A DNA stretch of 64,000 nt, taken from Candidatus Heimdallarchaeum aukensis (GTDB lineage: Archaea; Asgardarchaeota; Heimdallarchaeia; Heimdallarchaeales; Heimdallarchaeaceae). A program made the position numbers and the translations under genes. The first letter of the stretch is position 1. Each line of letters opens with the position of its first letter. The notes below the pieces were generated by a model. That model made no database searches. It was not told the DNA's origin and was given only the letters and a program-made list of their open reading frames with translations. The DNA is taken from positions 1,120,001 through 1,184,000 of the forward strand of contig CP084166.1 of the NCBI GenBank assembly GCA_021513695.1. Direction: 5' to 3'. Positions 1 through 64,000 of the stretch are shown here, one piece after another.

Positions 1-1
1 T

Positions 2-559
2 AAACGTAGGGCAAAGTTACAGTCAATCTATGACAAGCAAGGATTAACCACCTGGGGAAGAAAAATGTTTCAACTCCAGTTAGAACGAATGTGTAAAATC
101 ACCAACTATTTCCATAAAGCAAGTAGAAAAATAGTAGACTATTGTTCAGAAAAAAACATTGATACGATAGTTATAGGTTACAACCCCCGATGGAAACAAG
201 AAGTGATTATGGGTAAAAAGAATAATCAAACCTTTGTTTTTATACCCTTCAAATCGCTAATTGACAAAATCACTTACAAAGCAGAAGAAAAAGGAATAAA
301 AGTTCTTCCTACCGAAGAGTCCTACACCTCTGTCTACAGTTTCTTGGATAATGAAGAGATAGCTTTCCACCTCCATTATGCTGGTAAAAGAATCCATCGT
401 GGACTATTTATCAGTACCAGAGGATTAAAAATTAATGCTGATATCAACTCTGCAGGTAATATCGGTCGCAAAGTATTCCCCACGTTATTCTCTGTTATGT
501 CTAACTACGGGATAGTCTGGGGTGCAGTGGTTCACCCCGTCCGTTGGAAAATAAGTTAG
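2..559 (+). CDS. tnpB: TnpB (IS605 OrfB-type RuvC-like endonuclease), C-terminal ~185 aa, 5'-partial at window edge
   Basis: The frame of tracked ORF 65-559 stays open back to nt 2 (KRRAKLQSIYDKQGL...). About 92% aa identity by eye to ORF 9850-10728. RuvC-type motifs TEESYTS and INADINSAGNI are present. Confidence 0.85.
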   Translation, partial: KRRAKLQSIYDKQGLTTWGRKMFQLQLERMCKITNYFHKASRKIVDYCSEKNIDTIVIGYNPRWKQEVIMGKKNNQTFVFIPFKSLIDKITYKAEEKGIKVLPTEESYTSVYSFLDNEEIAFHLHYAGKRIHRGLFISTRGLKINADINSAGNIGRKVFPTLFSVMSNYGIVWGAVVHPVRWKIS

Positions 560-639
560 TTAGTTGAGTTAGTTAGTCCAGCTCTTACGCTGTTCTTTCT
601 TTCTCTTTATTTTTCGACCGACTAAACTTACTCTTTCTT

Positions 640-660
640 CCGATTTTTAATCAAAATCGG
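640..660 (+). repeat. Right-end subterminal hairpin of IS copy A (CCGATTTT-TAATC-AAAATCGG)
   Basis: Perfect 8-bp inverted repeat, conserved at 10803-10823 in copy B. It lies about 20 nt from the element end, as expected for IS200/IS605 right-end / omega-RNA structures. Confidence 0.6.
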
Positions 661-687
661 AATTTGGGAAAAGGTAAACCATAAGGA

Positions 688-1677
688 TTAAGGTATAAGT
701 CCCCAGAAAAAGGCTTCCAAAAGTTTTGTTTTGAACTCTTTAGTTGTAGAGTAACAGGAAGAGAAGAAAGCTACATTATCGAGTATATCTTGCAAATTGC
801 TGAAAAATGCACCATATTCTACACTTAGCTTTTCAATATCGACGTTATAACGAATCAATACACCTATTTTCTTCAAGTTCTTTTTCTTAAGCAATGAATC
901 CTTGAGTGATTGATATTTCTCTTTCATGATGTCTAGCATCAACAAGAGAACTTCTTGTTCATTAGCAATATCGCTATCAATCTCTTCTAAAGGAATAATT
1001 GAAAACTGGAAAGTTTTAGTTTTTATTATTCCTACCTCATCTTCAAATTTAACAAAGGTAAAAGGTAATGTTAAGAGCAAAGAGGCGAATGAGTTCTTTA
1101 TCTTTTCAACTTCTTTCTTTGAGTAAAGTAGAGCTATTTTTTTAACTTTAGTTTTAAATAATCCTTTACTAATAAGTTCTTTTAGTTCTTGAGTAAGAAG
1201 ATTTGCTTGTGAAACACTTAACAACTCTCTTACAATCCTTTCATATTCGTTAACAATACTTGTCAATAGTTTTTCATCTACTTGATCAATAGATTTAATG
1301 TTATGAAACTTATAAATGAGCAATTTAGCAAACTCTTCTCTAAAATCATCTATTTTGCTTACTATTTCAGGAACAAGACACAATAACAATCCTATGGTTT
1401 TCTTTTTCATTCTTTTATCTTGCATCGTAGGATCGTCAACTAGGAAAGAAAACGCATATTGAACAAATCCTTCAGAGAAGGCAAAAGGGAATGGTCCATA
1501 CAGTTCAGAAGATATTTCATCAATGTCAACTACACCTTGAAAAACAAGTGAATAGGTCATAGCTCCAGAGAACTCAAACTTATCTATTATCTCTTCTTCA
1601 AATTGAGTCTCTTCAGATGTTACCATTTGAGTTAATGCTGGACCTATATCTTCAAGTTTAAACAATGCTATAAGCAT
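688..1677 (-). CDS. Hypothetical protein (329 aa), N-terminal alpha/beta module followed by a helical region
   Basis: Long ORF with coding-like composition. I recognise no confident family; see the finding on a possible longin/uDENN-like N-terminus. Confidence 0.6.
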   Translation of the reverse strand: MLIALFKLEDIGPALTQMVTSEETQFEEEIIDKFEFSGAMTYSLVFQGVVDIDEISSELYGPFPFAFSEGFVQYAFSFLVDDPTMQDKRMKKKTIGLLLCLVPEIVSKIDDFREEFAKLLIYKFHNIKSIDQVDEKLLTSIVNEYERIVRELLSVSQANLLTQELKELISKGLFKTKVKKIALLYSKKEVEKIKNSFASLLLTLPFTFVKFEDEVGIIKTKTFQFSIIPLEEIDSDIANEQEVLLLMLDIMKEKYQSLKDSLLKKKNLKKIGVLIRYNVDIEKLSVEYGAFFSNLQDILDNVAFFSSCYSTTKEFKTKLLEAFFWGLIP

Positions 1678-2000
1678 AATTATAACTATTTAAAAAAGAA
1701 TATTAAAACTTTACATATGCTTGACCTGTCTGTTTACTCAATAGACCTAGGTTACACTTTTGGGCACTAGAGAAACACAGAGGTGATTCATAAGTTTTTT
1801 TCCAGGAGTAGGGAGGTTAAGAGACTAGTGAAGGAGACTAAAATTGTAGTAAGAGCGGTAGAAGGAGAGGTCGGGGGAGCAGTAGGTTAGTCCTAGTCTT
1901 TTCGCTCACGGATGATCATTTACCCTCGTAACCCACTTTCTATTTGTTTGTTACCAACGTAGGTAGAGTAAATAGTTCAAAGAAATAAGGCTTTTATTAA

Positions 2001-2041
2001 ATAGAGAATCTTTTAGACTATTCTCTATGTAAAAAAAAAAG
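2001..2041 (-). terminator. Candidate terminator of the LVIVD-repeat gene: T10 tract followed by a 9-bp-stem hairpin
   Basis: On the minus strand a T10 run (2031-2040) starts 5 nt after the stop. It is followed by ATAGAGAAT/ATTCTCTAT inverted repeats (2001-2009 / 2020-2028). Archaeal termination uses oligo-T tracts. Confidence 0.45.
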
Positions 2042-2045
2042 AAAA

Positions 2046-4817
2046 TTAATTCTTTTTTCTCTTTAGGACTGCTAAGCTAAAGAATGAAAGAATAGTAATA
2101 GTAATAAGAGGATGAAAACTTAAAATCATTGTATTATCATTCGAGGTCGTATTTTCATCTTGGGATTCAACAACTTCAAAAGAATAATAGTTTCCATTAT
2201 TATCTGCAATGGCTTCATTTGGATTAGCAGCAATGTCTACAGCTTTGATATAATATTCTACATAATCTCCAGCGTCTAGAGGACTTAACGTTTTAGTATA
2301 GAGATATCCATCGGAAGAACTCATTGATTTAGCATCCCAAGCTCCACCATTAATTCTTATATAGAGTGTAACTGAAGCGATACCAACATTATCTGTAACC
2401 TCTGCAGAAATTTTTACATAATCTTGAGATGTTGGATTTGAAGGGCTATGAAATACATTTTGGATTGTAGGTTTTTGAGTATCTGGTTCTAATACGGTAA
2501 AAGAGTAATATAGACCATCGTTGTCGTAGGTAATTGTGTTGGAATTTTCTGAATTATCAGCACAAGTAATATAATAATCTATTTTCTCATTTGCTAAAAA
2601 TGATCCTATGTTTTTTGTAAATTTGTTCTGAATTTGAGAATCCACTTCCATTTGTGCTTCATTCCAGGCTGAACCATCAACCCGATAGTACAAAGTAACT
2701 GAAGCTATTCCTGAAGCATCTTCTAAATAAGCTAGAATAGTAACATTTTGACCTTCAAAAGGATCAGCTGGACTATGAGTTATTTCTACAAGCTCAGGAG
2801 GAGTAGAATCTGGTAAAAGTTCAAAGATAGATAGACCAAAAGTTTTCGAACCTACATATACCATTGAATTATTTACAAAAATTGTATCACATTGAGCATA
2901 TCCACCATATTCCCAACCTAAGGAATTGGAACTAGCAATCTTTTCAAGATTTGAAGGGTCAACAGTGACATTAAAGACTTCTAAACCATATCTGAAAGAA
3001 GTTACATAGAGTAGGCCATTTTTATAATAGAAATTAGACGGATAATAATCTGTAAATTCTTTTAGCTTCATTATACTAGTTATATTTGATATATCAAACA
3101 CTTTGAATGATGACCCACATGCAAGATAAAGGTAGTTTCCAACTATTTTAAAGTTAAGAGTATTCTCATTATCGGAGAAATATGATAACACTTGAGGATT
3201 ATATAAATCAGAAACGTTTACGAAAACTAATTCATTGTAATCGTAATACCTGCTTCCAAGAACAACTATATCCCCATATTTATCTATGTCAGTTAAAATC
3301 GCAGAAGATACGCTTATTGAAGAGATTTCGTATGGGGTAGTTGGTTCTGTCATGTTAACAATAAGCAGTTTACCATCTTCGTCAGATACTAAGAATCCAA
3401 TGCCATTTTCAACTACGATATCTTTAATTCTTTTGTGTGTTCCTACAAATTGTCCTATTTTATTTGGACTAAGAGGGTCTGTGATATTCAAAATATCTAT
3501 TCCATCCCAAGATTTTGCAATATAGGCTCTATCATCCTCAACCTCTAGTGCAAAAATCTCTCGATACATACCTTCATTAGTTAAGTATTGAGAAATTATT
3601 TTTGGAGATGAGGGATTTATAACATCAATAAATGTGATATCACCTTCTCCATTTGCGACAACAACATTTGATTTATAAGTAGAAATATCAGTAATCCAAC
3701 CCCATTGGGTAGTAATATCTAAGAGCTCTGGATTGTATATATCGGTAACATTAACTGTTATCAATCCTCCTCCCCCTCCAGCGATGTATGCAAATTGTTG
3801 ATTATATACAATAAGGTCATTAATTCTATTGTATTTAACATTACAACTTGAAATTAAAGTAGGATTCGAAAGAACAGATACATTAAACAATCTCATATCC
3901 ATGTAAGTACAAGTAACATAAAGAATCTGATTTTCAAGGTAAAGCCCCGTCATTCCTGCATAAGGTTCAGAATACTCTCCGATCTTTACGGGATTAGATG
4001 GATTTGTACAATCTAGAATAATGAGATGATCTTGTCTGTCTGCAATATATACGATATCATTATCCGCAATGACATCACAAGCATAACAATTATAAGTTGC
4101 TAATAAAGCTGGTGATGAGGGATTTGAGACATCAAAAATTTTCACGCCTAAATTTTGATCCGCGGCAAATATAGTTGAACCTTCACCTGTGATACTTTGA
4201 GGAAATTCAAAATTACTTGTCATTGCAAGAAATTCAGGATATTGGGGATCAGAAATATCATAAACACAAAGACCTTTGTTAACATCAGTTATATATGCAT
4301 ATGAATCATTTAGATATATAGAAGTGGGTCTTTGTAAACTCGATTCAGAAGCAATGAGTTGTGGATTAGCTAAATCAGTTGACATATCTAGTACAATCAA
4401 TCCCTTTCCATCAACAACTAAGTAAGCATAAGGATAGTCAATCTTTACATCTAAGACACGACCATCAAAATCTAATTCATTAGAGATCGTAGGGTGAATT
4501 TCATTTTCAATATTGAAAATAGTTAATCCCCTTGCATCATTAGCAGCATAGATGTAGTTTCCATATTGTTCAATTGAAATTGTTGTACCTTTGTAATAAG
4601 TAGATAAGTGATTTAGTTCCCGTTTAGGTGCATTTTTTTGTTTTTCAATGTCTTGAAGTTTTATCGTTGTTTTATCTTGTTCCATGCTTGCTCCATCCGT
4701 CAATTTAACTAATTTGGAAGTTTCATCCAACAAATTATTATTTAAATTAGATCCAATAACAAAAATGAAGCTTAAAGCAATTAATTTATAGATTTGGTTC
4801 TTTTTTATAGTTTTCAT
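2046..4817 (-). CDS. Secreted LVIVD-repeat beta-propeller protein with two tandem Ig-like modules and a C-terminal membrane anchor (923 aa)
   Basis: The N-terminus looks like a signal peptide. There are at least 11 LVIVD-type repeats (GLIVLDMS, GLCVYDIS, VKIFDVSNPSSP, LIILDCTNPSNP, ITFIDVINPSSP, IDILNITDPLSP, LLIVNMTEPTTP...). Two ~105-aa paralogous modules follow (..GIASVTLYYRVDG.. / ..GIASVTLYIRING..), then a terminal TM helix plus KRKKN. Confidence 0.8.
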   Translation of the reverse strand: MKTIKKNQIYKLIALSFIFVIGSNLNNNLLDETSKLVKLTDGASMEQDKTTIKLQDIEKQKNAPKRELNHLSTYYKGTTISIEQYGNYIYAANDARGLTIFNIENEIHPTISNELDFDGRVLDVKIDYPYAYLVVDGKGLIVLDMSTDLANPQLIASESSLQRPTSIYLNDSYAYITDVNKGLCVYDISDPQYPEFLAMTSNFEFPQSITGEGSTIFAADQNLGVKIFDVSNPSSPALLATYNCYACDVIADNDIVYIADRQDHLIILDCTNPSNPVKIGEYSEPYAGMTGLYLENQILYVTCTYMDMRLFNVSVLSNPTLISSCNVKYNRINDLIVYNQQFAYIAGGGGGLITVNVTDIYNPELLDITTQWGWITDISTYKSNVVVANGEGDITFIDVINPSSPKIISQYLTNEGMYREIFALEVEDDRAYIAKSWDGIDILNITDPLSPNKIGQFVGTHKRIKDIVVENGIGFLVSDEDGKLLIVNMTEPTTPYEISSISVSSAILTDIDKYGDIVVLGSRYYDYNELVFVNVSDLYNPQVLSYFSDNENTLNFKIVGNYLYLACGSSFKVFDISNITSIMKLKEFTDYYPSNFYYKNGLLYVTSFRYGLEVFNVTVDPSNLEKIASSNSLGWEYGGYAQCDTIFVNNSMVYVGSKTFGLSIFELLPDSTPPELVEITHSPADPFEGQNVTILAYLEDASGIASVTLYYRVDGSAWNEAQMEVDSQIQNKFTKNIGSFLANEKIDYYITCADNSENSNTITYDNDGLYYSFTVLEPDTQKPTIQNVFHSPSNPTSQDYVKISAEVTDNVGIASVTLYIRINGGAWDAKSMSSSDGYLYTKTLSPLDAGDYVEYYIKAVDIAANPNEAIADNNGNYYSFEVVESQDENTTSNDNTMILSFHPLITITILSFFSLAVLKRKKN

Positions 4818-5006
4818 TTATAAAGCACCATTCGTGTACTATTCTATGTTAAATAAATTAGATTATAAAAATATTATGGAAAACTAAATAGTTAAAATGT
4901 TCTATATTTTTTTCTTCATTTGAATATGTTATTATTTTCTTCCACATGTTTCTGTTGGTTAAAATTGCCTTTATAAAAAAGAAAATGAGTGAATATTTAT
5001 CATAAA

Positions 5007-6029
5007 CTATTTTTTCTTTTTCATCAAAATCCATGAAGTCAATGAAAGTAGTATTAGAGAGAAAATAGCACCAATGAACGGAAATGAAGCACTCTCTGCT
5101 AAATTTTCTGGATTTTGAAGTGCATAAATATCATATTCAATTAATGAAATATATGAAGTTAATCCAAAAGCTGGTAACAATGGTGACAAAGAAGCAATTT
5201 TCGCTCCTGTTTCGCTCACAATCTGACTTATTACATTTGCATCAAATTGTGGTTGAACAACAATAGTTTTCACATTTTCTTCTTTCATCTCATTTATTAC
5301 ATTCTGTATATGCTCGGGACTGGGCTCTGTTTCATGTTGTTCTTCAATTATTGCAACTCTTTCAATACCTAAAAGATCAAAAAGATACATAAAAGAGGGG
5401 TGATGTACAACAACTTTCATTCCTTCAACTTCAGGTCTGTATTCATCATTTATTCTTTTTATTAAGTCATCAAGATCATACAGATAGTTATCTCTATTAG
5501 AGAGGTATTTTTCTTCATTTTCAGGGTCTAAGGAAATAATTGTTGTAGTAATATTTTTCACAAAACTTTTTGCATATATTGGACTCATCCATACATGAGG
5601 ATTAAGAAAACTCTCATCTGCTGCAGGATCCTCTCTCATTATACTCTCATTAGCCAATGTAATAACTACCAAATTAGGATTATCTTCTAATATTGAATCC
5701 ATAGCTGAAGAAAGCCAAGATTCTAGTCCTTCTATCCCTAAACGTATGAGAACATCTGCTTCTGAAAGCAATTCTCGTTCTTGAGTAGTCATTTCATATG
5801 TATGAGGATCTTCAAGACCAGAAACAATAGAGATAGGAGTGAACAAACCTTTCCCAATTTCATAAGCCCAATTTTGTACTATACCTATAGTTGTAACGAC
5901 GTTTAAAGTGTCATTAGGGTCAAATTCTTGTTTTTGCAGTGCTAAAGCGAGATTCCTCTCAGTATTAAGATTTGCGAACATTAACGCTGTGAAGAATAAG
6001 AGAAAAGCCATCATTCTTTTTTTATTCAT
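5007..6029 (-). CDS. Metal (Zn/Mn/Fe) ABC transporter substrate-binding protein, ZnuA/TroA family, with C-terminal TM anchor
   Basis: N-terminal signal/TM, the NPHVWMSP motif typical of the ZnuA/TroA family, and a neighbouring permease, ATPase and DtxR-type regulator. C-terminal hydrophobic helix plus KKKK. Confidence 0.8.
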   Translation of the reverse strand: MNKKRMMAFLLFFTALMFANLNTERNLALALQKQEFDPNDTLNVVTTIGIVQNWAYEIGKGLFTPISIVSGLEDPHTYEMTTQERELLSEADVLIRLGIEGLESWLSSAMDSILEDNPNLVVITLANESIMREDPAADESFLNPHVWMSPIYAKSFVKNITTTIISLDPENEEKYLSNRDNYLYDLDDLIKRINDEYRPEVEGMKVVVHHPSFMYLFDLLGIERVAIIEEQHETEPSPEHIQNVINEMKEENVKTIVVQPQFDANVISQIVSETGAKIASLSPLLPAFGLTSYISLIEYDIYALQNPENLAESASFPFIGAIFSLILLSLTSWILMKKKK

Positions 6030-6044
6030 TTGTTTTACCTCCGA

Positions 6045-6062
6045 TTTACGACTCTTCGTAAA
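6045..6062. promoter_or_regulatory. Candidate operator palindrome TTTACGA-CTCT-TCGTAAA between the divergent znuA-like and dtxR-like genes
   Basis: Perfect 7-bp inverted repeat with a 4-bp spacer, 16 nt upstream of the znuA-like start codon, in the divergent intergenic region next to a DtxR-family repressor gene. Confidence 0.35.
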
Positions 6063-6117
6063 TATTTCAATAAAACAAAATTTATAAACTTTACTTTATT
6101 TCAATTTATTAGAAAAG

Positions 6118-6573
6118 GTGAAAAGCTTGATCTTAGAAGATGATCAACAGATAGATATTTCTATCAATGAAAAAATAATTCTAGATTTTCTCTATCGCTG
6201 GATTCGTCCTATTCGCGTAGGAGACCTGAAAGATTATTTGAATGTTAAACATTCTACACTTAATTCACAGCTTCAAAATTTAGAAGAAAAACAACTGATT
6301 AGATGGAAAAGATATGGTAGTGTAGAACTTACAGAAAAGGGAAAGAAGTATTCATCTCATTTAACTCGTCATCACAGGATTTTAGAACTATTTCTTGTTG
6401 AAACTCTTTCCATTTCTATATCTGAAGCACATGAGATTAGTACAGAGATAACTCCTGTGGCTAGTTGTAAGTTTATTCAACACATAGTCCAACGATTTGG
6501 TGAACAAGAAAAATGTCCTTGTGGGAATGAAATCCCCAAGATTGAGGGTAAATGTTCAATTGGAGGGGTCTAA
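6118..6573 (+). CDS. DtxR/MntR-family metal-dependent transcriptional regulator (GTG start)
   Basis: wHTH followed by LTEKGKKYSSHLTRHHRILELFLVETL, the DtxR-family dimerisation/metal-site helix pattern. First gene of the permease/ATPase operon. Confidence 0.8.
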   Translation: MKSLILEDDQQIDISINEKIILDFLYRWIRPIRVGDLKDYLNVKHSTLNSQLQNLEEKQLIRWKRYGSVELTEKGKKYSSHLTRHHRILELFLVETLSISISEAHEISTEITPVASCKFIQHIVQRFGEQEKCPCGNEIPKIEGKCSIGGV

Positions 6574-7596
6574 ATGGGTTCGTTTCTAGATTTTTTCTAT
6601 GCATTAGCAAATTATAGTTGGATGCAAAGGGCCTTTTATACTGCTTTGATAGTAGGAATTGTTGGTGGAATTATTGGAGTTTTTATTTTGTTGAAGGGAA
6701 TGGTATTTCTAGGTCAAGCAATTGCTCATACGGCTTTTGCTGGTGCAGCTCTTGCTATTTTATTAGGGATAGAACCTTTATACATAATAATTATTTTTGG
6801 AGTTATTGCTGCATTGGGTGTAGGGTACGTTAATGAGAAGAAAATTATGAAGGAAGATATAATCATCGGTGTAATTTTCACTTTTTTCATGGCATTAGCT
6901 ATAATATTCATCACTCTAAATAAGCAATATAGTACTGATGTCAATGCTATTTTGTTTGGAAACATCTTATTGGTTTCAAAGCTTAATTTTGTCGTCTTAA
7001 TTATAACTTTAGGAATAGTTGGGGTGTTGATTCTTGGATTAAAGAAAGAGTATTATCTTATAACATTCAATTCTGATATAGCTACAGTTTCTGGAATACC
7101 TGTAAAATTATTAGAATATCTTTTACTTATATTACTTGCATTAACAATAGATGTATCTCTTAAAGCTATTGGAGCGATTTTAGTTTTTGCCATGATTGTT
7201 ACTCCAGCTGCAGCAGCTTATCAATGGACTTTCAAGATTAACAAAATGCTACTGCTATCGTCATTGATCGGAGTGATTTCTAGCATAGGAGGGTTGTTCC
7301 TTTCCTATCTCTTAAATCTGTCAAGTGGTGCAACTATAGTAAGCTTATCTACCTTGATTTTTCTCTTTTCTTTCATAATGTCACCAAAACGTATCAAAAC
7401 AGGTTTTACTACAGCTGAATGTAAATTCTGTAGACATGTGATTAATGGAGAAAGTTACTGTTTAGATGAACCAGAGTGTAGAGCTTTAGATATTCCTCAT
7501 TACCATGATGATAAGGGAATAATTATTTTGAAAAAGGACATTAAACCTCTCTCCACTCCAACAAAACATAAACATGACAAAGAGGAGGAGAAATAG
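6574..7596 (+). CDS. Metal ABC transporter permease (ABC-3/ZnuB/TroCD family) with a ~75-aa Cys/His-rich cytoplasmic tail
   Basis: Polytopic hydrophobic protein. Its start abuts the regulator stop (TAA ATG) and its stop abuts the ATPase start (TAG ATG). The tail is ECKFCRHVINGESYCLDEPECRALDIPHYHDD...KHKHDKEEEK. Confidence 0.85.
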   Translation: MGSFLDFFYALANYSWMQRAFYTALIVGIVGGIIGVFILLKGMVFLGQAIAHTAFAGAALAILLGIEPLYIIIIFGVIAALGVGYVNEKKIMKEDIIIGVIFTFFMALAIIFITLNKQYSTDVNAILFGNILLVSKLNFVVLIITLGIVGVLILGLKKEYYLITFNSDIATVSGIPVKLLEYLLLILLALTIDVSLKAIGAILVFAMIVTPAAAAYQWTFKINKMLLLSSLIGVISSIGGLFLSYLLNLSSGATIVSLSTLIFLFSFIMSPKRIKTGFTTAECKFCRHVINGESYCLDEPECRALDIPHYHDDKGIIILKKDIKPLSTPTKHKHDKEEEK

Positions 7597-8367
7597 ATGC
7601 AGCTCAAACAAGAATCTAATAACTTAACTTCAAATAGAGATCACTCAGATGTAATTGTATGTCTCAAAGATGTTTCTGTTGCTTATGGGAAGAACATAGC
7701 TTTATACAAAATTAACTTAGATATAGAAAAAGGAGAATTTATTGGAATTGTTGGCCCTAATGGAAGCGGGAAAACTACCTTACTCAAAACTGTTCTTGGG
7801 TTAATTAAACCTATTCAAGGAAATATACGCCTTTTCAATCAAAACATAGATGGAAAGATACCCAGAGAGATTAAGAATAAAATAAGCTATATTCCTCAAT
7901 TTACACCCTTTGATAAGAACTTTCCTGCTTTAGTTGAAGATGTTGTTATGATGGGAAGATATAACAAAATAGGTATGTTCAGGGTTCCTTCTAAAGAAGA
8001 TAGAGAGAGAGTAAAACACGCTTTAGAGCTTGTAAAAATGGATAACATGGCACATAGACCTATAGGACATTTAAGTGGAGGTCAACAACAGAAGGTAATG
8101 ATTGCACAAGCTCTTGCTACTTCTCCATCCATACTCCTACTTGATGAACCAACATCAGCATTGGACTTTAAAATGACTAAAAACGTGATGGACATACTTA
8201 CCCAACTTAATAAGACATATGGAATTACAATAGTAACAATTCACCATAATTTAAGAATAATTAAAGAATATACAAAACGAGTAATAGCAATCAACAAAAC
8301 TCTTGTTTATGATGGATCACCCAATGACTCCCAATTTGATGAGATAATTGATGAAATGTACATCTAA
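7597..8367 (+). CDS. Metal ABC transporter ATP-binding protein (ZnuC/TroB-like)
   Basis: Walker A GPNGSGKTT, ABC signature LSGGQQQK, Walker B LLLDEPTSALD. Confidence 0.9.
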   Translation: MQLKQESNNLTSNRDHSDVIVCLKDVSVAYGKNIALYKINLDIEKGEFIGIVGPNGSGKTTLLKTVLGLIKPIQGNIRLFNQNIDGKIPREIKNKISYIPQFTPFDKNFPALVEDVVMMGRYNKIGMFRVPSKEDRERVKHALELVKMDNMAHRPIGHLSGGQQQKVMIAQALATSPSILLLDEPTSALDFKMTKNVMDILTQLNKTYGITIVTIHHNLRIIKEYTKRVIAINKTLVYDGSPNDSQFDEIIDEMYI

Positions 8368-8572
8368 CCTTTTTTTATTTTATTTTTTTCAAAAATATTT
8401 ATATTCCACCTTCTAATAGTTATCAAATCAGTAAAATATATGCAAAAAATGATTGCAATGGATAGTGGATTTGTTGCTTTATTAGTTATTATCGTCATTA
8501 GTGGATCATTGTTAATTTATGATCTATTTAAATTCGTAATTACAATAAAAAAAGAGATCGCGAGAAGAAAAA

Positions 8573-9349
8573 ATGTCCCAGAAAAAAACTGAATTCCTTG
8601 AACCTGTTTTATCTAATGATTTAATAGTCACATTAAACGCTGCAATTGGTGAGCGAATGCTAATTTTAGCAGGCAGCTGTACAGCTTTTTTTGATGGAAG
8701 AATAAAGTCTACTTTAGAATTAGGAGAGAGGATATTAATAATTAAAAAAGACCTATCCATATTAATGCATGGAGTTTCAGGGGTAAAACCTTTAAATTGG
8801 CAAAAGCCAAATCAAGGGCCAATTTCATTTCTAAAAGAGAAAAATGAATTAGTTATGTACACAAAAAGGAAAAAAACAGAAGAAGAGTTATGGATTAGAT
8901 TTCGTTCTATTGATTTTGTTATTTTATGGTCAGGTAGCGATTTTTCTTCTTTAGAGATTTATGGGGATGAATCTGACCTTGTTCAATATCTCGTAAAACA
9001 TCCCTCAATAATTGAAAAGGATTTGCAAATTCTTTCTACAGAATACCCAACTGATGTAGGATTTGTTGACATTAAAGCTCTTGATAGCAAGAAAAGACTG
9101 ATTATTATTGAAGTAAAAAAACGTAACGCTACACCTTCAGATGCTTTTCAGTTAAAAAGATATAAGGACTATTTTGAAAATATCGAAAATAAAAAAATTA
9201 GAGCTATACTTGTTGCTCCTTCTTTCCCTGACAAAGTAAAAAAATATTTAGAGATAAATAACTTAGAATTTCAAGAAGTAGATTGGAAAAACATCTTTCC
9301 CACTATTTCTAGAGAAAAAAATATGAAAATTGATGATTTCTTTTTCTGA
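8573..9349 (+). CDS. nucS: NucS/EndoMS mismatch-specific endonuclease
   Basis: The N-terminal half follows the NucS pattern (..ILAGSCTAFFDGRIKSTLELGERILIIKKDLSILMHG..). The C-terminal RecB-like nuclease motif is GFVDIKALDSKKRLIIIEVKKRNATPSDAFQLKRY. The ~258 aa length fits. Confidence 0.85.
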   Translation: MSQKKTEFLEPVLSNDLIVTLNAAIGERMLILAGSCTAFFDGRIKSTLELGERILIIKKDLSILMHGVSGVKPLNWQKPNQGPISFLKEKNELVMYTKRKKTEEELWIRFRSIDFVILWSGSDFSSLEIYGDESDLVQYLVKHPSIIEKDLQILSTEYPTDVGFVDIKALDSKKRLIIIEVKKRNATPSDAFQLKRYKDYFENIENKKIRAILVAPSFPDKVKKYLEINNLEFQEVDWKNIFPTISREKNMKIDDFFF

Positions 9350-9468
9350 AATTATGAAGTTATAGAAAAAGTTGAAAAAAGAAGAAAGAAAGGGAGAGGA
9401 AAGAAAGCGGAGGAGAGAGGAAAGGAGGGAAAATGAGGAGTTTAAATAGTGAAAAAAAGTAAAAATGA

Positions 9469-10728
9469 ATGAATGAGAAAATGAGGAAAAAGGTGTGGCG
9501 AACTGAGGAAATATGGGGGAAAGAATCGATCACTCTAAAGCAGTTGGCACACCAGGTAAAAAACTTGTATAATCAAGCAAATTACATTATTAAGTATCAG
9601 TTAAGAAAAAGTAAATATTTCACGAGAGAGTTCGAACTGATGAATATTTTAAGGTATCACCCGACCTACACAGCACTACCTGGTCATACGGCACAACAGA
9701 CGATAAAGTTTCTATGTTTAGCGTGGAAAGGGTATTTTAGGTCTTTAGAAGAATGCAAAAAAGAACCAGAAAAGTTTAATGGTAAACCCCGTCCTCCAAA
9801 ATAGAAGAAGAAAGATGGACTTGCTATAATCTATTTTACTAACTCTCAAGTGAAAATTAAAGAAGAAAAAGAGCAAGAAAAAGAAAAATTTTTTATCTCT
9901 TTCCCTAAACGTGTAGGACTAAAGATAGTTACAAGACTGTGTCCTTCAACGAAAGTGAAGTTTGCCCGTCTTATACCTATGGGAACGAAATTTAAATTAG
10001 AGATAGTTTACGAGAAAGAGATAGAAGAACGAAAAAAACGACATGCAGAAAGAGTTCTAGCTCTTGATCTGGGAGTGAATAACCTTGTAGGCGGGTTAAC
10101 CACTATTCCTGGTGAAAAAGGTTTTCTGATAAATGGTAGACCCATTAAAGCTGTTAATCAGTGGTTTAATAAACGTAGGGCAAAATTACAGTCAATCTAT
10201 GACAAGCAAGGATTAAACACCTGGGGAAGAAAAATGCTTACTCTCCAGTTAGAACGAATGTGTAAAATAGCTGACTATTTCCATAAAGCAAGTAGGAAGA
10301 TAATAGACTACTGTTTAGAAAAAAACATTGATACGATAGTTATAGGTTACAACCCCAGATGGAAACAGAAAGTGAATATGGGAAAGAAAAATAACCAAAC
10401 CTTTGTTTTTATCCCCTTTAAATCCCTCATTGATAAAATCACTTACAAAGCAGAAGAAAAAGGGATAAAAGTTATTCCTACCGAAGAGTCCTACACCTCT
10501 GTCTGCAGTTTCTTAGATAATGAAGAGATAGCTTTTCACCCCCATTATGCTGGCAAAAGAACTCACCGTGGACTGTTCATCAGTACCAGAGGATTAAAAA
10601 TTAATGCTGATATCAACTCTGCAGGTAATATCGGTCGCAAAGTATTCCCCACGTTATTCTCTGTTATGTTTAACTACGGGATAGTCTGGGCTGCAGTGGT
10701 TCACCCCGTCCGTTGGAAAATAAGTTAG
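9469..10728 (+). pseudogene. tnpB: tnpB interrupted by one in-frame TAG (9802-9804); tracked as two ORFs, 9469-9804 and 9850-10728
   Basis: Both tracked ORFs are in the same frame (start coordinates both = 1 mod 3). The sequence reads ...GKPRPPK*KKKDGLAIIYFTNSQVKIK... with no other stop. RuvC motifs are intact (ALDLGVNNL, TEESYTS, NADINSAGNI). The read-through length of ~419 aa is typical for TnpB. Confidence 0.8.
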
Positions 10729-10802
10729 CAAGTTAAGTTAGTCCAGCTCTTATGCTGTTCTTTCTCTTTCTTTTTTTCCACCGACTAAACTTCCTCCTCC
10801 TT

Positions 10803-10823
10803 CCGATTTTTAATCTAAATCGG
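10803..10823 (+). repeat. Right-end subterminal hairpin of IS copy B (CCGATTTT-TAATC-TAAATCGG)
   Basis: Same hairpin as 640-660, with one change at the loop-proximal base pair. Confidence 0.6.
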
Positions 10824-10860
10824 AATTTAGGAAAAAGTAAACCATGATTTTTTTTAAGAA

Positions 10861-11172
10861 TCATTCTGTTATACATTCTGCTTCAGGAATAATTATCCAA
10901 GCAATAACATATGCTATAAATAATGATGTCCCACTAGCAAAAAAAAGCAATATTGCCAGCAATCTAACCAATGAAACATCCATATTAGAATAGATCGCAA
11001 GTCCAGAACACACTCCGCCTAGTACTTTATTGTTAGCACATCTAAATAATTTATTTGATTGAGGGTAATAAGTCGAAGATGGAACGGTTTGCTCTTCTTC
11101 AAATTGGCGCCCACATTTTTGACAAAACAATGACCCCGGGGGGTTATCTGTACCACATTGTTCACAAATCAC
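10861..11172 (-). CDS. Zinc-ribbon + PspC-domain membrane protein
   Basis: N-terminal CxxC...CxxC (CEQCG...CQKCG), then the PspC-domain pattern NKVLGGVCSGLAIYSNMDVSLVRLLAILLFF followed by a TM helix. Confidence 0.75.
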   Translation of the reverse strand: MICEQCGTDNPPGSLFCQKCGRQFEEEQTVPSSTYYPQSNKLFRCANNKVLGGVCSGLAIYSNMDVSLVRLLAILLFFASGTSLFIAYVIAWIIIPEAECITE

Positions 11173-11380
11173 ACAATCACCACTATCTAATGAATTTCTA
11201 GAGATATAAATCTATTCAAATAAAACAGGATAAATTCTTTTCAAACTTAAAATTAAGCATTTTTTAGCTAGTATATGAAATTGAAATTAATTATTTTTGT
11301 AGCAAGTTTTTGCTTATTATTATAAGCCTCTAATTAACAAATAGTAAAATTTTAAATAAAAGTGATAATTCTGTCATTTG

Positions 11381-12394
11381 ATGTCTGATATTCCTTTTAT
11401 TATTATTAACCCCCAAGCTCGTTCTGGTAAAATAGGTAAAAAACTTGAAGAGATAAAGAAAAAGTTCAAACAATATCTTGGGGAATTTGAGTATGAGTTA
11501 ACACAAGGTCCTTTAGATGAAATAAGAATAGCAACAGAAGCTATAGAAAAAGGATTTAAGAAAATACTTGTTTGTGGCGGAGATGGTACAGCAACAAACA
11601 CTGGAGATGCAATCATAAATTCAGGAAATAAAGATGTGGTTCTAGGTTTAATAAGTGCAGGAAGCATGTGTGACTGGCATAAAACCCATTCAATTCCCTT
11701 TAATATGGATGAAAGTTTACAAATTATCGCAGAAGGACATTACGAATCTTTTCCTGCTATGAAATGCATAGGAGACAAAACTTACTACTCTTTTGACATG
11801 GCTGATGGTGGTTTCACTGGCGCAGCAGCTGCAGCAGCACATCATGAAGTGAAATGGATCAAGAATGGAGACATAAAATACTTATGGTTAGCTCTTAAAT
11901 ATGTTCTAGTATCAAAAAACACTAAAGCCAAAATTACTATTGACGACAGAGAACCAATAGAAATAAATGATTTCACAAATCTTATCGTTGCCTTTGGAGA
12001 TGAAATTGTAGGATTTAAAGTTCTTCCTGGAAATGACTATTTCTCAAGAGTTAACAAAGATTTAGGTGTTTTTGTTCTTCACAAACTCAAAGGGTTTAGA
12101 AGAATTATTATGCTAATTAGGGCATTAAGCGCAAAGCATGTAGGTAAAAAAGGTGTTTGGTTAACAAGAGGAAGAAAAGTAGTCATAGAAACCGAGAGAC
12201 CTATTCCCTGGGAAGCAGAAGGAGAGATATTTAACGAAAAATCTCACACAGTAACAATTGAATATGTAGAAGATGCTCTGAAACTATTCGTTCCAAAGAA
12301 CAGAACTTACAATGATAAAATAGACGAAAATATCTACAATGAGCCTTTTGAAAATTCATTCAAAAAAAGAAAAGTAGAAATTTATAAAAAATAA
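11381..12394 (+). CDS. Diacylglycerol kinase-family lipid kinase (YegS/DAGK catalytic domain)
   Basis: The pattern IIINPQARSGK...ILVCGGDGT is typical of the DAGK_cat family. I chose ATG 11381 rather than the tracked TTG 11378. Confidence 0.75.
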   Translation: MSDIPFIIINPQARSGKIGKKLEEIKKKFKQYLGEFEYELTQGPLDEIRIATEAIEKGFKKILVCGGDGTATNTGDAIINSGNKDVVLGLISAGSMCDWHKTHSIPFNMDESLQIIAEGHYESFPAMKCIGDKTYYSFDMADGGFTGAAAAAAHHEVKWIKNGDIKYLWLALKYVLVSKNTKAKITIDDREPIEINDFTNLIVAFGDEIVGFKVLPGNDYFSRVNKDLGVFVLHKLKGFRRIIMLIRALSAKHVGKKGVWLTRGRKVVIETERPIPWEAEGEIFNEKSHTVTIEYVEDALKLFVPKNRTYNDKIDENIYNEPFENSFKKRKVEIYKK

Positions 12395-12396
12395 TT

Positions 12397-14352
12397 CTAC
12401 TTTTTATTTTCTAACTTTTTTGACCAAGTATCTTTTAATGTAATTATTCTGTTGAAAACTAAATTGTCTTTTGTCGTATCATTATCAATAATGAAATAGC
12501 CCAGTCTTTCGAATTGATATCTTGACCCGATTTCTGCTTTTGCGAGGAATGATTCAACAAAACCCTTGACGATTCTTAATGAATCAGGGTTTATGTAATC
12601 AGTGAAATCTTTTCCTTCCTCTACATCTAAAGGATTTTCTTTCATGAATAATCTATCATATAACCTTATTTCAGCTGGAATAGCATTCTTCTCAGATATC
12701 CAATGGATACTTACTTTTACTTCTGGGTCGTCTTTAGTAGAATTTGATTTTGAATCTGGGTCATAAGAACAGTGTAACTCTTTGATTTTGCCTGTTTTTT
12801 CATCTTTTATTACTTTCTCACATTTTATTGTATAGCTGTATTTTAACTTAACTTTTCGTCCAGGTGCGAGTCTGTAGAAATCTTCAGGAGGTTCTTCTTC
12901 AAAGTCGCTATTATCGATATAGATTACTTTACTGAAAGTTATCGTTCTTTTACCCATTTCTTTGTTTCGAGTATGGTTATCAACTTCGATTTTTTCTTCT
13001 TTATCTTCTGGATAATTAGTTATTATAACTTTTAAGGGTTCAATTACACTCATAACTCTTGGACATCGTTCTTCTAGATCTTCTCTTATGTAATGTTCTA
13101 AAATTGATAAATCAACTATTCTTTCTCTTTTGGATACACCTATACCATCGGTGAACTTCTTTATTGCTTCAGGAGTAACTCCTCGTCTTCTGAAGGCAGC
13201 TATCGTAGGCATACGGGGGTCATCCCAACCATCAACATATCCTTCATTTACTAAGCGTAGCAATTTTCTTTTACTCATCACAGTATAAGAAAGATTTAAT
13301 CTGGCAAACTCTATTTGCTGTGGATGAAAGATTGGATTACCTTCTTCATCTTCTAATTGATCAAGAAACCAATCGTACAATTCTCTATGTACCTCAAATT
13401 CCAAGGTACAAATAGAATGAGTTATTCCTTCAATAGAGTCTTCTAAACCATGAGCCCAATCATATAATGGATATATACACCATTTATCCCCAGTGTTATG
13501 GTGAGTTTTATGTAATATTCTGTAAATTATAGGATCCCTCATTAAGAGGTTAGGGTGTGACATATCAATTTTAGCTCGTAAGACTTTTTCTCCATCAGCG
13601 AACTCTCCGTTCTTCATTCTTTCAAATAAATCGAGATTTTCTTCTATGCTTCTATTTCTATATGGGCTCTCTTTTCCTGGTTCTGTTACTGTCCCTCTTA
13701 ATTTCCTTATTTCCTCAACACTCAAATCGTCAACATACGCTTTCCCTTTTTTAATTAGTTGAACTGCATACCCATATAATTGGTCAAAATAATCAGAAGC
13801 AAAGAAGAGTCTATCTTCCCAATCAGCTCCTAGCCATTTAACATCCTCAATAATTGATTTCACGTATTCTTCCTCTTCAGTAATAGGATTAGTGTCATCA
13901 AACCTGAGGTTGAATTTACCATTATACTCTTTTGCTATCCCATAATTGAGGTTAACAGAAACAGCATGTCCAATATGTAGGTACCCATTTGGTTCTGGAG
14001 GAAAACGAGTATGAACTCTTCCATTATATTTACCCGTTTTCATATCTTCGTTTATTATTTTACGGATGAAATCAACTTCTTTTGTCTCTTTTACTTCTTC
14101 TTTTTCTTCCGAAAGTAGCTCAGGGTATTTGCGTTGAATAAGTTGCTTAGTTTCATCTAGAGGTTGTGCATTGAGTTTTTCTATCATTTTATGTGCAATT
14201 TCCTTCAATTCTTTTGCACGACCTCGAAACTCTGGATGGTTTGACATTAATTTACCCATCACAGCGCTAAGTTTCGCGTTGCCAAATTCTAGAATATTCT
14301 CTAGTACATATTTTTCAATGATGTCTTCTTCGGAATTCATTGTGACATACAT
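12397..14352 (-). CDS. glnS: Glutamine--tRNA ligase (GlnRS) with a ~95-aa N-terminal appended helical domain
   Basis: Long collinear similarity to E. coli GlnRS as I remember it: [36 protein letters not shown] (HIGH), [48 protein letters not shown] (KMSKS), [10 protein letters not shown]. Confidence 0.85.
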
Positions 14353-14513
14353 TAAATTTTCATCAAATTAAAATCTTTAGTCTTTAGTTAAAAGAGAGTT
14401 AAACATAAAGGTGTTTAAATTACTTTTTCCTCCTTAGGAAGTTTTGACTTAGATATCACTATTTTGCAAAAAAAAGAATGAATTATTACAAGTTAAACAA
14501 GAAACACTTCGTA

Positions 14514-15713
14514 CTACCCTATTAGTGGTTGAGGAGCATGAGTTAATTGTTTTACTTTTGATTGTTCAATCGCATAAGTATTTTCTGAACCCAAAGTCAT
14601 CCTATTTGGAAAGATCAATTTGGGTTCAACTGCGAGAACATTTCCTTCTTGAATCACATAGTCAGACCTTTTAATTATAACTGGCAAATCATTTAACTCT
14701 AAACCAACTCCATGAGCAAGAAAGGGTATTTGTCCTCCTAACATCATTGTTTTATCTAATCCTAGTTCTTTAGCGAATTCATAGGACGCCATATAAATTT
14801 CAGAAACTTTCTTTCCTACTTTTAATAACTCTGCTACCTTTTTCTCACACAGCCAAGACTGATAGTATAATTCTTTGATAGAATCAGATGGATTACCAAA
14901 AACATAGCATCTTGTTTCATCAGCAATGTAGCCTTTATAGGTTGCAGAAATGTCAACGAGCACTATTTCATCTTGTTTTATCTTTTTCTTACTAGGTCCC
15001 CAAGGATTTGATTGATGTAGCCCTGGGCCAGCAGTTGCAGTTAATGTATAGCTAGAAATACCTGTGTTAATTCCTGATAGAACAATTCCATTTCCACCTG
15101 CTTCTGTATAAAAATCTCTGCTTCGTACTGAAGCTTGAGCTCCATTTTTCCTCATTTCGGCATATAATAATCCACTTGCTTCTATCTCTGTCATCCCAGG
15201 TTTTATTATTTCTAGGACTTTTGAATGAACTTCATCTAAAATTTTAGCAGCTTTAGCAATCTGATTGATTTCATTTTTAGACTTTGATGCACGTAATTCT
15301 CGTAATACTCTACCAATAGATGTAGTCTTTTTCTCAGGAAATAGTTTTGCTAATTTTTGAAATAGATCATAGGGTAAAACATCTCCTTCCAGACCGATTA
15401 ATCCTTCTTTTCCAAGCTCAAACTCTTTTTTTTCTAAATGGTTAATTATCTCATTTGTTCTTCGAATTGGGACAATATTCTCGATAATTGTTTCTTCTTT
15501 TATTCTATCTAGCACCCTTCTAGCAAAAAGTATACTCTCTCCTTCTTGGGGAATGAATAACAGACAGGATTGTCCTGTTCCTGAATAATAATAGAGATCT
15601 GACTTATATTGAATGATAGAAAAGTCAATATCTAGTTCAGCCAATTTTTTTTGCAAACGTTGAATCCTTTCTTCAAACTCTTCTTTTGGAATATCATCTT
15701 TTTCTAAAATCAT
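14514..15713 (-). CDS. M24-family Xaa-Pro aminopeptidase/prolidase-like protein
   Basis: Creatinase-like N-domain followed by a pita-bread fold, with metal-ligand contexts (VLVDISATYKGYIADETR, HGVGLELND, VLAVEP). Confidence 0.75.
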   Translation of the reverse strand: MILEKDDIPKEEFEERIQRLQKKLAELDIDFSIIQYKSDLYYYSGTGQSCLLFIPQEGESILFARRVLDRIKEETIIENIVPIRRTNEIINHLEKKEFELGKEGLIGLEGDVLPYDLFQKLAKLFPEKKTTSIGRVLRELRASKSKNEINQIAKAAKILDEVHSKVLEIIKPGMTEIEASGLLYAEMRKNGAQASVRSRDFYTEAGGNGIVLSGINTGISSYTLTATAGPGLHQSNPWGPSKKKIKQDEIVLVDISATYKGYIADETRCYVFGNPSDSIKELYYQSWLCEKKVAELLKVGKKVSEIYMASYEFAKELGLDKTMMLGGQIPFLAHGVGLELNDLPVIIKRSDYVIQEGNVLAVEPKLIFPNRMTLGSENTYAIEQSKVKQLTHAPQPLIG

Positions 15714-15765
15714 TAAGTTTCAAAAAAAAATGTATGTTAAAATACTTTCGAAAGGTATTTTGTTC

Positions 15766-16425
15766 TTAAACTATCTTTACCCATCTGGGTTCATACTCAT
15801 ATTTTGCAAATTTCACTCTTATTAGCTGAGTTGGACCTTTTTCTAGGTCATCTTCTCTTCTTGTTTCAACCATCATATCGGCAATACTATGAAGAGAACG
15901 CTCTATTTGCTCATCCATTACGCCTTTGTCCAATACTAGTAAAGCACATTGGTTTCTAAGTCTAATTCTAGCTGCAACAGTTTGGATAAAATTAATCACT
16001 TGCATGGGATCATTATAGAGCATTAATAGAGAAAATTGATCAAAAACTATTCTTAACTTATCACTCTGTTGAGAACGCTCGTTAATACTTACAGAAATTG
16101 ACAACAGATCATTTGCTTTCTCAACAATTATGGTATTAGGCGTTTTCTCTTTGGGTAGGGCCCTAAATGAAAAAACATCAATAAAATTTAATCTTCCTTT
16201 CTCTATATGTTCGTCTATGTTATCTATACGCTTTTTTAGAATATTGAGTGTATCAAGAGCAGAGTTAGCATATAATACTAAAAGAACAGAATCACCATTA
16301 TTCAATCCATCTTCTATGAATCTGTACATCATTTCTCTTTTAGACGTACCAGATTCTCCTGTCATTAAAATGAGTGAGGAATCTATGGATCGTGTTAAGA
16401 TATCTATTCTTGTTTTAACTGACAT
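15766..16425 (-). CDS. KaiC/RecA-superfamily ATPase-like protein with a degenerate P-loop
   Basis: Single-domain KaiC-like layout (..SLILMTGESGTSKREMMYRFIEDGLNNGDSVLLVLY.., later ..ALLVLD..). Walker A reads GESGTSKR instead of GxxxxGK[ST]. Confidence 0.6.
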   Translation of the reverse strand: MSVKTRIDILTRSIDSSLILMTGESGTSKREMMYRFIEDGLNNGDSVLLVLYANSALDTLNILKKRIDNIDEHIEKGRLNFIDVFSFRALPKEKTPNTIIVEKANDLLSISVSINERSQQSDKLRIVFDQFSLLMLYNDPMQVINFIQTVAARIRLRNQCALLVLDKGVMDEQIERSLHSIADMMVETRREDDLEKGPTQLIRVKFAKYEYEPRWVKIV

Positions 16426-16442
16426 ACATACTAACCCTCTAT

Positions 16443-17177
16443 TTATTTGCTCATAGCTTTATAAGCTTCTTGACAGAATGTTAATGCTTCTGAAATGAGA
16501 TTACTTTTATCTACGTTTTGAGAACCTAAACGTAGTTTGAAACAAGTATGTACTACTTCAGAAGGTAAGTTATCAGCATACTTTTCTTTGATAAGGTCTT
16601 GAACATTGCTTCTATAGAATTCTGTTTCACCATTATAATACATAAAAGCACAAGCGCAGCCTAAAACAGCATCTACAGTCATATAAATTGCTTGATATTC
16701 ATCTTCTGGAGGATATAACACTAGATCTTTCATTTGGTTATAAAATTCTGTTCCCATTGCTCTTGCTGATTCTTTTATTGCATCTTCAGTAACCTTTAAA
16801 GCTGAAAATGGGTTTTTTCCAATCAGTTCTCTTCCTTTTTGGGCTAAAAGGATTTGAGTAGCAGGTAACGATGAAATTGAAGAAGCTTCTAAAACTTTAA
16901 CATCAATTAATGAAGCAAATAATGGGTCTTCCAAATATTTAGTAATTATTTTACCCAATTTACTAATTGTTTTTTCCCACTTATTTTTTGTTGCAAATTT
17001 TTCATCAATTATTACTAAAAAGTCACAGTCGGATTCTCCTGCGATGTGTACGTTGTCAACTACACTTCCAACTAGAAGAAGACTTTTTACTTCTTTCTCA
17101 AGTTGCTCTTTTATATCCTTAGAAAACTCATCGATCAAACTTTGATATTCATCTCTTGTAAAGCCCATTTCTTTCAC
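16443..17177 (-). CDS. Nucleotidyltransferase-domain protein (minimal NTase N-terminus + helical C-terminal domain)
   Basis: LLVGSVVDNVHIAGESDCDFLVII matches the GS-x(n)-DxD minimal nucleotidyltransferase motif. The C-terminal ~120 aa is helical (HEPN-like is possible but unverified). Confidence 0.6.
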   Translation of the reverse strand: MKEMGFTRDEYQSLIDEFSKDIKEQLEKEVKSLLLVGSVVDNVHIAGESDCDFLVIIDEKFATKNKWEKTISKLGKIITKYLEDPLFASLIDVKVLEASSISSLPATQILLAQKGRELIGKNPFSALKVTEDAIKESARAMGTEFYNQMKDLVLYPPEDEYQAIYMTVDAVLGCACAFMYYNGETEFYRSNVQDLIKEKYADNLPSEVVHTCFKLRLGSQNVDKSNLISEALTFCQEAYKAMSK

Positions 17178-17427
17178 CTTTTTATTTATGCGAACATGTT
17201 TTTATATACTATAAATAATTTACTGATTATAATAATTTTTTCTGTTTTACCGTAAAAATAGAGAAAAAAAGTATAATGACGAAGGAATAATAGGCAAAAA
17301 CAGTTTTTTCTCAATACTGGAAGCAAAAAACAAATAACCCCCACAATTTAGCATATCATATTAGGGAAAACGCTTAATTATATTATGATAAAATTAATTA
17401 ATATACAGCTTTTTCTATGTGATTACT

Positions 17428-20346
17428 ATGGGCAAAAAGAAGAAGTCTATTCAAATCAACCAAGAGATTATTTATGGACACACGCTTACCCCAGACGAAG
17501 TTGCTCTTAAATTAGGGACAGATCTTAAATTTGGGTTAAAAGAAAAAGATATCGAAAAAAGGCAAGATATGTTTGGAAAAAATGTTATTCCTCCTGTTAA
17601 AGGAAACATTTGGGATGTTTACTTAGCTCCTCTTTTTAATTGGTTGATTAATATTTACTTAATCGTTGCCGCAATTTTAGCCATTTTAGCAATTTGGGTT
17701 CCTGGTCAATGGTCCCAGATAGGTTTTTGGATGATTATTATATTATTTAATGTTGCATTCACCATTTTTCAGCAAGTTAGAGCACAGTTTAAGCTTGATG
17801 CTTTACACAAGTTAACAGCTCCTACCTCTGTTGTAATTAGAGATGCTATTCCTGATACCGTAGAAGCTGCAGAACTTGTCCCTGGGGACTTAATAGAACT
17901 AGATCAAGGAGATAGGGTACCTGCAGATGCTAGAATAATTCAAGCAAATAATTGTTTAGTTAATGAATCAGCACTAACTGGCGAATCTATTGCTGTTGAA
18001 AAAACAAACAACACAAAAATTACTTTACCTATGGATACACCTATCGGTCAAAGAAGCAATATGCTTTTTACTGGTACATATATAGAGAGTGGGAGAGCTG
18101 TAGCTGTTGTAACCAATACTGGTATATTCACTGAACTTGGAAAACTATCAAAAGAGCTTGAGAATATAAGTACAAACGAGATTCCAATTAGAGCTAAGGT
18201 TAATAGATTAGCAATGTGGTTAGGAATAGCTGTAGTTTCATATTTGATTATCTCTGTTATTTACAAAGTCATTTATCATCTAAAAAGAGGAACGTTAGAA
18301 AACATTGATATCTTTCTTCAAGATATCGTTTCTTCTCTTACAACTTCAATGGCAATAATGCCAATTACCATCCCTCTTCTAACTACACTTATTTTAATTA
18401 CAGGAGTTCTCTCAATGGCTAAAAAAAGAGTAATCATAAGAAATTTGTCAGCAGTGGAGACTCTTGGTAGAAGTTCTGTTTTATGCACTGACAAAACGGG
18501 AACTATTACAGCTAATCAGATGACTATTCAGAGGATTTGGGATACATCTTTATTTTATGGTGTTTCGGGTTCAGGCTATAGTATTCAAGGAGCAATTTTC
18601 CCAATTGGCGAAGAGAAAGAAGTAAAAATCGAAGAATATATGATTCCAGATTATTCAAGACCTTTTACAAAAGGTTCTCCTCTACAAGATATTCTAATTG
18701 GAGGTTTCTTAAATAATAATGCTCACTTAGTTGTTGAAGAAGTGTTTGAACCTTTTCATCAAACTTCTTGGAAAACAACAGGAGATCCTACTGATGGAGC
18801 TTTTCTTGCATTATTCAACAAGTCAGGATTAAGAGAAGAGGAAGTTAAAAAGGAATTCGGTTTTCTTAAGGAATTCAATTTTGATTCCACAATTAAAAGG
18901 ATGAGTAAACTTTACGAAATAGAAGAAGGTTATATTCTATTCTGTAAAGGTGCAACAGAAACTATCTTACCCTTATGTAATAGTATAGGTTCATCTTCAG
19001 GCTCTACTCCTTTGACTGAAGAAAAAAGGAAAGAGATTATAGAAAATGTTAACTACTTTGCATCTCAAGGTTATAGGGTAATTTCACTAGCTTTACGGAT
19101 TTTGCCCAAAGGAGAGCTAATTCCTGATGAAAGAGAAGAAGTAGAAAAAGATCTGGTTTACAATGGTTTTGTTGCCATGCTTGACCCTCCCAGATATGGT
19201 GTTAAAGAAGCAGTGGAAGAATGTTATAATGCTCAGATAACTCCAATTATGATCACTGGTGATTCTCTCTTAACTGCTAAAGCAATAGGTAAAGAAGTAG
19301 GAATAATAAAAGAGGGACAATTGGCAGTAGAAGGAAATAAAATTTCAGAACTATCAGATGAAGAATTCTTTAACACAAGAATTTTTGCTAGAGTTTCTCC
19401 TCAACATAAACAGGAGATTGTTGCAAAGTACCAGAGTAAAGATAAAATCGTTAGTATGACAGGAGATGGAGTAAACGATGCTTTAGCTTTGACTAATGCA
19501 GATGTAGGAATATGTATGGGCATTGCAGGAACAGATGTGGCTAAACAAGCTTCTGATGTTGTTATTGCAGACGATAGTTTTACAAGTACGGTTTTAGGAA
19601 TAAGAGAAGGAAGAGGGTTATTCGAAAAAATAAGAGTAATGATCTTTTTCTACATTTCATTAAATGTCGCCGAAGCTCTAGTTTACTTTACTAGTTCGTT
19701 TATCCCTGGCTTTCATTTATTAAATGACTATCAAAGAGTAATTATTTTTTCAACTGCCCACGCTATTCCCCCTCTTGCTTTCATAGTTGATTCGATAGCA
19801 AGCGATATCATGAATTATCCACCAAAAGATAACGAAGATATATTCAACAAAAGATATGTCATTGCGTTAGCTTCTCTGGCTACTACACTTGCTCTATCCT
19901 CTGGATTAATTTATATCTTGGCTTATACTGGAATTATTCCTGTATTCTCTTTTAATCAAGCAATACCTCTGGCTGAAGATACCCTAAACGCTGCGCAATC
20001 TTGGGAACAAGCAAAAGCTAGAACCATGTTTGTAATGGTTTTAGTTATTAGCGAAAGTTTAGTTGTTTTATCTCTACGAAGATTCAACAAGAGTTTAATA
20101 AAATCATTAAAAGAAGATTGGAAAAACATAGTTATGATTTTAGTCTTTGTAGTTCCTATCGGTCATATTTTAACTATGTACATCTTACCTTTCCAGAATT
20201 TCCTTAAAAACGCCATTGGGTTCAACTTAGAATATCTTCCTTTGTCAATTATAGATTGGTTAATTTTGATACCGGCTATTCTTTTTCCAATAATTGCTCT
20301 AGAGACAACAAAATGGCTAGTTAGAAAAAGGAAAAAATATTTCTGA
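17428..20346 (+). CDS. Cation-transporting P-type ATPase (P2-type, Ca2+/Na+-like)
   Basis: Motifs TGES, CTDKTGTITANQM (phosphorylation site), MITGD and MTGDGVNDALAL, with about 10 TM segments. ATG 17428 chosen; the track starts at GTG 17419. Confidence 0.9.
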   Translation: MGKKKKSIQINQEIIYGHTLTPDEVALKLGTDLKFGLKEKDIEKRQDMFGKNVIPPVKGNIWDVYLAPLFNWLINIYLIVAAILAILAIWVPGQWSQIGFWMIIILFNVAFTIFQQVRAQFKLDALHKLTAPTSVVIRDAIPDTVEAAELVPGDLIELDQGDRVPADARIIQANNCLVNESALTGESIAVEKTNNTKITLPMDTPIGQRSNMLFTGTYIESGRAVAVVTNTGIFTELGKLSKELENISTNEIPIRAKVNRLAMWLGIAVVSYLIISVIYKVIYHLKRGTLENIDIFLQDIVSSLTTSMAIMPITIPLLTTLILITGVLSMAKKRVIIRNLSAVETLGRSSVLCTDKTGTITANQMTIQRIWDTSLFYGVSGSGYSIQGAIFPIGEEKEVKIEEYMIPDYSRPFTKGSPLQDILIGGFLNNNAHLVVEEVFEPFHQTSWKTTGDPTDGAFLALFNKSGLREEEVKKEFGFLKEFNFDSTIKRMSKLYEIEEGYILFCKGATETILPLCNSIGSSSGSTPLTEEKRKEIIENVNYFASQGYRVISLALRILPKGELIPDEREEVEKDLVYNGFVAMLDPPRYGVKEAVEECYNAQITPIMITGDSLLTAKAIGKEVGIIKEGQLAVEGNKISELSDEEFFNTRIFARVSPQHKQEIVAKYQSKDKIVSMTGDGVNDALALTNADVGICMGIAGTDVAKQASDVVIADDSFTSTVLGIREGRGLFEKIRVMIFFYISLNVAEALVYFTSSFIPGFHLLNDYQRVIIFSTAHAIPPLAFIVDSIASDIMNYPPKDNEDIFNKRYVIALASLATTLALSSGLIYILAYTGIIPVFSFNQAIPLAEDTLNAAQSWEQAKARTMFVMVLVISESLVVLSLRRFNKSLIKSLKEDWKNIVMILVFVVPIGHILTMYILPFQNFLKNAIGFNLEYLPLSIIDWLILIPAILFPIIALETTKWLVRKRKKYF

Positions 20347-20413
20347 AAACCATTTAAATTCATTTTTTCTTTTTTTCTGCGTAAATGTTATTAAGGGAGA
20401 AGTTGAAAAACGA

Positions 20414-20794
20414 ATGAAAATGATTGGAGTAAATTATCATATTAAAATGATAATACCTAATAAAGGAGAAATAAATGCAGAATTAATAAGAATCAAAGCT
20501 CCTCAGTTAACTGAGCAGTTGGTTAGAATACTTCCCTTGAACACAAGAGCCATCAGGAGAGAAAATATTTTCTTAATTCCTATAAACCAGACTTTTGGTA
20601 TTGAAAAACCAATGAAAAAAGTAAAGAAGGGAGATCTAGTTTATGACCCAAAATCTCAAGCAATATTAGTTATTTTGGAAGATTCAGAACTAGACTTCAG
20701 AGTAGCACAAATAGGAATAGTTGTTAAAAACCTTGATTTAATTCAAGAGATAAAAACAACCGTGGGAGTAAGAATTGAAAGCCTTAGCCAATAA
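20414..20794 (+). CDS. Small cyclophilin-like-fold protein (hypothetical)
   Basis: Pattern ..INAELIRIKAPQLTEQLVRILPL.....VKKGDLVYDPKSQAILVILED.. is reminiscent of the cyclophilin-like (PF04126-type) family. The family call is tentative. Confidence 0.4.
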   Translation: MKMIGVNYHIKMIIPNKGEINAELIRIKAPQLTEQLVRILPLNTRAIRRENIFLIPINQTFGIEKPMKKVKKGDLVYDPKSQAILVILEDSELDFRVAQIGIVVKNLDLIQEIKTTVGVRIESLSQ

Positions 20795-20830
20795 TAAATT
20801 AGATTGACCTTGTAATCAAATTTTATTTGC

Positions 20831-21031
20831 TTATTTTTCATCTTCAACTATAATTCTTTGAAGAAAAATGTTACACTCCTTACAAACTAAAAAATCAAAA
20901 GTTTCTTTTTCTTTATAGTAAATTTGGAAATGCATTGGTTTGTTACATTTTCCGCACTTTACTTCTGTCTCTTGCTCTTCAATTAGAATCAATTCATTTA
21001 CATCCACTCTCGGAGAAACATATTTCTGCAT
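20831..21031 (-). CDS. Small zinc-ribbon protein (66 aa)
   Basis: CGKC...CKEC four-Cys arrangement. Short, so coding status is moderately uncertain. Confidence 0.45.
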   Translation of the reverse strand: MQKYVSPRVDVNELILIEEQETEVKCGKCNKPMHFQIYYKEKETFDFLVCKECNIFLQRIIVEDEK

Positions 21032-21152
21032 TAGACAACAACCCTTAGATTCTCAATGAAAAAATGTATATTTATTAATAAAGCTTTTTAAACAAAATAT
21101 AGTAAAAATGGATTCTAAAAGAATCCTTTAGTTTGCTTTGATTTTTAGTTGT

Positions 21153-21440
21153 TTAGCTTCTTCGGAGTGTAATGTCGATAGTACTTACAGTCTTTACTCC
21201 AGTGTCAGTTTCTATCTCTTCAGAGCCTATTTTGATGTCATCAATTTTGATTTGTTCAGCTAGGAATTTGCGAGTACTAATTTCTGCTACATCTACAGCT
21301 TTGCTTATTGAACGACCACGAGCTTTGAGAATACATTCATCAGCTCCTTTGTTAAAGATAGTCACTACCACTAGACAGTAAGACATTGTTCCTTTTCTAC
21401 CGATGTAAATTACTTGTTGATCTTGTTGTTCTTCAGACAT
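21153..21440 (-). CDS. albA: Alba DNA/RNA-binding chromatin protein
   Basis: 95 aa. The sequence VIYIGRKGTMSYCLVVVTIFNKGADECILKARGRSISKAVDVAEI fits the Alba family pattern. Confidence 0.85.
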   Translation of the reverse strand: MSEEQQDQQVIYIGRKGTMSYCLVVVTIFNKGADECILKARGRSISKAVDVAEISTRKFLAEQIKIDDIKIGSEEIETDTGVKTVSTIDITLRRS

Positions 21441-21541
21441 GTTTATCCATCCTCGTTAATTGGTTTTAATGATTTTTTCAAATTGATATTTATAAAGTTT
21501 ATTAACTGGTAAACATTGAGACTAAAGAGAAAAAAAAATAC

Positions 21542-22093
21542 TTAAGGCTTATATCTATCAAATAAGAAAAAGTGCAGTTTTCCTTTCATTTTTGTGGCTA
21601 AAACAAAGTTTTTTCTTACTGTGGTTGCAAGCCGTCCAGCTCTAACTAATTCAATTGGATTAATAGAGCCTTCTTTCTTTATAATTTGAACAAGATAAGG
21701 AGAGTGTTCTAATCCTGGGCCTTTAGTATAAACAGCAAAGTCAGTACCAAACTTCAATCCAGGTTTAACAACATAACCTTTTTCTCTTAAATGGTTGTAA
21801 ACCTCCATTTTCTGGTCAAAATTGATGTGATTTTCGCGACATCGTTTAAGAAACTGCTCTTTATCCAAAAGATTACCCTCTTCATCAAAGATCTCAATTA
21901 TCTTCTTTTCTTGGAGATAAAAAGCTTCAAAGTAAGACAACTCTAAAGGGTCTCTAAATTCATCACCGATATTAGGCTTTCTGACACCTATGGGCTTACC
22001 ATAAAAACCATTATTGTATAGCCAAGTTCCTTTTTCTAAGTCCCATACGACTACTCGGTTGCCAATAAATTGAGCTTTAATTAGTTCATTCAT
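21542..22093 (-). CDS. endA: tRNA-splicing endonuclease EndA (short, ~183 aa form)
   Basis: Motifs GYVVKPGLKFGTDFAVY, HSPYLVQI and RLATTVRKNFVLA. Start moved to internal Met (MNELIKAQF...); the tracked ORF extends to 22153. Confidence 0.8.
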   Translation of the reverse strand: MNELIKAQFIGNRVVVWDLEKGTWLYNNGFYGKPIGVRKPNIGDEFRDPLELSYFEAFYLQEKKIIEIFDEEGNLLDKEQFLKRCRENHINFDQKMEVYNHLREKGYVVKPGLKFGTDFAVYTKGPGLEHSPYLVQIIKKEGSINPIELVRAGRLATTVRKNFVLATKMKGKLHFFLFDRYKP

Positions 22094-22188
22094 TCTTGTT
22101 ACTAGTGATATAACCATTTTTATTTTTATGTTTTTTAGTGAAAAAAACCACAAAAAATAAAGATAATGACGATTTTATTTAATTATAG

Positions 22189-23382
22189 ATGACCAATACT
22201 AACGATTTTCCCTTATCTATTGAGAAATATGTCCAACAATGCATTTACTGTGGATATTGTTCTGTATGCCCAACATATAAAGAAATAGGTTGGGAGAGTA
22301 ATCATCCCCGAGGAATTCTTAAACAGATTGAAAAATACATCAATGAGGATACAAGTAGAGAAGAACAAAAAACTTTGTTTCAAGCAGTTTTTGATTGTAC
22401 TTTGTGTGGAGCGTGTCAAAATATTTGTTTGTCTGACATCCCGATCATAGATATTTGGATACAGATGAGAAAAGAAGCATTTGATAAAGGTCTTTGGAAA
22501 CAAGAATTAGTTCAAGTAACAGAATTTGTTAAAACAACCCATAATATATATGGATTAGAACCAGAGGACAGATTAAAATGGACAGAATATGTGAATATTA
22601 ACCTTAATCGAAGAGTGAAAAAGAATAAACCAGTCCTATTCTTTTTTGGTTGCCAAGCTTCTTATTCAGGAAAAATGATGAAAATAGCAGAAAGTGCAGT
22701 AAAAGTCCTTCGTAAAGCAAAAGTCGATTTCACAGTACTAGGAGAAGATGAATGGTGTTGTGGTTCACCCATATTCCTGGGAGGAGGATTTGATCTAGGA
22801 AAATCTTTAGCGAAACACAATCTAGAAGAAATAAAAAAACTAGGTATAAAGACACTTGTAACTGCATGTTCAGGATGTTATAGAACTTTCAAAAACGTTT
22901 ATCCAAATATCTTAGGTGAAGAATGGAACATAGAAGTACTTCATTTCTCAGAACTTATTTCCAAATTGATAAAAGAAGGGAAAATAGAGTTTAAAAAGGA
23001 ATTATCAGAAAAAATTACTTACAAAGACCCATGTGAGTTAGTAAGGCATACTGGAGTAATTCAAGCTCCAAGAGATGTAATTTTAAACATCAAAAACGTT
23101 CGCTATGAAGAGTTAATCTCCAATAAAGAAAATGCACTTTGTTGTGGGGGAGGAGGTTTACTAAAAATCAATAATCGTCCTTTAGTTGAGCAAGTAAATG
23201 ATAGATTAATGGACGAAATTGCTTATTCTGAAGCAGATATTGTGGTAAACAATTGCCCTCTTTGTCTAGACACAATTAGCCTAGGTGTGAAGAAGAAAAA
23301 CCTGAATGTAGAAGTCATAGATATGACAGAACTTGTAGCGCGAGCTATGGGAATAAAGGAGAAGGAGGAGGATAAGGATTAA
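22189..23382 (+). CDS. Fe-S oxidoreductase, HdrD/GlcF-like (two 4Fe-4S motifs + two CCG domains)
   Basis: CIYCGYCSVCP and CTLCGACQNIC ferredoxin-type motifs. Two Cys-rich CCG-type segments (WCCGSP..., CCGGGG...). Confidence 0.8.
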   Translation: MTNTNDFPLSIEKYVQQCIYCGYCSVCPTYKEIGWESNHPRGILKQIEKYINEDTSREEQKTLFQAVFDCTLCGACQNICLSDIPIIDIWIQMRKEAFDKGLWKQELVQVTEFVKTTHNIYGLEPEDRLKWTEYVNINLNRRVKKNKPVLFFFGCQASYSGKMMKIAESAVKVLRKAKVDFTVLGEDEWCCGSPIFLGGGFDLGKSLAKHNLEEIKKLGIKTLVTACSGCYRTFKNVYPNILGEEWNIEVLHFSELISKLIKEGKIEFKKELSEKITYKDPCELVRHTGVIQAPRDVILNIKNVRYEELISNKENALCCGGGGLLKINNRPLVEQVNDRLMDEIAYSEADIVVNNCPLCLDTISLGVKKKNLNVEVIDMTELVARAMGIKEKEEDKD

Positions 23383-23539
23383 AGACAATGAAAGAGCGCA
23401 ATTTAGAAGATTCTTTAAAAAGAGATTCGAAGAAGGAGAACATATTTTAGAACTTTATACAAGAGATTTTGCTAAAGTTCCAAATTTAGTAAAAAAACTA
23501 GTTATTGCTAAACCAGAAGCAGTAATATTAGTAGAAACA

Positions 23540-24781
23540 GTGGAAGACATTAAGAAAGCATTTGAGATAGCAAATAAAACAAAAATACCTCTTATCCCTC
23601 GCGCAGGAGCTACTTCAGGACATGGAGGAACACTAGTTTATAAAAAAGGAATAATAGTCGATCTAACAAAACTTAACAGGATAATAGATATAGAGTTGAT
23701 GGATCAATCAGTAACAGTAGAACCAGCAGTAACTTTCCACGACCTAGAAAAAGCTCTAACAATGCAAAGTTTAGCTCTTTGCTCCTATCCATCAAGTATC
23801 TACTCAGGAACAATAGGAGGGTGGATAGCACAAGGAGGAGAAGGTATAGGGAGTTTGAAATATGGAAGCATTATAGACCTATTACTGGGTTTAGAAGTAG
23901 TTTTACCCAATGGAAGTGTAAAATACTACACTGAGAAAGAAGATTTTGAAATGTTTGTAGGAGCACAAGGAACAACGGGAATAATAACAAAAATAAAAAT
24001 GAAGTTTAGATTTGATATACCTCTAAAACATATAGCTTTTACATTTGATAACTTCACAGACATGCTAAAAGGGTTATCAAGATGTAGAGAAGTAGAACCA
24101 TTTTCAGTTTGGTTCCTAAATAAACATAAAGTAGATTACCTAAATAAAACACTAGGATATATCTTACCTTCACGTCATCTAGTAATTGTTTCAAAAGAGA
24201 TAAGCTATGATGAAGAAGAAAAAGAGTTCAGAGAAAAAATATACAAGATAGTAAGAGAAGAAAAAGGACAGCTAATTTCAGATTATTATATTCAAGGAAT
24301 TTGGAAAGCAAGATTCAAAATCTTTTCAATATTAAAAGAAATGGACAACTATATTTTGGGAGAAGTAAGCATACCCTTAGATTACGGAGCAGCGTATATA
24401 GAGAATCTACCAAAGAAAATAGATAGAAAAATATTGATAGAAGGAACAATGGTCTCTTTTTCCACTGTATCAATAATCTTGAATTTGGTGCTAAAAACAG
24501 ACCAATCAAAAATTAAACAATATAAAAAATTCTTGAAAGTCTATAAATGGATACTAAAAGCAATAAAAATAGGTGGATTCCCCTCAGCAACAGGGTTGTG
24601 GTTCGGAGGATATTACCACACTATTTATGGAAAAGAAAGAGAAGAGAAATTATTGAAATTTAAGAAAGAAGTAGATAAAAACAATATTTGCAATCCGGAT
24701 AAAGTATGGTCGCCTAAAGTAAAACAATTACCCTTAATCTCTTTGAAAACAGCGATAAAAATTATTGGTGGATTATTTTGA
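23540..24781 (+). CDS. FAD-linked oxidase (GlcD / D-lactate dehydrogenase-like); annotated start probably too far downstream
   Basis: IPLIPRAGATSGHGG is a FAD_binding_4-type motif. The same frame is open from 23357 and encodes conserved-looking N-terminal sequence (..LYTRDFAKVP..KPEAVILVETVEDIKKA..), but there is no ATG/GTG/TTG before 23540. Confidence 0.7.
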   Translation: MEDIKKAFEIANKTKIPLIPRAGATSGHGGTLVYKKGIIVDLTKLNRIIDIELMDQSVTVEPAVTFHDLEKALTMQSLALCSYPSSIYSGTIGGWIAQGGEGIGSLKYGSIIDLLLGLEVVLPNGSVKYYTEKEDFEMFVGAQGTTGIITKIKMKFRFDIPLKHIAFTFDNFTDMLKGLSRCREVEPFSVWFLNKHKVDYLNKTLGYILPSRHLVIVSKEISYDEEEKEFREKIYKIVREEKGQLISDYYIQGIWKARFKIFSILKEMDNYILGEVSIPLDYGAAYIENLPKKIDRKILIEGTMVSFSTVSIILNLVLKTDQSKIKQYKKFLKVYKWILKAIKIGGFPSATGLWFGGYYHTIYGKEREEKLLKFKKEVDKNNICNPDKVWSPKVKQLPLISLKTAIKIIGGLF

Positions 24782-25212
24782 AAATAAAGGAATACTTTTT
24801 TCCTGAAGATTTACTGTATGATATAAGTAAACCAGGACACATTTGGATAAGGAAAATAGAAGAAAATAAAATAGAGATAGGAATAGACGATTATGCAGCT
24901 AAACGTGCAGGAGAAATAGAGTTTATTAGAACAATGAAAGTTGGAAAACAAATTACAAAAGGGGGAACAATAGGAACATACGAAACAGGAAAATGGATAG
25001 GACAAATAAAAAGTCCAGTATCAGGAAAAATAGTAGAGAAAAATGAACTACTAAAAAAGCAACCAGAGTTGGTAAATAAAGCACCCTATAGTGCATGGAT
25101 AGTGAGAATAGAAGGAGCAAAAATAGAAGAAGAACTAAAAGAAAATGAGTTGATAGTAGAAGCAGGAGAAAAACTGAAAGAGCACATATTATTTAGAATC
25201 TCAAAAGAATAA
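24778..25212 (+). CDS. Glycine-cleavage H-protein-like (lipoyl-carrier-like) protein
   Basis: HIWIRKIEENKIEIGIDDYAAKRAGEIEFI...YETGKWIGQIKSPVSGKIVEKNELLKKQPELVN follows the GcvH pattern, including a Lys at the lipoylation position. The TTG start overlaps the upstream stop. Confidence 0.7.
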   Translation: MKIKEYFFPEDLLYDISKPGHIWIRKIEENKIEIGIDDYAAKRAGEIEFIRTMKVGKQITKGGTIGTYETGKWIGQIKSPVSGKIVEKNELLKKQPELVNKAPYSAWIVRIEGAKIEEELKENELIVEAGEKLKEHILFRISKE

Positions 25213-25245
25213 AGAAAAAAAAAGAAAATTCCTGGAAAAGAACAA

Positions 25246-26067
25246 TTAAAGTAAAATTCCTAAAAGGAAGAAAAGAATAATTATTAAACCAAGAACTAAA
25301 CAAACAAAAGCAAAACTGTATTTTTTAGCAACACGAAGAAGTAATTCAATGGTTAAGAAGCCAATTATAGCTGTAACCAAAATAGCTAAACTTATCTCCC
25401 ACCATTTGAAGAGAAGAACAGGTTCGTGAGTGATAAGTGACCAAGATAAGTTGAGTGTAAAACCTCCAAGAACAGCAGGAATGCTCATAATAAAACTGCC
25501 TTTAAGAGCTTCCTCTTTATCCACACCAAGAAAAAGCAACCCACCAACAGTGGTACCAGAACGACTGATACCAGGAATAATAGTAAAACCCTGCAATAAA
25601 CCAACAATAAGCATACGTTTCTTACTCAGTTCAGCGATAGTAACACCTTCTTTCTCAACCTTACGTGAAAAATAAAGAACAAAAGCTGTAACTAAAAGAG
25701 CAAGACCAATAATTAAGGTAATGTACTCGCCAAAAACAGGATTCTCACCTAAATAGGATAATAAAAGATAACAAGGAATACCAGTGATAGCTGTACCAAA
25801 AGTAGTAACTAAAATAAACCAACGCCATTGAACAACCTCAGGAGAACGAACGCGAAAATCAATAAAAAAGAAAAGCTCCTTGTAATATTTTAAAACAACA
25901 GCAATAAGAGTACCTAAATGAAGCCACAAAGAAAGAGAAATAGCTTCTTGAGAACCAATATGCAAAAAAGAAACAAGTAAAGTAACAGATTGACCTTCAG
26001 AACTGACAGGTAACCACTCCAATAAACCTTGAAGGACAGCAAAAAGAAGTAAAAACCAGAAGAGCAT
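25246..26067 (-). CDS. uppP: Undecaprenyl-diphosphate phosphatase (UppP/BacA family)
   Basis: Polytopic membrane protein with LEWLPVSSEGQ and PGISRSGTT signature segments. Confidence 0.85.
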   Translation of the reverse strand: MLFWFLLLFAVLQGLLEWLPVSSEGQSVTLLVSFLHIGSQEAISLSLWLHLGTLIAVVLKYYKELFFFIDFRVRSPEVVQWRWFILVTTFGTAITGIPCYLLLSYLGENPVFGEYITLIIGLALLVTAFVLYFSRKVEKEGVTIAELSKKRMLIVGLLQGFTIIPGISRSGTTVGGLLFLGVDKEEALKGSFIMSIPAVLGGFTLNLSWSLITHEPVLLFKWWEISLAILVTAIIGFLTIELLLRVAKKYSFAFVCLVLGLIIILFFLLGILL

Positions 26068-26208
26068 GAGGTAAAAAAAAGAGAGACAGATAAAAATATA
26101 TCTATTAAATAAGAAAAGATGAAAAAGGAAAATAGCAAAATATAATAAAAAAAAGTAATCATTTAGTACAAAAAAAGAAAAAGTCTAGAATGAAAAAAAA
26201 GGGAGGGG

Positions 26209-27114
26209 TTAAAAAACAAAGCTAGGCAGGAGAGAAATAATAAATAAAAGAGTAAATATCATGTGCAACTGTGCAGTGTGAACATCGATAATAGAAAAAA
26301 TCTTTTCATTTTCATTTTTAAGAGCAATGATGTTCTTTAACGCAAGTGGAAAAGTCAAAAAAGTCAAAAGAGACCAATAATCAACTATGTCCAACAACAA
26401 ATAAACAAAAACAAGAATAAAAGGTAAGACAACTAATAAAACATACTCAAAGAAAGCAAAGCGTTTACCAAATAAAATAGAGAGAGATTTCATACCAAAA
26501 CCAGCATCGATTTCAAGATCACGGTAGTTATTGCCCTGTAGAACAGCCAAAATAAGCAAAGCTTGAGGAAGAGATAAGAAGAGAGATAACCAAGAAAAGA
26601 AACCTGATTGAACAATAAAAGTACCAAGAGTTATGCCAATACCAAAAGTAAAAAATATAGCAAACTCACCAAGACCACGATATTTTAACTCAAAAGGAGC
26701 TAAACCATAGAAAAAAGCAAGAATAACACCTAACAAACCTAAATATAAAACCCAAAAAATCCTGGTAAGATAGAAAATATACAAACCAACAAAAATACCA
26801 ACTAAAAAAGAAAAAAATCCAACCCAAAAAACATGTTTTGGAATAAGTAAACCCCTAACAAGAATCCTACCTTGGGTGTGAATATTAGAAACATCAATGC
26901 CTTTCTTGAAATCAACATATTCGGAAACAAGATTAGCACCTAAATGTAAAAGAAAAATACCAATGAAAGTTAAAAAAGCAAGAAACCAATTAATGTAACT
27001 AATTTCGTACCAGGAAATAATAAGACCAAGTGTAACAGTAAATAAACTAAGAGTAAAAGAAAAAGGACGAGAAACAATAAACCATAATTTAAATCTGGAA
27101 AGAAAAGTTAACAT
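26209..27114 (-). CDS. UbiA-family prenyltransferase (MenA-like)
   Basis: About 8-9 TM segments. Asp-rich motifs in MenA-like context (SEYVDFKKGID; NNYRDLEIDAGFGMKSL). Confidence 0.7.
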   Translation of the reverse strand: MLTFLSRFKLWFIVSRPFSFTLSLFTVTLGLIISWYEISYINWFLAFLTFIGIFLLHLGANLVSEYVDFKKGIDVSNIHTQGRILVRGLLIPKHVFWVGFFSFLVGIFVGLYIFYLTRIFWVLYLGLLGVILAFFYGLAPFELKYRGLGEFAIFFTFGIGITLGTFIVQSGFFSWLSLFLSLPQALLILAVLQGNNYRDLEIDAGFGMKSLSILFGKRFAFFEYVLLVVLPFILVFVYLLLDIVDYWSLLTFLTFPLALKNIIALKNENEKIFSIIDVHTAQLHMIFTLLFIISLLPSFVF

Positions 27115-27496
27115 CTGAAATCACAACTAAAAAAAAACATTTGACCGATTAAAAAAAGATTGTTGTTAAAATAAAAAAAGGAAATGATATAGGAAGAAGA
27201 AGAGTAGAAAAGAAGGAAAATTAAAAGGAAATAATAAATAAATACAAAACAAACTGTGAAAAAAAAAGAGCAAAAAGGAAAACAAACCAATGAAACGATA
27301 GAAATACATAAGAATTTTAGCCCAGGAAGCTTCAGGAAAAATCTTTTCTACGCATTAAGAGATTAAAATCAATTTTAATCCTACCAAATCGATGAGAAAT
27401 AATAGGATATAAGAATTCTACAAAAATATAAGTAAAAAGGATAAGAATAGAAAAACCTAGACAAAGCAAATAGATTAAACTCTTAAGAAAACAGAT

Positions 27497-27571
27497 TGGT
27501 AGTCCCCAGGAGATTTGAACTCCTGCCCCCGGATCCAGAGTCCGGGATCCTTGCCACTAGACTAGGGGACT
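27497..27571 (-). tRNA. tRNA-Gln (anticodon CUG), CCA encoded
   Basis: Folded by hand. 7-bp acceptor stem (AGTCCCC/GGGGACT, A1-U72), anticodon stem CCGGA/TCCGG with loop CT-CTG-GA, T arm AGGAG-TTCAAAT-CTCCT, discriminator A plus CCA. Confidence 0.9.
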
Positions 27572-27606
27572 CTAAATTACAAGCGGTAACAAAGGATTGG
27601 AAAAGA

Positions 27607-27681
27607 TGGTAGTCCCCAGGAGATTCGAACTCCTGCCACCGGATTCAAAGTCCGGAATCCTTGCCGCTAGACTAGGGGACT
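27607..27681 (-). tRNA. tRNA-Gln (anticodon UUG), CCA encoded
   Basis: Same cloverleaf as the neighbouring gene, with anticodon loop CT-TTG-AA. 35-nt spacer between the two genes. Confidence 0.9.
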
Positions 27682-27868
27682 TTTTATCTTAACTATTAGT
27701 CTTCTGTCGATTCTTTTTTTTAATTGTGTTTTAAACTTTTCTTTATCTACTATGCTTTATAAACTATTAAATTTTTTTGATTTTTTTCGACTTTTTTCTT
27801 TTTTTCTTTCTCTCATTCTTTTTCCTTATCAAAAAATAAATAAGAGTAAACTTACATTTTATATTATT

Positions 27869-29266
27869 ATGCTTATAAAAACTGGTATTAATGAGCTTGA
27901 CCAGATGATTGATGGTGGTTTACGTACCCATTATTGTTATTCTATCAAGGGTTCTGCTGGTGCTGGTAAGACTGTTTTATCTATTTTTCTTGCTTGGGGT
28001 GCTCTCAATCAGGACATCCCTGTTGTTTTTATTAGTACTGAGATTGAACCTGATCGTATTATTCATTATTTTCACTCTTTTGGTCTTCCTGTTGAGGACT
28101 ACATTGACCGAGGGTTATTAGTCATTGATAAGATGTCTTTGAAGTCTTCTGGTGAGGAGATTATCCAGACTAACAGTTTTGATTTATCAGGTATTATTTT
28201 ACGTGTTACTAAGAAGATTGAGCGTATTCGAGCTAAGTTGGTTATTTTTGATTCTCTTTCTGCTTTTATTGCTGACTTTGAGTATAAAGACACTGCCCGT
28301 AGTAAGTATATTGATTTTATTAAGCGCATTACTAGTTTAGATACTTCTTTAATTATTACTATTGAGTGTGACCCTATTACTAGCAGTTCTCAGATTGACT
28401 ATTTAGTTGACGGTGTTATTGCTTTAAAGACCGAATTAATCAACAATCAGCTAATCAAGAAGATTTCTGTTCCTAAATTAAGAGAAGCCAAGCCTTTAGT
28501 TTATGAAAACCGTTATACTATTACTCAGAAAGGTTTTAGGATTTTCAAATCTGAGAGCGAGCCTTTGTTTACCGTTGATCGTTCTACTGGTATTAAGGTT
28601 TTGGACAATCTTTTAGGTGGAGGTATTGCTCGAGGTTCTGTTGTTTTAGTTGAGATCAATGGTGAGATTAATTATTTTCCTTTCTTCTTGACTCTTCTTT
28701 ACAATTATTTAACTCTAAACCATGGTGTTATCATTCATTCCAATGTTCAGATGAATGTTAATCGTATTTTGGAGGAGTTTGAGCGAGGTCAGTGTGACAT
28801 TTCTGACTACTTACGTGATGGTAATATTGTCTTTTTGGATAAGTACAATCGTTCTGTCACTGCTGTTGAAGCTAAAGAGATTCGTGATATGATTAACTTA
28901 GATGACATGTTAGCTATTACTGTTGAGATGATGCAGGCTTTTGGTTCTGACACTGAAGTTGTTGTTTTTGGTGATCTTACTGATGATGTTAACATTTTGA
29001 ATGAGCGTGATTTCTTAAAATTGTTTGCTCTTCAGTCTTACAACATTAAGGAGCATAATGCTATTTCCTTTTCTTTTATCAATTACAATGCTGTTGACAA
29101 AAAAATTCTCGCTCGTTTACGTACCACCTCTGATGTTATCATTCGTTTATCGCGTGAAAATTATTCTAACTACATTGAATGTTTGAAGAGCACTACTGGT
29201 GCTACATTTCTTGCTAAGAATATTGAATTTAAAAAAAGTTATCCTATGATTGAAATTGTTGAGTGA
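27869..29266 (+). CDS. Two-domain KaiC-like (RecA-superfamily) ATPase; second domain lacks a P-loop
   Basis: Domain 1: TGINELDQMIDGGLRTHYCYSIKGSAGAGKTVLS (Walker A) ... LVIFDS (Walker B). Domain 2: TGIKVLDNLLGGGIARGSVVLVEINGEINYFP, with no GK[ST]. Start moved to Met40 of tracked ORF 27752-29266, because the upstream part is T-rich low complexity. Confidence 0.75.
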   Translation: MLIKTGINELDQMIDGGLRTHYCYSIKGSAGAGKTVLSIFLAWGALNQDIPVVFISTEIEPDRIIHYFHSFGLPVEDYIDRGLLVIDKMSLKSSGEEIIQTNSFDLSGIILRVTKKIERIRAKLVIFDSLSAFIADFEYKDTARSKYIDFIKRITSLDTSLIITIECDPITSSSQIDYLVDGVIALKTELINNQLIKKISVPKLREAKPLVYENRYTITQKGFRIFKSESEPLFTVDRSTGIKVLDNLLGGGIARGSVVLVEINGEINYFPFFLTLLYNYLTLNHGVIIHSNVQMNVNRILEEFERGQCDISDYLRDGNIVFLDKYNRSVTAVEAKEIRDMINLDDMLAITVEMMQAFGSDTEVVVFGDLTDDVNILNERDFLKLFALQSYNIKEHNAISFSFINYNAVDKKILARLRTTSDVIIRLSRENYSNYIECLKSTTGATFLAKNIEFKKSYPMIEIVE

Positions 29267-31373
29267 GGAAGTATTATGCACAAGATTTTATACTTCAAGA
29301 GCAAAACTTGTAACTGGTGTCCTTTTGTCGAATCGATTTTAAAGAAGATTGTTTCTGAAAAATCTACTTTAGAGTTAGAAGTTATTGATATTGAAGAAAA
29401 TTATGAAATCGCTGAAAAGTATAATATTATCGCTGTTCCTACTATTATTCTTCCTAACTCTACTAAAATTGTTGGTGCTACCGATGAAACTTTTCTACGC
29501 CAGCAGTTATCATTTTTTTTGTGATTGGTGAGAACTGCTTTCTTTTTGTTCTTTTTTTTGGTAAATTGTTTTTTTCGTTCTTTAATTCTACTTTCATCTC
29601 TATAAGAAAACTCTTTAAATTCTTTTCTTTTTTGTAAATTAATGACTTGGTCCTTAAATGATTCAAAGCTTATCTATGGTGTTGATCAAAACGATCTTTA
29701 TTTTTTAGATATTAATGATCAAGGTGAACTTTTACTTAAGCTTAAGGATCAATCTATTTCTTTTAATGAAATCATCAATCTTGTTAAGTCTCAGTTTAAC
29801 TCTTCTTCTCTCTCTTCTGTTCCTTCATTTACTCTTCGCATTCCTCAATTAATAACTGAACAAATTTCCAAACTTAACACTTGTTTCCAGTCTGCTATTC
29901 ATCAATATCAATATTCTGGCAATTTTCAAGGCATCTATCCTATTAAAGTTAATTCTTTGAGTTATGTTCTTGAAACTATTAAAGCGAACAGTCCTTCCTA
30001 TGCTTTTGAAGCTGGAACTGTTAATGAATTAGATGTTTTGCTTTCTCTTCTTCGTGATGATAAAACTCGTATGATAATGTGTAACGGTGTTAAAGATTCA
30101 GACTATATAGATAAGATTAGAGGAGCTCTTAACGATGGTTATTCTATTGTTATTAGTTTGGAGTCATGCTCTGAGTCTACTACCATTCTTGATTTAATAG
30201 ACCATGATTTACTTAAACTTGCTTTGAGAATCAAACCCTATCCCACTGTTAAATCTCATTGGGGAAGTTCTTCTGGTCGCGATTCTAAATTTGGTTTATC
30301 TATTCATGAATTTAAGCGCATTATTAATTTGTTAGAAAAAAGAGGAGTAAAGGATAAAGTTATTGCTATTCACGCTCATCCTGGTTCTCAGATTATTGAT
30401 ATTGATGGTTTAAGGTTCTTTGTTCTGTATCTTTCAAACAGGTATTTAGAACTTAAGCGTCTTGGTTTCACCAACCTTAACAATATAGACTTTGGTGGAG
30501 GTATACCTATTAATTATGATAATAGGTTACCCTCTGACATTTTAGATAATTATGTTAAAACGCTTGTATTAACTCTAAAAGAGACTATCACCGATTCTGA
30601 CGTTCAACCTAATATTTGGATTGAAGCAGGAAGGTTTCTTACTGCTCCCTCTTCCTTAATTATTGTTGAAACTATTGCTCTTTACTCTATTTTCCCCTCT
30701 GAAGAGAGTTTAAATGACCATAAGGCTATGATTAGCTCAATGCTTGAAAAAATCACTCATCCTTCTTCGATACTTAATTTATTTTCTCATTGGACTGAAT
30801 TACAATCTCCTACAATCGACTCAAATGTTAACGAAATCTTGAAGACTGAAATTTTGATGAAACACTTAAAATTAGCTATCAGAGAAAAAATGATGAATTT
30901 TGATGATGAGCAAAAGTTCAACAGGATTTTTGATTTAGATTTGGATGAGATATTCTATGAGATTTATTCCCCTGAACATATCTTAATCGGTAATTTCAGT
31001 GTTTTCAATACTATTATTGATTGGTTACTTGTTGGTCAATATTTTCCTATTCTTCCTATAGACAATCTTGATCATCAACCTGTTTCTTTAGCTAGATTGG
31101 TGGATAAAACATGTGATTCTGATGGTGAGATATCTATTTACCATCCTGTCTTTAATGAAGAAAAGATTTTGTATACCAAGGATGGTTTTCCATTAACAGT
31201 CAAAGACAAGAAATTTAATCTCATGGGCTTTCCTATTGGTTGTTTGCCTACTAATTTCCCATATTATTTAGTTATTGCTTTAACAGGTGCCTACCAAGAT
31301 AACATTAAGATGCATCACAATCTAATTGAGCCATTAAGTAGTATTATTATCAAGCATGAGAATGGGCAGTGGA
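28374..31373. repeat. Tandem direct duplication, unit 1 (3,000 bp)
   Basis: Sequence lines 28381-29520 are identical to 31381-32520 at offset 3000. After two homopolymer indels the offset becomes 3002, and identity continues to 31373/34375. Confidence 0.9.
29276..29524 (+). CDS. Small thioredoxin/glutaredoxin-fold protein (CNWC active-site motif)
   Basis: 82 aa. KSKTCNWCPF (CxxC) and a cis-Pro context (IAVPTIIL) are typical of the thioredoxin fold. Confidence 0.75.
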   Translation: MHKILYFKSKTCNWCPFVESILKKIVSEKSTLELEVIDIEENYEIAEKYNIIAVPTIILPNSTKIVGATDETFLRQQLSFFL

Positions 31374-32266
31374 CTATTACTAGCAGTTCTCAGATTGACT
31401 ATTTAGTTGACGGTGTTATTGCTTTAAAGACCGAATTAATCAACAATCAGCTAATCAAGAAGATTTCTGTTCCTAAATTAAGAGAAGCCAAGCCTTTAGT
31501 TTATGAAAACCGTTATACTATTACTCAGAAAGGTTTTAGGATTTTCAAATCTGAGAGCGAGCCTTTGTTTACCGTTGATCGTTCTACTGGTATTAAGGTT
31601 TTGGACAATCTTTTAGGTGGAGGTATTGCTCGAGGTTCTGTTGTTTTAGTTGAGATCAATGGTGAGATTAATTATTTTCCTTTCTTCTTGACTCTTCTTT
31701 ACAATTATTTAACTCTAAACCATGGTGTTATCATTCATTCCAATGTTCAGATGAATGTTAATCGTATTTTGGAGGAGTTTGAGCGAGGTCAGTGTGACAT
31801 TTCTGACTACTTACGTGATGGTAATATTGTCTTTTTGGATAAGTACAATCGTTCTGTCACTGCTGTTGAAGCTAAAGAGATTCGTGATATGATTAACTTA
31901 GATGACATGTTAGCTATTACTGTTGAGATGATGCAGGCTTTTGGTTCTGACACTGAAGTTGTTGTTTTTGGTGATCTTACTGATGATGTTAACATTTTGA
32001 ATGAGCGTGATTTCTTAAAATTGTTTGCTCTTCAGTCTTACAACATTAAGGAGCATAATGCTATTTCCTTTTCTTTTATCAATTACAATGCTGTTGACAA
32101 AAAAATTCTCGCTCGTTTACGTACCACCTCTGATGTTATCATTCGTTTATCGCGTGAAAATTATTCTAACTACATTGAATGTTTGAAGAGCACTACTGGT
32201 GCTACATTTCTTGCTAAGAATATTGAATTTAAAAAAAGTTATCCTATGATTGAAATTGTTGAGTGA
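29642..32266 (+). CDS. Chimeric ORF created by the duplication junction: SpeA-like residues 1-577 fused in frame to the C-terminal ~297 aa of the KaiC-like protein
   Basis: aa 1-577 are identical to ORF 32644-34401. From TITSSSQIDYLVDG onward the sequence is identical to the C-terminus of ORF 27752-29266. The junction is at nt 31373/31374. Confidence 0.7.
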   Translation: MTWSLNDSKLIYGVDQNDLYFLDINDQGELLLKLKDQSISFNEIINLVKSQFNSSSLSSVPSFTLRIPQLITEQISKLNTCFQSAIHQYQYSGNFQGIYPIKVNSLSYVLETIKANSPSYAFEAGTVNELDVLLSLLRDDKTRMIMCNGVKDSDYIDKIRGALNDGYSIVISLESCSESTTILDLIDHDLLKLALRIKPYPTVKSHWGSSSGRDSKFGLSIHEFKRIINLLEKRGVKDKVIAIHAHPGSQIIDIDGLRFFVLYLSNRYLELKRLGFTNLNNIDFGGGIPINYDNRLPSDILDNYVKTLVLTLKETITDSDVQPNIWIEAGRFLTAPSSLIIVETIALYSIFPSEESLNDHKAMISSMLEKITHPSSILNLFSHWTELQSPTIDSNVNEILKTEILMKHLKLAIREKMMNFDDEQKFNRIFDLDLDEIFYEIYSPEHILIGNFSVFNTIIDWLLVGQYFPILPIDNLDHQPVSLARLVDKTCDSDGEISIYHPVFNEEKILYTKDGFPLTVKDKKFNLMGFPIGCLPTNFPYYLVIALTGAYQDNIKMHHNLIEPLSSIIIKHENGQWTITSSSQIDYLVDGVIALKTELINNQLIKKISVPKLREAKPLVYENRYTITQKGFRIFKSESEPLFTVDRSTGIKVLDNLLGGGIARGSVVLVEINGEINYFPFFLTLLYNYLTLNHGVIIHSNVQMNVNRILEEFERGQCDISDYLRDGNIVFLDKYNRSVTAVEAKEIRDMINLDDMLAITVEMMQAFGSDTEVVVFGDLTDDVNILNERDFLKLFALQSYNIKEHNAISFSFINYNAVDKKILARLRTTSDVIIRLSRENYSNYIECLKSTTGATFLAKNIEFKKSYPMIEIVE

Positions 32267-34375
32267 GGAAGTATTATGCACAAGATTTTATACTTCAAGA
32301 GCAAAACTTGTAACTGGTGTCCTTTTGTCGAATCGATTTTAAAGAAGATTGTTTCTGAAAAATCTACTTTAGAGTTAGAAGTTATTGATATTGAAGAAAA
32401 TTATGAAATCGCTGAAAAGTATAATATTATCGCTGTTCCTACTATTATTCTTCCTAACTCTACTAAAATTGTTGGTGCTACCGATGAAACTTTTCTACGC
32501 CAGCAGTTATCATTTTTTTTGTGATTGGTGAGAACTGCTTTCTTTTTTTTGTTCTTTTTTTGGTAAATTGTTTTTTTCGTTCTTTAATTCTACTTTCATC
32601 TCTATAAGAAAACTCTTTAAATTCTTTTCTTTTTTGTAAATTAATGACTTGGTCCTTAAATGATTCAAAGCTTATCTATGGTGTTGATCAAAACGATCTT
32701 TATTTTTTAGATATTAATGATCAAGGTGAACTTTTACTTAAGCTTAAGGATCAATCTATTTCTTTTAATGAAATCATCAATCTTGTTAAGTCTCAGTTTA
32801 ACTCTTCTTCTCTCTCTTCTGTTCCTTCATTTACTCTTCGCATTCCTCAATTAATAACTGAACAAATTTCCAAACTTAACACTTGTTTCCAGTCTGCTAT
32901 TCATCAATATCAATATTCTGGCAATTTTCAAGGCATCTATCCTATTAAAGTTAATTCTTTGAGTTATGTTCTTGAAACTATTAAAGCGAACAGTCCTTCC
33001 TATGCTTTTGAAGCTGGAACTGTTAATGAATTAGATGTTTTGCTTTCTCTTCTTCGTGATGATAAAACTCGTATGATAATGTGTAACGGTGTTAAAGATT
33101 CAGACTATATAGATAAGATTAGAGGAGCTCTTAACGATGGTTATTCTATTGTTATTAGTTTGGAGTCATGCTCTGAGTCTACTACCATTCTTGATTTAAT
33201 AGACCATGATTTACTTAAACTTGCTTTGAGAATCAAACCCTATCCCACTGTTAAATCTCATTGGGGAAGTTCTTCTGGTCGCGATTCTAAATTTGGTTTA
33301 TCTATTCATGAATTTAAGCGCATTATTAATTTGTTAGAAAAAAGAGGAGTAAAGGATAAAGTTATTGCTATTCACGCTCATCCTGGTTCTCAGATTATTG
33401 ATATTGATGGTTTAAGGTTCTTTGTTCTGTATCTTTCAAACAGGTATTTAGAACTTAAGCGTCTTGGTTTCACCAACCTTAACAATATAGACTTTGGTGG
33501 AGGTATACCTATTAATTATGATAATAGGTTACCCTCTGACATTTTAGATAATTATGTTAAAACGCTTGTATTAACTCTAAAAGAGACTATCACCGATTCT
33601 GACGTTCAACCTAATATTTGGATTGAAGCAGGAAGGTTTCTTACTGCTCCCTCTTCCTTAATTATTGTTGAAACTATTGCTCTTTACTCTATTTTCCCCT
33701 CTGAAGAGAGTTTAAATGACCATAAGGCTATGATTAGCTCAATGCTTGAAAAAATCACTCATCCTTCTTCGATACTTAATTTATTTTCTCATTGGACTGA
33801 ATTACAATCTCCTACAATCGACTCAAATGTTAACGAAATCTTGAAGACTGAAATTTTGATGAAACACTTAAAATTAGCTATCAGAGAAAAAATGATGAAT
33901 TTTGATGATGAGCAAAAGTTCAACAGGATTTTTGATTTAGATTTGGATGAGATATTCTATGAGATTTATTCCCCTGAACATATCTTAATCGGTAATTTCA
34001 GTGTTTTCAATACTATTATTGATTGGTTACTTGTTGGTCAATATTTTCCTATTCTTCCTATAGACAATCTTGATCATCAACCTGTTTCTTTAGCTAGATT
34101 GGTGGATAAAACATGTGATTCTGATGGTGAGATATCTATTTACCATCCTGTCTTTAATGAAGAAAAGATTTTGTATACCAAGGATGGTTTTCCATTAACA
34201 GTCAAAGACAAGAAATTTAATCTCATGGGCTTTCCTATTGGTTGTTTGCCTACTAATTTCCCATATTATTTAGTTATTGCTTTAACAGGTGCCTACCAAG
34301 ATAACATTAAGATGCATCACAATCTAATTGAGCCATTAAGTAGTATTATTATCAAGCATGAGAATGGGCAGTGGA
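31374..34375. repeat. Tandem direct duplication, unit 2 (3,002 bp)
   Basis: See unit 1. The only differences I found are T5->T8 and T8->T7 runs in the trx-speA spacer (~29547-29560 vs ~32547-32562). Confidence 0.9.
32276..32524 (+). CDS. Small thioredoxin-fold protein, duplicate copy
   Basis: Identical translation to 29276-29524. Confidence 0.75.
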   Translation: MHKILYFKSKTCNWCPFVESILKKIVSEKSTLELEVIDIEENYEIAEKYNIIAVPTIILPNSTKIVGATDETFLRQQLSFFL

Positions 34376-34401
34376 ATGTTTTATATTATAGAGATAAATA
34401 A
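32644..34401 (+). CDS. PLP-dependent arginine/ornithine decarboxylase, SpeA-like (fold-III Orn/DAP/Arg decarboxylase)
   Basis: GIYPIKVNS (PLP-Lys context as in SpeA YPIKVN), IHAHPGSQI, DFGGGIPINY, CDSDGE. The 585-aa length is close to biosynthetic arginine decarboxylases. Confidence 0.75.
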   Translation: MTWSLNDSKLIYGVDQNDLYFLDINDQGELLLKLKDQSISFNEIINLVKSQFNSSSLSSVPSFTLRIPQLITEQISKLNTCFQSAIHQYQYSGNFQGIYPIKVNSLSYVLETIKANSPSYAFEAGTVNELDVLLSLLRDDKTRMIMCNGVKDSDYIDKIRGALNDGYSIVISLESCSESTTILDLIDHDLLKLALRIKPYPTVKSHWGSSSGRDSKFGLSIHEFKRIINLLEKRGVKDKVIAIHAHPGSQIIDIDGLRFFVLYLSNRYLELKRLGFTNLNNIDFGGGIPINYDNRLPSDILDNYVKTLVLTLKETITDSDVQPNIWIEAGRFLTAPSSLIIVETIALYSIFPSEESLNDHKAMISSMLEKITHPSSILNLFSHWTELQSPTIDSNVNEILKTEILMKHLKLAIREKMMNFDDEQKFNRIFDLDLDEIFYEIYSPEHILIGNFSVFNTIIDWLLVGQYFPILPIDNLDHQPVSLARLVDKTCDSDGEISIYHPVFNEEKILYTKDGFPLTVKDKKFNLMGFPIGCLPTNFPYYLVIALTGAYQDNIKMHHNLIEPLSSIIIKHENGQWNVLYYRDK

Positions 34402-34465
34402 AACAGATAATTTTATAAACAGTTGTTTTTCATTATCATTCGACCATTTAAAAGAGGACCATTTA

Positions 34466-34816
34466 ATGAGCATGCGAGAATCTATTGTTAAAACGTTAAA
34501 AGAAATAAAAGATGAATATAGAGAAGTTGAGACTACAGACAAAATTTTAGATCTAATCAGTTTAGTTGGTATTGTACTCTTCTTTGTAAGTGCGTTAGTA
34601 ATGAGTTTGAACAATAAAATTAATCCTATCAACATTGCTTTCTCTATCTATCCATTAGCTATTGCTGGTACTGCTACTGCTATACGAATGAAACTTAAAA
34701 AGATAACCAATGAAGAAGAAGCCTCTAGAGTTTTTAGAGAATACATAACAATTGTTAGTTTATTAACAGTATTAGTATTAATTGTGATTTTATTTACTGT
34801 AATAATTTATGTTTAA
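34466..34816 (+). CDS. Small membrane protein (3 predicted TM helices)
   Basis: ATG 34466 chosen within tracked ORF 34358-34816, whose 5' end overlaps speA. Hydrophobic segments follow a charged N-terminus. Confidence 0.5.
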   Translation: MSMRESIVKTLKEIKDEYREVETTDKILDLISLVGIVLFFVSALVMSLNNKINPINIAFSIYPLAIAGTATAIRMKLKKITNEEEASRVFREYITIVSLLTVLVLIVILFTVIIYV

Positions 34817-34879
34817 TTCACTTCTTTTTTTAAAAAGTACCACAAATTTTTTTATATACAATATGGTTATTTGTGGACA

Positions 34880-36283
34880 ATGAGTTACAATATTGAAAAG
34901 CAATATACTAGAGTTATTAAATATGGTATGAGTTTAGGTGTGAGGAGAGTATTTGAAACCGTTGTTTTTGCAGTTACTATCTTTAGTATGACTTTTATTT
35001 ACCTTTATGTACTTTTTACTGAAAATGTTTCAGCTATTGGAAAATACATTTTCTTTCCTATTGGAATATTTTTAGAGATTGTGCTTATTTTAGCATACAT
35101 TGAAAACCATTATAGCATAGAGATTTTTGGTGAGATTGTTACAAAATTTTTCACTATCCTTAGCATTTTATCTCTTTTAATGATAGTTATTTATTCTTCT
35201 ATTCCCGCACTCTATACTACCAGAACACTTGATGGAGTAAACACTTCTCTTTTAGTTATTTACTTTATTTTAGTTGTTGTTGAAACGGGCTATTTTTTGT
35301 ATTCTGTTCCTAGAGGCGAGTTATCTGAGTCTTTTGGAATGGAGAAGCAGTTTTCTATTTTGGAAAAGAAACTAAAAAGCATTGACTTAGATTCCTTACC
35401 TGTTGAAAAGGCAATTAAAAAAGGAATTGAGACTTTAAAGAAGAAAGTTTCTGAGAATGGTGTCTGGGGTTCTTTAAATCCCCTTTATGAGACTGCAATG
35501 GTACTAGATTTTTTCCATTCCCAGAATTATGAAATAGATTCATCTTGGACTATTAAGACTTCTCAAGGCAAAAAAATTGTTTCTCTAAAGAATTCATTTG
35601 ACTATATCTCCACGATCGTTGACATGCTTGAAGAATCTGAAATTTCTTACGAACAATTGTACATTCTATATGTTGTTAGCTTATTTGACCCTTCAACTCT
35701 TGACCCTCACCTTAATTTGATTGAAAACTTCAAAAATGAATTAAAAGAGGAAACTGAATGGGATTTTATTAATTCTCTTAATCAATTTTCTCCAAACATC
35801 AGATCAAGAAGTAGTCCTAACCATTTTGTTTTCGCTTATATTGCTGATGTAATTGGAGATATAGAGTTATTAGATCGAATTTCTATGTTATTTACAAAAA
35901 GCATAGACATTATAATCAAAAGAGGTTATTCTCGATTTTCTACATCAAAAACAGGAAGAACACCTATGGAAATGTTTGCTCGATTAATGTTGACCTTATA
36001 TCACATTAGAAGAATGCCACCTAAAAGGCAAGAATTTCTAAAAGCTGTTCAGCAAACTCAATTTATCGAAGGAAGCTGGGAAGATGATATAGGAACAACA
36101 GGCTATGTTATGCAATCCTTAATTCCAAGCGAAACAATTGAATCCATGCCCTTAAAGAAAGGTACTCTATACTTGCTTGCGATGCAAGATAAGGAAGGAA
36201 TGTGGAACGGTAGTATTGAGGAGACAATAATTGCTCTTAAAACACTTATTCAAGTCAGGAAATTCATTGAAGAACAAGTCTAA
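34880..36283 (+). CDS. Membrane protein with a C-terminal prenyltransferase/terpene-cyclase-like alpha-alpha repeat domain
   Basis: About 4-5 N-terminal TM helices. C-terminal repeats of the type GVWGSLNPLYETAMVLDFF, EGSWEDDIGTTGYVMQSL and EGMWNGSIEETIIALKTL resemble squalene-cyclase/prenyltransferase beta-subunit repeats. Confidence 0.5.
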   Translation: MSYNIEKQYTRVIKYGMSLGVRRVFETVVFAVTIFSMTFIYLYVLFTENVSAIGKYIFFPIGIFLEIVLILAYIENHYSIEIFGEIVTKFFTILSILSLLMIVIYSSIPALYTTRTLDGVNTSLLVIYFILVVVETGYFLYSVPRGELSESFGMEKQFSILEKKLKSIDLDSLPVEKAIKKGIETLKKKVSENGVWGSLNPLYETAMVLDFFHSQNYEIDSSWTIKTSQGKKIVSLKNSFDYISTIVDMLEESEISYEQLYILYVVSLFDPSTLDPHLNLIENFKNELKEETEWDFINSLNQFSPNIRSRSSPNHFVFAYIADVIGDIELLDRISMLFTKSIDIIIKRGYSRFSTSKTGRTPMEMFARLMLTLYHIRRMPPKRQEFLKAVQQTQFIEGSWEDDIGTTGYVMQSLIPSETIESMPLKKGTLYLLAMQDKEGMWNGSIEETIIALKTLIQVRKFIEEQV

Positions 36284-36354
36284 TTTTTTCTTACTCTTTT
36301 CTTACTACATTTCATATTCACAATTCTTTTAAGAATAAATAAAAAATACAATAT

Positions 36355-37155
36355 ATGGCAGATATTATTCACATTTTACTATACATTCAAACAGCAACAG
36401 TAATATTATGTTTATTATATGGTTCTATTATAGACATCTTTAAACGCGAGATTTCTGATATTCCGTGGATTGTTATGGTTGTAGAGGGGATCATTACTTC
36501 CATTCTTATGATTATTTTTTATGAGGACAAAAAAGAGATCTGGAGAATTATAGGAATAAACTTCTCTCTCGCATTAATTATAGGAATAATTATTTATTAT
36601 ACTGGGATCATGGGAGGAGCTGATGCTAAAGCTATAATGGCTTTATCTGTAAATACTGCTATTTTTCCTTTTGATTTTCCATTAACAAAACTAACTGTTT
36701 ATCTTTTCTTACCTCCTGTATTCAATATCTTTTTCAACTGGTTACTTGCGATAATTATTTTTTATCCTATTCCTTTAGCAATTTACAATGTGATTCTGAA
36801 AATTAAAGGAGTAAAACTATTCAATGAAACTCATGCAAATTTCTTTGATAAAATTCTCTCTTTAATCTCAGGTTATGTAATTCAAGTTGAAAAAGCCAAA
36901 GATAGAGTAGATATTGTTTATTCTGAAGTTTATAATCAAAAGAATGAACGTTGGGAAGTTAAACATTTTATGAAGGTAGAAGAACAGGAAGAAGAAGACA
37001 AATTCAAGCGTGAAGTTGAAGAATGGATTGATAAAACTAATAAAAAATACATCTGGGTTAAAGTTCTTCCTCCTGGAATAGTGTTCTTGCTAATAGGTTA
37101 CATCGTTTCATTATTTATTGGGAATCCTTTATTCGCTTTATTTACTATTCTTTGA
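36355..37155 (+). CDS. A24-family aspartic peptidase (preflagellin/prepilin peptidase, FlaK/PibD-like)
   Basis: Polytopic. First catalytic Asp context SIIDIFKREISD, second GGADAKAIMALS. An inserted soluble segment before the last TM, as in FlaK. Confidence 0.7.
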   Translation: MADIIHILLYIQTATVILCLLYGSIIDIFKREISDIPWIVMVVEGIITSILMIIFYEDKKEIWRIIGINFSLALIIGIIIYYTGIMGGADAKAIMALSVNTAIFPFDFPLTKLTVYLFLPPVFNIFFNWLLAIIIFYPIPLAIYNVILKIKGVKLFNETHANFFDKILSLISGYVIQVEKAKDRVDIVYSEVYNQKNERWEVKHFMKVEEQEEEDKFKREVEEWIDKTNKKYIWVKVLPPGIVFLLIGYIVSLFIGNPLFALFTIL

Positions 37156-37177
37156 TTCTCTTTTCTTTCTTTTTGTT

Positions 37178-37813
37178 TTATATTCCTTGATTATGTTTAT
37201 CAAACATACTTGCTTCTGTTAAATTTAGTGCAATTGCTAACTCAGCTACTATCCCATCCAAGAAGGATAAAGCTGCACTTTCAAACATTGTTCCTTCTGG
37301 AGTTAAAGTACTATCTAGTCCTATTTCTCTTCTTGCAAGATCGGTTTTTGTACGCCCAATTAATTTGACTGTTACATCTCCTAATCTTCCTATCACACTT
37401 AAAGGATAACTTGTTATAACAATCACGAATGGATTCCAAATTAAGTATGTTTCCAAAACTGCTTTTACAATTGGAGTTGTTCCTGACCCACTTATAACCA
37501 CTATCGTTTCTCCTTCTTTCACTCTTGGAACAGACCGTGAGTTAGTTATAAATCTTGATTCTGCGCCTAAATGTTCTAAACGGGTTTGAAACATCTGTCC
37601 TACCATTGCAGAACGTCCACTAGCCAAAATGAATATTCTTCTTTCATTTTTGATATCATCAAGCAGTCTATCTCTAACTGCTGTCACATACTCATGATGT
37701 TTCCTCATGTGTTCTACATTTTTCTTTAGATTATCGATCATTAATTCTATCGCTCTAAAAATGATTAGATCTTTATTTTCAGTTAATGACTCTTTATTCT
37801 TGGATTCATCCAT
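37178..37813 (-). CDS. SIS-domain sugar-phosphate isomerase (6-phospho-3-hexuloisomerase-like)
   Basis: ILASGRSAMVGQMFQTRLEHLG ... VVISGSGTTP ... TPEGTMFESAALSFLD follows the PHI/SIS pattern. Confidence 0.7.
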   Translation of the reverse strand: MDESKNKESLTENKDLIIFRAIELMIDNLKKNVEHMRKHHEYVTAVRDRLLDDIKNERRIFILASGRSAMVGQMFQTRLEHLGAESRFITNSRSVPRVKEGETIVVISGSGTTPIVKAVLETYLIWNPFVIVITSYPLSVIGRLGDVTVKLIGRTKTDLARREIGLDSTLTPEGTMFESAALSFLDGIVAELAIALNLTEASMFDKHNQGI

Positions 37814-38076
37814 TATTTTTTCGCTCCTTATTGCGAAATAATGAAATAGCTACAGTTTTTTTTTTACTGTAGAATTTATTTCTAAGCTAAAAGAACTACA
37901 ACTATTTTTAAATTAAATGGTTTAAACTAGAATTTTTATCAAACAAGGTACTGTTTGAAGCCCAAAAATCTCTTTTTTTCAGCAACTATTCCTTGCATAA
38001 TAATGCAAATATCAATACGAAAACTTTTTTTCCTAAAAAAAACAATGGAGAGATATAAGCTATAGGGACGAATCAT

Positions 38077-41004
38077 ATGTTGAAGAAGTTTAACAAAATT
38101 AAAAACTCCAAAAATCGTCCTGCATTTATAGCTGGATTTACTATATTATTTTGGTTAATTATTATTGCATCAAATATTAATCAAGTTTTACATCTTTCTC
38201 AACATTTAACCGATGAAGGCGATTTTTCTTCTTCAGCTAGTTCTGAATCAAGAATAGCTTCCAACATTATTGCAAAATATCAAGAAGATAATTCAACCTT
38301 TTTTCTTATCATTCGAAATAGAAATGGAAGTTCAATTTTAACAGAAGAAATGTACAAAAAAACTGCAGAAATAGAGAAAAATATAACAAGTAACAGGTTG
38401 ATTGGGCCTTATTTATCTTCATCAACACCTTATTCTTCTATTTTTGATACTACAGATAACTTACTGCGAAGTGTATTAAGTTTACAATGGTATTCTACCA
38501 AATTCATTATCTCTTCTTCTGCAATTATGTGGGGAGGAATAGAATATTTCTGTGATAATTGGCTAAAATACTACAATGATTCAGCAAACCTTACAAGTTC
38601 CGTAGAAAATGCAGACTATTTTACAAAACAGTTCTTAGAAGAATATATTTCAGATATTAACAGTTCAATTTTCTTGCCAATAATGAACTCTTTTATATCC
38701 AATTTCTCTGCTTTATTTCTTAAAAACTTGAAATTTGAGGAAAACATTCCGTCGAATGTATCAGAAGCGATATCTTTTTCTTCATCTTTAATTAGTAGTA
38801 ATAAAACATTTTTTTCTCAGATTGCAACTGATTCAAGGTTCTTGGACACTTTAGTTTTTCTTTCAAGTTCTTTTAATATTAATAGATGGAATGAATCTTA
38901 CTATTTGTACCTAAAAACTAGCGAATTCTTGTTTAATTCTACTAAAAAGCCAGATGTTGATTTTATTAATGAAGTATATTCTAATGGTTCTTTAACTGGT
39001 TTTGTTAACGCAAAAAACAAGTACTTGATTCCATTATTACGACTAGAAAAAACAATACCACCTATTTCTGAAGATATGATTATTTCTTTGCTAACCTTGT
39101 ATACTAACTATAATAAGACAAGAGAACCTGATACTATGATTATTTTGTTTAATACTGCTTTATCTTATAAAACAGTAAATGGTTACGATTTATATAAAGA
39201 AATTATTCGTATTCTTCCTCTATTACAAAAAGAAAATCCTTCTTTAGAAATTGAAGTTACAGGTTTTGATCTTTTCATTATTGAGTTAACTGAAGATTCA
39301 GAAAATCAAGCTAAAAAAATGGATATTATTGTTATTGTATTCTTGATTGTGATACTAGTTTTGGCATATCGTTCTCCTATCTTACCACTCATTCAGATTC
39401 TTGCTATTGGAATTGCCATGGTTGTTTCTCGCTCAATATTCATTTTAATAAGTAAAACTGTTTATCCTCTCTCTAGTACAAGTTTAATACTTATGAGCAT
39501 TAATTTATTAGGGGCCACAACAGATTACAGCGTTTTTCTTATTGGAGATTATTTGTTAATGTATGAAAAAATCAAAGATAAGAAAAAATCAATTAAAGAA
39601 ACTCTAGAGAGAACAGCGAAGAGTATAGTTATTTCTTCAATTTCTCTTGCTATCGGCTTTGGTTCATTAATTTTTTCTCGCATTCCATCAATTAGAGGAA
39701 TGGGAATAGGAGGAGCTATTGGCTTTCTTTCAGGAATGGTAGTTTCCTTGACAGTTGTTCCTTCTTGTTTATTTCTCATAAAACAGGAATTTCTAACTAA
39801 GTGGAAATTTAAGAAAAAAATTTTACCTAAGTTTGACTTATTCGGTAAATCTCAGAAACTTGTTCTAAAACACCCTACTCGAGTGTTCTTTGCTTTCACA
39901 ATTATTTCTGCTTTATGCTTTGGTTTATTTTTTATAACTCCATTAGATTATTCGCAATTGAGCACAGCTCCTGATAGATATATTTCAAAACAAGGGTTCA
40001 ATTTAATTTCAGAGCATTTAGGTGAAGATAAACTTAATCAAATTGTTATTTTATATAAAACACCTGAAAATGAGTCTTTCATGTTTAAGAACAATTCTCT
40101 TAATATTGATGCTATAAAAAAGGTAGAAAAAACAATAGCAGAACTGATGAAAAATACAAACTTTACATATATTTACGGAGTTAGTCACCCTTTAGGTAAA
40201 CCCTTTTCAGAAAGTTTAGAAAATACTTCTTATTTCCTTTACCAAGAAATTCTTTTATTAACTACTAAATTTATTCTACCTGATAGTCGCTATGCTTTAG
40301 TTACTTGTGGTTCTCCTTTCAAAGAAGAGGATATAAAGCTAGATCAACAAGTTTCTATAATTCGAGATACAATAAAAGAATTGATTGATACCCCACAATT
40401 CGAAGATTGGGAGATTTTAGTAACAGGATTTCCAGTTACTTTAGTAGATGGAAAAAGAATAATTCAAGAAGACTTTTTACTTATTTCCTTAATGATTCTA
40501 GTTAGCTCTTTCATCTTGTTAGTCTTCTTCATGAAAGATGTCTTTATGGCTTTTAGGATATTATTAACTATAGTCATTAGTCTTGGATTGAATCTTGGTT
40601 TATTTGCTATTTTTTCTCACATTTTCTTTGGAGGAAGTATATTATTTATGGTGCCTTTGTTCCTTTTTTCAGTTTTAATATCATTAGGGTTAGATTTTGA
40701 TATTCTATTTCTGGGTATATTTAATAGGCTACTTAAGAAGACCGGAGAATTAGAATCAAGTATTTTTAACTCTGTCAAACAAACGATGTCAAACATTTCT
40801 ATTGCTGGAATAATTATGATGGCAACTTACTTCTCGTTAATATTCACGAACTCAATCCAAATGATACAAATTGGTTTAGGATTAAGCATAGGCATTTTTA
40901 TTGATGTTTTTATTTCTCGATTATTTATTGTTCCCTCTGCGGTAATTCTGACTTCAAAGTTTGAACAAAAATTAAAGTTCTGGAGGAAAAAAGATGAAAA
41001 CTAA
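38077..41004 (+). CDS. MMPL/RND-superfamily membrane transporter (975 aa)
   Basis: Two blocks of about 6 TM helices, each preceded by a large extracytoplasmic domain. A segment such as TTDYSVFLIGDYLLMYEK resembles the MMPL DYxxF...R..E region. Confidence 0.7.
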   Translation: MLKKFNKIKNSKNRPAFIAGFTILFWLIIIASNINQVLHLSQHLTDEGDFSSSASSESRIASNIIAKYQEDNSTFFLIIRNRNGSSILTEEMYKKTAEIEKNITSNRLIGPYLSSSTPYSSIFDTTDNLLRSVLSLQWYSTKFIISSSAIMWGGIEYFCDNWLKYYNDSANLTSSVENADYFTKQFLEEYISDINSSIFLPIMNSFISNFSALFLKNLKFEENIPSNVSEAISFSSSLISSNKTFFSQIATDSRFLDTLVFLSSSFNINRWNESYYLYLKTSEFLFNSTKKPDVDFINEVYSNGSLTGFVNAKNKYLIPLLRLEKTIPPISEDMIISLLTLYTNYNKTREPDTMIILFNTALSYKTVNGYDLYKEIIRILPLLQKENPSLEIEVTGFDLFIIELTEDSENQAKKMDIIVIVFLIVILVLAYRSPILPLIQILAIGIAMVVSRSIFILISKTVYPLSSTSLILMSINLLGATTDYSVFLIGDYLLMYEKIKDKKKSIKETLERTAKSIVISSISLAIGFGSLIFSRIPSIRGMGIGGAIGFLSGMVVSLTVVPSCLFLIKQEFLTKWKFKKKILPKFDLFGKSQKLVLKHPTRVFFAFTIISALCFGLFFITPLDYSQLSTAPDRYISKQGFNLISEHLGEDKLNQIVILYKTPENESFMFKNNSLNIDAIKKVEKTIAELMKNTNFTYIYGVSHPLGKPFSESLENTSYFLYQEILLLTTKFILPDSRYALVTCGSPFKEEDIKLDQQVSIIRDTIKELIDTPQFEDWEILVTGFPVTLVDGKRIIQEDFLLISLMILVSSFILLVFFMKDVFMAFRILLTIVISLGLNLGLFAIFSHIFFGGSILFMVPLFLFSVLISLGLDFDILFLGIFNRLLKKTGELESSIFNSVKQTMSNISIAGIIMMATYFSLIFTNSIQMIQIGLGLSIGIFIDVFISRLFIVPSAVILTSKFEQKLKFWRKKDEN

Positions 41005-42601
41005 GATTATTCACTTATTTCTGATACTTTTATTTGTAACAACTTGTATTCCTGTTATCACTAAAGCTTCTAGTGAAATTGATTTCAGAGAGTTAGAGTT
41101 TTCATCTAAAGGCTATGATATAACTTATGAAATTCTAGAAGGAAAGAATATAGGAACTTTGTTCAGTGATATTGGTTTCAACCTATCAGGCTCATTGTCT
41201 GGTTCAGAATTTCATGTTTTGCTTAAGAATCGAAGAAATGAGTTAAGAGACATTTATTCGATGGAATCTAATTCAGTTTTTCAACAAAACACTTCAATTT
41301 TTATTTTCGATAATTACATACAGTTAAAAAACAATTTAGAATTTAGTTCTGAATTATCAAAACTTCTCTCTCAGATAAAAATTGGAAAAAATTATCTAGA
41401 ACCGACAGAAGATAAAGAAATTTCCGCTATTCTTCCCTATAACTCTACAATCCCAATACCTAGAATTTTTACGCAAGTTACGTTTCCAAATTTCAATTCC
41501 ATAATCAGTAGTAATAACTTTTTTGACTTTCTTCCAATTATTTTAGGAAACGAATATGAAAGATATGAGGCAGAGTTTTCTTTTCTTCAACTAACTGGAA
41601 ATTTCACAGTAAATGTTTATAACAAATTACTAGACTATTTTACAGTCTCAATAAGAAAAAGTGATTCCAGTTTAATCATTAAAAGCTCTTGGAATAAAAA
41701 CAATGGTCTTCTCCAATCCCTGTCTATACAGTTCAAACATGGAGATATAACTAATCTTTTCAGTATAGAGTACAAAAATTTTAAAGAAATTCAAAGCCCT
41801 GAAGGTAGCGATATTATCTCTTTTTTTATTACGAATAGCACAGCCGATTTAGACTTTTATAATGGACCAAATACTAAGAGAAGCCAACTAGAAAACGCTA
41901 CAAGTTTAATTAATGAAATCAATAATACAGAAGCTTTTCAATATCTAATTCAAAATAATGGAGGATTATCACTTTCTTGGACTTGGCAGGTGTTAGATCC
42001 CTTAACAGAAGAATATGTTGAACCCTCAATACTTCAAGAGACAACATTTCTTTCTCAAATGCAACCTGTTATTATTCCAGATTGGGATATGAATAAAGGG
42101 ATTATTTTGTTTGTAGAAAGTATAGGTAAAAGTTTGTATGAACAAGTTCAAGATTTTAGAATCAAGATTGGTAACAGAACAGAATATTCATTATCAATAA
42201 ACAAATTTAATATTCAATTACAAGAGTTTGAGCAATTCTATTACTTATTAGTTGATTTTGACATAAGTTATCAGAGAAAGGAAATCAGCTTTTTAGCAAG
42301 TAGGGTTCAGATTCAAAAATGGAATTTATCATACTATTTCTGGTTAAGTTATTCTAAATTGGGGATATTAAGCGCCTTTTCTATATCTTGCCAAGAAATT
42401 AACCATTTTTATTTTGAACCTTTTGACATAGAAAGAGAAACACATTATAAGTGGAATTACAAAATAGAAAGTATACAAAAAGCTGACATTATTCCTACCT
42501 TTACTACAATTACAACGAAAACTCCAATCTCAAAAATTGTCTTTGTTACTTTATTTGTACTTACAGTTATTAGAAAAATAAAAAAGAAAGAGTTGAAGTA
42601 A
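40994..42601 (+). CDS. Secreted/anchored hypothetical protein (535 aa), translationally coupled to the MMPL gene
   Basis: Start overlaps the MMPL stop by 11 nt. N-terminal signal-like helix, N/S/F-rich beta-looking body, C-terminal TM helix plus KIKKKELK. Confidence 0.6.
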   Translation: MKTKIIHLFLILLFVTTCIPVITKASSEIDFRELEFSSKGYDITYEILEGKNIGTLFSDIGFNLSGSLSGSEFHVLLKNRRNELRDIYSMESNSVFQQNTSIFIFDNYIQLKNNLEFSSELSKLLSQIKIGKNYLEPTEDKEISAILPYNSTIPIPRIFTQVTFPNFNSIISSNNFFDFLPIILGNEYERYEAEFSFLQLTGNFTVNVYNKLLDYFTVSIRKSDSSLIIKSSWNKNNGLLQSLSIQFKHGDITNLFSIEYKNFKEIQSPEGSDIISFFITNSTADLDFYNGPNTKRSQLENATSLINEINNTEAFQYLIQNNGGLSLSWTWQVLDPLTEEYVEPSILQETTFLSQMQPVIIPDWDMNKGIILFVESIGKSLYEQVQDFRIKIGNRTEYSLSINKFNIQLQEFEQFYYLLVDFDISYQRKEISFLASRVQIQKWNLSYYFWLSYSKLGILSAFSISCQEINHFYFEPFDIERETHYKWNYKIESIQKADIIPTFTTITTKTPISKIVFVTLFVLTVIRKIKKKELK

Positions 42602-44359
42602 TTGCTGAAACATAAAAATAAGTTTATTTTGGATACAAACTTTATTATTAGTGCTTTTGAGAAAAACCCTTCCACAATTAACATTTTTATAAAGAAGATA
42701 AGAAGTCTCAATATTCAATTATTAATTACGAATCACATTATCAAAGAAGTTAGATGGTATTTACGTAGAAGAATAATAAATGAAATTACCATCAAAGAAG
42801 TCTCCACTAAAGAGATTAGGAAATTACTTTCTGAAATAGAAAAAAAGGGTATTTCACCACCACATTTTCCTGACTTATCAAACATAGTTTTAGCTAGAAA
42901 ATTGGAAGGTACAGTTGTAACAAGTGATCTTCAACTAGTAAAAACTTGCGAAGAATTGGGAGTACCAGTTCATATGTCATCTTCATTTGTGTTTTTTTTG
43001 AAAGAAAAGGTAAATAATTTTGAAGATAAGAAATTCTTCAACGAACTCTATGATATTATTCTTTCTGATGAGATTATGCACAGTGTGGAGCAGAGTGAGA
43101 CATATAATCCTGTCTATAGAATAAAAGAAATTCAATTACATGCGATTAAAGTTTTACAAAAACTACCTAAAATATCTCCTAATAAAACACAAGAAATGTT
43201 CTTTTTAAAAGAAGAGAATGAACTGTTGGACTTAATTAATGAAATTGAATTTGAGATGCCAAATTATATAACCCAAATTCAAGATGGTAAGGACTTAGAA
43301 ACTCTAGAGGTAGAACTGAAAGATATTTACAATCAAATTAATGACATTGTTTGGCAATTACAACTTCAGCTCAAAACGAGAAAGAGTCTTATTTTATCTG
43401 CATCTATAAGAATTAAAGCTAGAATACTTTTTGCTCTGAGTATTGTAGAATTTACTTTATTAAACTTTGAAAAATTAGAAAATACTTTGAATATTCTTTC
43501 AGAGATAGTATCCAGTTCACCAGACATGGTTTCAGATCTGTTTATGGATTTACAATTTCTCAGGATGGTTTTTCTTTTTGTCACCCAAAATTATAACAGA
43601 CTAACAGGATACTTTTCAGACAATTTTCTTTTATTGTGTGAAATTGAAAAAAGAAAAGATTTGACAAAGCTCACTAGAACAATAATTTTCGCTTGTACAA
43701 TTTTAGAAAGCAGGATAATAGATAAAAATGCTTCTTTAGAAGGTAAAAAAGAAATCTCTCTTTTATTCCAATTAGGCTATATTTTATTACAAAAAAGAAA
43801 TATTGAGAATGCTCTCCTTATCTTATTACAAACTCATTATTTAGCTCTACAAATTAAGGATGAAGAATTGATCCGAAATTCTCTAGAACTCATGATTGTT
43901 ATTCATTACATCTCCAATGAAAATATAAGTACTGAAATAGAACAAGGAATATTAGAATTAAAAAAAATTAATCCGTTTAATGTTCCTGTTTTTTCTATAA
44001 AAGAAGAATTAGATCTAAATATTTTTACTAATACAGAGTTTAAACAAATTGATGATTTTCCAAGCTTATTAAAAGAGTGGTTCTATATCTACGATTATTT
44101 GATAAAAGAAGAAGGACAAACAAAAACTGCAATATTTGTTATAAGTCCTTATTTTTCTCCTAAAACAGTTTTTATTACAACTCAACGTTTGCCAATGTAT
44201 GAACTTAGACCAGGAAGACAAATAAAAATAATAAAAGGAATGCTAAAAATTCGTAAATGCAGTTATAATTACGAGAAAAGAGAAGTTGATTTAGTTATTG
44301 AAATTAAAGAACCATTATTCTCTTTGAGAGATCCATGGGGAATGAAGATTATTAGGTAA
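42602..44359 (+). CDS. PIN-domain protein fused to a ~450-aa helical domain of unknown function (TTG start)
   Basis: N-terminal FILDTNFIISAF ... IIKEV ... DLSNIVLA ... VVTSDLQLVKTCEELGVPV gives the acidic-residue spacing of a PIN/VapC-like nuclease. Starts directly after the upstream stop. Confidence 0.65.
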   Translation: MLKHKNKFILDTNFIISAFEKNPSTINIFIKKIRSLNIQLLITNHIIKEVRWYLRRRIINEITIKEVSTKEIRKLLSEIEKKGISPPHFPDLSNIVLARKLEGTVVTSDLQLVKTCEELGVPVHMSSSFVFFLKEKVNNFEDKKFFNELYDIILSDEIMHSVEQSETYNPVYRIKEIQLHAIKVLQKLPKISPNKTQEMFFLKEENELLDLINEIEFEMPNYITQIQDGKDLETLEVELKDIYNQINDIVWQLQLQLKTRKSLILSASIRIKARILFALSIVEFTLLNFEKLENTLNILSEIVSSSPDMVSDLFMDLQFLRMVFLFVTQNYNRLTGYFSDNFLLLCEIEKRKDLTKLTRTIIFACTILESRIIDKNASLEGKKEISLLFQLGYILLQKRNIENALLILLQTHYLALQIKDEELIRNSLELMIVIHYISNENISTEIEQGILELKKINPFNVPVFSIKEELDLNIFTNTEFKQIDDFPSLLKEWFYIYDYLIKEEGQTKTAIFVISPYFSPKTVFITTQRLPMYELRPGRQIKIIKGMLKIRKCSYNYEKREVDLVIEIKEPLFSLRDPWGMKIIR

Positions 44360-45296
44360 GCTCTTCTTTCCACTCTTCTATAATGCCTATAATTTCTTCA
44401 ACGTCAATAGGTTTTCTTCTCATTTTTTCTATTAATTGACTCATTTTATGTCTCATAAAAGGTGATAGGGCGCCTGCTTCCATTAAAGCATCTCTTGCTT
44501 TATCAAAAGCTTTTATTATTTGTTCTTTATCTCTTGATACTGTTACGATAGTCTTAAGATTATCAAAAACTTTCTTGGGTTCAACACTCTCCCAATCTTC
44601 TTCAATCTTTGTCGCTTGAACTAATGAGGAAGTAACTAGAGCGTATCCTTCACCTATTTGTTTAATTAAACCCTTCTTTTCAAGGTTAAACATAAGCTGA
44701 TCTATTTTTCTTTTTTCTACTCCAAGTTCATTTGCCAGTGTTTCTGCGTTTTTTGGCAGATTTGAATTAGATAGAACTCCAAGAATTCTTTGAGATACAG
44801 TACCATTCTTCTTACAATATTGAACAAGAGAGGTTAAGGCATTAACAAATTTGTCATCAGTAGGTTTCGAATAGTAAGTTACTAATTCTTCTAGTAATCT
44901 GTCAATTTCTTCTGTCTCTATATGTACAGGAGTAAAACTTTCTTCTTCTTTTGGTTTAGTAAAAGTTTCTTTTTTCAATCTATCAATTTCTATTTCTAAA
45001 TCCCTTATTTTTAATTTAAGTTCATTTTCTCTTTCATTTCGAGCTTGAGCATCTTGTTCTTTCCAATATCGCTCTTCTTCCATTCTCTTGGAATATCTTT
45101 CTATTTCTTCATCTTTCTGCTGAATAACTTGTTTAAGTTTAGCTATCTCTGCATTTAAATTTTCTATCATATTTGATTGATGGGAGATGCGTTGTTGTAA
45201 TTGAGACATGTATTGTTCTTGAGCTTGCATTTGCAATTTCATGCGTCTAACATCATTATCACCTTCACCGTTTTCCCCATATGGAGTTCTTACCAC
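44352..45296 (-). CDS. Coiled-coil + winged-helix protein (314 aa)
   Basis: An N-terminal Q/E/K-rich heptad region (aa ~20-115) is followed by the wHTH-like LPKNAETLANELGVEKRKIDQLMFNLEKKGLIKQIGEGYALV. Confidence 0.55.
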   Translation of the reverse strand: MVRTPYGENGEGDNDVRRMKLQMQAQEQYMSQLQQRISHQSNMIENLNAEIAKLKQVIQQKDEEIERYSKRMEEERYWKEQDAQARNERENELKLKIRDLEIEIDRLKKETFTKPKEEESFTPVHIETEEIDRLLEELVTYYSKPTDDKFVNALTSLVQYCKKNGTVSQRILGVLSNSNLPKNAETLANELGVEKRKIDQLMFNLEKKGLIKQIGEGYALVTSSLVQATKIEEDWESVEPKKVFDNLKTIVTVSRDKEQIIKAFDKARDALMEAGALSPFMRHKMSQLIEKMRRKPIDVEEIIGIIEEWKEELT

Positions 45297-45364
45297 AAAA
45301 AGTCACCTCAATTATAAGCAATATTCTCTCTCACAATTAAAAAATTTTAGATTTGGAGAAAATA

Positions 45365-45970
45365 TTAACCCAATATTTCTAACAATATGATTTCAAATAT
45401 TTTCTTACATCTTGAAACATTTGAATAGGGCCATTTCTTGTCTTCAGTATTAAGAACATAGTCTGCTAAAGCCATTACTGAGCCTACCCCATAACCTAGT
45501 TCTTTTTTATTTCGTGCTAGAAAATTATCAAAATTCCTTAAATATTCATCTTCCTTCGCTTTAGAACTATTTTCTCCTTCTTTTCTATCAGGATTATCTA
45601 AACGTCCAAATCTGGTTCTCAAAGAAGCATGGAATGCAATAAGGAAGACATTTGTTTCTCCAAAATGTTTTTTCAAAACTTCAATTTCAGAAACTGCTCG
45701 GATCCCAGAGACAAAAACTGCTTTAATTTCTTCATCTAAATTGTCAATCTTCTCAATCAATCGTTCGGTAAAATAACTATCAGATATCTTCTTACAATCA
45801 TCTGTAACCTTCTTAATATTTTCTGGGATAAAATCATAACCTCGTTTTTTCACTTCTTCCAAGACTACTGTTCCAGTTTCAAACAGAGGAATATTGTACT
45901 TTTCTCCAAAAATTTTAGCATAAGTTGTTTTTCCTGCTAATGGAAGAGATGTGAGAACTATAACTTTCAT
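45365..45970 (-). CDS. UPF0200-family archaeal nucleotide kinase-like P-loop protein (dephospho-CoA kinase-like)
   Basis: MKVIVLTSLPLAGKTTYAK (P-loop), ..VSGIRAVSEIEVLKKHFGE..IAFHAS..RFGRL.., ..ELGYGVGSVMALADYVLNTE follows the UPF0200 pattern as I recall it. Start moved to Met14 of the tracked ORF. Confidence 0.65.
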   Translation of the reverse strand: MKVIVLTSLPLAGKTTYAKIFGEKYNIPLFETGTVVLEEVKKRGYDFIPENIKKVTDDCKKISDSYFTERLIEKIDNLDEEIKAVFVSGIRAVSEIEVLKKHFGETNVFLIAFHASLRTRFGRLDNPDRKEGENSSKAKEDEYLRNFDNFLARNKKELGYGVGSVMALADYVLNTEDKKWPYSNVSRCKKIFEIILLEILG

Positions 45971-46199
45971 ACTCTCAATTTCATGTGGTATAAAATAAAT
46001 TTTTCTCAATAAAAATAAAATAAACGGTCAGAGAGCTCCAGTGGTTCATAGTAAGCCATAGCTTAACTCCCCCGGTCTATGAGGCTCTGACCTAAGTTAA
46101 CTTCTTCATTTTTATTTAAAAATTAAGTGATTAAATATAGAAAAAAATCACCTAATACTTTGTCAAAAAAGAAATAAATCTAAATCTTTTCATATCCTT

Positions 46200-46460
46200 A
46201 TGGAAAACCAAAAAGGCAAAATTCCTATATTTCAAGTTGATGCTTTCACTGATAAAGCCTTTCAAGGCAATCCTGCAGCTGTTTGTATCTTAGAAGAAAA
46301 ATACTCTTTTTCTGATTCTTTACTACAAAAAATAGCTCAAGAAATGAATCTTTCTGAAACAGCTTTTATTTACGTGAAAGATCTAGATCAAATTACTAAC
46401 CAAAGTGAGTTCAGGTTACGTTGGTTTACCCCAAATAAAGAAGTCAAAATGTGTGGACAT
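46200..46460 (+). pseudogene. PhzF-family isomerase gene, 5' fragment (codons 1-87), truncated by IS insertion
   Basis: IFQVDAFTDKAFQGNPAAVC...LSETAFI...RLRWFTPNKEVKMCGH is the PhzF N-terminal pattern. After ..CGH (46460) the tracked ORF continues into unrelated IS sequence. Confidence 0.85.
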
Positions 46461-48328
46461 GATTTACTTTTTTACGTAAAGTTTTTCACACTCTGTCTTG
46501 CAAGAGAGAAAACTAAAGGAAGTTTAATCTCTTGAACTCAACCAAGCCATACAATGCCATGAAGGGGTTGAGACAGACATCATACACGAATCGTGGGAAT
46601 CATAAAGAAGAATAGAAAGTTTTTCTTTCTTTTCTTCACTCCACGAGAGACAAAAAAGAAAGAAAGAAAGAAAGAATTACTCCTATAATAGAGAAGGAGT
46701 TACTTTCCTTTTTGTCTACTGGGACTGCAACCAATGGCTGAGCCCTCGGCAAACAGTGAAATGGGAAGAACTGAACCTTTGACCAGTGAGGTAATCAGTG
46801 ATAGTTGTTCCTCGAGGACGAAAAAGAGCACCAAGGAACTTACGAGCGATATTCATTGCCCCTGTGAGGTCAGAGTGGAAAGTGTAGTTACAGGAAGAAC
46901 AATGAACTAAACCTCTAACGGGACGGATAACTTTTCTCCCACAACGAGCACAGTAAGAAGATGTCCCTCTTTCTCCTATTGTTAATATTCGGTGAGGTTC
47001 AAAACCTCGAAGTATCAATGCTCGACGAAGAAGAGCAAGAACAAGAGAAAAGTTCCACTGATGAAGTTTCCTGCGAAACTTACGAGTACTTTTACCTTTT
47101 CCTTTCTCCTCGCGAACATGTTTAGGGTAACCTACAACGACGAAAAGGTCATACATTCGCGCATAGGTCTCTATCGTCTGCACAACCTCACTTATAAATT
47201 GGTGAATATATGCTCGTTTAACGTTTCTATATCTTCTTCGGAGGAGACTAAGAAAACGATAAACTTGATGTTTTTTACCCGACTGGTCATTTAAAGCTGC
47301 TTTCCTCTGAAGACGGGAAAGTTTGAGTTTATATCTATGATTGACTCTATTCCACTGTTTGGTATACCAAAATTTTATCTCTTTACTTGTTAATTTCTTT
47401 TTAGGGGTTAGTAACACTCCTGTAGCAGGAATGTTTATACCTAGATCTATTCCCAGCACAGCTGGGGGAAGAGAAGAAGAACTTTTTTCTTTAGTAGGAT
47501 AAAAAGAAGGAGGAGGAAGAACTCTTAGTTGGAAATACACCCACCATTCAAGTGTAGAACGTTTATATCTTAGTTCTAAACTTTTTATTCGTCCTTTCTT
47601 TAATTCCTTCTGGTGGAAAGTGCTCATCTCTAAAGGTAACCATAGTTTCTGATGATAAGGTGTGTTTCTTTTCCATGTATCTAACGAGTCTCTTATCCCC
47701 ACCCACCAACGAGTGAGAGTGTTATTCTTCTCTTTAGGTAGATGGACGAGAACGAACCTCTTTGCATTAATTAGTTGTCTTCTTGCTCTCTTTATGGGTG
47801 GACGAGTATTATTAGGTCTATACCCTTGTTCATATAACTGTACGGCTATATCTCTACACTCTTGAAATTCGTTGTGGGAACAATAAGGGAACATTTTCTT
47901 CAGATCGTGAGGGACATTCTTTCTTCTCTCTTCTTCTTTAACTTTGGAAGTAGTTAGCGTCAGTTCATCTAGTTTTCCTCTATGCACTCTTATTTTCCCT
48001 TTTTTAGTTTTAGTACATATTTTTCTTCTGTTATGATGTATAATTCTCACATATTTTTCTATTATCCTCGTATCTCTTCCCGTTATTCTCCTTAACCTTT
48101 CCTTCTTCCTCGTCGTCAATACCTCCTTCTTTATTCTCACTTTCAAGGTTTTGACGACGTCCTCCACCATCTTTCTCTTTTCTCCTTCTTTCCTCTTTTT
48201 TTGTTTCTTCTTCTCTTTTTTTTATTATACTTTTTTCCCTATAAAAACCCCTCTCCTTCCTCTCCTCTCTTCTCTTTTTTTTTTATTTTGCTGTCAACAA
48301 CTGTAAACTACGTAAAAAATAGACGCAT
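46461..48328 (-). mobile_element. TnpB-only IS element (~1.87 kb, second family) inserted in the PhzF-family gene
   Basis: Deleting 46461-48328 joins ..MCGH to ATLASAAVLFNEF.. in frame. TTTTTTACGTA occurs near both ends in inverted orientation (46468-46478 / 48309-48319). Visibly more G+C-rich than the flanks. Boundaries are ambiguous by 3 nt (CAT at both junctions). Confidence 0.8.
46716..48170 (-). CDS. tnpB: TnpB-like RuvC/zinc-finger endonuclease (484 aa), Arg/Lys-rich
   Basis: AVLGIDLGINIPA (RuvC Asp), IGERGTSSYCARCG (Glu + CxxC), HCSSCNYTFHSDLTGAMNIARK (CxxC + Asp). No similarity at nt level to the copy A/B family. Confidence 0.8.
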   Translation of the reverse strand: MVEDVVKTLKVRIKKEVLTTRKKERLRRITGRDTRIIEKYVRIIHHNRRKICTKTKKGKIRVHRGKLDELTLTTSKVKEEERRKNVPHDLKKMFPYCSHNEFQECRDIAVQLYEQGYRPNNTRPPIKRARRQLINAKRFVLVHLPKEKNNTLTRWWVGIRDSLDTWKRNTPYHQKLWLPLEMSTFHQKELKKGRIKSLELRYKRSTLEWWVYFQLRVLPPPSFYPTKEKSSSSLPPAVLGIDLGINIPATGVLLTPKKKLTSKEIKFWYTKQWNRVNHRYKLKLSRLQRKAALNDQSGKKHQVYRFLSLLRRRYRNVKRAYIHQFISEVVQTIETYARMYDLFVVVGYPKHVREEKGKGKSTRKFRRKLHQWNFSLVLALLRRALILRGFEPHRILTIGERGTSSYCARCGRKVIRPVRGLVHCSSCNYTFHSDLTGAMNIARKFLGALFRPRGTTITDYLTGQRFSSSHFTVCRGLSHWLQSQ

Positions 48329-48934
48329 GCAACCCTTGCTTCAGCAGCAGTCTTATTTAATGAGTTTAAGATTACAACTAACATCATTGAATTTGAAACT
48401 TTAAGTGGTTCTTTACTTGTATCAAAGAAAGATAATGATTTTTATTTGGATTTCCCCATTTCTAGTTTGTTCAAAGATGAAGAGAATTATCAAGAACTCA
48501 TTTCTGCTTTAGGAATCGAAGAAGCATTAAACATCGAATATTGTGAAACTTTAGACTATCTTATAGTTGAAGTGGAAAACGATCAAATTGTAGAAGATCT
48601 AGCCCCTAATTTTCAAAGAATGTTAGACAGTCATTTACCTAAGAATGTTGGATTAGTAATTGTTACTTCTAAATCTACTTCTAACAAAGATTTTGACTTT
48701 GTTTCTCGTTGCTTTGCTCCTTGGTTTGCTATCAATGAAGACCCTGTAACTGGTTCTGCTCATACTATTTTGTATCCTTACTGGTCAAAAAGGCTAATGA
48801 AAAAAGAACTTATTGCTTACCAATGTTCTCCACGAGGAGGAATTCTTCATCTTCAACCTTCAACTTCTCCTGATAGACTTTATATAGTAGGAAAAGCAAC
48901 TGTTGTTTTACATGGTCATCTATTTCTTGATTAA
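48329..48934 (+). pseudogene. PhzF-family isomerase gene, 3' fragment (~201 codons)
   Basis: The frame of tracked ORF 48446-48934 is open back to 48329 (ATLASAAVLFNEFKITTNIIEFETLSGSLLVSKKDNDFYLDFP...). The C-terminal part has FVSRCFAPWFAINEDPVTGSAH, typical of PhzF. Confidence 0.85.
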
Positions 48935-49076
48935 TTTTATTTTTTGACCGACCGTTAATTTTATATATCAGTCAATGTCTTGAAAGTATCAGAAAATTAG
49001 AAATCTGAATTACGAGGTTACATTTAAGCTCGGAGAACACACAATACACATTTGATATCAAGGAGTGTAGATTAGA

Positions 49077-49790
49077 TTGTATGAAGAAGAAAAGGAATTA
49101 GTAGAAGTTGATGTCAACGAAGAGGGTATTGAAGAGATATCTGTTGATGAACAAAAACAAGAAGCTGAATCTAAAGAAGAAGTGGAAGAAAAGAAAGAGT
49201 CACAAGATGAGGTTGACGAAATAGAAGAATTGCGAAAATCGCTCAAAGCACTTTTTTCAGATCCTGAAGCATTAATCGAACAATATGTTCAATTATACAA
49301 GGAGCTAAAAGAAACAAAGGAAAAGCGCGATGAATACCTTTACCTTGCTCAAAAAACTCAAGCTAATTTGGAAAACTATAGAAAACAAGTACTCAAAGAT
49401 CAACAATGGGCTAATTTCCACAATAAATCCAAAATCTTGGAGAAGTTTCTTTCCATCTACGATGACCTTGCCAGAACTCAAGCTGAATTCGATAAGAATC
49501 CAGATATCGAACATGTAAAAGAAGCTCTTCGAATGATTTTTGATAACTTCAAGGCTACTTTTGATAATTTAGAAGTTAAAGTGATCTCACCAAAAGAAGG
49601 TGAAAAATTCAATCCTCGTATTCATGAAGCTATTCATGTTTTAGAGTTAGAGGACAAAGAAAACAACTCTATTGTTGAGGTTGTAAGTTTAGGATTTATG
49701 TTACAAGACTTAGTTCTTCGTCCTGCTAAAGTAGTGATTTCAAAAGTAAAAAGCAAACAAAAAGAGGAAAATAAAGATCAAGGTGATTAG
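49077..49790 (+). CDS. grpE: Nucleotide exchange factor GrpE (TTG start, AAGGAG 10 nt upstream)
   Basis: Acidic N-terminus, long helix (..[18 protein letters not shown]..), C-terminal FNPRIHEAI...[14 protein letters not shown]. Followed by dnaK 2 nt later. Confidence 0.85.
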
Positions 49791-49792
49791 AA

Positions 49793-51703
49793 ATGTCTGA
49801 AGAAAAGAAAGAAACCAAGAAAGAAATAGTTGTTGGAATTGACTTAGGAACAACAAACTCTGCCATTGCTTATATGGTAGGAAATCAACCTCAGATTATT
49901 CCCAACGCTGAAGGAGGGAGAATCACTCCCAGTGTTGTAGCATTTAATGAGGATGGAACTAGAACTGTTGGTATTCAAGCAAAAAGGCAAGCTGTTGCTC
50001 AAGCTGAAAGAACAGTTATTGAGATTAAAAGAAAGATGGGAACTGATTATAGATTTGAAGTTGATGGAAAGAAATACAGACCAGAAGAAATTAGTGCTAT
50101 GATTCTTTCCAAACTTAAACATGATGCTGAGGAATATTTAGGTCAAAAAATTAACAAAGCAGTTATTACTGTTCCTGCATATTTCAGTGATGCTCAAAGA
50201 CAAGCAACAAAAGATGCAGGAGAAATTGCAGGTCTGGAAGTTTTAAGAATCGTTAATGAACCTACTGCATCTGCCTTAGCATATGGTTTAGATAAAGAAG
50301 AAGCAGAAAAAGTTCTCGTTTTTGACCTTGGAGGAGGAACTTTTGATGTTTCAATATTAGAATTAGATGAAGGTTTATTCCGAGTTATTGCTACAAGTGG
50401 AAACAATCTTCTTGGAGGTTCTGATTGGGATCAAAAGATAATTGACTGGATGATTGAAGAATTTAAGAAAAATGAGGGAATTGATCTTTCTGGAGACCCC
50501 AAGATTGTTCAACGTCTAAAAGATGCTGCTGAACAAGCAAAGATTGAATTAACTTCCAAACTCCAAACAAGAATTAATCTTCCTTACATTACCTTTGACC
50601 CAAAAACTAATACTCCAAAACACTTAGAGATGACACTTACAAGAGCTAAATTTGAGGAAATGACAAGAGACCTTGTTGAAAAATGCCGTGAACCTTCCTT
50701 ACAAGCAATGAAAGACGCAAAGTTAAAACCAGAGGACCTAGATAAGATTATTCTTGTTGGTGGAGCCACTCGTATGCCAATGATACAAAAAATGGTTAAA
50801 GAGCTCTTTGGCAAAGAACCTCACAAAGGAATTAACCCTGATGAGGTAGTTGCTTTAGGAGCTGCTGTTCAAGCAGGAGTCTTAGCTGGAGAGGTAAAAG
50901 ACATCCTTCTACTTGATGTTACACCTTTAACACTAGGTGTTGAAACTTTAGGAGGAGTTATGACTCCATTAATTGAAAGAAATACAACTATACCTGTAAC
51001 AAAGAAAAAAGTTTTCACTACAGCAGTTGACGGGCAACCTAGTGTGGAAATCCATGTTCTTCAAGGAGAACGTACTATGGCCAAAGATAATATCACTCTT
51101 GGTCGATTCCAGCTAGTTGGTATTCCTCCTGCGCCTAGAGGAGTTCCTCAAATTGAAGTTAGCTTTGAAATCGATGCCAATGGTATTCTTAAGGTATCTG
51201 CCAAGGACTTAGGAACTGGAAAAGAGCAATCAATTACAATTCAATCCTCACATCTAACCGAAGAAGAAATCGAACGCATGAGAAAAGACGCAGAAAAATA
51301 CAAAGAAGAGGATCAAAAGCGCAGAGAACTAATTGAAGCAAAGAACAGTGCAGAACAAGCCATATACACCACTGAGAAGACAATCAAAGAAGCTGAAGAC
51401 AAAATAAACGAAGACGAGAAAAACGCTCTTAACTCTAAAATTGAGGAACTAAAGAAAGTCCTTGAGGGAGAAGATCTTGACAAAATAAAGAAAAAGACTG
51501 AAGAATTAATGCAAGAAATGTTCAAGATCTCTCAAAGAATCTATGGCGCTGCAGGTCCTCAAGGAGCACCAGGAGCAGGGCCTACAGGCTTCCCAGGTTA
51601 TGGCGCTCCAGGTGAAGCTGCAGGAACTCAAACTGGTTCAGATATAGATGAAGAAAGTGTAATAGATGTCGACTACGAACCAGTTGACGAAGATGAAAAA
51701 TAA
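49793..51703 (+). CDS. dnaK: Molecular chaperone DnaK (Hsp70)
   Basis: [30 protein letters not shown], and a G/A/P-rich tail with an acidic C-terminus. Confidence 0.95.
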
Positions 51704-51768
51704 AACTCGGTAAAGGATAAATTTAATATTATTTCTTTTTCTTCTTTCTACCGTTAGGAAGTGACGCT

Positions 51769-52917
51769 ATGTCAGAGAAACGAGATTACTATGAAGTCTT
51801 AGGAGTTAGTCGTGATGCCTCAGAAAGTGAAATAAAAAAAGCTTTTAGAAAAAAAGCTATGCAGTATCATCCTGATCGAAATCCTGATGACCCTAAAGCA
51901 GCTGAAAAGTTCAAAGAAGTTTCTGAAGCTTTTGAAGTCCTTTCTGATCCTGAAAAACGTGCAGCTTATGACAGATTTGGTTTTGCTGGTGTAGACTCAA
52001 GTTTCTCTCATGTAAGTGCGAGTGACTTTTCCTCCTTCAGTGATTTATTTTCTACACTTTTTGGTGAGGATCTTTTTAGTGAATTTTTTGGTGGACATAG
52101 AAGAAGAGCTAGTGGACCCAGAAAGGGTTCAGATTTAGTAATGAATTACTCTATTTCTTTCTACGACGCAATTTTCGGTACAAAAAGAGTTGTTGAAGTT
52201 CCAATAAAGAAAGTTTGTTCCACATGCAATGGTTCAGGAACGAAAAAAGGTTCTTCTCCTAGAATTTGCCCCACTTGTCAAGGTTCTGGTGTGGAGACAC
52301 TAACACAAAGAAGTGGTTTCACAATTTTCCAAAGACAAATTCAATGCCGTCAGTGCAATGGAAAAGGGCAAATTATTGACAACCCTTGTCCTACTTGTAA
52401 AGGAACTGGTCGTTCAAAAGAGAATGAAAAAATTAGATTAGAAATTCCCCCAGGAGTTGATAGTGGATTTAGACTTCGAATAAAAGGAAAAGGAGAAGAA
52501 GGGCATTTAGGAGGGCCTAGAGGAGACTTATATATTAGAATAATAGTTGATGAACATCCCTTCTTCAAACGCAGTGGAGATGATCTTGCCGCTGAAATAG
52601 CTATTCCTTATCCAATTGCTGTTTTAGGAGGAGAAATAACTATACCTACTCCTTATGGACCAGAGAAGGTAAATATCCCCAAGAATACTAAAGATGGAGA
52701 TGTTATTAGACTATCCAGAAAAGGAGTTCAACGAGAAACTAGATATGGAATTAATCGTGGAGACTTTCATGTAGTTGTAAGGATAGACATTCCAAAGAAG
52801 TTAACATCTGAAGAAAAGGAGCTACTTACTAAATTATCTAAAGTAATGAAAATGCCAGAAAAACAGCAAAAACTGTTTAATAAGCTATTTGAAGAGATTG
52901 AGAAAAATAAAAAATAG
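51769..52917 (+). CDS. dnaJ: Molecular chaperone DnaJ (type I: J domain, G/F region, four CxxCxGxG)
   Basis: DYYEVLGV...[39 protein letters not shown]. Confidence 0.95.
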
Positions 52918-52980
52918 TTATTCTATAACTTCTTTTTATTTTCAGATACTTTTTTATTATGTAAATGTGATTTATTATAT

Positions 52981-53916
52981 ATGAGTGATGAAGATTTTGT
53001 TCGTTGTCCCAACTGTGGAAATCTTAACATTAAAGGTTCGACAAAATGCCTTTTCTGTGATCAGGAATTAGAAGTTTCAGAAGAAGACAAGGGTAAAGTT
53101 GTTGAAATTTTTTCCTGCCCTAGCTGTTCTACTGATTTACCTGTTGGGGTAAAGTCATGTCCCATTTGTGGATGGAGTGAAGAAGGAATAACAGAGGAAG
53201 AAGAAACCCCAACGGATAGAGGAGAATCGTTAGGTATTCCTCAAGTGGGAGCAAGTGCGCCTCCAACACCTATTGTTCCAGAAATCCCCCAAACTGAGGT
53301 GACAGAAGAAGCGAAAGAAGAAGTTCTTACTCCCAAGATTCCAGAAATATTGGAAGAAGAAGTAAAAGAAGTAGAAGAAAAAATAGTTATTGAAGAAGAG
53401 CTTGTTCTACCAGAAAAAGTATCTGTTAAATTTACAATAGCGTTCATATGTTTATCAATATTAATTTCAATATTCCATTATGGGCTCAGTTTCGTAATAG
53501 CTCTTCCTTCAGTTAAGATTATAGACCCTAATGTCCAAGTTATTCCTCTAGAAGGTGACTTATCAACTTCAGTAAAAATTAATGCTGCAGCTTTTTATTT
53601 ATCTGCAATAATATCTATTGCTACCGGATACATTATTTCGTTGTTCATTAGAAGAAGAATCAAAGAAACAAAGGATATCATTCTATGGTTAGGAATTTTC
53701 ATATTTATCGACATGTTAATTCACATTGCTATTCCTGCTTTAGCTACAATAATATTCTATCCCAGAGAGATATTGTTTATTAATTTAACAGGGGCAACAT
53801 TAGTGTTTTTAGTAACAAATATGGTTCTAATGTTCACCCCATTTATTGTTGGAGGACACTGGTTGTTTACAAAACTTGATAAACTTTATTTCCCTAAAAA
53901 ATATGCACAAAACTAA
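52981..53916 (+). CDS. Double zinc-ribbon membrane protein (311 aa)
   Basis: CPNCG...CLFCD and CPSCS...CPICG, an acidic E/P-rich linker, then about 4 TM helices. Confidence 0.6.
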   Translation: MSDEDFVRCPNCGNLNIKGSTKCLFCDQELEVSEEDKGKVVEIFSCPSCSTDLPVGVKSCPICGWSEEGITEEEETPTDRGESLGIPQVGASAPPTPIVPEIPQTEVTEEAKEEVLTPKIPEILEEEVKEVEEKIVIEEELVLPEKVSVKFTIAFICLSILISIFHYGLSFVIALPSVKIIDPNVQVIPLEGDLSTSVKINAAAFYLSAIISIATGYIISLFIRRRIKETKDIILWLGIFIFIDMLIHIAIPALATIIFYPREILFINLTGATLVFLVTNMVLMFTPFIVGGHWLFTKLDKLYFPKKYAQN

Positions 53917-53928
53917 AGATGTTACAAA

Positions 53929-54360
53929 ATGTACGGAGAAAAAATAGAAAAATTCTTGAAATATGAACTTGACAACATTAACAAACATTTGCCAAGAAAG
54001 AGGATACCACTCAAGAAAGGGTTGGAAGTAAATACTTATGTAAGTAAAGGTAACGATAAAATTTCAATTGACCCTCGAGAAATACAATTTTTGCAATCCT
54101 TATGTCCAAAGAATAAACTCAATTCTGTCTACTTGCCAATAATTATAGTGAGAAGAAGGGATCTTGGCGAAGGAGCGTATATAATTAGTGGTGAATCTAT
54201 AGAAGAATTTCTAGTTTTGAAAGCTATTAACAAATGGAAGGGCGATTGGGAAGAATTTATCAAAGAAAAAGAAAAGAGACACTATTTTTATCTTTATAAA
54301 CCAGATTTACTAGAAATAAGAAAAAAACTTTCTACATGCACTGTTATTGCTTTTAGTTAA
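53929..54360 (+). CDS. UPF0216/DUF61-like small archaeal protein
   Basis: 143 aa. ..LDNINKHLPRKRIPLKKGL......IDPREIQFLQSL.....YLPIIIVRR..GEGAYIISG.. resembles the UPF0216 pattern as I recall it. Tentative. Confidence 0.45.
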   Translation: MYGEKIEKFLKYELDNINKHLPRKRIPLKKGLEVNTYVSKGNDKISIDPREIQFLQSLCPKNKLNSVYLPIIIVRRRDLGEGAYIISGESIEEFLVLKAINKWKGDWEEFIKEKEKRHYFYLYKPDLLEIRKKLSTCTVIAFS

Positions 54361-54411
54361 ATTATGTGGGGAAACTTTATTTATTTCTATTCTTTTTTTT
54401 CTTGATAAAAA

Positions 54412-55596
54412 ATGAATTCTTACTCAATTTCTAAAGAAACTTACAAAAAAAGAATGGAAAAAATTAGAAGTTGGCTTGAAAAAGAGAAACTATCAGCAAT
54501 GATTTTCTTTAACCCTATTTCTATTTATTATTTAACAGGATATCGTTTTATTCCTACAGAGAGACCTATTTCTTTTATTTTTCCCACTGCTGATGAACCC
54601 TGGTTTTTCATCCCAAGGTTAGAAGTTGAACACATTAGAGAGAAGATACCTTGGATAACTTACGAGTACTATTTCGAATATCCAGATTTAAAACATCCTG
54701 CCAAAATATTTGTAGAATTATTAAAAAGAAAGAAACTCTTTACTGATCCTATTGCCCTTGAATCCTCTAATTTTTCAGCACATTGGGGATATAAAGGTCC
54801 GTTAATCACAGATTTATTAAAAGACGATGTTGAAACCAAACTTTTTCCTTATCTTATTATGGAAATGAGAAAAATTAAAGATGAAGAAGAACTCAAACTT
54901 ATTCGCGAATCTGCGAAATGGGGAAATCTTGCCCACAAATTATTACAAGAATATACTGAAATAGGAAAAGATGAAGTTGAAGTTAGCTTAAAAGCTTCTT
55001 GGGATGCAACAAAAGAAATGTTAGGAAAACTAAAAGATTTCATTCCACATAATGCGCTATCAGCTTATGCTGGATATAGAGGTCAAATCGGTGAATGGAG
55101 TGCAATTCCTCATTCTGTACTACAAAAAACAAAGTTTAAGGAAGGTCAAACACTTGTGACAGGAGCTTCAGCCAATGTTTCAGGATATTTGTCTGAACTT
55201 GAAAGAACAATGTTTGTTGGGAAGCCTAACGACAAACAACGTAAATATTTCCAAATAATGAAAAAAGCTCAAGATGCAGCTTTAGAAACATTTTCTCCAG
55301 GAATCCCTTGTAGCGAAGTAGACAAAGCGGCTAGAAAAGTTTTCAAAGATGAAGGGGTTTTTCATTTAGTTCAACACCATACTGGTCATGCTATAGGATT
55401 GGAAGGTCACGAACCTCCTTTTCTTGATATTGGGATAGAAGAAATTATCAAGCCAAGAATGGTTTTCACATGTGAACCAGGAATCTACGAATACAAGTTT
55501 GCAGGCTTTCGTCATTCTGACACAGTTATTATTCATGAAGATGGAGCAGAAAGAATCACTCTATATCCCAGAGATATTGAAGATTTAATTATCTGA
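54412..55596 (+). CDS. M24-family Xaa-Pro dipeptidase/aminopeptidase
   Basis: Creatinase-type N-domain followed by a pita-bread domain (HHTGHAIGLEGHEPP, FTCEPGIY). Confidence 0.8.
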   Translation: MNSYSISKETYKKRMEKIRSWLEKEKLSAMIFFNPISIYYLTGYRFIPTERPISFIFPTADEPWFFIPRLEVEHIREKIPWITYEYYFEYPDLKHPAKIFVELLKRKKLFTDPIALESSNFSAHWGYKGPLITDLLKDDVETKLFPYLIMEMRKIKDEEELKLIRESAKWGNLAHKLLQEYTEIGKDEVEVSLKASWDATKEMLGKLKDFIPHNALSAYAGYRGQIGEWSAIPHSVLQKTKFKEGQTLVTGASANVSGYLSELERTMFVGKPNDKQRKYFQIMKKAQDAALETFSPGIPCSEVDKAARKVFKDEGVFHLVQHHTGHAIGLEGHEPPFLDIGIEEIIKPRMVFTCEPGIYEYKFAGFRHSDTVIIHEDGAERITLYPRDIEDLII

Positions 55597-56520
55597 CGCT
55601 TTTTTTCTGGTTAATATAACCTTTTTTCCATTTTCTTTAATGAATATTGTGTCTTCTGCTTGAGCTACAGGTTTATTAGTTATCTCTTTTAAAACAGAAT
55701 ATCCGTGTAAAACATGTTGTTCTGTTAACTCTTCTAAAGCTTTTTCTATTTGTCTTTTACTAAATTTACTAACTAACCATCGAGGAGAAAAAGGTAATCC
55801 ATAAAAGTTATTTTTTATGTAAACAAACACTTCTCTGGCTTGAGAACTTGGAGTGTTTCTTAACTGTGAATAATGGATAAATATAGTGTCTAGATCATCG
55901 TCAATTACTATTCCTTTTCCAGTTGTTGAAAATGGTTCTATTGCATAGGCATTATTCTTGTGAAAAACATCTTTAGGTTTCCACAATTTTTTATTTTTTC
56001 CATAATTAGGAACAGATAATCCATCATGAAGAGAGTAGTGTCCAAGAGAGTGACCTGATAAGTTTGTTATAGGTTTGAATCCTTCTTTTTTGATTATTTT
56101 TTCAACAACTGCACCCACTTCGTAAACATTTACTTTATCGTTTATCTTCTTTAAAGCTGCAAAAAGTGCGTGTTCAGCAGATGTTTTTAACTTTTCAAAT
56201 TTAGGGTCAAAAATCTTCATTCTTGCTGCATCAGTTATAAAACCATCAAAGGCCACACCTAGATCTATTTTAACAATCGAGTTATCAGGTATTTCACTAA
56301 TATCATCTATTATAGGCGAATAATGTGCAGCAATTTCATTAATAGAAATATTTACTGGAAAAGCGGGTATTGCTCCTTGTTTTCTGATAAAATTCTCTGT
56401 TTTTTCAGCTATTTCTAGTAAAGATCGTCCAGGCTCGCACAAACTCAAAGCTAGTTCCATAGCTTTTACATGTATTTGTCCACTTAGTTTGTATTTTTTT
56501 TCTACTTGCATTTTAATCAT
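55585..56520 (-). CDS. map: Methionine aminopeptidase, type 2 (archaeal)
   Basis: IDLGVAFDGFITDAARM, GHSLGHYSLHDG, YAIEPF, AQAEDTIFI, plus the type-2 helical insert. About 300 aa. Confidence 0.85.
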   Translation of the reverse strand: MIKMQVEKKYKLSGQIHVKAMELALSLCEPGRSLLEIAEKTENFIRKQGAIPAFPVNISINEIAAHYSPIIDDISEIPDNSIVKIDLGVAFDGFITDAARMKIFDPKFEKLKTSAEHALFAALKKINDKVNVYEVGAVVEKIIKKEGFKPITNLSGHSLGHYSLHDGLSVPNYGKNKKLWKPKDVFHKNNAYAIEPFSTTGKGIVIDDDLDTIFIHYSQLRNTPSSQAREVFVYIKNNFYGLPFSPRWLVSKFSKRQIEKALEELTEQHVLHGYSVLKEITNKPVAQAEDTIFIKENGKKVILTRKKASDN

Positions 56521-56716
56521 TTCGTTAATATAATCAAGAAGGTATTCTGTTTTTTATTTGTTTTCTTAATACAGAAAAAGAGAAAAAGTAGATTTATGAG
56601 GACTAAATTTCATTTTTTTAAAAAAAAGGAGACTTTGAAAAGTAACGATAATATTAAAATAGAATAAATGATAAAGTAACAAGTAACTAAACCTTACTTA
56701 TTTAGGAGAAAAAAAT

Positions 56717-58471
56717 ATGCCACTTGAAACAAAAAATAACTATTTCAAACCTGTTGAACCAAAAAAATACATTGGACAGCAAGAAATCATTAAGAGTTTC
56801 AATGAACTTATAAGCAAGTTTAAAGTTGGAGAAACAGAGAAAAGGTCTGTTCTAATCATAGGAAATAATGGTACTGGAAAATCTTCGCTTCTTTTCAAAT
56901 TATCAGATTATATTAGTGGAAGAAGAGACATAAAAACAATTTACAACATTAAGCCAATAAAAGAACAAGTTGAAGGATTCTTTAGAAATTGGTTAAATGA
57001 CATCGATAAGCTTACTCCTAGCTGGGGAGGTATTTTTGAAAAGATCCCTGAACTTCCTCTTCTAAAGGATGATAATAGAATTACTGATGAAAAAGAGTAT
57101 GTAAAAAACTTTACTGATAAGTTCTTCGAAAAGATGAACAAAATCGATAAAAAATTAAAGAGTGAAAAAATAAGGCTTTATTTTTTCATCGATAATACTT
57201 CAATCTTTAGAATGATGAGATATTCTATTTTCTATAAGATTTTTTCACAAATTATTGATGAAATAGCAAAAAAAGGTTTCAATCTTTTCGTTGTAACAAC
57301 TATAGACGAACTTTTCCTTTCAGAAATTGATGTCGAAAAGAAACTTACTTTCAATTCTGAAATCTTCAAACTAGAACCATTAACAGAGGCGGAAGCTCAG
57401 ATTTTCATAAAGGAAAAATCTCCTGAATTGAAATCATCTGATGTTTTAGAGCTTCTTGAAAATAGTGAAAGGACATATTTTGATCTTGTTTTAGCTATAT
57501 ACTTCATAGAGAAGAAGCTATCTGTAACTGATTATGTTGAAAAGAACATCGTAAAACTGCTTGATATATCTGAAGAGGAACATGAAGCTCTCCAAGAAAT
57601 GAGCACCTATTCTGAGAATCTATTTCCTGAAGAAAGACTACTTAAGTTCATTCAAAAGGAAACTTTAGATAATTTAGAAAAAAAAGGTCTAATCGAATAT
57701 TTTGGTGACTATATCCGTTTTACTCAAAATGCTCTTTTAGACGTGGTTAAATTTAATGAAAAATTGTATTCTACATTGACAATAATTATGATCAAACTTG
57801 ATAAAATACATCATGATTTAGAGAGTAACATAATACCGACAGATATTGAGTTTCAAGAATTGAGAAAAATAACTTCACGAATTCACGATGGACTGTCATA
57901 CAATGTTGTTGGAGCAAAAGTTAACCAAATAATTAAACTACTAATTAAGAAAAAAGAGTTCCAAAAAGCTTATGATTTTGCTTTATTAAACATAAACAAT
58001 TTTGACCAACTTCATGATTTTGTAAGAGCAGCTACTATCGCAGAAAAGGTAGGAAGAGATTTAGAAGAAAAACACTACGCCTTTGCTGGAAAATTGTATT
58101 ATAGAGCTGGTATTTTTTACGAGACTATGAAAGAAGATTCAAAAGCTAAACGAGCATTTATTCGTGCAGCTGATCAATTTGAGAAACAATTTTCCTCATT
58201 AGATGCTAAAAACAGTCCTTATTTATTGAGAGCGCATATAAAATCATGTTTAGATTGCTACAGAAAAGCAAAAGATGAAACTAAATTTAGAAGAATCAAA
58301 GAAAAAGCAATCAAAATCTTCCCTGAAGAATCGATACATCATCGTTACATCAGTGAAATTAATTACAAGAAAATAGAAGCCATACAAGCCACTCCAATTA
58401 TAGAAGAACCAAGAGAAGAAGAAAAGAAATCCATAGATATCGACGATTTAGAAAAAGAATTAGAATTTTAG
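56717..58471 (+). CDS. STAND-like P-loop NTPase (AAA_16/Arch_ATPase-type) with a helical-repeat (TPR-like) C-terminal half
   Basis: YIGQQEIIKSFNELISKF....RSVLIIGNNGTGKSSLLFKL (lead-in + Walker A), RLYFFIDNTS (Walker-B-like). The C-terminal ~230 aa is made of paired helices (..YYRAGIFYETMKEDSKAKRAFIRAADQFE..). Confidence 0.6.
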   Translation: MPLETKNNYFKPVEPKKYIGQQEIIKSFNELISKFKVGETEKRSVLIIGNNGTGKSSLLFKLSDYISGRRDIKTIYNIKPIKEQVEGFFRNWLNDIDKLTPSWGGIFEKIPELPLLKDDNRITDEKEYVKNFTDKFFEKMNKIDKKLKSEKIRLYFFIDNTSIFRMMRYSIFYKIFSQIIDEIAKKGFNLFVVTTIDELFLSEIDVEKKLTFNSEIFKLEPLTEAEAQIFIKEKSPELKSSDVLELLENSERTYFDLVLAIYFIEKKLSVTDYVEKNIVKLLDISEEEHEALQEMSTYSENLFPEERLLKFIQKETLDNLEKKGLIEYFGDYIRFTQNALLDVVKFNEKLYSTLTIIMIKLDKIHHDLESNIIPTDIEFQELRKITSRIHDGLSYNVVGAKVNQIIKLLIKKKEFQKAYDFALLNINNFDQLHDFVRAATIAEKVGRDLEEKHYAFAGKLYYRAGIFYETMKEDSKAKRAFIRAADQFEKQFSSLDAKNSPYLLRAHIKSCLDCYRKAKDETKFRRIKEKAIKIFPEESIHHRYISEINYKKIEAIQATPIIEEPREEEKKSIDIDDLEKELEF

Positions 58472-58481
58472 GTGAAATAAG

Positions 58482-59921
58482 GTGTCAGAAAAAGAAATTA
58501 GTAAATTCAGTAAAGAAATAGAAAATTTAGAAAATGAAATTTTTGCACTAAATAGTTCTCTAGAAGAACTACAAGCTTTTGATAAATATTATAGCGAGCT
58601 TTTACAAATAATTCAGAATAAACTACTCTCGCTGAATGAAAAGCTTCGAGAATTGCATGATAACTCACATAAAGAATTAACGAATAATGTTGAAACAATC
58701 GAGGAAAAAACAAAGAATCTAACTCAAAAATGGACTGAAACAAATAAAGAAACAGTATCAACAGAGTTAAAGAACATAGGTGAAAAGTTAAACAATCTAA
58801 AGATAAAATTTGTTGAAAGTTTAAATTCAAACAAAAAAACAATTGAAAACTTATCCCAAAAATTTGTAAATGATATTAACAATATTATTAACACACACAT
58901 ACAAGAGTATGAGCGTTTTTCTACTAATCAAGTTAAGACAACAAGAGACAGTTTTACAGACATGAAAAAAGAGTTATCAGAACTACATTTGAACAGCATA
59001 AAAGAATTAGAAAAGAATACAAAAGATATAAGGACTAATTTTGATGCCAATATTAAAATTAATGAAGATATTCTGAAAGAGAGTATTCAACACTTGAGAT
59101 CAGAATATCGTGACAAATTAACTATGAATATGGAAGGAGTTTTTGAAAGTTTTGAGCGAATTAAAGACGAACTAGGTAACATGGTTACAAATACTATCCA
59201 AAAAATCCAGAATGAACTTTCAGGAATTACAGAAACAATGGATAAATACCTTATTCAAGAGATTTCTAAGATTCAAGAAATCTTAGGAGATTATGAAGAA
59301 GGAATGTTAGATGTAAACAATATAGTTATGAGTAACTTCGATGCATCTAAAAATGAACTGTTACAAACTTATGATGATCTTACAGAAAAATACATTTCTA
59401 AATACAAGAATGCGTATGCAGAACTTGAAGAGAATTACATAAAGAATAATGAATCAATATTAGAGGGTTTAGTTTCTAAATCTCAAGAGATGGTTCAGAG
59501 AGCAAAAACTGAATTCAGTCAACAACAAGAAAATATCAGTTCAATTTTAGAACAAACACACGAACAAATTATAAAAGATACATCTTACTTAGAAAGATTA
59601 TCTCAGGAACAGTTCAGCAAAATACAGCAAAGCATAGAAAGTTCATCTACTAAAATAAAAACGACCATAGAATCTTCACAAAATGATGTTAATTCTGCTC
59701 TTTCTGAACAAACTGTATCTACTAAAGAAAAAATCAACGAGTTAATTGCTAATATCAAAAAACAGGTTAAAGATCTACAAGAAAGTTCATTGAAGGCTTT
59801 AGATGAAGAAGCGAAACTTAAGATTACAGAAGCGGATAAAGCACAAAAAGAAAAGATAAAGGTAATTAATCAATTGAAAAAGACTAGTAAAACAATAGAG
59901 AAAATTAAAGAAGAACTTTAG
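58482..59921 (+). CDS. All-helical coiled-coil protein (479 aa, GTG start)
   Basis: K/E/N/I/L/Q/S/T-rich throughout, with very few Pro/Gly and none of Cys or Trp beyond a single Trp. Lies 10 nt after the NTPase gene and 11 nt before the giant ORF. Confidence 0.65.
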   Translation: MSEKEISKFSKEIENLENEIFALNSSLEELQAFDKYYSELLQIIQNKLLSLNEKLRELHDNSHKELTNNVETIEEKTKNLTQKWTETNKETVSTELKNIGEKLNNLKIKFVESLNSNKKTIENLSQKFVNDINNIINTHIQEYERFSTNQVKTTRDSFTDMKKELSELHLNSIKELEKNTKDIRTNFDANIKINEDILKESIQHLRSEYRDKLTMNMEGVFESFERIKDELGNMVTNTIQKIQNELSGITETMDKYLIQEISKIQEILGDYEEGMLDVNNIVMSNFDASKNELLQTYDDLTEKYISKYKNAYAELEENYIKNNESILEGLVSKSQEMVQRAKTEFSQQQENISSILEQTHEQIIKDTSYLERLSQEQFSKIQQSIESSSTKIKTTIESSQNDVNSALSEQTVSTKEKINELIANIKKQVKDLQESSLKALDEEAKLKITEADKAQKEKIKVINQLKKTSKTIEKIKEEL

Positions 59922-59932
59922 GAAGTGAAAAA

Positions 59933-62900
59933 ATGGAGTCCACGTTAGAGAAAATGGGTTTATCAAAAGAAGAAATAGAGGTTTACGCAAATATTGTTCA
60001 ATTTGGTTTCAGAACAATTGGGCAAATACAAGTATATACAAAAACAAATACTGAAACTATTGTACAAGCTTTAAATAAATTAGTAGAAAAAGGTTATATT
60101 AAAGAAATAAAACCAAGAAAGCCAGAAGGCACTTCAATATTCATTCCTCTTCCTCCTCAAATTAAACTTACAGAAGATGTGGCAAAGAGATTAGATAACG
60201 AATTATCAGCTCTAAGTAAAGAAGTAAGTGAAGATTGGAATAAAACAATCACTTTATTACGTAAAGAATTACTCTCTTTTCACGAGAATATATCTTCTAA
60301 CATTGGAGAACATAAAAATCATATTTCTGCTGATGCAAACAAATTTCACTCTAATATGAATGAACTTATTGATAAAAAGAGAACAGAGTTAGAAAACGCG
60401 ATTTCAAAAATTAACCAAGAAATAAAAACAATCCTAGAGACTGATGAAGAAAATCTCCAAAAATCTTCAGAAAGAGTAAAAGAAACAATAAATAATAGTT
60501 TTGATACTACTATTCACAAAATAGGTGAATTTCACGATAATTTCAAATCAAAAATTGAAGAAACATACCAAAAACTAGAAGATAAGCATAAAGAAAGAAT
60601 CGAGAAACAAAAAGAGAACATTCAAAATAAGCTTCAAGAGATCTCTGAATTAGCAAAGAGCAATCTTGACAAAAATTTAGCTGTTTTAGATGAAAATCAG
60701 GTAATTGTTAATGAAAAAACTTCTGATGTTTTTTCTGATTTAGCTGAAAAGAGTAACAGTGTTGGAAATAATAGCATTGAATCAACAAAGAAAACAATTA
60801 GCTCGATCATAGAGGAATATAAAGGAAAAATTAACCAATATCAATTAAATGTTAAAGAAATTTTAAGTTCTCTAAACGAAGAACTAACAGCTCTTGAGAA
60901 TTCAACGAATGACAACATTATTCAAACCATTACTCAAGCTAAAGATATCGCTATTTCTGTACTAAATGAGAATGAAAAACAATTCATAAAGTTAGTAGAA
61001 GACACAAAAACAAATGCAGTTCAGAAACTAAGTCAACTTATTTCTGAAACAGGAGAGAAGAATAACAATGCAAAAGAGGAATTAATCTCTGCATTAAAGG
61101 ATTATCTCTCCCAATTTGAAGAGAATAGCAAAAATCTTCTTGACTTACTAAAAAATGGAATAAACGCAGGTTTTGCTAATTTACAAGATGGATTAGAAAA
61201 ATCAATTACTCAACTCAATGAACAGATAACAGCTATGCAAGAAGACATAGAAGAATTTGTTGAGACATATATTGGCTCTTTATTCGAAGATATTGAAAAC
61301 ATTAAACAAACCATACTAACAAAATTAAATACAAATATTGAAAAGTTCTCAAAAGACACAACTGACAAACATAAGAAGAACAAAGAACTGATCGCAAAAA
61401 TAGAAAATGACTTCACTCAAGCTACTACTGATATTATTAAGAAATCAAATGAAATGATAGTAAGTGAAACAGAGAAAATATCTTCTGAAATAAAAGAAAA
61501 CAAAGAAAAACTGAAGGAAGAAAATACCTCTTTCCTTACAATAATTAATGAAAACATAGAGAGTTACAAGGACACACTTTCTGAAACTATGAAACAACTT
61601 TCTGAAAATAAGCAAGAGTTCAATTCATTCTTTGTAGAACACCTGGAAAACTTGAAAACTGAAGTAATAGAAAAAATAGAAGCTAATAAAGATACAAATA
61701 TCGAAAATATACAAAAGAAACTAGATTTAAAGAACGAAGAATATGCTTCAAAAATCAATGATTTTGTAGAAGAATATCTACAAAAGTCTAGAGATATAAG
61801 AGATGAAACACCAAATCTCGTTGAACTAGAATATACAAAGGCTTCTAACAAAATCAATGAACTAAGTTCTACTCTATCAGAACTTATCAGTGCCTTCACT
61901 TCTATGGTTAATGAGATTTATGAAAAAATAGATGAAAAAGCCGCCAACAAGTTATTTGGTAAAGGTGAAGGATTAAACTTCATTGATAGATTAGAAAAGA
62001 TCAAGAATGATAATCAAAACATAGCTGAAAAAGTAAAAACAGATCTTGACACACTTTATCGCACTTTTGAAAGTTCTAAAGAAAAATTAAGTGAAGATAT
62101 TTTTTACAAAATGAATAGACATATTGAATCCTTTACAAGTTATAACGAGGAAAATATTACAAAGTTTAAAGAATTCATGGAAAATACAAAGAAAGAAATT
62201 AAAGAAAGCTTGGATTCTGCAACAGGAGAATTAAAAAATAAGATAAACGTTGAGATGTCAGAATATAAAACAGCTTTTGATACACAAATTAATGATAAAT
62301 TCATAATATTATCTTCGTTAGTTGGTGAAGAAATAGAAAATAAAACAGAGGATTTACTTGAGATTGACACTTTAGAAGACTTTTTCACGAAGGTAAAAGA
62401 TGAAACCAGTACAAAAATTAAAGAATTTGTTAAAATGCTTGATTCATCACTTACTAAACAGGAAAAATCTTCTGATTCTTTGCACAAATCTTTAGTTAAA
62501 AAACTTGATGAATTACAGATACAATCTCTGAAGACACTAAATAAAGCTAAAATAGAGTTAGAAAAAGTAAATGATGAAATTACTACAGAGTCGAACTCTC
62601 TTCTTCAGACAACTGTAGAAAACATGGAACAAGATATTGAAAACACAATTACAGAGAGTAAGGAAAAAGCAAATGAAAAAGTGGCTGAAAAGAAAGAAGA
62701 ACTAACCAAAATTGTCACAGAGAGTATTGATGGTTTAGTAGAATCAAAGAATAGAATTCAAGCTGAAATAGAAAAAAGTAACAATGATGTTTTTGCTAAT
62801 TTAGATGATTCAATTGTTAAAAATATAGAGTCACATTCAGAGCTAGTAGACTCATTATCTAACAAGATGGACAATTCAATGGTAAGTTTACAAGCAGAAC

Positions 62901-64000
62901 TCGATGAAGCAAAGAAAGCTTTGGACACAGAAGTCAGTGATACTTTAGATAAAGCTTCTGAAGATTATAGTACTCATACTAACAAAGTCAACAAGGAAAT
63001 AGAAGAAAAGATCAATGAAAAAATAAACGAATTCAAAGAACAGTTTAGAGAAATCACTGCAGAGATTTCTGTAGATCCTGAGAAGGAATCACCTTTAGAT
63101 GAAACTACTTCAGAAATTATTGCTCAGTTAGAAAAAATAACGAAACAGTATCCTTCTCAAATGAAGAAAGAGAGAGATGAATATGTGGAAAAGATTAAAG
63201 AAACATTGTCTCAATTCCAAGAATCTACTCAAACTAAAATTGATACAATAATATCAAGTGTAAAGAAAGATGTGCAAAATGTTTTCGACTCTTCTTCTGA
63301 GTTCCTTGGTAAAAGTATCAATGAAATAGAACAAAGTTTTGAAAAAGAAGTAAACGATTATACTTTAGCGGTAAATTACGATGTTAATACACTTGTAAGT
63401 TCATCTGACAGCAATTCAGGAGCTCTGGTTACCAATATTCAAAGTACAAGAGACTCATTAATTGATACAATTGACGTAACAAACAAATCCATCGCTTCGA
63501 ATTTGGATACAATCGAAAAATCAACTAATGATGCTCTAGCTGTTTTTCTCTCATCTACTTTAGAACAATTGAAAGAGATTTCTCAAGGAACAGAGGAGAT
63601 TCTCAATCAAAAAGACGCTTATCTAAAAACAGTAGATGAATTTAGAGACAAATTCATTGAAACAAATACAAGTATTATTGACAAGGTTGAAAAAGATGTT
63701 TCAAAGACCTTAAAGACTATTCCTGAAAAGATCAAGAATGTTTTAGAAGCAACAGCTGATGCAATGGAATTAATGCGTAAGGTTCTATCTTTAGGAGCAG
63801 GAATTGAGCCTAAAGCAATTGAAGAAACCTGGGTAGTTTATGGTAAAGAGCAAGTAGATTCAGCTATAATGTCAATGTTTTCTCGAACAAAACGATCCTT
63901 AACTGCTGTAACACCTTACTTAAATTGGATGGACATCGAAACCTTGGAACAGGATGCTAATATTTCAAGAAAGAGGATTGAAATTATATCTGATATGGGT
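59933..64000 (+). CDS. Giant TrmB-family wHTH / coiled-coil protein, 3'-partial (>=1,356 codons, no stop before window end)
   Basis: I translated the frame from ATG 59933 to nt 64000 and found no stop. It is not in the supplied track because it is open-ended. The N-terminus MESTLEKMGLSKEEIEVYANIVQFGFRTIGQIQVYTKTNTETIVQALNKLVEKGYIKE is TrmB-type wHTH. The last ~55 aa resemble the start of a TrmB C-terminal domain. Confidence 0.8.
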   Translation, partial: MESTLEKMGLSKEEIEVYANIVQFGFRTIGQIQVYTKTNTETIVQALNKLVEKGYIKEIKPRKPEGTSIFIPLPPQIKLTEDVAKRLDNELSALSKEVSEDWNKTITLLRKELLSFHENISSNIGEHKNHISADANKFHSNMNELIDKKRTELENAISKINQEIKTILETDEENLQKSSERVKETINNSFDTTIHKIGEFHDNFKSKIEETYQKLEDKHKERIEKQKENIQNKLQEISELAKSNLDKNLAVLDENQVIVNEKTSDVFSDLAEKSNSVGNNSIESTKKTISSIIEEYKGKINQYQLNVKEILSSLNEELTALENSTNDNIIQTITQAKDIAISVLNENEKQFIKLVEDTKTNAVQKLSQLISETGEKNNNAKEELISALKDYLSQFEENSKNLLDLLKNGINAGFANLQDGLEKSITQLNEQITAMQEDIEEFVETYIGSLFEDIENIKQTILTKLNTNIEKFSKDTTDKHKKNKELIAKIENDFTQATTDIIKKSNEMIVSETEKISSEIKENKEKLKEENTSFLTIINENIESYKDTLSETMKQLSENKQEFNSFFVEHLENLKTEVIEKIEANKDTNIENIQKKLDLKNEEYASKINDFVEEYLQKSRDIRDETPNLVELEYTKASNKINELSSTLSELISAFTSMVNEIYEKIDEKAANKLFGKGEGLNFIDRLEKIKNDNQNIAEKVKTDLDTLYRTFESSKEKLSEDIFYKMNRHIESFTSYNEENITKFKEFMENTKKEIKESLDSATGELKNKINVEMSEYKTAFDTQINDKFIILSSLVGEEIENKTEDLLEIDTLEDFFTKVKDETSTKIKEFVKMLDSSLTKQEKSSDSLHKSLVKKLDELQIQSLKTLNKAKIELEKVNDEITTESNSLLQTTVENMEQDIENTITESKEKANEKVAEKKEELTKIVTESIDGLVESKNRIQAEIEKSNNDVFANLDDSIVKNIESHSELVDSLSNKMDNSMVSLQAELDEAKKALDTEVSDTLDKASEDYSTHTNKVNKEIEEKINEKINEFKEQFREITAEISVDPEKESPLDETTSEIIAQLEKITKQYPSQMKKERDEYVEKIKETLSQFQESTQTKIDTIISSVKKDVQNVFDSSSEFLGKSINEIEQSFEKEVNDYTLAVNYDVNTLVSSSDSNSGALVTNIQSTRDSLIDTIDVTNKSIASNLDTIEKSTNDALAVFLSSTLEQLKEISQGTEEILNQKDAYLKTVDEFRDKFIETNTSIIDKVEKDVSKTLKTIPEKIKNVLEATADAMELMRKVLSLGAGIEPKAIEETWVVYGKEQVDSAIMSMFSRTKRSLTAVTPYLNWMDIETLEQDANISRKRIEIISDMG

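Follow-up and report, generated by a model that had tools for sequence, protein, structure and literature searches.

The protein encoded on the minus strand at positions 12397-14352 of the window, by which we mean the whole 64-kb stretch of Candidatus Heimdallarchaeum aukensis DNA that was analyzed, is a bona fide glutaminyl-tRNA synthetase (GlnRS) and is predicted from its sequence to charge tRNA-Gln with glutamine. The enzyme is chimeric, as a bacterial-type GlnRS core is preceded by a module of the type found in archaeal glutamyl-tRNA synthetases (GluRSs), and this make-up is conserved throughout the Heimdall clade. The initial annotation of this DNA had recognized a genuine GlnRS within an archaeal setting, and the score with the NCBIfam glnS model (720 bits), the archaeal genes in the window and the archaeal-type tRNA-Gln all agree with it. 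It had also stated that most archaea lack GlnRS; reviews still deny the enzyme to archaea (PMC9499178, PMC1865053, PMC5388404).

The gene and its GlnRS signatures

The coding sequence is the longest open reading frame (651 aa) and the only one listed at this position, with its stop codon at 12397-12399. The true start is probably Met5 at position 14340 rather than 14352, giving a protein of 647 aa, because the homologues begin at that position (MNS.E..). All six of the peptides quoted in the initial annotation were found in the translation: a 17-residue string (residues 114-130), NLRFDDTNP (148-156), THSICTLEF (311-319), VMSKRKL (358-364), a 10-residue string (375-384) and an N-terminal string (11-60).

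The whole protein scores 720.3 bits against NCBIfam TIGR00440 (glnS), for which the curated equivalog cutoff is 425.8. Pfam matches the class Ic catalytic domain, tRNA-synt_1c (PF00749, E=1.8e-105), at residues 113-413 (13114-14016, minus strand), and both anticodon-binding domains, which are beta-barrels at residues 430-531 and 549-623 by Pfam and residue mapping (12484-13065, minus strand). The best matches in the PDB are GlnRSs, at 650-673 bits vs 221 for archaeal GluRS. The HIGH and MSK motifs (residues 126-129 and 359-361) are kept across the Heimdall clade, and the glutamine pocket is made up of R116, Y297, S313, C315, F319 and Q346, which correspond to R30, Y211, S227, C229, F233 and Q255 of the E. 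coli enzyme. The anticodon-binding region holds R432, R494 and Q613 (E. coli R341, R402 and Q517) as well as the G36-recognition loop. Residue mapping determined that the glutamine-specific and tRNA-reading residues are kept in 21 of 21 clade members. Three GlnRS-specific tRNA modules have been defined (PMC2978374); the unpairing hairpin, the G36-recognition loop and the protruding loop all align with those of E. coli, again in 21 of 21.

Bacterial GlnRSs (E. coli 1GTR/1O0B, P. aeruginosa 5BNZ) have a collinear core with 53-66% identity, identical glutamine-binding residues, the HIGH and MSK motifs, the three tRNA loops and the two beta-barrel anticodon-binding domains. The Heimdall enzyme differs from them in that it adds an N-terminal module of ~85 aa with a linker, carries six extra residues following the DWFLDQL motif and has Val/Ile in place of Asp235. 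The insertion, EDEEGN (13336-13353, minus strand), lies within a 19-residue string in the alignment and is specific to the clade, being absent from every bacterial sequence, every eukaryotic sequence and 4P2B in the alignment. The clade comprises at least 58 Heimdallarchaeia/Asgard proteins (P0001-P0058, P0060), all of which have both the insertion and the N-terminal module. The closest homologues are labelled Heimdallarchaeaceae or Heimdallarchaeota, and one is labelled 'Bathyarchaeia' by NCBI.

The N-terminal module

The module is a five-helix domain at residues 5-86 (14095-14340, minus strand). It is followed by a Glu/Lys-rich linker at residues 87-92 (14077-14094, minus strand; part of an 11-residue string) that leads to the helix with which the bacterial-type core opens, and in the alignment bacterial GlnRS sequences start just ahead of this (D/N)FIR helix. 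The module was found in 0 of 80 bacterial GlnRS loci.

A single-sequence search matched the module to residues 4-89 of the Methanothermobacter thermautotrophicus GluRS 3AII with E=1e-7. A profile of the module matched archaeal GluRS with E=6.5e-25 (hhalign P=3e-32) and GluRS representatives with E values down to 5e-23. All 133 of the 133 representative matches are GluRS N-termini or fragments, and the matches occupy positions 1-95 of the GluRS proteins. These comparisons identify the module as the archaeal GluRS N-terminal domain, named the 'YQEY domain' by Nureki et al. (2010). The statement in the initial annotation that the protein does not resemble the archaeal non-discriminating GluRS (ND-GluRS) is thus correct for the core and incorrect for the module. 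The M. thermautotrophicus ND-GluRS has a homologous domain of ~85 residues in the same position and on a flexible tether, and this domain is disordered in the 3AII crystal (PMC2978374). The two enzymes differ in the core, which in the ND-GluRS is only ~32% identical, lacks the GlnRS loops, has Arg229 and Ile/Val255, and charges glutamate. In the predicted structure of the Heimdall protein the pLDDT is >=90 over residues 10-80 and falls to 52-58 past residue 80; in this model the module is folded and flexibly tethered ahead of the Rossmann fold.

The first ~95 residues had been described as a helical domain resembling YqeY and the tail of GatB. An appended helical domain is indeed present, and its likeness to the tail appears remote. 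Residues 1-112 gave no match in Pfam, with none for PF02637 or PF09424 at E<=10, and no recurrent GatB_Yqey or R1/R2 match was found when 53 of the modules were searched. Similarly, the HMMER profile of the module retrieved no YqeY, GatB, GatE or R1/R2 chain from all PDB sequences, and a fold comparison with the PDB by Foldseek gave nothing below E=4.8. The hhalign comparison with the YqeY/GatE tail gave P=0.005 over 40 columns with a probability of only 7%; its score of 22.2 was above that of every one of 60 shuffled decoys (mean 11.4, maximum 16.8), and modules taken only from GluRSs aligned to the tail in the identical register (P=0.001). The ~85-aa module aligns only to a tail portion of ~45 residues (YqeY 95-134), and the full two-part GatB/YqeY domain of ~150 aa, with its helical part and tail, is not present in it. 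At the level of sequence profiles, the link to YqeY/GatE tails appears remote but reproducible.

Appendices have been described on other GlnRSs. The Deinococcus radiodurans GlnRS (2HZ7) likewise joins a bacterial-type core to a YqeY-related helper on a flexible tether (PMC1865053), but its appendix is C-terminal, ~215 aa long and clearly matched by Pfam GatB_Yqey, whereas that of the Heimdall enzyme is N-terminal, ~85 aa long, of the GluRS type and invisible to Pfam. The Heimdall protein scores over the cutoff of NCBIfam NF011291 (GlnRS/YqeY fusion), with only positions 8-561 of the 769 in the model matched. A C-terminal YqeY domain is absent; the protein ends with the core and model positions 562-769 are unmatched. 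The corresponding NCBI product name, GlnRS/YqeY fusion protein, is misleading for proteins of this clade. Some bacterial GlnRSs carry a C-terminal tRNA_bind domain (Trbp111/EMAP-like), which is another independent general tRNA-binding appendix on a GlnRS core; it is an OB-fold, C-terminal and found in bacterial hosts, unlike the Heimdall module. The N-terminal domain of eukaryotic GlnRS (yeast 3TL4/4H3S, human 4YE6) spans ~215-260 aa in two subdomains, R1 and R2. The likeness to this extension that the initial annotation had drawn was not supported, as hhalign gave P=0.33 and neither PF04558 nor PF04557 (R1/R2) matched the module; the module has no detectable direct similarity to the eukaryotic domain, and the two cores are 44% identical and never grouped together. 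We found no paper that analyzes an architecture of this module on a bacterial-type GlnRS core in Heimdall archaea, in searches that likewise covered GatDE in Asgard genomes; the one mention found was a brief one of GlnRS beside cox genes in a preprint (bioRxiv 10.1101/2024.07.04.601786).

Affinities of the core and probable origin of the fusion

Trees of the core were built by neighbor joining (NJ) on corrected distances with bootstrap. The eukaryotes sampled were vertebrates, three yeasts and the 4P2B fragment, and the Deinococcus-Thermus GlnRSs were left out. The named bacterial loci came from a scan of GTDB species genomes, in which the matches listed were all bacterial, at 57-64% identity. 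A strict count of consensus site patterns left no informative columns, and quartet parsimony counts were used instead. The Heimdall core has a mean identity of 0.61-0.65 with bacterial sequences and 0.44 with eukaryotic ones, the latter being no higher than the 0.47 between bacteria and eukaryotes. Monophyly of the Asgard and bacterial sequences was recovered in 100% of NJ bootstrap replicates and a grouping of Asgard with eukaryotes in 0%, and 96% of quartets united Asgard and bacteria against eukaryotes and GluRS. Adding E. coli and P. aeruginosa lowered bacteria-only monophyly to 1-3%. Asgard sequences then grouped with non-gamma bacteria to the exclusion of gamma-proteobacteria in 67-75% of replicates, and in 42% with strong rate heterogeneity. 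These results suggest that the core is probably nested among bacteria. The initial annotation had proposed a bearing on the origin of the eukaryotic enzyme, and the core does not support this; judged from the sequences, the Heimdall GlnRS does not appear ancestral to eukaryotic GlnRS. Two observations had been named that together would refute the proposal. Branching among bacteria was largely found, although the transfer appears old and clade-wide rather than recent. A lack of YqeY similarity in the N-terminal segment was not found, as a remote similarity was detected.

We consider it likely that an old transfer from bacteria to the Heimdall lineage was followed by fusion of the core to a GluRS-type module and by retuning to archaeal tRNA-Gln. 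The core of ~560 aa (residues 93-651) would most likely have been gained once from bacteria by the ancestor of Heimdallarchaeia, and the ~85-aa module would have been fused to it in frame via the short flexible linker. The age of the transfer would show in the base composition of the gene, which is fully host-like, and in the divergence within the clade, whose members are 65-76% identical to one another. A contig labelled 'Odinarchaeota', which carries L40e, encodes a separate, Dehalococcoidia-like GlnRS (76% identity) that has neither the module nor the 6-aa insertion and adjoins its own GluRS. The sequence of this protein indicates that transfer of GlnRS from bacteria to Asgard archaea is feasible and has been repeated.

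The donor of the module is not indicated by identity. The GlnRS modules are ~29% identical to GluRS modules, and the modules of Asgard GluRSs are 27-33% identical to them (33% for the GluRS that adjoins the 'Odin' GlnRS), with other archaea equally close, so that no single GluRS donor lineage is pointed to. A recent swap with the resident GluRS as the source of the domain was considered and rejected, as the modules of Heimdall/Promethearchaeota GluRSs (27-32%) are no closer than those of TACK archaea. The fragment P0126, a possible intermediate, was set aside as uninterpretable, since its contig spans 1 kb and has no synthetase gene following it.

An ancestral origin of the architecture is unlikely, although several observations accommodate it. 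In that case a module-bearing archaeal GluRS would have been duplicated on the Asgard/eukaryote stem to give GlnRS, and Heimdallarchaeia would keep the original form. Asgard archaea, and not eukaryotes, would have been the source of bacterial GlnRS, from which the module was later lost. The accepted origin of GlnRS is a GluRS of the archaeal/eukaryotic type (PMC2978374), and this type bears the module; the modules and cores are similarly distant from those of GluRS (29% and ~32% identity), as co-divergence predicts. Because the modules are equally far from Asgard and other archaeal GluRS modules, ancestral retention stays compatible with them. Additionally, when gamma-proteobacteria are omitted the Asgard sequences form the sister group of all the bacteria in the sample (68%), and with GluRS as outgroup the quartets on the placement of the Asgard clade among bacteria tie. 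However, Asgard and eukaryotic sequences never grouped, and once E. coli and P. aeruginosa were included, the Asgard clade fell among the bacterial lineages (67-75%). The Asgard-bacteria identity falls inside the bacterial range, as E. coli is at 0.59-0.61 to other bacteria. The branches of the opisthokonts and 4P2B lie between that of GluRS and the group of bacteria and Asgard, which fits the classical eukaryote-to-bacteria route, and the 'Odin' GlnRS demonstrates that the bacteria-to-Asgard direction occurs.

A plain horizontal transfer in which the N-terminal extension is incidental, either a translated leader or an annotation artefact with no role, is quite improbable. Pfam is blank over residues 1-112, the 'Odin' GlnRS presumably works without the module, and the NCBI gene calls for several homologues start downstream and cut it off. 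For the two short calls examined, however, a true absence of the module was rejected, as it lies in frame upstream of mis-called starts, and it is intact and in frame in every clade member examined. The module is also 54% identical on average within the clade, with conserved motifs and a confidently predicted fold, and archaeal GluRSs at large conserve a domain homologous to it.

Host tRNA-Gln and the meaning of an archaeal GlnRS

Two archaeal-type tRNA-Gln genes lie 13 kb from the GlnRS gene and are its presumed substrates: tRNA-Gln (CUG) at 27497-27571 and tRNA-Gln (UUG) at 27607-27681, both on the minus strand. The former has A1:U72, G2:C71, U3:A70, A73, G10 and an encoded CCA, and the acceptor stem of the latter is identical; bacterial tRNA-Gln has U1:A72, G3:C70 and G73. 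Position 321 of the synthetase (codon 13390-13392, minus strand) corresponds by residue mapping to E. coli Asp235, which reads G3:C70. It is Val/Ile in 21 of 21 Asgard sequences and Asp/Asn in bacteria. We infer that the change of Asp235 to Val/Ile matches U3:A70 of the host tRNA-Gln.

The A1:U72 pair and A73 of archaeal tRNA-Gln are associated with GatDE recognition (PMC9499178). Their retention in the host, together with a module derived from ND-GluRS, could favor a GluRS-like paralogue of relaxed specificity that makes Glu-tRNA-Gln for GatDE as bacterial GluRS2 does. We regard this as slightly less probable still than an incidental extension. Alignment rows of archaeal GluRS show Arg at 229, Ile/Val at 255 and no GlnRS loops, whereas the Heimdall enzyme has Cys229 and Gln255 together with Tyr211 and Arg30, all of the GlnRS type. 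The glnS score is far over its cutoff and the score with NCBIfam gltX_arch (400.6) is just under its own (401.75); this near-cutoff score comes only from the shared fold plus the module. No gatD, gatE or gltX was found within the 64-kb window. A mis-binned bacterial contig has a negligible probability: the core shares 64-66% identity with bacterial GlnRS and one homologue carries the 'Bathyarchaeia' label, but the window has EndA, an archaeal PibD-type prepilin peptidase, NucS, DUF61, archaeal-type tRNA-Gln and uniform GC (~31-33%), the gene itself bears an archaeal GluRS module, and homologous loci adjoin an actin-family gene and Asgard-typical genes on contigs of up to 365 kb.

Under the favored transfer and fusion, the enzyme would attach glutamine directly to both isoacceptors. 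The HIGH and MSK motifs would handle ATP as in E. coli GlnRS, and glutamine would be bound by the equivalents of Arg30, Tyr211, Cys229 and Gln255. The beta-hairpin would open the weak 1:72 pair, U35 would be read by the equivalents of Arg341 and Gln517, and G36 by that of Arg402. After the transfer, the Asp that reads G3:C70 in bacteria would have been replaced by Val/Ile, fitting the host U3:A70. By analogy, the module may help the enzyme by binding tRNA non-specifically while tethered to it, raising the affinity for a foreign-style tRNA. This role would parallel that of the YqeY domain at the C-terminus of Deinococcus GlnRS and that of the N-terminal domain of yeast GlnRS.

Reviews up to 2022 hold that no archaeon has GlnRS and that all make Gln-tRNA-Gln via GatDE, commonly on the argument that a transferred GlnRS could not establish itself because the tRNA-Gln of archaea differs too much (PMC9499178). 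The clade-wide GlnRS of Heimdallarchaeia is a direct counter-example to the absence of GlnRS from archaea. The sequences point to a possible way past this barrier, with a host-derived GluRS domain grafted onto the imported core and the acceptor-stem reader Asp235 lost alongside U3:A70. The second Asgard lineage, with an unmodified bacterial GlnRS beside its GluRS, provides a natural before/after pair. The Heimdall enzyme would be the third independent GlnRS to gain a YqeY-related helper, after those of Deinococcus and eukaryotes, and three such recruitments point to a recurrent functional need. When the translation system of the archaeal relatives of eukaryotes is reconstructed, a GatDE-only route should not be assumed.

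A glutaminyl-tRNA synthetase gene in an archaeal window

The open reading frame for the glutaminyl-tRNA synthetase (GlnRS) lies at 12397..14352 on the minus strand and encodes 651 aa, exactly where the initial annotation had placed it. All of the motifs quoted there (residues 114-130, 148-156, 311-319, 358-364, and 375-384) and the quoted N-terminal string (residues 11-60) were found. The true start is probably at 14340 (Met5) because homologues begin at that position. Pfam assigned the class Ic catalytic domain to residues 113-413 (E=1.8e-105) as well as both anticodon-binding domains, and gave no match for residues 1-112.

The window is archaeal and has genes for a tRNA-splicing endonuclease, a prepilin peptidase of archaeal type, NucS, DUF61, and KaiC-type ATPases. 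Its GC content is uniform (29-37%), and no gatD, gatE, or gltX was found within the 64 kb. The closest database proteins (65-99% identity over the full length) are labelled Heimdallarchaeaceae, Heimdallarchaeota, or Asgard group, and an actin-family gene adjoins one homologous GlnRS locus. The window also contains three dispersed TnpB/Cas12f-like ORFs, accessory genes of the IS200/IS605 type, at 65-559 (+), 9850-10728 (+), and 46716-48170 (-), with ~1.7 kb separating one of them from the lipid-kinase and GlnRS genes, which form a pair. A KaiC-type ATPase gene cluster (27752-34401 (+) and 15766-16425 (-)) is accompanied by two tandem Orn/Arg-decarboxylase N-domain paralogues, the first fused to a KaiC-like segment, and a GrpE-DnaK-DnaJ operon at 49077-52917 (+) has a PhzF-like fragment just upstream (48446-48934). 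AT skew is strongly positive (0.22-0.33) at 24001-28000 and 58001-64000, and ORF 58482-59921 gave only a sub-threshold apolipoprotein-like repeat match.

Among the best 120 database matches, P0001-P0058 and P0060 (the Asgard clade) have in common a 6-aa insertion relative to the bacterial DELGVYHPQQIEF and, save a few apparent exceptions, an N-terminal module of ~85 aa (residues 5-86 of the query). The remaining matches, from P0059 onward, are bacterial-type proteins of ~560 aa with neither feature, and a survey of 80 named bacterial loci spanning many phyla did not turn up the module. The exceptions are artefacts of annotation, judging from the two loci examined, L081 (2800-3000) and L082 (2760-3000), where the called start is immediately preceded by a complete in-frame module. 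Internal start codons omit the module from the deposited models of P0026, P0036, P0040, P0050, P0051, P0055-P0058, and P0060.

The description of this protein as a bona fide GlnRS was borne out. It scores 720 bits against TIGR00440, the curated NCBIfam GlnRS model (cutoff 426), and residues were mapped onto E. coli GlnRS (numbering used here; sequence verified against 1O0B). In the query and in each of the 21 clade members sampled, Arg30, Tyr211, Ser227, Cys229, Phe233, and Gln255, including the Gln-pocket residues, are retained, as are HIGH and MSK, the anticodon-reading residues Arg341, Arg402, and Gln517, and the three GlnRS-specific tRNA modules (the unpairing hairpin, the G36 loop, and the protruding loop). 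Archaeal ND-GluRS lacks those three modules (Nureki et al., PMC2978374). In the same alignment the GluRS rows have Arg at 229, Ile or Val at 255, and gaps at the three loops.

Two tRNA-Gln genes, CUG at 27497-27571 (-) and UUG at 27607-27681 (-), stand in tandem with a spacing of 36 nt, 13 kb from the GlnRS gene. Both encode CCA and have the archaeal acceptor stem A1:U72, G2:C71, U3:A70 with A73. At position 235, where Asp reads G3:C70 in the E. coli complex, bacteria have Asp or Asn and all 21 Asgard sequences have Val or Ile (Val321 in the query). As the host tRNA-Gln has U3:A70, this change may be an adaptation to archaeal tRNA-Gln.

Kinship and origin of the N-terminal module

When the N-module alone was compared with the PDB, the sole significant match was M. 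thermautotrophicus GluRS (3AII, residues 4-89, E=1e-7). An exhaustive search of 1.84 billion representatives gave 133 matches, nearly all at the very N-terminal end of proteins of 540-610 aa or of short fragments, and the full-length matches were archaeal GluRSs from Thermoprotei, Sulfolobales, Nezhaarchaeales, Heimdallarchaeota, Promethearchaeota, and Nanoarchaeota. A profile of GlnRS N-modules recovers GluRS N-termini with E down to 5e-23, a joint profile finds 3AII at 6.5e-25, and hhalign matches the two sets of modules with P=3e-32. AlphaFold2, run on a 53-sequence alignment, predicts a confident five-helix domain (mean pLDDT 85, >=90 over residues 10-80), after which comes a linker of low confidence.

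The initial annotation had described this region as YqeY/GatB-like, and this probably holds as a remote likeness to the YqeY tail but not as a HMMER-level match. Neither the query nor any of 53 N-modules matched Pfam GatB_Yqey, YqeY, or R1/R2, and the N-module profile recovered no YqeY, GatB, or GatE chain in the PDB. With a YqeY seed sequence verified against 1NG6, hhalign placed N-module residues 4-47 weakly on YqeY 95-134 (P=0.005), the C-terminal tail with the motif MGKVMG...P.V.G.A; against its score of 22.2, every one of 60 column-shuffled decoys scored lower (mean 11.4, max 16.8), and GluRS-only modules gave the same register (P=0.001). This weak but consistent profile-profile evidence suggests a remote relationship of the N-module to the tail subdomain of YqeY alone and not to the full ~150-aa domain. 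The GenBank name of the clade proteins, 'glutamine--tRNA ligase/YqeY domain fusion protein', is misleading because NF011291 passes its cutoff on the core alone, with model positions 562-769 unmatched. The architectural likeness to eukaryotic GlnRS is best seen as parallel recruitment and not shared inheritance, because the N-module has no direct similarity to the eukaryotic GlnRS N-domain (P=0.33) while YqeY matches that domain (P=0.001).

GlnRS and GluRS modules have a mean identity of 29% (range 23-36%), GluRS modules are 35% identical between phyla, and the GluRS modules of Heimdall, Promethearchaeota, and 'Odin' show no greater identity to those of GlnRS (27-33%). Within the clade, identity is 54% for the N-module versus 70% for the core. 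These low GlnRS/GluRS identities and the within-clade value for the module suggest that the fusion is old and that the module is under constraint. A free-standing 79-aa ORF (P0126; L086, 151-390) on a 1-kb metagenome contig is 44% identical to GlnRS N-modules and stops with no synthetase downstream; a stand-alone module, a pseudogene, and an artefact of assembly are all possible readings.

Phylogenetic position of the core

Distance and parsimony methods, applied with a limited set of eukaryotic sequences, were used to place the core (residues 93-651). Over 529 columns, mean identity is 0.61-0.65 for Asgard-bacteria, 0.69 for bacteria-bacteria, 0.44 for Asgard-eukaryote versus 0.47 for bacteria-eukaryote, and 0.32 for Asgard-GluRS; E. 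coli, at 0.59-0.61, is more distant from other bacteria than the Asgard clade is. In neighbor-joining (NJ) trees with 200 bootstraps, Asgard monophyly and Asgard+bacteria each received 100% and Asgard+eukaryotes 0%. The first data set, with bacteria picked by similarity to the query, put the Asgard clade sister to all bacteria (68%). When the catalytic fragment of 4P2B was added together with P. aeruginosa 5BNZ and the verified E. coli sequence, bacteria-only monophyly dropped to 1-3%, and gamma-proteobacteria fell outside a group of Asgard plus non-gamma bacteria in 67-75% of replicates (42% when rate heterogeneity was strong). The rooted order is GluRS, opisthokonts, 4P2B, gamma-proteobacteria, Bacteroidales, and then a bacterial backbone of unsettled order that holds the Asgard clade on a long stem. 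Quartet parsimony separated Asgard+bacteria from eukaryotes+GluRS in 96% of quartets and moderately favored nesting in bacteria (66% vs 22%), with a tie when GluRS was the outgroup. By these NJ and quartet results the core is bacterial-type and probably nested among bacteria, its placement within that group being provisional.

The initial annotation, whose observation was confirmed and whose interpretation was partly supported, had also hoped for a bearing on the origin of eukaryotic GlnRS; the bootstrap value for Asgard+eukaryotes and the comparison of the N-module with the eukaryotic N-domain both speak against this. The 4P2B GlnRS catalytic domain, presumably from Toxoplasma gondii, matches the catalytic region of the query better than any other PDB entry (463 bits) and groups with bacterial-type rather than opisthokont GlnRS, branching between them in NJ. 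Eukaryotic GlnRS diversity is wider than the sample analyzed.

A MAG labelled Odinarchaeota (GCA_048885365.1) carries another GlnRS, P0101, on a contig that is archaeal by its L40e ribosomal protein gene. P0101 is 76% identical to Dehalococcoidia-like bacterial GlnRSs and nested among them. It has neither the insertion nor the N-module, every frame of the gap upstream is interrupted by stops, and its gene lies 247 bp upstream of the same genome's N-module-bearing archaeal GluRS in a glnS-gltX tandem (L083, 2467-6153). On this sequence evidence P0101 is an independent second bacteria-to-Asgard GlnRS transfer, and such transfer therefore does occur.

Proposed mechanism and significance

The identity of the parts and the conserved catalytic and tRNA-reading apparatus are established. 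We propose that both local tRNA-Gln species would be directly glutaminylated by an E. coli-type mechanism, in which the hairpin with its Val/Leu/Ile tip would open the weak A1:U72 pair; the G3:C70 reader would have been lost, and the tethered N-module may add extra non-specific tRNA affinity. The analogues behind this last suggestion are the YqeY domain appended to Deinococcus GlnRS (PMC1865053), the N-domain of the eukaryotic enzyme, and the PF01588 domain. GlnRSs of ~700 aa with a C-terminal extension occur at L001, L004, L007, L010, and L026 (Anaerolineales, Desulfobacteraceae, and Thermodesulfobacteriota). The extension at L001, the one scanned, is a PF01588 tRNA_bind (Trbp111/EMAP-like) domain, and on visual inspection the C-terminal sequences of the other four resemble it. 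Such GlnRSs would be a further independent case of an added tRNA-binding domain.

According to reviews, GlnRS is absent from archaea (PMC1865053, PMC5388404, PMC9499178). One preprint mentions GlnRS beside cox genes in Hodarchaeales and Kariarchaeaceae (bioRxiv 10.1101/2024.07.04.601786), and one paper asserts eukaryote-to-archaea GlnRS transfer without analysis; we did not find the chimeric architecture, clade-wide conservation, or phylogenetic placement of Asgard GlnRS described in the literature. In Heimdallarchaeia a bacterial-type GlnRS has probably been domesticated through its joining to the N-domain of an archaeal GluRS, and this enzyme contradicts the textbook generalization. With P0101 as the unmodified comparison state, the chimeric GlnRS is a clean system in which to study the adaptation of an imported synthetase to a foreign tRNA.

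Follow-up and report, generated by a model that had tools for sequence, protein, structure and literature searches.

Spontaneous tandem duplications and amplifications are known from bacterial chromosomes (Salmonella, E. coli) and figure in the innovation-amplification-divergence model. Chimeric genes that arise by duplication with intragenic breakpoints are likewise known, as in fusion-gene birth of the Drosophila jingwei type. In addition, genome assemblies may contain false duplications, which come from untrimmed contig overlaps, mis-resolved loops or long-read consensus errors.

The locus described here, from the genome of the Asgard archaeon Candidatus Heimdallarchaeum aukensis PM71, has features of all three. 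As in bacterial tandem duplications, the copies are identical and arranged head to tail, the breakpoints lie in unrelated sequence, the boundary genes are intact, and there is a single novel join-point; the state is also likely to be polymorphic and unstable, and may bring a dosage benefit. In contrast to the bacterial cases, the organism is an Asgard archaeon sequenced as part of an enrichment metagenome, and the join is devoid of flanking repeats, IS elements and microhomology. With jingwei-type fusions it shares a 5′ part of one gene placed in frame with a 3′ part of another while the parents are retained; here, however, the fusion is in no other genome, the 3′ partner starts inside a domain core, and the ORF is a predicted one. 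Finally, identical copies, differences limited to homopolymers and the absence of the repeat in relatives are also marks of false assembly duplications, but in the present case a short-read graph branches exactly at both boundaries, and the genome was assembled Illumina-first. We consider it probable that the duplication is real, and that a 3.0-kb segment of the chromosome was copied head to tail very recently in the sequenced PM71 population.

Structure of the duplicated unit and of its genes

The features of the locus are collected in Table 1, with positions counted within the window, i.e. the whole stretch of 64,000 nt that was analysed. Alignment of the two copies of the unit (3000 vs 3002 nt) showed no substitutions and two indels, both located in T-runs of the spacer between the thioredoxin-fold gene (trx) and the SpeA-like gene (speA). 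A previous sequence-only reading of this DNA, which had proposed a near-perfect 3.0-kb tandem duplication whose copies differ only in the homopolymers of one spacer (T5/T8 vs T8/T7), was therefore correct on both points. The copies adjoin each other with one novel junction, and their identity ends sharply on both sides, 0 nt being common to the copies past either boundary. The only other long repeat in the window is one IS605/TnpB pair, which is 91% identical.

Along the locus, the gene order is kaiC (intact), trx, speA(1-577)::kaiC(170-465), trx, speA (intact). Both parental genes flanking the chimera are whole, as had been claimed from the sequence. The duplication is present in the deposited PM71 genome, because the proteins of the window, including the chimera, are exact GenBank matches; the GenBank record holding the chimera is 3,081,793 bp long. 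The paper describing the genome makes no mention of the duplication, of KaiC or of arginine decarboxylase.

Table 1. Positions of the features of the duplicated locus in the window.
Feature	Position	Strand	Remarks
Duplicated unit, copy 1	28374..31373	+	3000 nt; ancestral-type T5/T8 spacer allele
Duplicated unit, copy 2	31374..34375	+	3002 nt; derived T8/T7 spacer allele at 32543-32561
KaiC-like two-domain ATPase gene, intact	27869..29266	+	UJG41780.1, K9W45_04785, 465 aa; exact GenBank sequence
Thioredoxin-fold gene, copy 1	29276..29524	+	82 aa, CNWC motif; Pfam Thioredoxin_3, 41.6 bits
Thioredoxin-fold gene, copy 2	32276..32524	+	Identical to copy 1
Chimeric ORF, 874 aa	29642..32266	+	Deposited as UJG41782.1 (K9W45_04795)
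Novel junction (31373/31374)	31344..31403	+	speA 3′ region joined to kaiC interior; blunt
SpeA-like PLP-dependent decarboxylase gene, intact	32644..34401	+	585 aa, UJG41784.1, K9W45_04805; exact GenBank sequence
Downstream ORF, 152 aa	34358..34816	+	No match to Pfam or NCBIfam families; same gene called in relatives

The 5′ breakpoint of the unit corresponds to codon 169 of the KaiC-like gene, whose mechanically called ORF opens earlier than the deposited gene, at 27752. The KaiC-like protein matches Pfam PF06745 with 147.5 bits. Its domain 1 has a Walker A motif (residue 28) and a Walker-B-like motif (LVIFDS, residue 124), and aligns with KaiC CI of the KaiC-family double RecA-like ATPases (e.g. 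PDB 8zn5). Unlike these ATPases, the protein is without a P-loop in domain 2 (GGGIARGSVVLVEINGEINY), and it does not reach the NCBIfam equivalog cut-off, since the model for circadian-clock KaiC (NF006799 / TIGR02655) gave 144.7 bits against a cut-off of 408. It fits only the general KaiC-domain family PF06745. As for the thioredoxin-fold protein, its score against KaiB (26.5 bits) was slightly short of the cut-off, and that against the NCBIfam MJ0307-family thioredoxin was also under the cut-off.

The 3′ breakpoint of the unit lies 8 codons ahead of the stop codon of speA. The SpeA-like protein contains the PLP-binding barrel (Pfam PF02784, 84.9 bits, cut-off 23.4), its top PDB matches are arginine decarboxylases, and it aligns across about 570 residues of the models of the biosynthetic arginine decarboxylase SpeA (PDB 3nzp, 3n2o, 3nzq). 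Compared with other Asgard homologues, the Heimdallarchaeum protein has a C-terminus shorter by about 30-40 residues. Because it contains PF02784 and its scores with NCBIfam SpeA (NF003763 / TIGR01273) are under the cut-offs (301.8 bits vs 369, and 283.5 vs 624.1), "SpeA-like" is the right name for it. The 152-aa ORF that follows starts within the end of speA, and its first codons contain the 3′ breakpoint (34375/34376); this ORF is whole only downstream of copy 2.

The junction and the chimeric ORF

The junction, which joins GGGCAGTGGA to CTATTACTAGC, is in phase, and the reading frame continues uninterrupted through it, confirming the SpeA-like::KaiC-like fusion of 874 aa that had been read from the sequence. 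Residues 1-577 of the chimera are SpeA-like, residue 578 is encoded by a hybrid codon (A/CT, giving Thr where KaiC has Pro), and residues 579-874 are residues 170-465 of the KaiC-like protein. The KaiC part had been described as the P-loop-less second domain. This domain is indeed included, but so are ~60 residues from the end of the first RecA-like domain, as the break is inside the latter, at profile position ~159 of 231 of Pfam PF06745. With both Walker motifs of domain 1 absent and domain 2 P-loop-less, we infer that the KaiC part would be unable to act as an ATPase on its own. On the SpeA side, every conserved element up to Trp577 is kept, and the ORF is preceded by the native speA upstream spacer, with a promoter-like TTTAAAT at 29614-29620, about 22 nt from the ATG. 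In view of these features, the chimera may be made and may still decarboxylate.

A search for microhomology, direct repeats and inverted repeats between the two breakpoints found none, and there are no flanking repeats or IS elements at the join.

As a by-product, the chimeric ORF follows automatically from a tandem duplication with its two breakpoints in two genes on the same strand, and the prior for an in-phase join is one in three. None of its best 120 hits spans more than 69% of the chimera. The junction was also absent from the JGI metagenome contigs, scanned with one degenerate position, although this result is uninformative for PM71 itself. Exact look-ups in the contig index gave no match for the chimera, for SpeA or for the 504-aa KaiC ORF, while a cluster look-up located the first two in GenBank, together with KaiC in its annotated 465-aa form. 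The suggestion of the sequence-only reading that the locus is a snapshot of new-gene birth is not upheld, considering the one-in-three prior, the partial coverage by the best 120 hits and the JGI contigs devoid of the junction.

Another reading is that the duplication, having arisen in the nine-month ethane enrichment, was beneficial and so reached high frequency there, either by increasing the dosage of SpeA and thioredoxin or by way of a functional chimera in which SpeA is tethered to KaiC-like hexamers. We regard this as improbable. The in-frame chimera follows the native upstream region of speA, it retains SpeA through the conserved Trp577, and the junction was abundant enough to outlast graph cleaning (see below), all of which would agree with selection. 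Moreover, in bacterial amplifications it usually takes selection to maintain an unstable tandem repeat. However, the fusion occurs in no other genome, the best 120 homologues covering at most 69% of it, and the JGI contigs are without the junction; furthermore, the KaiC part, which starts inside the RecA-like core and is without Walker A and B, is likely poorly folded. An in-phase join is a one-in-three event, and a bottleneck during enrichment accounts equally well for the persistence of the duplication. If the adaptive reading were true, adaptive amplification and the birth of a fusion gene would here have been observed directly in an Asgard archaeon.

The unit boundaries in the sequencing reads

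The deposited genome was obtained by metaSPAdes assembly of Illumina PE150 reads, followed by two rounds of LRScaf and by pilon polishing at 346x. According to the paper describing the genome, the Illumina library was prepared with the NEBNext Ultra kit, and MDA is stated for the Nanopore libraries only; the Illumina-first route was the one chosen by the authors when Nanopore reads were few or short. The Logan contigs derive from the same Illumina data (k=31, single-occurrence k-mers dropped, SPAdes-like graph cleaning, contigs of 150 bp or less omitted), so that the two assemblies are independent in software but share the library.

The Logan contigs of run SRR15988954 match the window with 0 mismatches, and they are interrupted at the boundaries of the unit. 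Contig _159 terminates at 28403, i.e. 29 nt after the unit start; contig SRR15988954_9443 is exactly 28374-31373, all 3000 nt of it; and contig _10170 begins at 34346, i.e. 29 nt before the unit end. A simulation of k=31 unitigs returned exactly these coordinates when two copies were present; with a single copy, there was one unitig without a break. Since the flanking Logan contigs are 17.6 and 12.1 kb long, breaks are rare, and two of them meeting the unit boundaries to the nucleotide is not chance. In a second run, SRR15988958, a Logan contig starts exactly at 28374, the 5′ boundary, while SRR15988954 was the sole run retrieved in a search for contigs that start at the 3′ break (34346). The junction unitig predicted by the simulation is 60 nt long, below the reporting size of Logan (>150 bp). 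No Logan source was found for the intact H. aukensis KaiC and SpeA, while sources are present for trx and the flanking genes. The nucleotide-exact breaks at both unit edges, together with the simulation, support the conclusion that, at each end of the unit, an alternative join is present in the reads; the tandem arrangement itself rests on the assembly of the authors.

These data bear directly on the alternative between a real duplication and an artefact, which the sequence-only reading had left undecided. An independent de Bruijn assembly that breaks at both boundaries favours the real duplication and not the artefact. A junction that exists in no cell, produced by a chimeric molecule in the library or by faulty assembly or scaffolding, could account for the round length of 3000 nt, for the zero substitutions and lack of microhomology, for homopolymers holding the sole differences, and for the absence of the duplication from all relatives and from the JGI contigs; in addition, the Nanopore libraries were MDA-amplified, and MDA yields chimeras. 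However, a different assembler reproduced the 3000-nt unit from the raw reads as a graph unitig, with nucleotide-exact breaks at both boundaries in SRR15988954 and at the 5′ boundary in SRR15988958 as well. Single k-mers are discarded and low-coverage erroneous links cleaned in this procedure, so that contigs at 346x should not be interrupted by a sporadic chimera. Furthermore, MDA is not stated for the Illumina library, and the assembly is not a long-read consensus. An origin as a pure artefact is therefore very improbable. For the same reason, the resemblance to long-read errors that had been pointed out from the sequence does not apply to the duplication, the genome being Illumina-first, but may hold for the two T-run differences.

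Two further possibilities were rejected. A duplication introduced artificially into the window sequence, or a software constant behind the exact 3000 nt, is not compatible with the presence of the chimera in GenBank and of the unit as a graph contig in an independent assembly; because the unit was recovered as its own 3000-nt Logan contig, the round length belongs to the DNA rather than to a software parameter. An inversion or deletion polymorphism was discarded because the flank contigs extend 30 nt into the unit and the flanks themselves are unbranched.

A more subtle reading is that the junction is real, but that the deposited structure is not that of the majority of cells: the junction could belong to a minority subpopulation, to an array of at least three copies, to a 3-kb circle that has been excised or to a second copy elsewhere in the genome, exactly two tandem copies having been written by the loop traversal of the assembler or by the scaffolder. 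The de Bruijn signature would be alike whether there were two copies or many, a circle in addition to one copy, or a mixed population, and two copies would be the minimum path through all graph edges. Moreover, the Illumina-first route was that used when Nanopore reads were few or short, and the Nanopore libraries were MDA-amplified, so that the spanning reads longer than 6 kb needed to fix the copy number may have been scarce; the T-run allele of copy 2 is without support in the Logan contig. On the other hand, the junction survived SPAdes-like cleaning in Logan, which argues against a very rare variant, the boundaries show nothing like a recombination site for the excision of a circle, and in the assembled junction the two parts abut cleanly, without residual contig overlap. 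On balance, we find this reading unlikely.

The spacer alleles deserve separate consideration. In copy 1 the trx-speA spacer has T5 at 29543-29547 and T8 at 29552-29559, while in copy 2 it has T8 at 32543-32550 and T7 at 32555-32561. All the related contigs covering the spacer show the gap-free arrangement of copy 1, and the T8/T7 allele of copy 2 was found neither in these contigs nor in the Logan contig. According to the simulation, with the T8/T7 allele present, the Logan contig of the unit would fall into two pieces, of 1174 and 1821 nt, separated by a bubble. The observed contig is unbroken, and the T-run detail of the deposited copy 2 is therefore doubtful. The differences may reflect slippage after the duplication or, more likely, an assembly or polishing error.

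Proposed origin and significance of the duplication

The comparison with sister genomes that the sequence-only reading had proposed showed the duplication to be absent in every relative examined. Four related sequences are single-copy across both boundaries. Two of them are JGI contigs of the same species (~97% nucleotide identity), contiguous over both parental boundaries, and the other two, from H. endolithica PR6 and from an ENA contig, are sister-lineage sequences with one copy. Four additional contigs cross the 5′ boundary and are single-copy there. The single-copy state in both the same species and the sister lineage indicates that the duplication is a recent, lineage-specific and derived state.

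In the origin that we propose, the starting order would have been kaiC-like, trx, speA-like, with one copy each. Breaks at codon 169 of kaiC and 8 codons short of the stop of speA would have been followed by joining of the segment end to the segment start without homology, yielding the tandem unit and the chimera. The joining would have been illegitimate and homology-independent, e.g. by a replication template switch or by end-joining between sister chromosomes. The duplication could then have spread through drift or a bottleneck, or through a gene-dosage benefit, during the enrichment, in which the share of the archaeon in the culture rose from 0.03% to 4-7%. Two considerations weigh against this explanation: a perfect 3-kb tandem repeat should be unstable under homologous recombination, and a microhomology-free join is less usual among spontaneous duplications.

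Tandem duplications and their chimeric by-products are already well known, and what is described here is an ordinary kind of mutation with a putative chimera. For curation, it follows that the 874-aa "arginine decarboxylase" in the H. aukensis genome and in UniRef is the product of a duplication join-point and not a conserved protein, and that the spacer allele of copy 2 may be an assembly error. If real, the duplication is a clean and datable case of structural mutation in a member of the archaeal group that is closest to eukaryotes: a homology-free event would instantly have added a spare gene for thioredoxin and an in-frame chimera, with the parents left intact.

The repeat and its chimeric ORF

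Global alignment of the two head-to-tail copies of the unit (3000 and 3002 nt) gave no substitutions and two indels, both located in T-runs of the spacer between the thioredoxin-fold gene (trx) and the SpeA-like decarboxylase gene (speA); the near-perfect 3.0-kb repeat with two homopolymer differences described in the sequence-only reading is thus borne out. Identity stops sharply at both boundaries and no base is common past either of them, so that the join is without microhomology. A direct or inverted repeat connecting the two breakpoints was looked for and not found.

Features of the duplicated locus and its surroundings (window positions)
Feature	Position	Size	Identifier or remark
Unit, copy 1	28374-31373	3000 nt	
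Unit, copy 2	31374-34375	3002 nt	junction at 31373|31374
KaiC-like gene (kaiC)	27869-29266	465 aa	UJG41780.1; annotated start
Thioredoxin-fold gene (trx)	29276-29524; second copy 32276-32524	82 aa	UJG41781.1
Chimera	29642-32266	874 aa	UJG41782.1 (K9W45_04795)
Intact SpeA-like gene (speA)	32644-34401	585 aa	UJG41784.1
Copy-1 spacer allele	T5 29543-29547; T8 29552-29559		
Copy-2 spacer allele	T8 32543-32550; T7 32555-32561		
SRR15988954 contig _159	ends at 28403	17.6 kb	end lies 30 nt inside unit
SRR15988954 contig _9443	28374-31373	exactly 3000 nt	identical to these positions
SRR15988954 contig _10170	starts at 34346	12.1 kb	start lies 30 nt ahead of unit end
Tandem tRNA-Gln genes	27497-27571; 27607-27681 (- strand)		anticodons CTG and TTG; 92% identical; directly upstream of kaiC
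IS605-family TnpB/OrfB gene pair	1-682 (cut by window edge); 10170-10845		91% identity

Exact-sequence look-ups matched the window proteins, including the chimera, to GenBank entries of Ca. Heimdallarchaeum aukensis; since UJG41782.1 is deposited, the duplication belongs to the public genome. The genome paper (Wu et al. 2022, PMC8813620) makes no mention of the duplication, of KaiC or of arginine decarboxylase. ORF analysis confirmed the proposed layout, an in-phase fusion flanked by intact parental genes, in which the first 577 residues of SpeA lead, through a hybrid Thr codon, into residues 170-465 of the KaiC-like protein.

The SpeA-like protein aligns over ~570 residues with biosynthetic arginine decarboxylase models and solved SpeA structures, and its score is under the NCBIfam cut-offs (301.8 vs 369), which makes 'SpeA-like' the correct name. 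The chimera retains this protein through the conserved Trp577, only the final eight residues being missing. Comparison with homologues P0001-P0040 showed that in Heimdallarchaeum the SpeA-like C-terminus naturally ends right after a conserved Trp, ~30-40 residues short of other Asgard homologues, and the 3' end of speA overlaps the start of a downstream 152-aa ORF by 44 nt.

Domain 1 of the KaiC-like protein has Walker A and Walker-B-like motifs at residues 28 and 124, respectively, and domain 2 is without a P-loop. The break, at residue 169, interrupts the RecA-like core of domain 1 (position ~159 in a Pfam profile of 231), and the KaiC part of the chimera is therefore predicted to be a truncated, ATPase-dead remnant of domain 1 together with domain 2. 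Its earlier description as the second, P-loop-less domain holds as regards the lack of a P-loop in domain 2, and fails in taking that domain to stand alone. A TATA-like TTTAAAT is located ~22 nt upstream of the chimera ATG, within the ancestral speA upstream spacer, and expression of the chimera is plausible.

The start codon of kaiC is uncertain: the mechanical ORF adds 39 codons upstream (27752-27868), giving 504 aa, and database start calls give 508 aa in two related MAGs (NCBI) and 465 aa in GenBank (this genome), JGI and ENA.

Evidence from the reads

The H. aukensis assembly was produced from Illumina PE150 reads with metaSPAdes, followed by two rounds of LRScaf with Nanopore data and by pilon at 346x; the Nanopore libraries were of MDA-amplified DNA, and the Illumina library was made with the NEBNext Ultra kit, MDA not being stated (Wu et al. 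2022, PMC8813620). The assembly is therefore not a long-read consensus, and the earlier suspicion of a long-read assembly or polishing error is inapplicable to the repeat as a whole.

In Logan, each SRA run is assembled separately with k=31, k-mers seen only once are removed, graph cleaning follows SPAdes-like heuristics, and only contigs longer than 150 bp are reported (PMC12424806). Three Logan contigs of run SRR15988954, each with no mismatches to the window, cover the locus (see table). A k=31 unitig simulation was run for three versions of the locus. Two identical copies gave exactly the coordinates of the Logan contigs, plus a 60-nt junction unitig, absent from Logan because it is too short to be reported; a single copy gave one unbroken unitig. 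In the second run, SRR15988958, one contig begins exactly at 28374. No Logan source exists for intact H. aukensis KaiC and SpeA, each of which crosses a unit boundary, and one exists for the thioredoxin-fold and flanking genes. An alternative join at both unit ends is present in the reads, and is abundant enough to survive graph cleaning. Inversion or deletion polymorphism was rejected, since the flank contigs extend into the unit and the flanks are thus unbranched.

Contigs that break at the exact unit boundaries, as predicted for two copies, favour a real duplication over an artefact. A pure artefact is highly improbable, given that a separate assembly, although drawing on the same Illumina data, reproduced both the boundary breaks and the 3000-nt unit. 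This round length, taken earlier as a sign of artefact, is a property of the DNA read and not a software constant, the same unit being a Logan contig from raw reads.

It should be noted that the graph signature is identical for two tandem copies, for more than two, for a mixed population, for a circle plus one chromosomal copy and for a dispersed second copy, the arrangement of exactly two tandem copies resting on the authors' assembly. This signature would also fit a real junction for which the deposited sequence gives the wrong copy number, frequency or topology, a reading considered unlikely. The explanation that we regard as probable is a tandem duplication that is real and very recent, was made by a homology-free join and is present in the sequenced population.

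For the deposited sequence, with T5/T8 in one copy and T8/T7 in the other, the simulation predicts a unit broken up into pieces of 1174 and 1821 nt with a bubble between them. The Logan unit contig from the same sample shows no such break and has the allele of copy 1, all related contigs covering the spacer have the copy-1 arrangement, and the copy-2 allele (32543-32561) was found in none of these. The latter may therefore have arisen by genuine slippage after the duplication, its bubble having been popped, or from a mistake in assembly or polishing, and we lean towards a mistake. For slippage and polishing alike, a +3/-1 change in a stretch of 20 nt would be unusual.

Comparison with related genomes

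The complete Ca. Heimdallarchaeum endolithica PR6 genome encodes a relative 81% identical to the SpeA-like protein, and its locus (L001) is in single-copy order without the repeat; an ENA contig (L005) shows the same single-copy order. Two same-species JGI metagenome contigs (L003 and L004, ~97% nucleotide identity) carry an unbroken series of kaiC, trx, speA and the downstream gene, each single, and four others (L006, L008, L009, L010) span the 5' boundary in single copy. Scanning of JGI metagenome contigs gave no match to the chimera junction, and no homologue among the best 120 covers >69% of the chimera. These results show the duplication to be derived and recent, and to date it is known from the enrichment of the sequenced strain PM71 alone, in line with the very recent event envisaged in the sequence-only reading.

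Across Heimdallarchaeum lineages, a kaiC-like gene, a small thioredoxin-fold gene and a speA-like gene follow one another in this order (window 27869-34401; L001, L003, L004, L005). The thioredoxin-fold gene encodes a CNWC motif and matches the KaiB Pfam model at 26.5 bits, just below the cut-off of 27; a KaiC-like ATPase, a KaiB/thioredoxin-fold partner and polyamine synthesis may be functionally linked.

Between the tRNA-Gln pair and kaiC, L003 (729-5608), and likewise L006 and L008, contain ~4.9 kb missing from the window (~27786/27787), with four small ORFs, one encoding a leucine-rich-repeat protein and three without Pfam match. No clear flanking repeat was seen at this segment, which adjoins the tRNA genes and could represent a mobile element or an island that varies between strains. 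Elsewhere in the window, the two-copy TnpB/OrfB gene matches Pfam OrfB_IS605 and the Cas12f1-like TNB, consistent with the many transposase families reported for the H. aukensis genome.

Origin and significance

A homology-free join of the unit end to the unit start would create the tandem duplication, and the chimeric ORF would follow automatically from having the breakpoints in two genes of one strand, an in-phase join being a one-in-three outcome. During enrichment the organism increased from 0.03% to 4-7% (PMC8813620), and the duplication probably persists via the enrichment bottleneck or a dosage benefit; an adaptive value of the chimera or of the added dosage, a sub-case of the duplication being real, is improbable. 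The duplication is a fresh example of a well-known mutation type. In practice, it is of use to curators, for whom UJG41782.1 and the copy-2 spacer should be flagged, and as an inexpensive system for following the dynamics of a duplication in an enriched Asgard culture.

Follow-up and report, generated by a model that had tools for sequence, protein, structure and literature searches.

The described nucleases closest to the protein reported here are the HARP/PIN_5 enzymes (PF08745; Aq880, Hhal2243 and T. celer HARP), minimal RNA-free RNase P proteins. These have ~190 aa and a spike-helix domain, assemble into dodecamers and process pre-tRNA 5' ends. Their catalytic aspartates, as numbered in Aq880, are D7, D138, D142 and D161 (PMC8266387). 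The VapC toxins and archaeal stand-alone PIN proteins (PF01850; 1y82, VapC15 and PH VapC4) have the canonical D-E-D-D tetrad, and in a VapBC pair the small toxin is preceded by an overlapping antitoxin gene. In eukaryotes, PIN-like nucleases are joined to helical repeats in PRORP (PPR plus NYN) and in SMG5/6-EST1 (14-3-3/TPR-like plus PIN). On the side of export, the transporter gene of the mycobacterial MmpL4/5-MmpS4/5 systems overlaps that of an extracytoplasmic partner anchored in the membrane, and we know of no MmpL operon that carries a PIN gene. Literature searches on Asgard MMPL proteins, on Asgard PIN with TPR and on KaiC-like proteins with PIN found no description of the family or of the operon dealt with below, and the 2017 classification of PIN domains makes no mention of TPR or MMPL.

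Gene junctions, transporter and surface protein

The window (the whole stretch of DNA analysed, 64,000 nucleotides, from an Asgard archaeon of the Heimdallarchaeaceae) contains at 38077-44359 three ORFs on the same strand, for a transporter (MMPL), an anchored secreted protein (SECR) and a PIN fusion protein (PINF1), with exactly the coordinates given by an earlier sequence-only reading (Table 1). SECR starts inside the 3' end of MMPL, the two overlapping by 11 nt, and PINF1 starts at the base after the SECR TAA with 0 nt between them. An identical 11-nt MMPL/SECR overlap is present in four related loci (L001, L002, L004 and L006), the operon junctions across relatives overlap by 0-11 nt, and most PINF starts are preceded by Shine-Dalgarno-like motifs, which at the relatives' junctions fall for PINF1 within the tail codons of SECR. 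The tight coupling of the three genes noticed in that reading is thus kept in relatives, and the genes are very likely co-transcribed. Readthrough of the stop codon between SECR and PINF1, which in the window are in the same frame and separated by a single TAA, was considered but rejected, as the two genes overlap in different frames in relatives. The intergenic region upstream of MMPL is presumed to carry the promoter of the operon and has an ATATAA sequence ~22-27 nt before the MMPL ATG. No Rfam family matched in this region, and Rfam and tRNA scans of the operon region found nothing; a scan for sigma-70 promoters and terminators did no better than on shuffled sequence and is uninformative in an archaeal genome.

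Table 1. Positions in the window of the operon, its flanking genes and the domains of PINF1.
Feature	Position	Strand	Details
SIS-domain protein, HxlB/PHI-like	37178..37813	-	Pfam SIS E=5e-9; TIGR03127 100.9 bits, below the cutoff of 160
Divergent intergenic region, presumed MMPL operon promoter region	37814..38076	.	263 nt, AT-rich
MMPL transporter gene	38077..41004	+	975 aa, ATG start
GGAGG Shine-Dalgarno of SECR	40982..40986	+	within MMPL 3' end, 7 nt before the ATG at 40994
SECR, anchored secreted protein gene	40994..42601	+	535 aa, ATG start
PINF1, PIN fusion gene	42602..44359	+	585 aa, TTG start
PINF1 residues 1-136, PIN nuclease domain	42602..43009	+	tetrad D11/E49/D91/D109; invariant Arg-rich helix RWYLRRR (51-57)
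PINF1 residues 140-186, conserved helical linker	43019..43159	+	family signature LSDEIxxSV ... DPVxRIKxIQ
PINF1 residues 203-456, TPR-like alpha-solenoid	43208..43969	+	AF2 model
PINF1 residues 477-576, C-terminal beta domain	44030..44329	+	pattern PGRQIK...G...VDL...RG.FG conserved
Coiled-coil + winged-HTH protein	44352..45296	-	314 aa; TrmB HTH E=4e-4, coiled-coil-type matches
AAA_17 P-loop kinase-like protein	45365..46009	-	Pfam AAA_17 E=5e-10; downstream edge of block

The assignment of the first protein to the MMPL family of the RND superfamily is borne out by its match to PF03176 (223 bits against a cutoff of 20.5, E=6e-66, in two stretches) and by an RND-type hydropathy profile with 12 TM helices, in which TM1 is followed by a loop of ~370 aa, TM2-6, a second loop of ~170 aa and TM7-12; these two large extracytoplasmic loops hold 17 sequons. 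The scores for actII (TIGR00833, 215 against a trusted cutoff of 875), HAE3 (TIGR00921, 129 against 352) and HpnN (75 against 752) all fall below the NCBIfam subfamily cutoffs, so the transporter is classed as MMPL sensu lato without a subfamily. Its best solved relatives are MmpL4 and MmpL5 (E=1e-34 to 1e-26, the former value being to MmpL4), followed by MmpL3 (~1e-9) and Dispatched. SECR has a hydrophobic N-terminal signal/anchor (residues 1-27), a C-terminal TM segment (508-529) and nine N-x-S/T sequons, in line with its earlier description as anchored and secreted, and is classed as a type-I anchored, beta-rich and probably N-glycosylated surface protein; no family is known to which it belongs, and it occurs in Heimdallarchaeaceae only. 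Both MMPL and SECR end in short Lys/Arg-rich cytoplasmic tails. The pair resembles MmpL4/5-MmpS4/5 in that the two genes overlap and one of them encodes an extracytoplasmic partner anchored in the membrane, but SECR is 535 aa long, lies downstream of the transporter and appears not to be homologous to MmpS, and the archaeal envelope differs. MMPL, as a proton-driven RND transporter, would form with SECR an envelope exporter, in which by analogy with the MmpS-type partners of MmpL4/5 SECR could plausibly have an accessory or substrate-receiving role; the pair is a candidate lipid/glycolipid exporter with a lineage-specific surface partner.

Domain architecture of PINF1

The PIN domain of PINF1 has a three-layer alpha/beta/alpha fold with a parallel beta sheet, which places it in the PIN superfamily (VapC structural group). 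The four motifs from which the sequence-only reading had recognized it (ILDTN, IIKEV, DLSN and TSDLQL) contain D11, E49, D91 and D109, and its impression that the nuclease N-terminus is complete was confirmed on alignment, as none of the four acidic residues varies among 30 orthologues (A1), among 21 sequences with identities as low as 19% (A4) or among 15 N-terminal domains taken Asgard-wide (A6), and they remain unchanged down to Loki- and Odin-type relatives. As N13 is also invariant family-wide, retained catalysis is argued for, and PINF1, in which hydropathy revealed no credible TM segment and no membrane-association feature, is predicted to be a soluble cytoplasmic Mg2+/Mn2+-dependent endoribonuclease.

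Among solved structures the best profile matches were to HARP/PIN_5 proteins (7e8j, E=4e-5; 7f3e, E=5e-4), both halves of whose PIN domain align to PINF1; a basic helix after the second acidic residue is common to the two, and D7, D142 and D161 of Aq880 align with D11, D91 and D109. D138 of Aq880, however, aligns with the invariant P87 of PINF1, so that the HARP set of catalytic aspartates is incomplete; the HARP spike-helix insert has a much shorter counterpart (~40 aa with short helices between E49 and D91), and PINF1 is three times longer than HARP, with TPR and beta domains. The Pfam scores are correspondingly borderline, with a marginal pass for PF01850 (24.1 bits against a gathering threshold of 23.6) and a value just below the cutoff for PIN_5 (26.7 against 27, over profile positions 157-203 only, the last 47), and TIGR03875 is well below its cutoff (25.9 against 95.3). 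Judged by these matches, PINF1 is closest among solved PIN proteins to the HARP/PIN_5 RNA-free RNase P enzymes and the archaeal VapC-like PINs, with which it has the D-E-D-D tetrad in common, and is a member of neither group. Compared with PRORP and SMG5/6-EST1 the domain order is reversed, the PIN domain of PINF1 being N-terminal, and similarity to these proteins was not found outside the PIN core; the likeness is one of analogy only.

The layout of the remainder was taken from an AF2 model (mean pLDDT 83). It had been described as about 450 aa of helical sequence, which holds for the linker and the TPR-like solenoid but not for residues 477-576, which form a beta domain. The alignment reaching 19% identity still shows no variation at the linker residues E157, S161, P170, I174 and I177, and the linker helices are partly modelled at low confidence (pLDDT 42-52 over residues 161-200). 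The beta domain (~100 aa) has six strands, mostly at pLDDT 82-92, and G538 and G546 within it are invariant across the PIN-TPR-beta family; its profile gave no significant match to PDB sequences or Pfam, and a faint resemblance to the C-terminal region of MalK (E=0.08) was judged to be chance.

Gene order in relatives and the wider family

The order SIS, MMPL-SECR-PINF1, coiled-coil-wHTH, AAA_17 was found in 29 species genomes and five metagenome loci, the trio itself is kept in every Heimdallarchaeaceae locus reaching far enough, and all SECR loci of sufficient extent carry PINF1. The neighbourhood, conservation of which in other genomes had been left as a check by the sequence-only reading, is therefore conserved in relatives. 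The SIS gene, at the upstream edge of the block, is divergent from MMPL in all orthologous loci reaching that far; the coiled-coil-wHTH gene, convergent to PINF1 and overlapping its 3' end by 8 nt, is likewise present in all of them, L007 included; and the AAA_17 protein is 62-95% identical among them, its gene also adjoining that of a sister-clade protein (P0044 in L009). As the wider block from SIS through AAA_17 to GrpE, the last encoded in a grpE-dnaK-dnaJ group a few kb from the operon, is equally syntenic, the order of the trio is no more conserved than the background synteny. The only exception is L007, a metagenome contig of 4 kb and possibly a chimera, where the PINF1 orthologue has kept its coiled-coil-wHTH neighbour and has no MMPL or SECR upstream, the order breaking exactly between SECR and PINF1.

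A search of 1.84e9 representatives gave 59 matches to the PINF1 family, with source names in Loki-, Hel-, Odin- and Promethearchaeota and Heimdall, and the PIN-TPR-beta family, found in Asgard-type contigs only, appears from these matches to be restricted to Asgard archaea. Heimdallarchaeaceae have two stable paralogues, the second of which (PINF2) occurs in every genome in the order epimerase, PINF2, KaiC-like ATPase, HMG-CoA reductase; it is never near MMPL and adjoins the KaiC-like ATPase in 15 Heimdall loci. Distant members also lie beside a KaiC-like ATPase (L053, L056), and for those in Odin-, Loki/Promethearchaeota- and Hel-type contigs the adjoining genes are unrelated and no MMPL is nearby; the KaiC-like ATPase is thus the recurrent genomic partner of the family, where any exists. 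In a rough NJ tree the MMPL-linked proteins group in a single clade, within which the MMPL-less P0028 also falls.

In the family defined by this locus, which is uncharacterised and apparently Asgard-restricted, a HARP/VapC-like PIN domain is joined to a TPR-like solenoid and to a beta domain of a new kind. Provided that its nuclease is active, PINF1 would be a candidate for a role in RNA processing or decay in this lineage, and to our knowledge almost nothing is known of RNA turnover in the Heimdall lineage. A phylogenetic placement of the Heimdallarchaeaceae as the clade closest to eukaryotes has been published (PMC8813620). The nuclease-plus-solenoid design of PINF1 parallels that of the eukaryotic PRORP and SMG6.

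Relation of PINF1 to the exporter

We consider it probable that PINF1 is a cytoplasmic RNase of the PIN-TPR family that is co-expressed with a lipid-type exporter in Heimdallarchaeaceae only, and is not an intrinsic component of that exporter. Its PIN domain, with a D-E-D-D site and an Arg-rich helix, would carry out metal-dependent RNA cleavage, the solenoid would probably serve as a protein-docking surface, and nucleic-acid or ligand binding may be the role of the small beta domain. Of the two paralogues in the family Heimdallarchaeaceae, PINF1 would have ended up behind MMPL and SECR as the last gene of the operon and so become linked to the exporter through co-transcription and translational coupling, presumably with no mechanistic tie to export. 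As RNases of this Asgard-wide family are usually located elsewhere, the link to export looks like lineage-specific gene placement; the association can be explained by such placement in a syntenic block, and new biology is not required. The proposal of a regulatory or toxin-like role for the PIN protein as part of the exporter was not upheld, in view of the equally syntenic block, the absence of MMPL and SECR in L007, the contexts of PINF2 and the distant members, and the lack of an antitoxin, a PADLOC match or a toxin-antitoxin-like size.

Against the placement reading are the presence of PINF1 in all SECR loci of sufficient extent, the chance that L007 is chimeric, and the fact that the SECR/PINF1 junction (0-11 nt overlap) has been kept while identity falls to 39% for PINF1 and 30% for SECR, as would also be expected of a real functional module. 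In such a module PINF1 would be recruited through its TPR to the cytoplasmic face of MMPL-SECR, or would cleave the operon mRNA, tuning export or linking envelope or lipid-export status to RNA cleavage. Translational coupling in 34/34 loci where SECR reaches the junction, retention of the MMPL/SECR/PINF1 order while the genes upstream of SIS vary between genomes, and the Lys/Arg-rich tails of MMPL and SECR (short peptide tails are typical ligands of TPR domains) are consistent with this; we nevertheless regard it as unlikely, because conservation is equally strong for the SIS, coiled-coil-wHTH, AAA_17 and GrpE genes, the L007 orthologue lacks upstream MMPL and SECR, paralogues and distant members never adjoin MMPL, and PINF1 has no feature for membrane association.

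Alternatively, and with distinctly less to be expected of it, PINF1 could be mainly a TPR scaffold, co-chaperone-like or signalling, acting with KaiC-like or AAA_17 ATPases, its PIN domain binding RNA or a ligand and not acting as a nuclease. The paralogues consistently beside a KaiC-like ATPase, and the AAA_17 gene and grpE-dnaK-dnaJ within a few kb, would fit such an adaptor, but the family-wide invariance of the four acidic residues and N13 argues against it, as does the C-terminus of the local DnaK, which is acidic but lacks the EEVD motif.

More speculative still, and improbable, is a membrane-proximal RNase docked by its TPR to the MMPL and SECR tails, made at fixed stoichiometry by translational coupling, whose cleavage of specific RNAs would depend on lipid- or envelope-export status. 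If true, a HARP-like nuclease would here connect envelope biogenesis with RNA turnover in a manner specific to Asgard archaea, and on a wider view the PIN-TPR-beta family would amount to an RNA-processing system regulated by (KaiC-like) ATPases and unique to Asgard archaea.

That PINF1 hitch-hiked into the operon as a toxin of the VapC type or as an effector against viruses is very hard to credit, for its PIN fold is close to that of VapC toxins but the gene upstream encodes a 535-aa membrane glycoprotein and not a VapB antitoxin, no small DNA-binding ORF lies beside PINF1, a PADLOC search gave no match, no mobile-element signature was seen around the trio, and PINF1 is not a mobile or multicopy protein of ~130 aa but one of 585 aa, with ~450 extra residues in additional domains, which in 29 species genomes is single-copy, inherited vertically and stable in its place on the chromosome.

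Gene layout and conservation of the exporter block

Three consecutive forward-strand ORFs in the AT-rich window (GC about 28–37%) encode a transporter (MMPL), an anchored secreted protein (SECR) and a PIN-domain fusion protein (PINF1), and ORF calling placed all three on exactly the coordinates and strand given by a sequence-only reading. The coupling described there was likewise found: SECR starts 11 nt inside MMPL and PINF1 starts at the base after the SECR TAA.

Features of the operon, its borders and the PINF1 protein (AF2, domain limits taken from the AF2 model)
Feature	Position	Strand	Description
Gene 1, MMPL	38077–41004	+	ORF, 975 aa, ATG start
Gene 2, SECR	40994–42601	+	ORF, 535 aa, ATG start
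Gene 3, PINF1	42602–44359	+	ORF, 585 aa, TTG start
SIS-domain gene	37178–37813	−	Divergent, upstream border of block
ccHTH gene	44352–45296	−	Convergent with PINF1, 8-nt overlap, downstream border
AAA_17 P-loop gene	45365–46009	−	Downstream border
PIN domain	PINF1 1–136		AF2
Helical linker	PINF1 140–186		AF2; family signature LSDEI..SV / DPV.RIK.IQ
Disordered stretch	PINF1 188–198		AF2
12-helix solenoid, TPR-like	PINF1 203–456		AF2
Six-stranded beta domain	PINF1 477–576		AF2

A GGAGG motif (40982–40986) precedes the SECR start, the MMPL/SECR overlap is 11 nt in every locus compared, the SECR/PINF1 junction is an overlap of 0–11 nt wherever gene calls are clear, and most loci carry SD-like GGAG or GAGG motifs within the last codons of SECR. 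Conserved overlaps and SD-like motifs of this kind make it very likely that the trio is co-transcribed and translationally coupled. Rfam and tRNA scans found no Rfam family or tRNA in the operon region. SECR and PINF1 share a reading frame in the window, where a single TAA separates them from each other at the PINF1 TTG (42599–42604), and the same arrangement occurs in the closest relative (L010). Programmed readthrough from SECR into PINF1 is unlikely, as the two genes overlap in different frames in other orthologues.

The genome scan took one genome per GTDB species and gave 46 loci; conservation of neighbours was tested by tblastn with the neighbour proteins of the window. Gene order proved to be conserved in 29 orthologous loci, wherever the contig reaches, as SIS(−) / MMPL–SECR–PINF1(+) / ccHTH(−)–AAA_17(−), and the gene calls of other assemblies are consistent with this order. 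Identity across these 29 loci is 39–90% for PINF1 and 26–82% for SECR (30–82% for full-length matches), and a GrpE gene lies 0.5–2 kb beyond the conserved block. Order is identical in the closest genome, that of Ca. Heimdallarchaeum endolithica PR6 (CP084167.1; PMC8813620), with about 82–96% protein identity from SIS to AAA_17 and 82–98% over the whole aligned stretch. A SECR-seeded metagenome scan added 7 loci, PINF1 being present in all five that reach the junction. The homologues of PINF1 and SECR recovered in protein searches all came from Heimdallarchaeaceae or Heimdallarchaeota MAGs.

At 46200–48934, an inserted 484-aa ORF (46716–48170, −) interrupts a PhzF-family gene, leaving an N-terminal part (46200–46535, Pfam positions 1–76) and a C-terminal part (48446–48934, Pfam positions 115–281). 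The ORF has a Cas12f1-like TNB domain and resembles a TnpB/IS200-605-type element; PhzF is intact (281 aa) in a relative (L002).

Predicted properties of the three proteins

Residues 8–136 of PINF1 give weak PIN-clan Pfam matches (PIN, 24.1 bits, cutoff 23.6; PIN_5, 26.7 bits, cutoff 27). The acidic tetrad is nevertheless complete: D11, E49, D91 and D109, which fall inside the four motifs picked out in the sequence-only reading, are invariant in 30 aligned orthologues, in 21 full-length relatives with identity down to 19%, and in 15 N-terminal domains including Loki-, Hel- and Promethearchaeota-type members. The best solved relatives of the family PIN-domain profile are HARPs, a type of RNA-free RNase P (7e8j, 4e-5; 7f3e, 5e-4), followed by Nob1 (1e-3). 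Catalysis by the HARP Aq880 depends on D7, D138, D142 and D161 (PMC8266387), and in the profile alignment D7, D142 and D161 fall on PINF1 D11, D91 and D109, but D138 falls on the invariant P87, and the spike-helix insert is cut down to about 40 residues in PINF1. The domain is accordingly PIN_5/VapC-like with a canonical D-E-D-D site, but is not a HARP.

The AF2 model of PINF1 (pLDDT 83, pTM 0.62) agrees in part with the earlier description of a C-terminal region of about 450 helical residues: the linker and solenoid are helical, but the protein ends in a beta domain, for which nothing significant was found among PDB sequences or Pfam. The protein also has a basic helix (RWYLRRR). PINF1 is predicted to be cytoplasmic, as it contains few sequons and lacks any credible TM segment. 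The 2017 PIN-superfamily classification, in which PIN_5 was still given as ‘function unknown’, makes no mention of TPR or MMPL, and a literature search found no description of the PINF1 family or of an MMPL–SECR–PINF1 operon. PINF1 is best classed as a predicted VapC/PIN_5-group nuclease whose domain combination had not been described before; it would act as a metal-dependent endoribonuclease.

Gene 1 matches Pfam MMPL with 223 bits (E = 6e-66) and scores under the trusted cutoffs for three subfamily models, actII, HAE3 and HpnN. Among solved structures it comes closest to MmpL4 and MmpL5, which export siderophores in mycobacteria (E = 1e-34 to 1e-26); MmpL3 (about 1e-9) comes next, and Dispatched gives a faint match. 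Hydropathy shows 12 TM helices in the RND arrangement, with one loop of about 370 aa between TM1 and TM2 and another of about 170 aa between TM6 and TM7; 17 of the 18 N-x-S/T sequons lie within these two loops. SECR has no match in Pfam or NCBIfam, and a search of 5.8e9 proteins returned only 9 relatives, all from Heimdallarchaeaceae. With 9 sequons, a hydrophobic N-terminal signal/anchor (1–27) and a C-terminal TM helix (508–529) that leads into a Lys-rich tail, it is a predicted type-I surface glycoprotein. By analogy with MmpL4/5–MmpS4/5, MMPL–SECR may export an envelope lipid or glycolipid-type substrate.

Neighbourhoods of the PINF1 family

The conserved order does not by itself establish that the trio is a regulatory or toxin-like module tied to export. 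Conservation extends beyond the trio: SIS, ccHTH, AAA_17 and GrpE are kept just as well in the orthologous loci (tblastn), so the trio order does not rise above the synteny expected as background in a single archaeal family. Upstream of SIS, and only there, synteny is lost; the next gene encodes an A24 peptidase (window), a Ras-like GTPase (L001, L004) or BacA (L002). One locus (L007) has a PINF1 ortholog with 42% identity to that of the window and the same convergent ccHTH gene, with neither MMPL nor SECR upstream; there a divergent gene for a zinc-ribbon membrane protein is found across a spacer of about 70 nt. As this ortholog lies inside the MMPL-linked clade in an NJ tree, the loss of adjacency looks secondary. 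AAA_17 also flanks a sister-clade protein (P0044, L009); upstream of this protein, stop codons close all three frames in the first 20 nt of its contig, which means that no long gene extends up to its start. The ccHTH protein (314 aa; coiled coil at the N-terminus, winged HTH resembling TrmB/CasR) is encoded beside PINF1 even in L007, the one locus without MMPL and SECR.

A second paralog, PINF2 (24–31% identity to PINF1), is present in each genome including PR6, and all 15 Heimdall loci (within L039–L055; for example L049 of PR6, 6979–12353) have the order epimerase–PINF2–KaiC-like ATPase–HMG-CoA reductase. A KaiC-like ATPase, itself diverged to 28–30% identity, is also the neighbour of more distant members (L053, L056), so the KaiC adjacency spans a deeper divergence than the MMPL adjacency, and its recurrence in these far more divergent contigs suggests that the PIN–TPR/KaiC pairing is a conserved two-gene system. 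No MMPL gene was found near the other distant members, in L057 (Odinarchaeia), L058, L059 (Promethearchaeota) and L060 (Helarchaeota), whose neighbours are unrelated. The whole family comprises 59 matches among 1.84e9 cluster representatives; members whose source is named belong to Asgard lineages, and its distribution is apparently Asgard-restricted.

The combination of exporter and nuclease is most simply explained as a lineage-specific gene placement in Heimdallarchaeaceae, and an export-coupled role for PINF1 is improbable. Invariance of the catalytic residues speaks against a scaffold-only role. Toxin or defence activity is likewise disfavoured: the architecture of PINF1 argues against it, the position of the gene is stable, no antitoxin was found and PINF1 has no PADLOC match. 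The position of PINF1 in the operon would give co-expression with the exporter in the Heimdallarchaeaceae lineage, and its solenoid would dock a protein partner, the KaiC-like ATPase in the paralogous system.

Small GTPases and gelsolin-domain proteins are typical ‘eukaryotic signature’ neighbours in Asgard archaea. Arf/Ras/Rag-family small GTPases are encoded near the PIN–TPR gene in L057–L060, and a gelsolin-domain protein in L057, with no consistent linkage among these four loci. Elsewhere in the window, a cluster (27752–34401) holds a KaiC-like ATPase (27752–29266), an unusual 874-aa protein in which an Orn/Arg-decarboxylase-like domain is fused to a KaiC-like one (29642–32266) and a second Orn/Arg-decarboxylase-like protein of 585 aa (32644–34401). 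A tandem tRNA-Gln pair (anticodons CTG and TTG, 35 nt between) lies at 27497–27681 (−).

Follow-up and report, generated by a model that had tools for sequence, protein, structure and literature searches.

Why does a gene of the PhzF family occur in two pieces in the genome of Candidatus Heimdallarchaeum aukensis, what separates the pieces, and how did it get there? The window, i.e. the whole 64-kb stretch of DNA analysed here and to which all positions refer, has a phzF 5' fragment at 46200..46460 (261 nt, codons 1-87, last residues KMCGH) and a phzF 3' fragment at 48329..48934 (606 nt, codons 88-288 plus the stop), both on the forward strand. The first-pass annotation had proposed that removal of 46461-48328 (1,868 bp) joins 87 and 201 codons in frame, giving 288 codons, a normal length for PhzF. 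This is borne out: both pieces are divisible by three, and their joined translation is 288 aa long and runs from KMCGH into ATLASAA. The reconstructed protein is colinear with PhzF across the junction, matching the whole Pfam model PF02567 PhzC-PhzF in one stretch (profile 1-281 of 281, E=1.9e-62) and scoring 143 bits against NCBIfam TIGR00654 (cutoff 76). An intact orthologue on metagenome contig L015 (protein P0121) likewise has 288 aa, is 90% identical, and has the same AAA_17 upstream neighbour as the gene in the window. Orthologous loci thus have an uninterrupted gene, the opposite of two naturally separate genes. The frame of the 3' ORF is open back to 48329 as described, its exact limit being at 48323, a trivial difference. 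The annotated 111-aa ORF (46200-46535) is the start of phzF, which then reads into the right end of an inserted element. In annotation, the two PhzF ORFs, together with the 111-aa "ORF", should therefore be merged into a single gene that an insertion sequence interrupts: phzF is inactivated by an element inserted at CATG within codons 87-88.

The history of this insertion can be read from related genomes, where empty sites were found. In addition to L015, two metagenome assemblies (L016 and L017) lack the element at a locus that is 99.5-100% identical to the window over ~3.7 kb downstream (GrpE-DnaK-DnaJ). Their site reads GGACATGCAACCC, which equals exactly the fusion predicted under precise excision, with CATG present once. 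Both contigs stop near the phzF locus. An independent Logan assembly (L018, from SRR15988954) has the identical insertion, with the junction between left end and phzF 100% identical over 1,986 nt. The insertion is real and recent, because near-identical flanks carry both empty and occupied alleles, and this pair of alleles in a near-clonal population directly shows that the element has moved recently, in an Asgard lineage that is uncultured. It might be objected that a repeat was chimerically joined into phzF, since the element is multicopy, metagenome assemblies are often broken or mis-joined at repeats, and the contigs with the empty site end close to the locus. We give this objection next to no weight: the independent assembly has the same junction without a mismatch, and CATG and the ends are canonical for the family at both junctions.

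Recency had initially been deduced from the absence of further decay in the host gene. The recency stands, on the grounds of the empty and occupied alleles, and the argument needs refining because the gene also appears to be dispensable. In relatives, phzF has a frameshift and also a 460-bp deletion adjoining an element; the gene was disrupted three times independently in this clade, and PhzF is therefore probably dispensable. These observations bear on the idea that the element is removed from the transcript, by IStron-like self-splicing or through an archaeal bulge-helix-bulge, leaving PhzF and the other interrupted genes functional. One might invoke for it that removing the element and one CATG in silico restores long ORFs at 8 of the 12 PR6 copies, i.e. 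that these copies interrupt ORFs open on both sides despite 3-20% divergence and some decayed tnpB genes, and that the ends are able to pair in RNA, in either orientation. Yet the elements lie in both orientations relative to their host genes, the region 46300-48500 has no match to group I or II introns or to any other Rfam family (gathering score or E<=1), the damage to phzF in relatives indicates dispensability rather than rescue, and the coexistence of both alleles at 99.5-100% flank identity indicates recency. We find nothing in support of splicing and regard it as very improbable. A bulge-helix-bulge was rejected separately: when the junctions are co-folded, the helices are either uninterrupted or irregular, and none shows a 4-bp helix set between two 3-nt bulges.

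The element (46461..48328) lies antisense to phzF, on the minus strand, and similarity to the copies of Ca. Heimdallarchaeum endolithica ends exactly at its CATG boundaries on both sides. It is richer in G+C than its surroundings (0.378 vs 0.318 in the 64-kb window), as had been claimed. Its boundaries can be slid leftward by up to 3-4 nt, CATG being repeated, and if it is read as inserted 3' of CAT it spans 46459-48326. CAT had been reported at both junctions; it is there, but the repeat is longer, CATG. In element orientation, the right-end junction (46458..46461) has always T-CAT on the element side, and the left-end junction (48326..48329) is, together with the preceding base (here G), the candidate target and TAM. 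The inverted repeat reported inside each end was also found. It is subterminal, with T6ACGTA arms 7 and 9 nt inside the boundaries given by the first-pass annotation: the right-end arm reads TTTTTTACGTA (46468..46478) and the left-end arm reads its complement TACGTAAAAAA (48309..48319), both on the forward strand. A TATA-like box (GGTTTTTATAGGGAAAAAAG in element orientation; 48231..48249, minus strand) precedes the tnpB start codon by ~70 nt and may be an archaeal promoter.

Additional copies were sought and are numerous. We collected at least 26 distinct insertion sites of this Heimdallarchaeum family, including 14 copies in the Ca. H. endolithica genome (CP084167.1) and more in metagenomes; the 64-kb window has neither another copy nor a solo end or a MITE-like derivative. 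The copies fall into two subfamilies, 80% identical, and those of PR6 differ from one another by 3-20%. Subfamily 1 keeps the right-end arm of the window copy and subfamily 2 has TTTTTGCG in place of TTTTTTACGTA. The block TTTTTATA, at the TATA-like box, is common to both in the alignment of the left ends. The ends of subfamily 2 form a near-perfect inverted repeat of ~20 bp, CATGNTTTACTTTTTGCG, starting at CATG. The end motifs of the family are CATGNTTTACTTTTTGCG and TATTTTTTACGTA..GTAAATCAT. The family is abundant and undescribed in Heimdallarchaeia. The genomes are annotated with just "transposase" or "zinc ribbon protein" for these genes, and the text and 25 supplements of Wu et al. 2022 hold nothing on TnpB or IS605 for them. 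The locus in the window thus defines, at the base-pair level, the ends, the target, and the candidate omega RNA of the family.

What does the element encode? Its cargo would consist of tnpB, a structured RNA of ~300 nt overlapping the tnpB 3' end, and short ends with imperfect repeats. The minus-strand tnpB-like gene (46716..48170) encodes a 484-aa protein with the RuvC D/E/D residues and the two CxxC pairs that had been recognised initially, and all of these (D242, E400, D434 and C407/C410/C424/C427) are invariant in an alignment of 17 sequences reaching down to 35% identity. The C4 zinc finger sits between RuvC-II (E) and RuvC-III (D). The protein matches Pfam PF07282 (Cas12f1-like_TNB) at 32.9 bits (cutoff 26.3) and NCBIfam guided_TnpB at 80.4 bits, which is under the cutoff of 100 and covers residues 161-444 only. 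Its AF2 model (pLDDT 78.3) has a Cas12f/TnpB-like WED-REC-RuvC fold. The best Foldseek match in the PDB is AsCas12f (8dzj; E 1.8e-14, TM 0.49/0.55), followed by the TnpB of ISFba1 (8iaz; E 1.7e-11) and of ISDra2 (8h1j; E 2.5e-11), the alignments with these three having ~470 columns; further matches are Fanzor2 (9b0l; E 1.7e-10) and SpuFz (8gkh; E 1.7e-5). Neither for the window TnpB nor for H. aukensis protein P0004 did an exact look-up return a record. From the Pfam match, the invariant residues, and the modelled fold, we predict that this TnpB is an RNA-guided RuvC nuclease. Among intact copies of tnpB, dN/dS is 0.11-0.22. The element might still be active, as the first-pass annotation suggested. 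The family as a whole is not uniformly so: among the 12 full-length PR6 copies, tnpB is intact in seven and decayed in five.

The candidate omega-RNA scaffold (~300 nt; 46459..46760, minus strand) would begin inside tnpB, ~45 nt before the end of the gene, and stop at the right end. Folding of this 3' region, which had been recommended, revealed a conserved structure. Applied to 17 copies, RNAalifold yields 72 pairs, with 98.5% of the cells paired and compensatory changes at 9 pairs vs 0-5 in slid controls, and the single-sequence fold has -89.8 kcal/mol (z = -5.7). The scaffold matches no Rfam family. In IS605 and IS607 TnpB systems, the guide is read from the flank adjoining the right end. 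By analogy, the guide of the window copy may be templated by the flank directly 3' of that end (46439..46458, minus strand; 5'-(G)TCCACACATTTTGACTTC.. in element orientation), which would also be its target flank. The sequence of this flank, adjoining GCATG, is present in the empty alleles L016 and L017 as well.

If the protein is such a nuclease, which motif would it recognise? The initial proposal of a left-end flank ..GGGTTGC(ATG) reduces to VCAT(G) over 26 distinct sites. Left junctions have CATG at 24 of these, CATA at one, and GATG at one, and the base preceding the left CATG is C (11), A (9), or G (6), never T. The two sites of a sister family (43% identity) likewise have another base than T at this position. 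At the right junctions (22 distinct), CAT is invariant and followed by G (15), A (5), T (1), or C (1); the right end always reads T-CAT, and the base after the right CATN is most often A (11/22). Across all copies, only AT is invariant at both junctions, and the empty site has it once. We considered a 4-bp duplication of the target CATG as the only rule and rejected it: several copies (L005, L006, L009, L102, and L104-L106) have unlike fourth bases on their two sides, and L100 has GATG on the left. The preceding base depends on the type of left end. It is C in 9/9 copies with a T5GCG-type end and a purine in 15/17 with a T6ACG-type end (hypergeometric p ~2e-5, computed by hand from the junction tallies). 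Copy L002 is a recombinant, and there the preceding base goes with the left end and the N-terminal half of TnpB, not with the half that has the omega RNA and the right end.

Because the preceding base is never T and differs between subfamilies, these tallies suggest a target and TAM of the form VCAT(G) with self-discrimination, as in IS607 elements. Extending this to a more specific proposal, we tentatively suggest that the TAM lies at a palindromic CATG junction, that a single base (the T of the element's own end) might distinguish self from target, and that the preference for purine or C could differ between subfamilies and track the N-terminal/left-end half of the nuclease, as it does in the natural recombinant. 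If this were true, flank preference would be set by the element-encoded nuclease, through retention by homing, and not by a transposase acting in trans; the family would offer a naturally occurring set of TAM variants, in those archaea that are the closest to eukaryotes; and it could be mobilised by a type of transposase without previous link to TnpB. The prediction is cheap to test: a compact archaeal RNA-guided nuclease (484 aa) with TAM VCAT(G), for which T should be non-permissive.

The insert has no transposase ORF, and no second ORF besides tnpB. None of the close or 43%-identity copies inspected adjoins a Y1, serine, DDE, or other transposase, in line with the initial description of the element as TnpB-only and without tnpA. 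We clustered the neighbouring ORFs in 80 metagenome relatives and looked through them; none could be recognised as a Y1, serine, DDE, or Cas1 gene. Recurrent neighbours are the host genes enolase, apgM, and ATCase, and two proteins (842 aa and 266 aa) that match nothing in Pfam. Since the element encodes no transposase, it would have to be moved in trans. Taken together, we are confident that phzF received a non-autonomous insertion sequence of 1,868 bp, made of tnpB, omega RNA, and short ends, very probably mobilised in trans and IS607-like in its anatomy. The initial interpretation is supported in every element, with two refinements, one on the dispensability of PhzF and the other on the ends and target motif. 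The mechanism that we favour is as follows. The element would insert 3' of VCAT(G); after its excision, TnpB and the omega RNA would cut the empty site (VCAT(G) and flank), promoting re-copying of the element; and the occupied site would escape cutting, as T precedes CAT(G) at the end of the element itself.

Serine-recombinase elements of the IS607 type would be the closest in anatomy, having a core that is single in the target and present at both junctions, subterminal repeats, and precise excision. Elements of this family with TnpB (e.g. CboIStron, IS607, ISC1926), TnpB-only derivatives included, also have a TnpB and, 3' of it, an omega RNA that stops at the right end. In CboIStron, TGGG is both target and TAM, and the right end is TCGG, sharing the core dinucleotide; here too, right end and target differ at one upstream base (VCAT(G)/TCAT(G)). 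The ends of IS607 lack a terminal inverted repeat and have imperfect inverted repeats nearby, with a short shared core (Chen 2018). Some traits fit less well. The core is AT within CATG, where IS607 elements typically have GG, the host belongs to the Asgard archaea, the element has no serine-recombinase tnpA inside or beside the copies inspected, nor is there any other transposase protein beside them to back the mechanism, and the nearly perfect repeat of subfamily 2 reaches the junction. The guided_TnpB score below cutoff and the decay of 5/12 tnpB genes in one genome also count against our explanation.

The repeat of subfamily 2, which starts at CATG and resembles a DDE-type terminal inverted repeat, raises the possibility that the family derives from a cut-and-paste DDE transposon with terminal repeats of the form G(N5-6)T5-6[AG]CG, a target-site duplication of 2 bp (AT) to 4 bp (CATG), and TnpB as a passenger, as in DDE-associated branches and in Fanzor1. 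That AT alone is invariant at both junctions, with one copy in the empty site, would fit, and TnpBs associated with DDE transposases and having symmetrical ends are documented. However, no DDE gene lies near any copy, and the flank preference is asymmetric: T is absent (0/26) before the left CATG, whereas its mirror base A is the commonest (11/22) after the right CATN, a bias that a symmetric transposase target would not produce. We thus hold this origin to be unlikely, if still the strongest competitor. Appreciably less probable is a TnpB-only derivative of IS200/IS605 (IS1341-type), moved as ssDNA by a Y1 HUH TnpA and inserted 3' of CATG without duplication. The left junction is almost invariably CATG and the fourth base varies on the right, as expected from a target on the left only and a right end owned by the element, and TnpB-only IS605 derivatives are common. 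The resemblance extends to a tnpB that stands alone and whose 3' end overlaps the omega RNA, to insertion 3' of a 4-5-nt motif doubling as presumed TAM, and to a fold like that of ISDra2 TnpB (8h1j). On the other hand, the ends in the window resemble each other as inverted rather than direct repeats, and no single strand offers convincing G+C-rich subterminal hairpins at the two ends, just 5-bp A/U-rich stems being possible; no Y1 gene adjoins any relative, nor is there a TnpA in cis; and the protein, with 484 aa, is longer and scores under the NCBIfam cutoff for TnpB.

The event itself is ordinary: gene disruption by TnpB insertion sequences is routine, and no concept is changed by it. Its value lies in exposing the ends and the target motif (CATG) of a poorly described Heimdall element family. 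The window TnpB belongs to the same Asgard-specific clade as the aCas1-associated TnpB groups, for which a GTTCACTC(A) motif has been published (Altae-Tran et al. 2023, PMC10691335). Relatives at 33-36% identity, on Thor/Loki-like contigs, have GTTCACTC(A) as an inverted pair around tnpB. In contrast, the window family has unrelated ends, no GTTCACTC, and no Cas1 neighbour, and a search of its 3' region found no hypervariable segment comparable to the internal "spacer" of aCas1-TnpB loci. Fanzors, the TnpB homologues of eukaryotes and giant viruses carried by TIR transposons, share with the family a TnpB-like passenger and inverted-repeat ends; the window TnpB is, in structure and in sequence, no closer to them than to bacterial TnpB or Cas12f, and its host is prokaryotic. 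The TAM of SpuFz1 is CATA, which is reminiscent of the CAT(G/A) found here.

The first-pass annotation described a PhzF-family gene split by a TnpB-only element and restored by its precise excision, and this finding is correct and well supported. The 5' fragment of the gene (46200-46460, 87 codons, ending ..KMCGH) and the 3' fragment (48329-48934, 201 codons and a stop, beginning ATLASAA..) join with the reading frame kept into a 288-aa protein, which is colinear with the entire Pfam PhzC-PhzF model in one single stretch (1-281/281, E=1.9e-62) and scores above the NCBIfam PhzF cutoff. Searching with the fused protein turned up P0121, a 90% identical orthologue of 288 aa with no interruption, encoded on an ENA contig (L015) where an AAA_17 kinase gene lies upstream, as in the window. 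Empty sites are also present in two NCBI Heimdallarchaeaceae assemblies (L016:119-984, GCA_054384295.1; L017:1-741, GCA_054381415.1) with the GrpE-DnaK-DnaJ neighbours of the window; there the insertion site reads GGACATGCAACCC, exactly the predicted fusion. Both assemblies match the window at 99.5-100% identity over the ~3.7 kb that follows phzF, and therefore come from the same population, in which they carry the empty allele. The window's left-end/phzF junction was found at 100% identity in an independent Logan assembly (L018), which rules out mis-assembly. The insertion into phzF is thus real and, as had been proposed, recent. The event is ordinary, an IS inserted into a non-essential gene, and the element is a previously uncharacterised TnpB-family member, for which the analysis defines ends, target and a candidate guide-RNA scaffold.

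The insert of 1,868 bp (46461-48328) has a higher G+C content than the surrounding sequence (0.378 vs 0.318), and its single long ORF, on the minus strand, encodes a TnpB-like protein of 484 aa. No copy of the family has a second gene, in agreement with its description as TnpB-only, and no recognisable transposase gene adjoins any close or 43%-identity relative. TnpB homologues 82-93% identical occur in Ca. Heimdallarchaeum endolithica, aukensis and related MAGs, some 90%-identity clusters having 18-31 members out of one genome. We compared 14 copies from the H. endolithica PR6 chromosome (CP084167.1) and further ones from metagenomes: their similarity to the window element starts and stops at CATG on both sides, which defines the ends. 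The PR6 copies are 79-97% identical to one another and form two subfamilies plus recombinants. Among the 12 full-length ones tnpB is intact in seven and has frameshifts or stops in five, with dN/dS of 0.11-0.22 among intact copies. In silico removal of the element and one CATG restores long ORFs in 8/12 (L002, L003, L004, L006, L008, L010, L011, L012), in both orientations, including an ABC transporter, a DAGK-like kinase, an MBL-fold protein and an 819-aa protein. L011 directly abuts the start codon of the host ORF, and the other seven interrupt ORFs; in L008 and L012 the halves of the host ORF are still open although tnpB is frameshifted. Because many interrupted ORFs stay open, we considered whether the element is removed at the RNA level, like an intron, thereby rescuing host genes. 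This is not supported: no ribozyme family was detected, the paired ends are without a bulge-helix-bulge motif, copies lie in both orientations, and the population data point to recency.

In the window the junction repeat is CATG (46458-46461 and 48326-48329), present once in the empty site and twice in the occupied one, so the boundaries can slide by up to four bases. The first-pass annotation had correctly placed CAT at both junctions, one base short of the full repeat, and its inverted motif near each end is present (TTTTTTACGTA / TACGTAAAAAA), at 7 and 9 nt inside its boundaries rather than about 8-10. The 26 distinct left junctions read CATG (24), CATA (1) or GATG (1); the 22 distinct right junctions share ..GTAAAT-CAT, after which comes G in 15, A in 5, and T and C in one each, leaving AT as the sole sequence invariant at both. 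Immediately before the left CATG the base varies (C 11, A 9, G 6) but is T in none of the 26, and the equivalent position at the element's own right end is always T. No such exclusion applies to the mirror-image base on the far side of the right junction, where A occurs in 11/22, so the flank preference is asymmetric. It is also subfamily-specific: C precedes CATG in 9/9 left ends of T5GCG type (subfamily 2) and a purine in 15/17 of T6ACG type (subfamily 1; hypergeometric p about 2e-5, hand-computed from the junction tallies). Two elements (L002:2340-4200 and L020:225-2077) combine a subfamily-1 left end and first two-thirds of tnpB with a final third of tnpB, omega-RNA region and right end of subfamily-2 type, a composition which shows that exchange occurs between subfamilies. 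In L002 the flank base goes with the left end and N-terminal half of TnpB. A sister family at 43% TnpB identity (41-45% for L028:~80-2000, L029, L030) has unrelated end sequences and the same junction rule: G/A precedes CATG on the left, and the right end reads ..AACT-CATG (..GGGGAAAATAACT-CATG). An IS607-family member offers an experimentally established precedent for such one-base discrimination: TGGG serves as both target and TAM (target-adjacent motif), the right end carries TCGG, and one upstream base discriminates. IS607 ends are described as free of terminal repeats, with imperfect inverted repeats placed unequally far inside the two ends, and DNA is exchanged over a 2-bp core common to element and target. 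The window element matches this description of ends and shared core, but has AT/CATG as its core, and no serine recombinase turned up in or beside the copies. A serious rival is a DDE-type mechanism that duplicates 2-4 bp, above all for subfamily 2, in which the ends form an almost perfect 20-bp inverted repeat.

The RuvC residues D242/E400/D434 and two CxxC pairs, already reported as intact, do not vary among the 17 homologues compared, which extend to 35% identity. The AlphaFold model of TnpB (pLDDT 78) aligned almost full-length to AsCas12f, OsCas12f, ISFba1 TnpB, ISDra2 TnpB and mimivirus Fanzor2 (E 1e-14 to 1e-10). The NCBIfam guided_TnpB score of 80 is under the cutoff of 100, and the protein therefore represents a divergent branch. 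The ~255 nt from the stop codon to the right end, together with the final ~45 nt of the CDS, alternate between blocks that are invariant and hairpins that vary. RNAalifold on 17 copies gave 72 pairs with 98.5% of cells paired, and compensatory changes at 9 pairs vs 0-5 in slid controls, most of them falling between the two subfamilies, so that independent events are few. The window copy folds with z = -5.7, and no Rfam family matches the region. As the first-pass annotation had suggested, it has the position and form expected of an omega-RNA scaffold, for which it is a candidate. The most variable hairpin of the window copy (46600-46700) is made of (AAAG)n / (CTTT)n low-complexity repeats; the sequence there differs in other copies, which nonetheless keep the hairpin.

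The fate of phzF differs among close relatives. In a lineage ~90% identical to the window (L021 and L101:2336-4194, GCA_054387415.1 JBQSJR010000057.1), another copy of the family, an insertion independent of the window's, is inserted the other way round in the phzF orthologue. Its left end lies directly at the start codon (equivalent to 46200), its right end is at GCAT|TAAAC (equivalent to 48527/48528), and ~460 bp of phzF (codons ~2-153) are absent between the two junction points, through either an element-adjacent deletion or recombination between two copies. In L016/L017, a 1-nt deletion (equivalent to ~48380) splits the gene into ORFs of 111 and 162 aa; the former matches the length of the window's 111-aa ORF by chance. 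A divergent patch (81-90% identity) is limited to phzF, the adjacent 3.7 kb being near-identical, and the gene looks like a recombined or decaying allele. With three independent inactivations, and an intact gene only in L015 among these relatives, the simplest reading is that phzF is dispensable in this clade, which accounts for the persistence of the insertion.

TnpBs 33-36% identical, from Thor/Loki-like contigs, lie between GAGTGAAC..GTTCACTC inverted repeats. The inverted pair GAGTGAACTC..GAAAC / GTTTC..GTTCACTC lies ~70 nt upstream and ~400-430 nt downstream of tnpB (L035, L041, L043, L045-L047, L050-L052, L056, L058, L074, L088, L090). These repeats match the motif GTTCACTCA published for Asgard TnpBs associated with aCas1 (Asgard Cas1; PMC10691335). 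Conservation does not stop at the pair (ACAATTGT follows the 3' copy), and the repeats are therefore internal, not terminal. Compared with the aCas1-associated TnpBs, the window family has different ends and forms a branch of its own within the same Asgard clade. Two uncharacterised proteins, neither matching Pfam, recur divergently upstream of the distant tnpB relatives at five loci (L037:3-2528, L056:3-2367, L075:1-2259, L079:2-1649, L098:1-1588, minus strand) and are candidate partner genes of these elements. The larger (more than 750-842 aa) has a PD-(D/E)XK-like GQVDLVIF..ILEIKTK segment, and the smaller has ~225-266 aa. Elsewhere in the window, a pair of neighbouring tRNA-Gln genes, one with anticodon CTG and one with TTG, occupies the minus strand at 27497-27681, with 36 nt between them.
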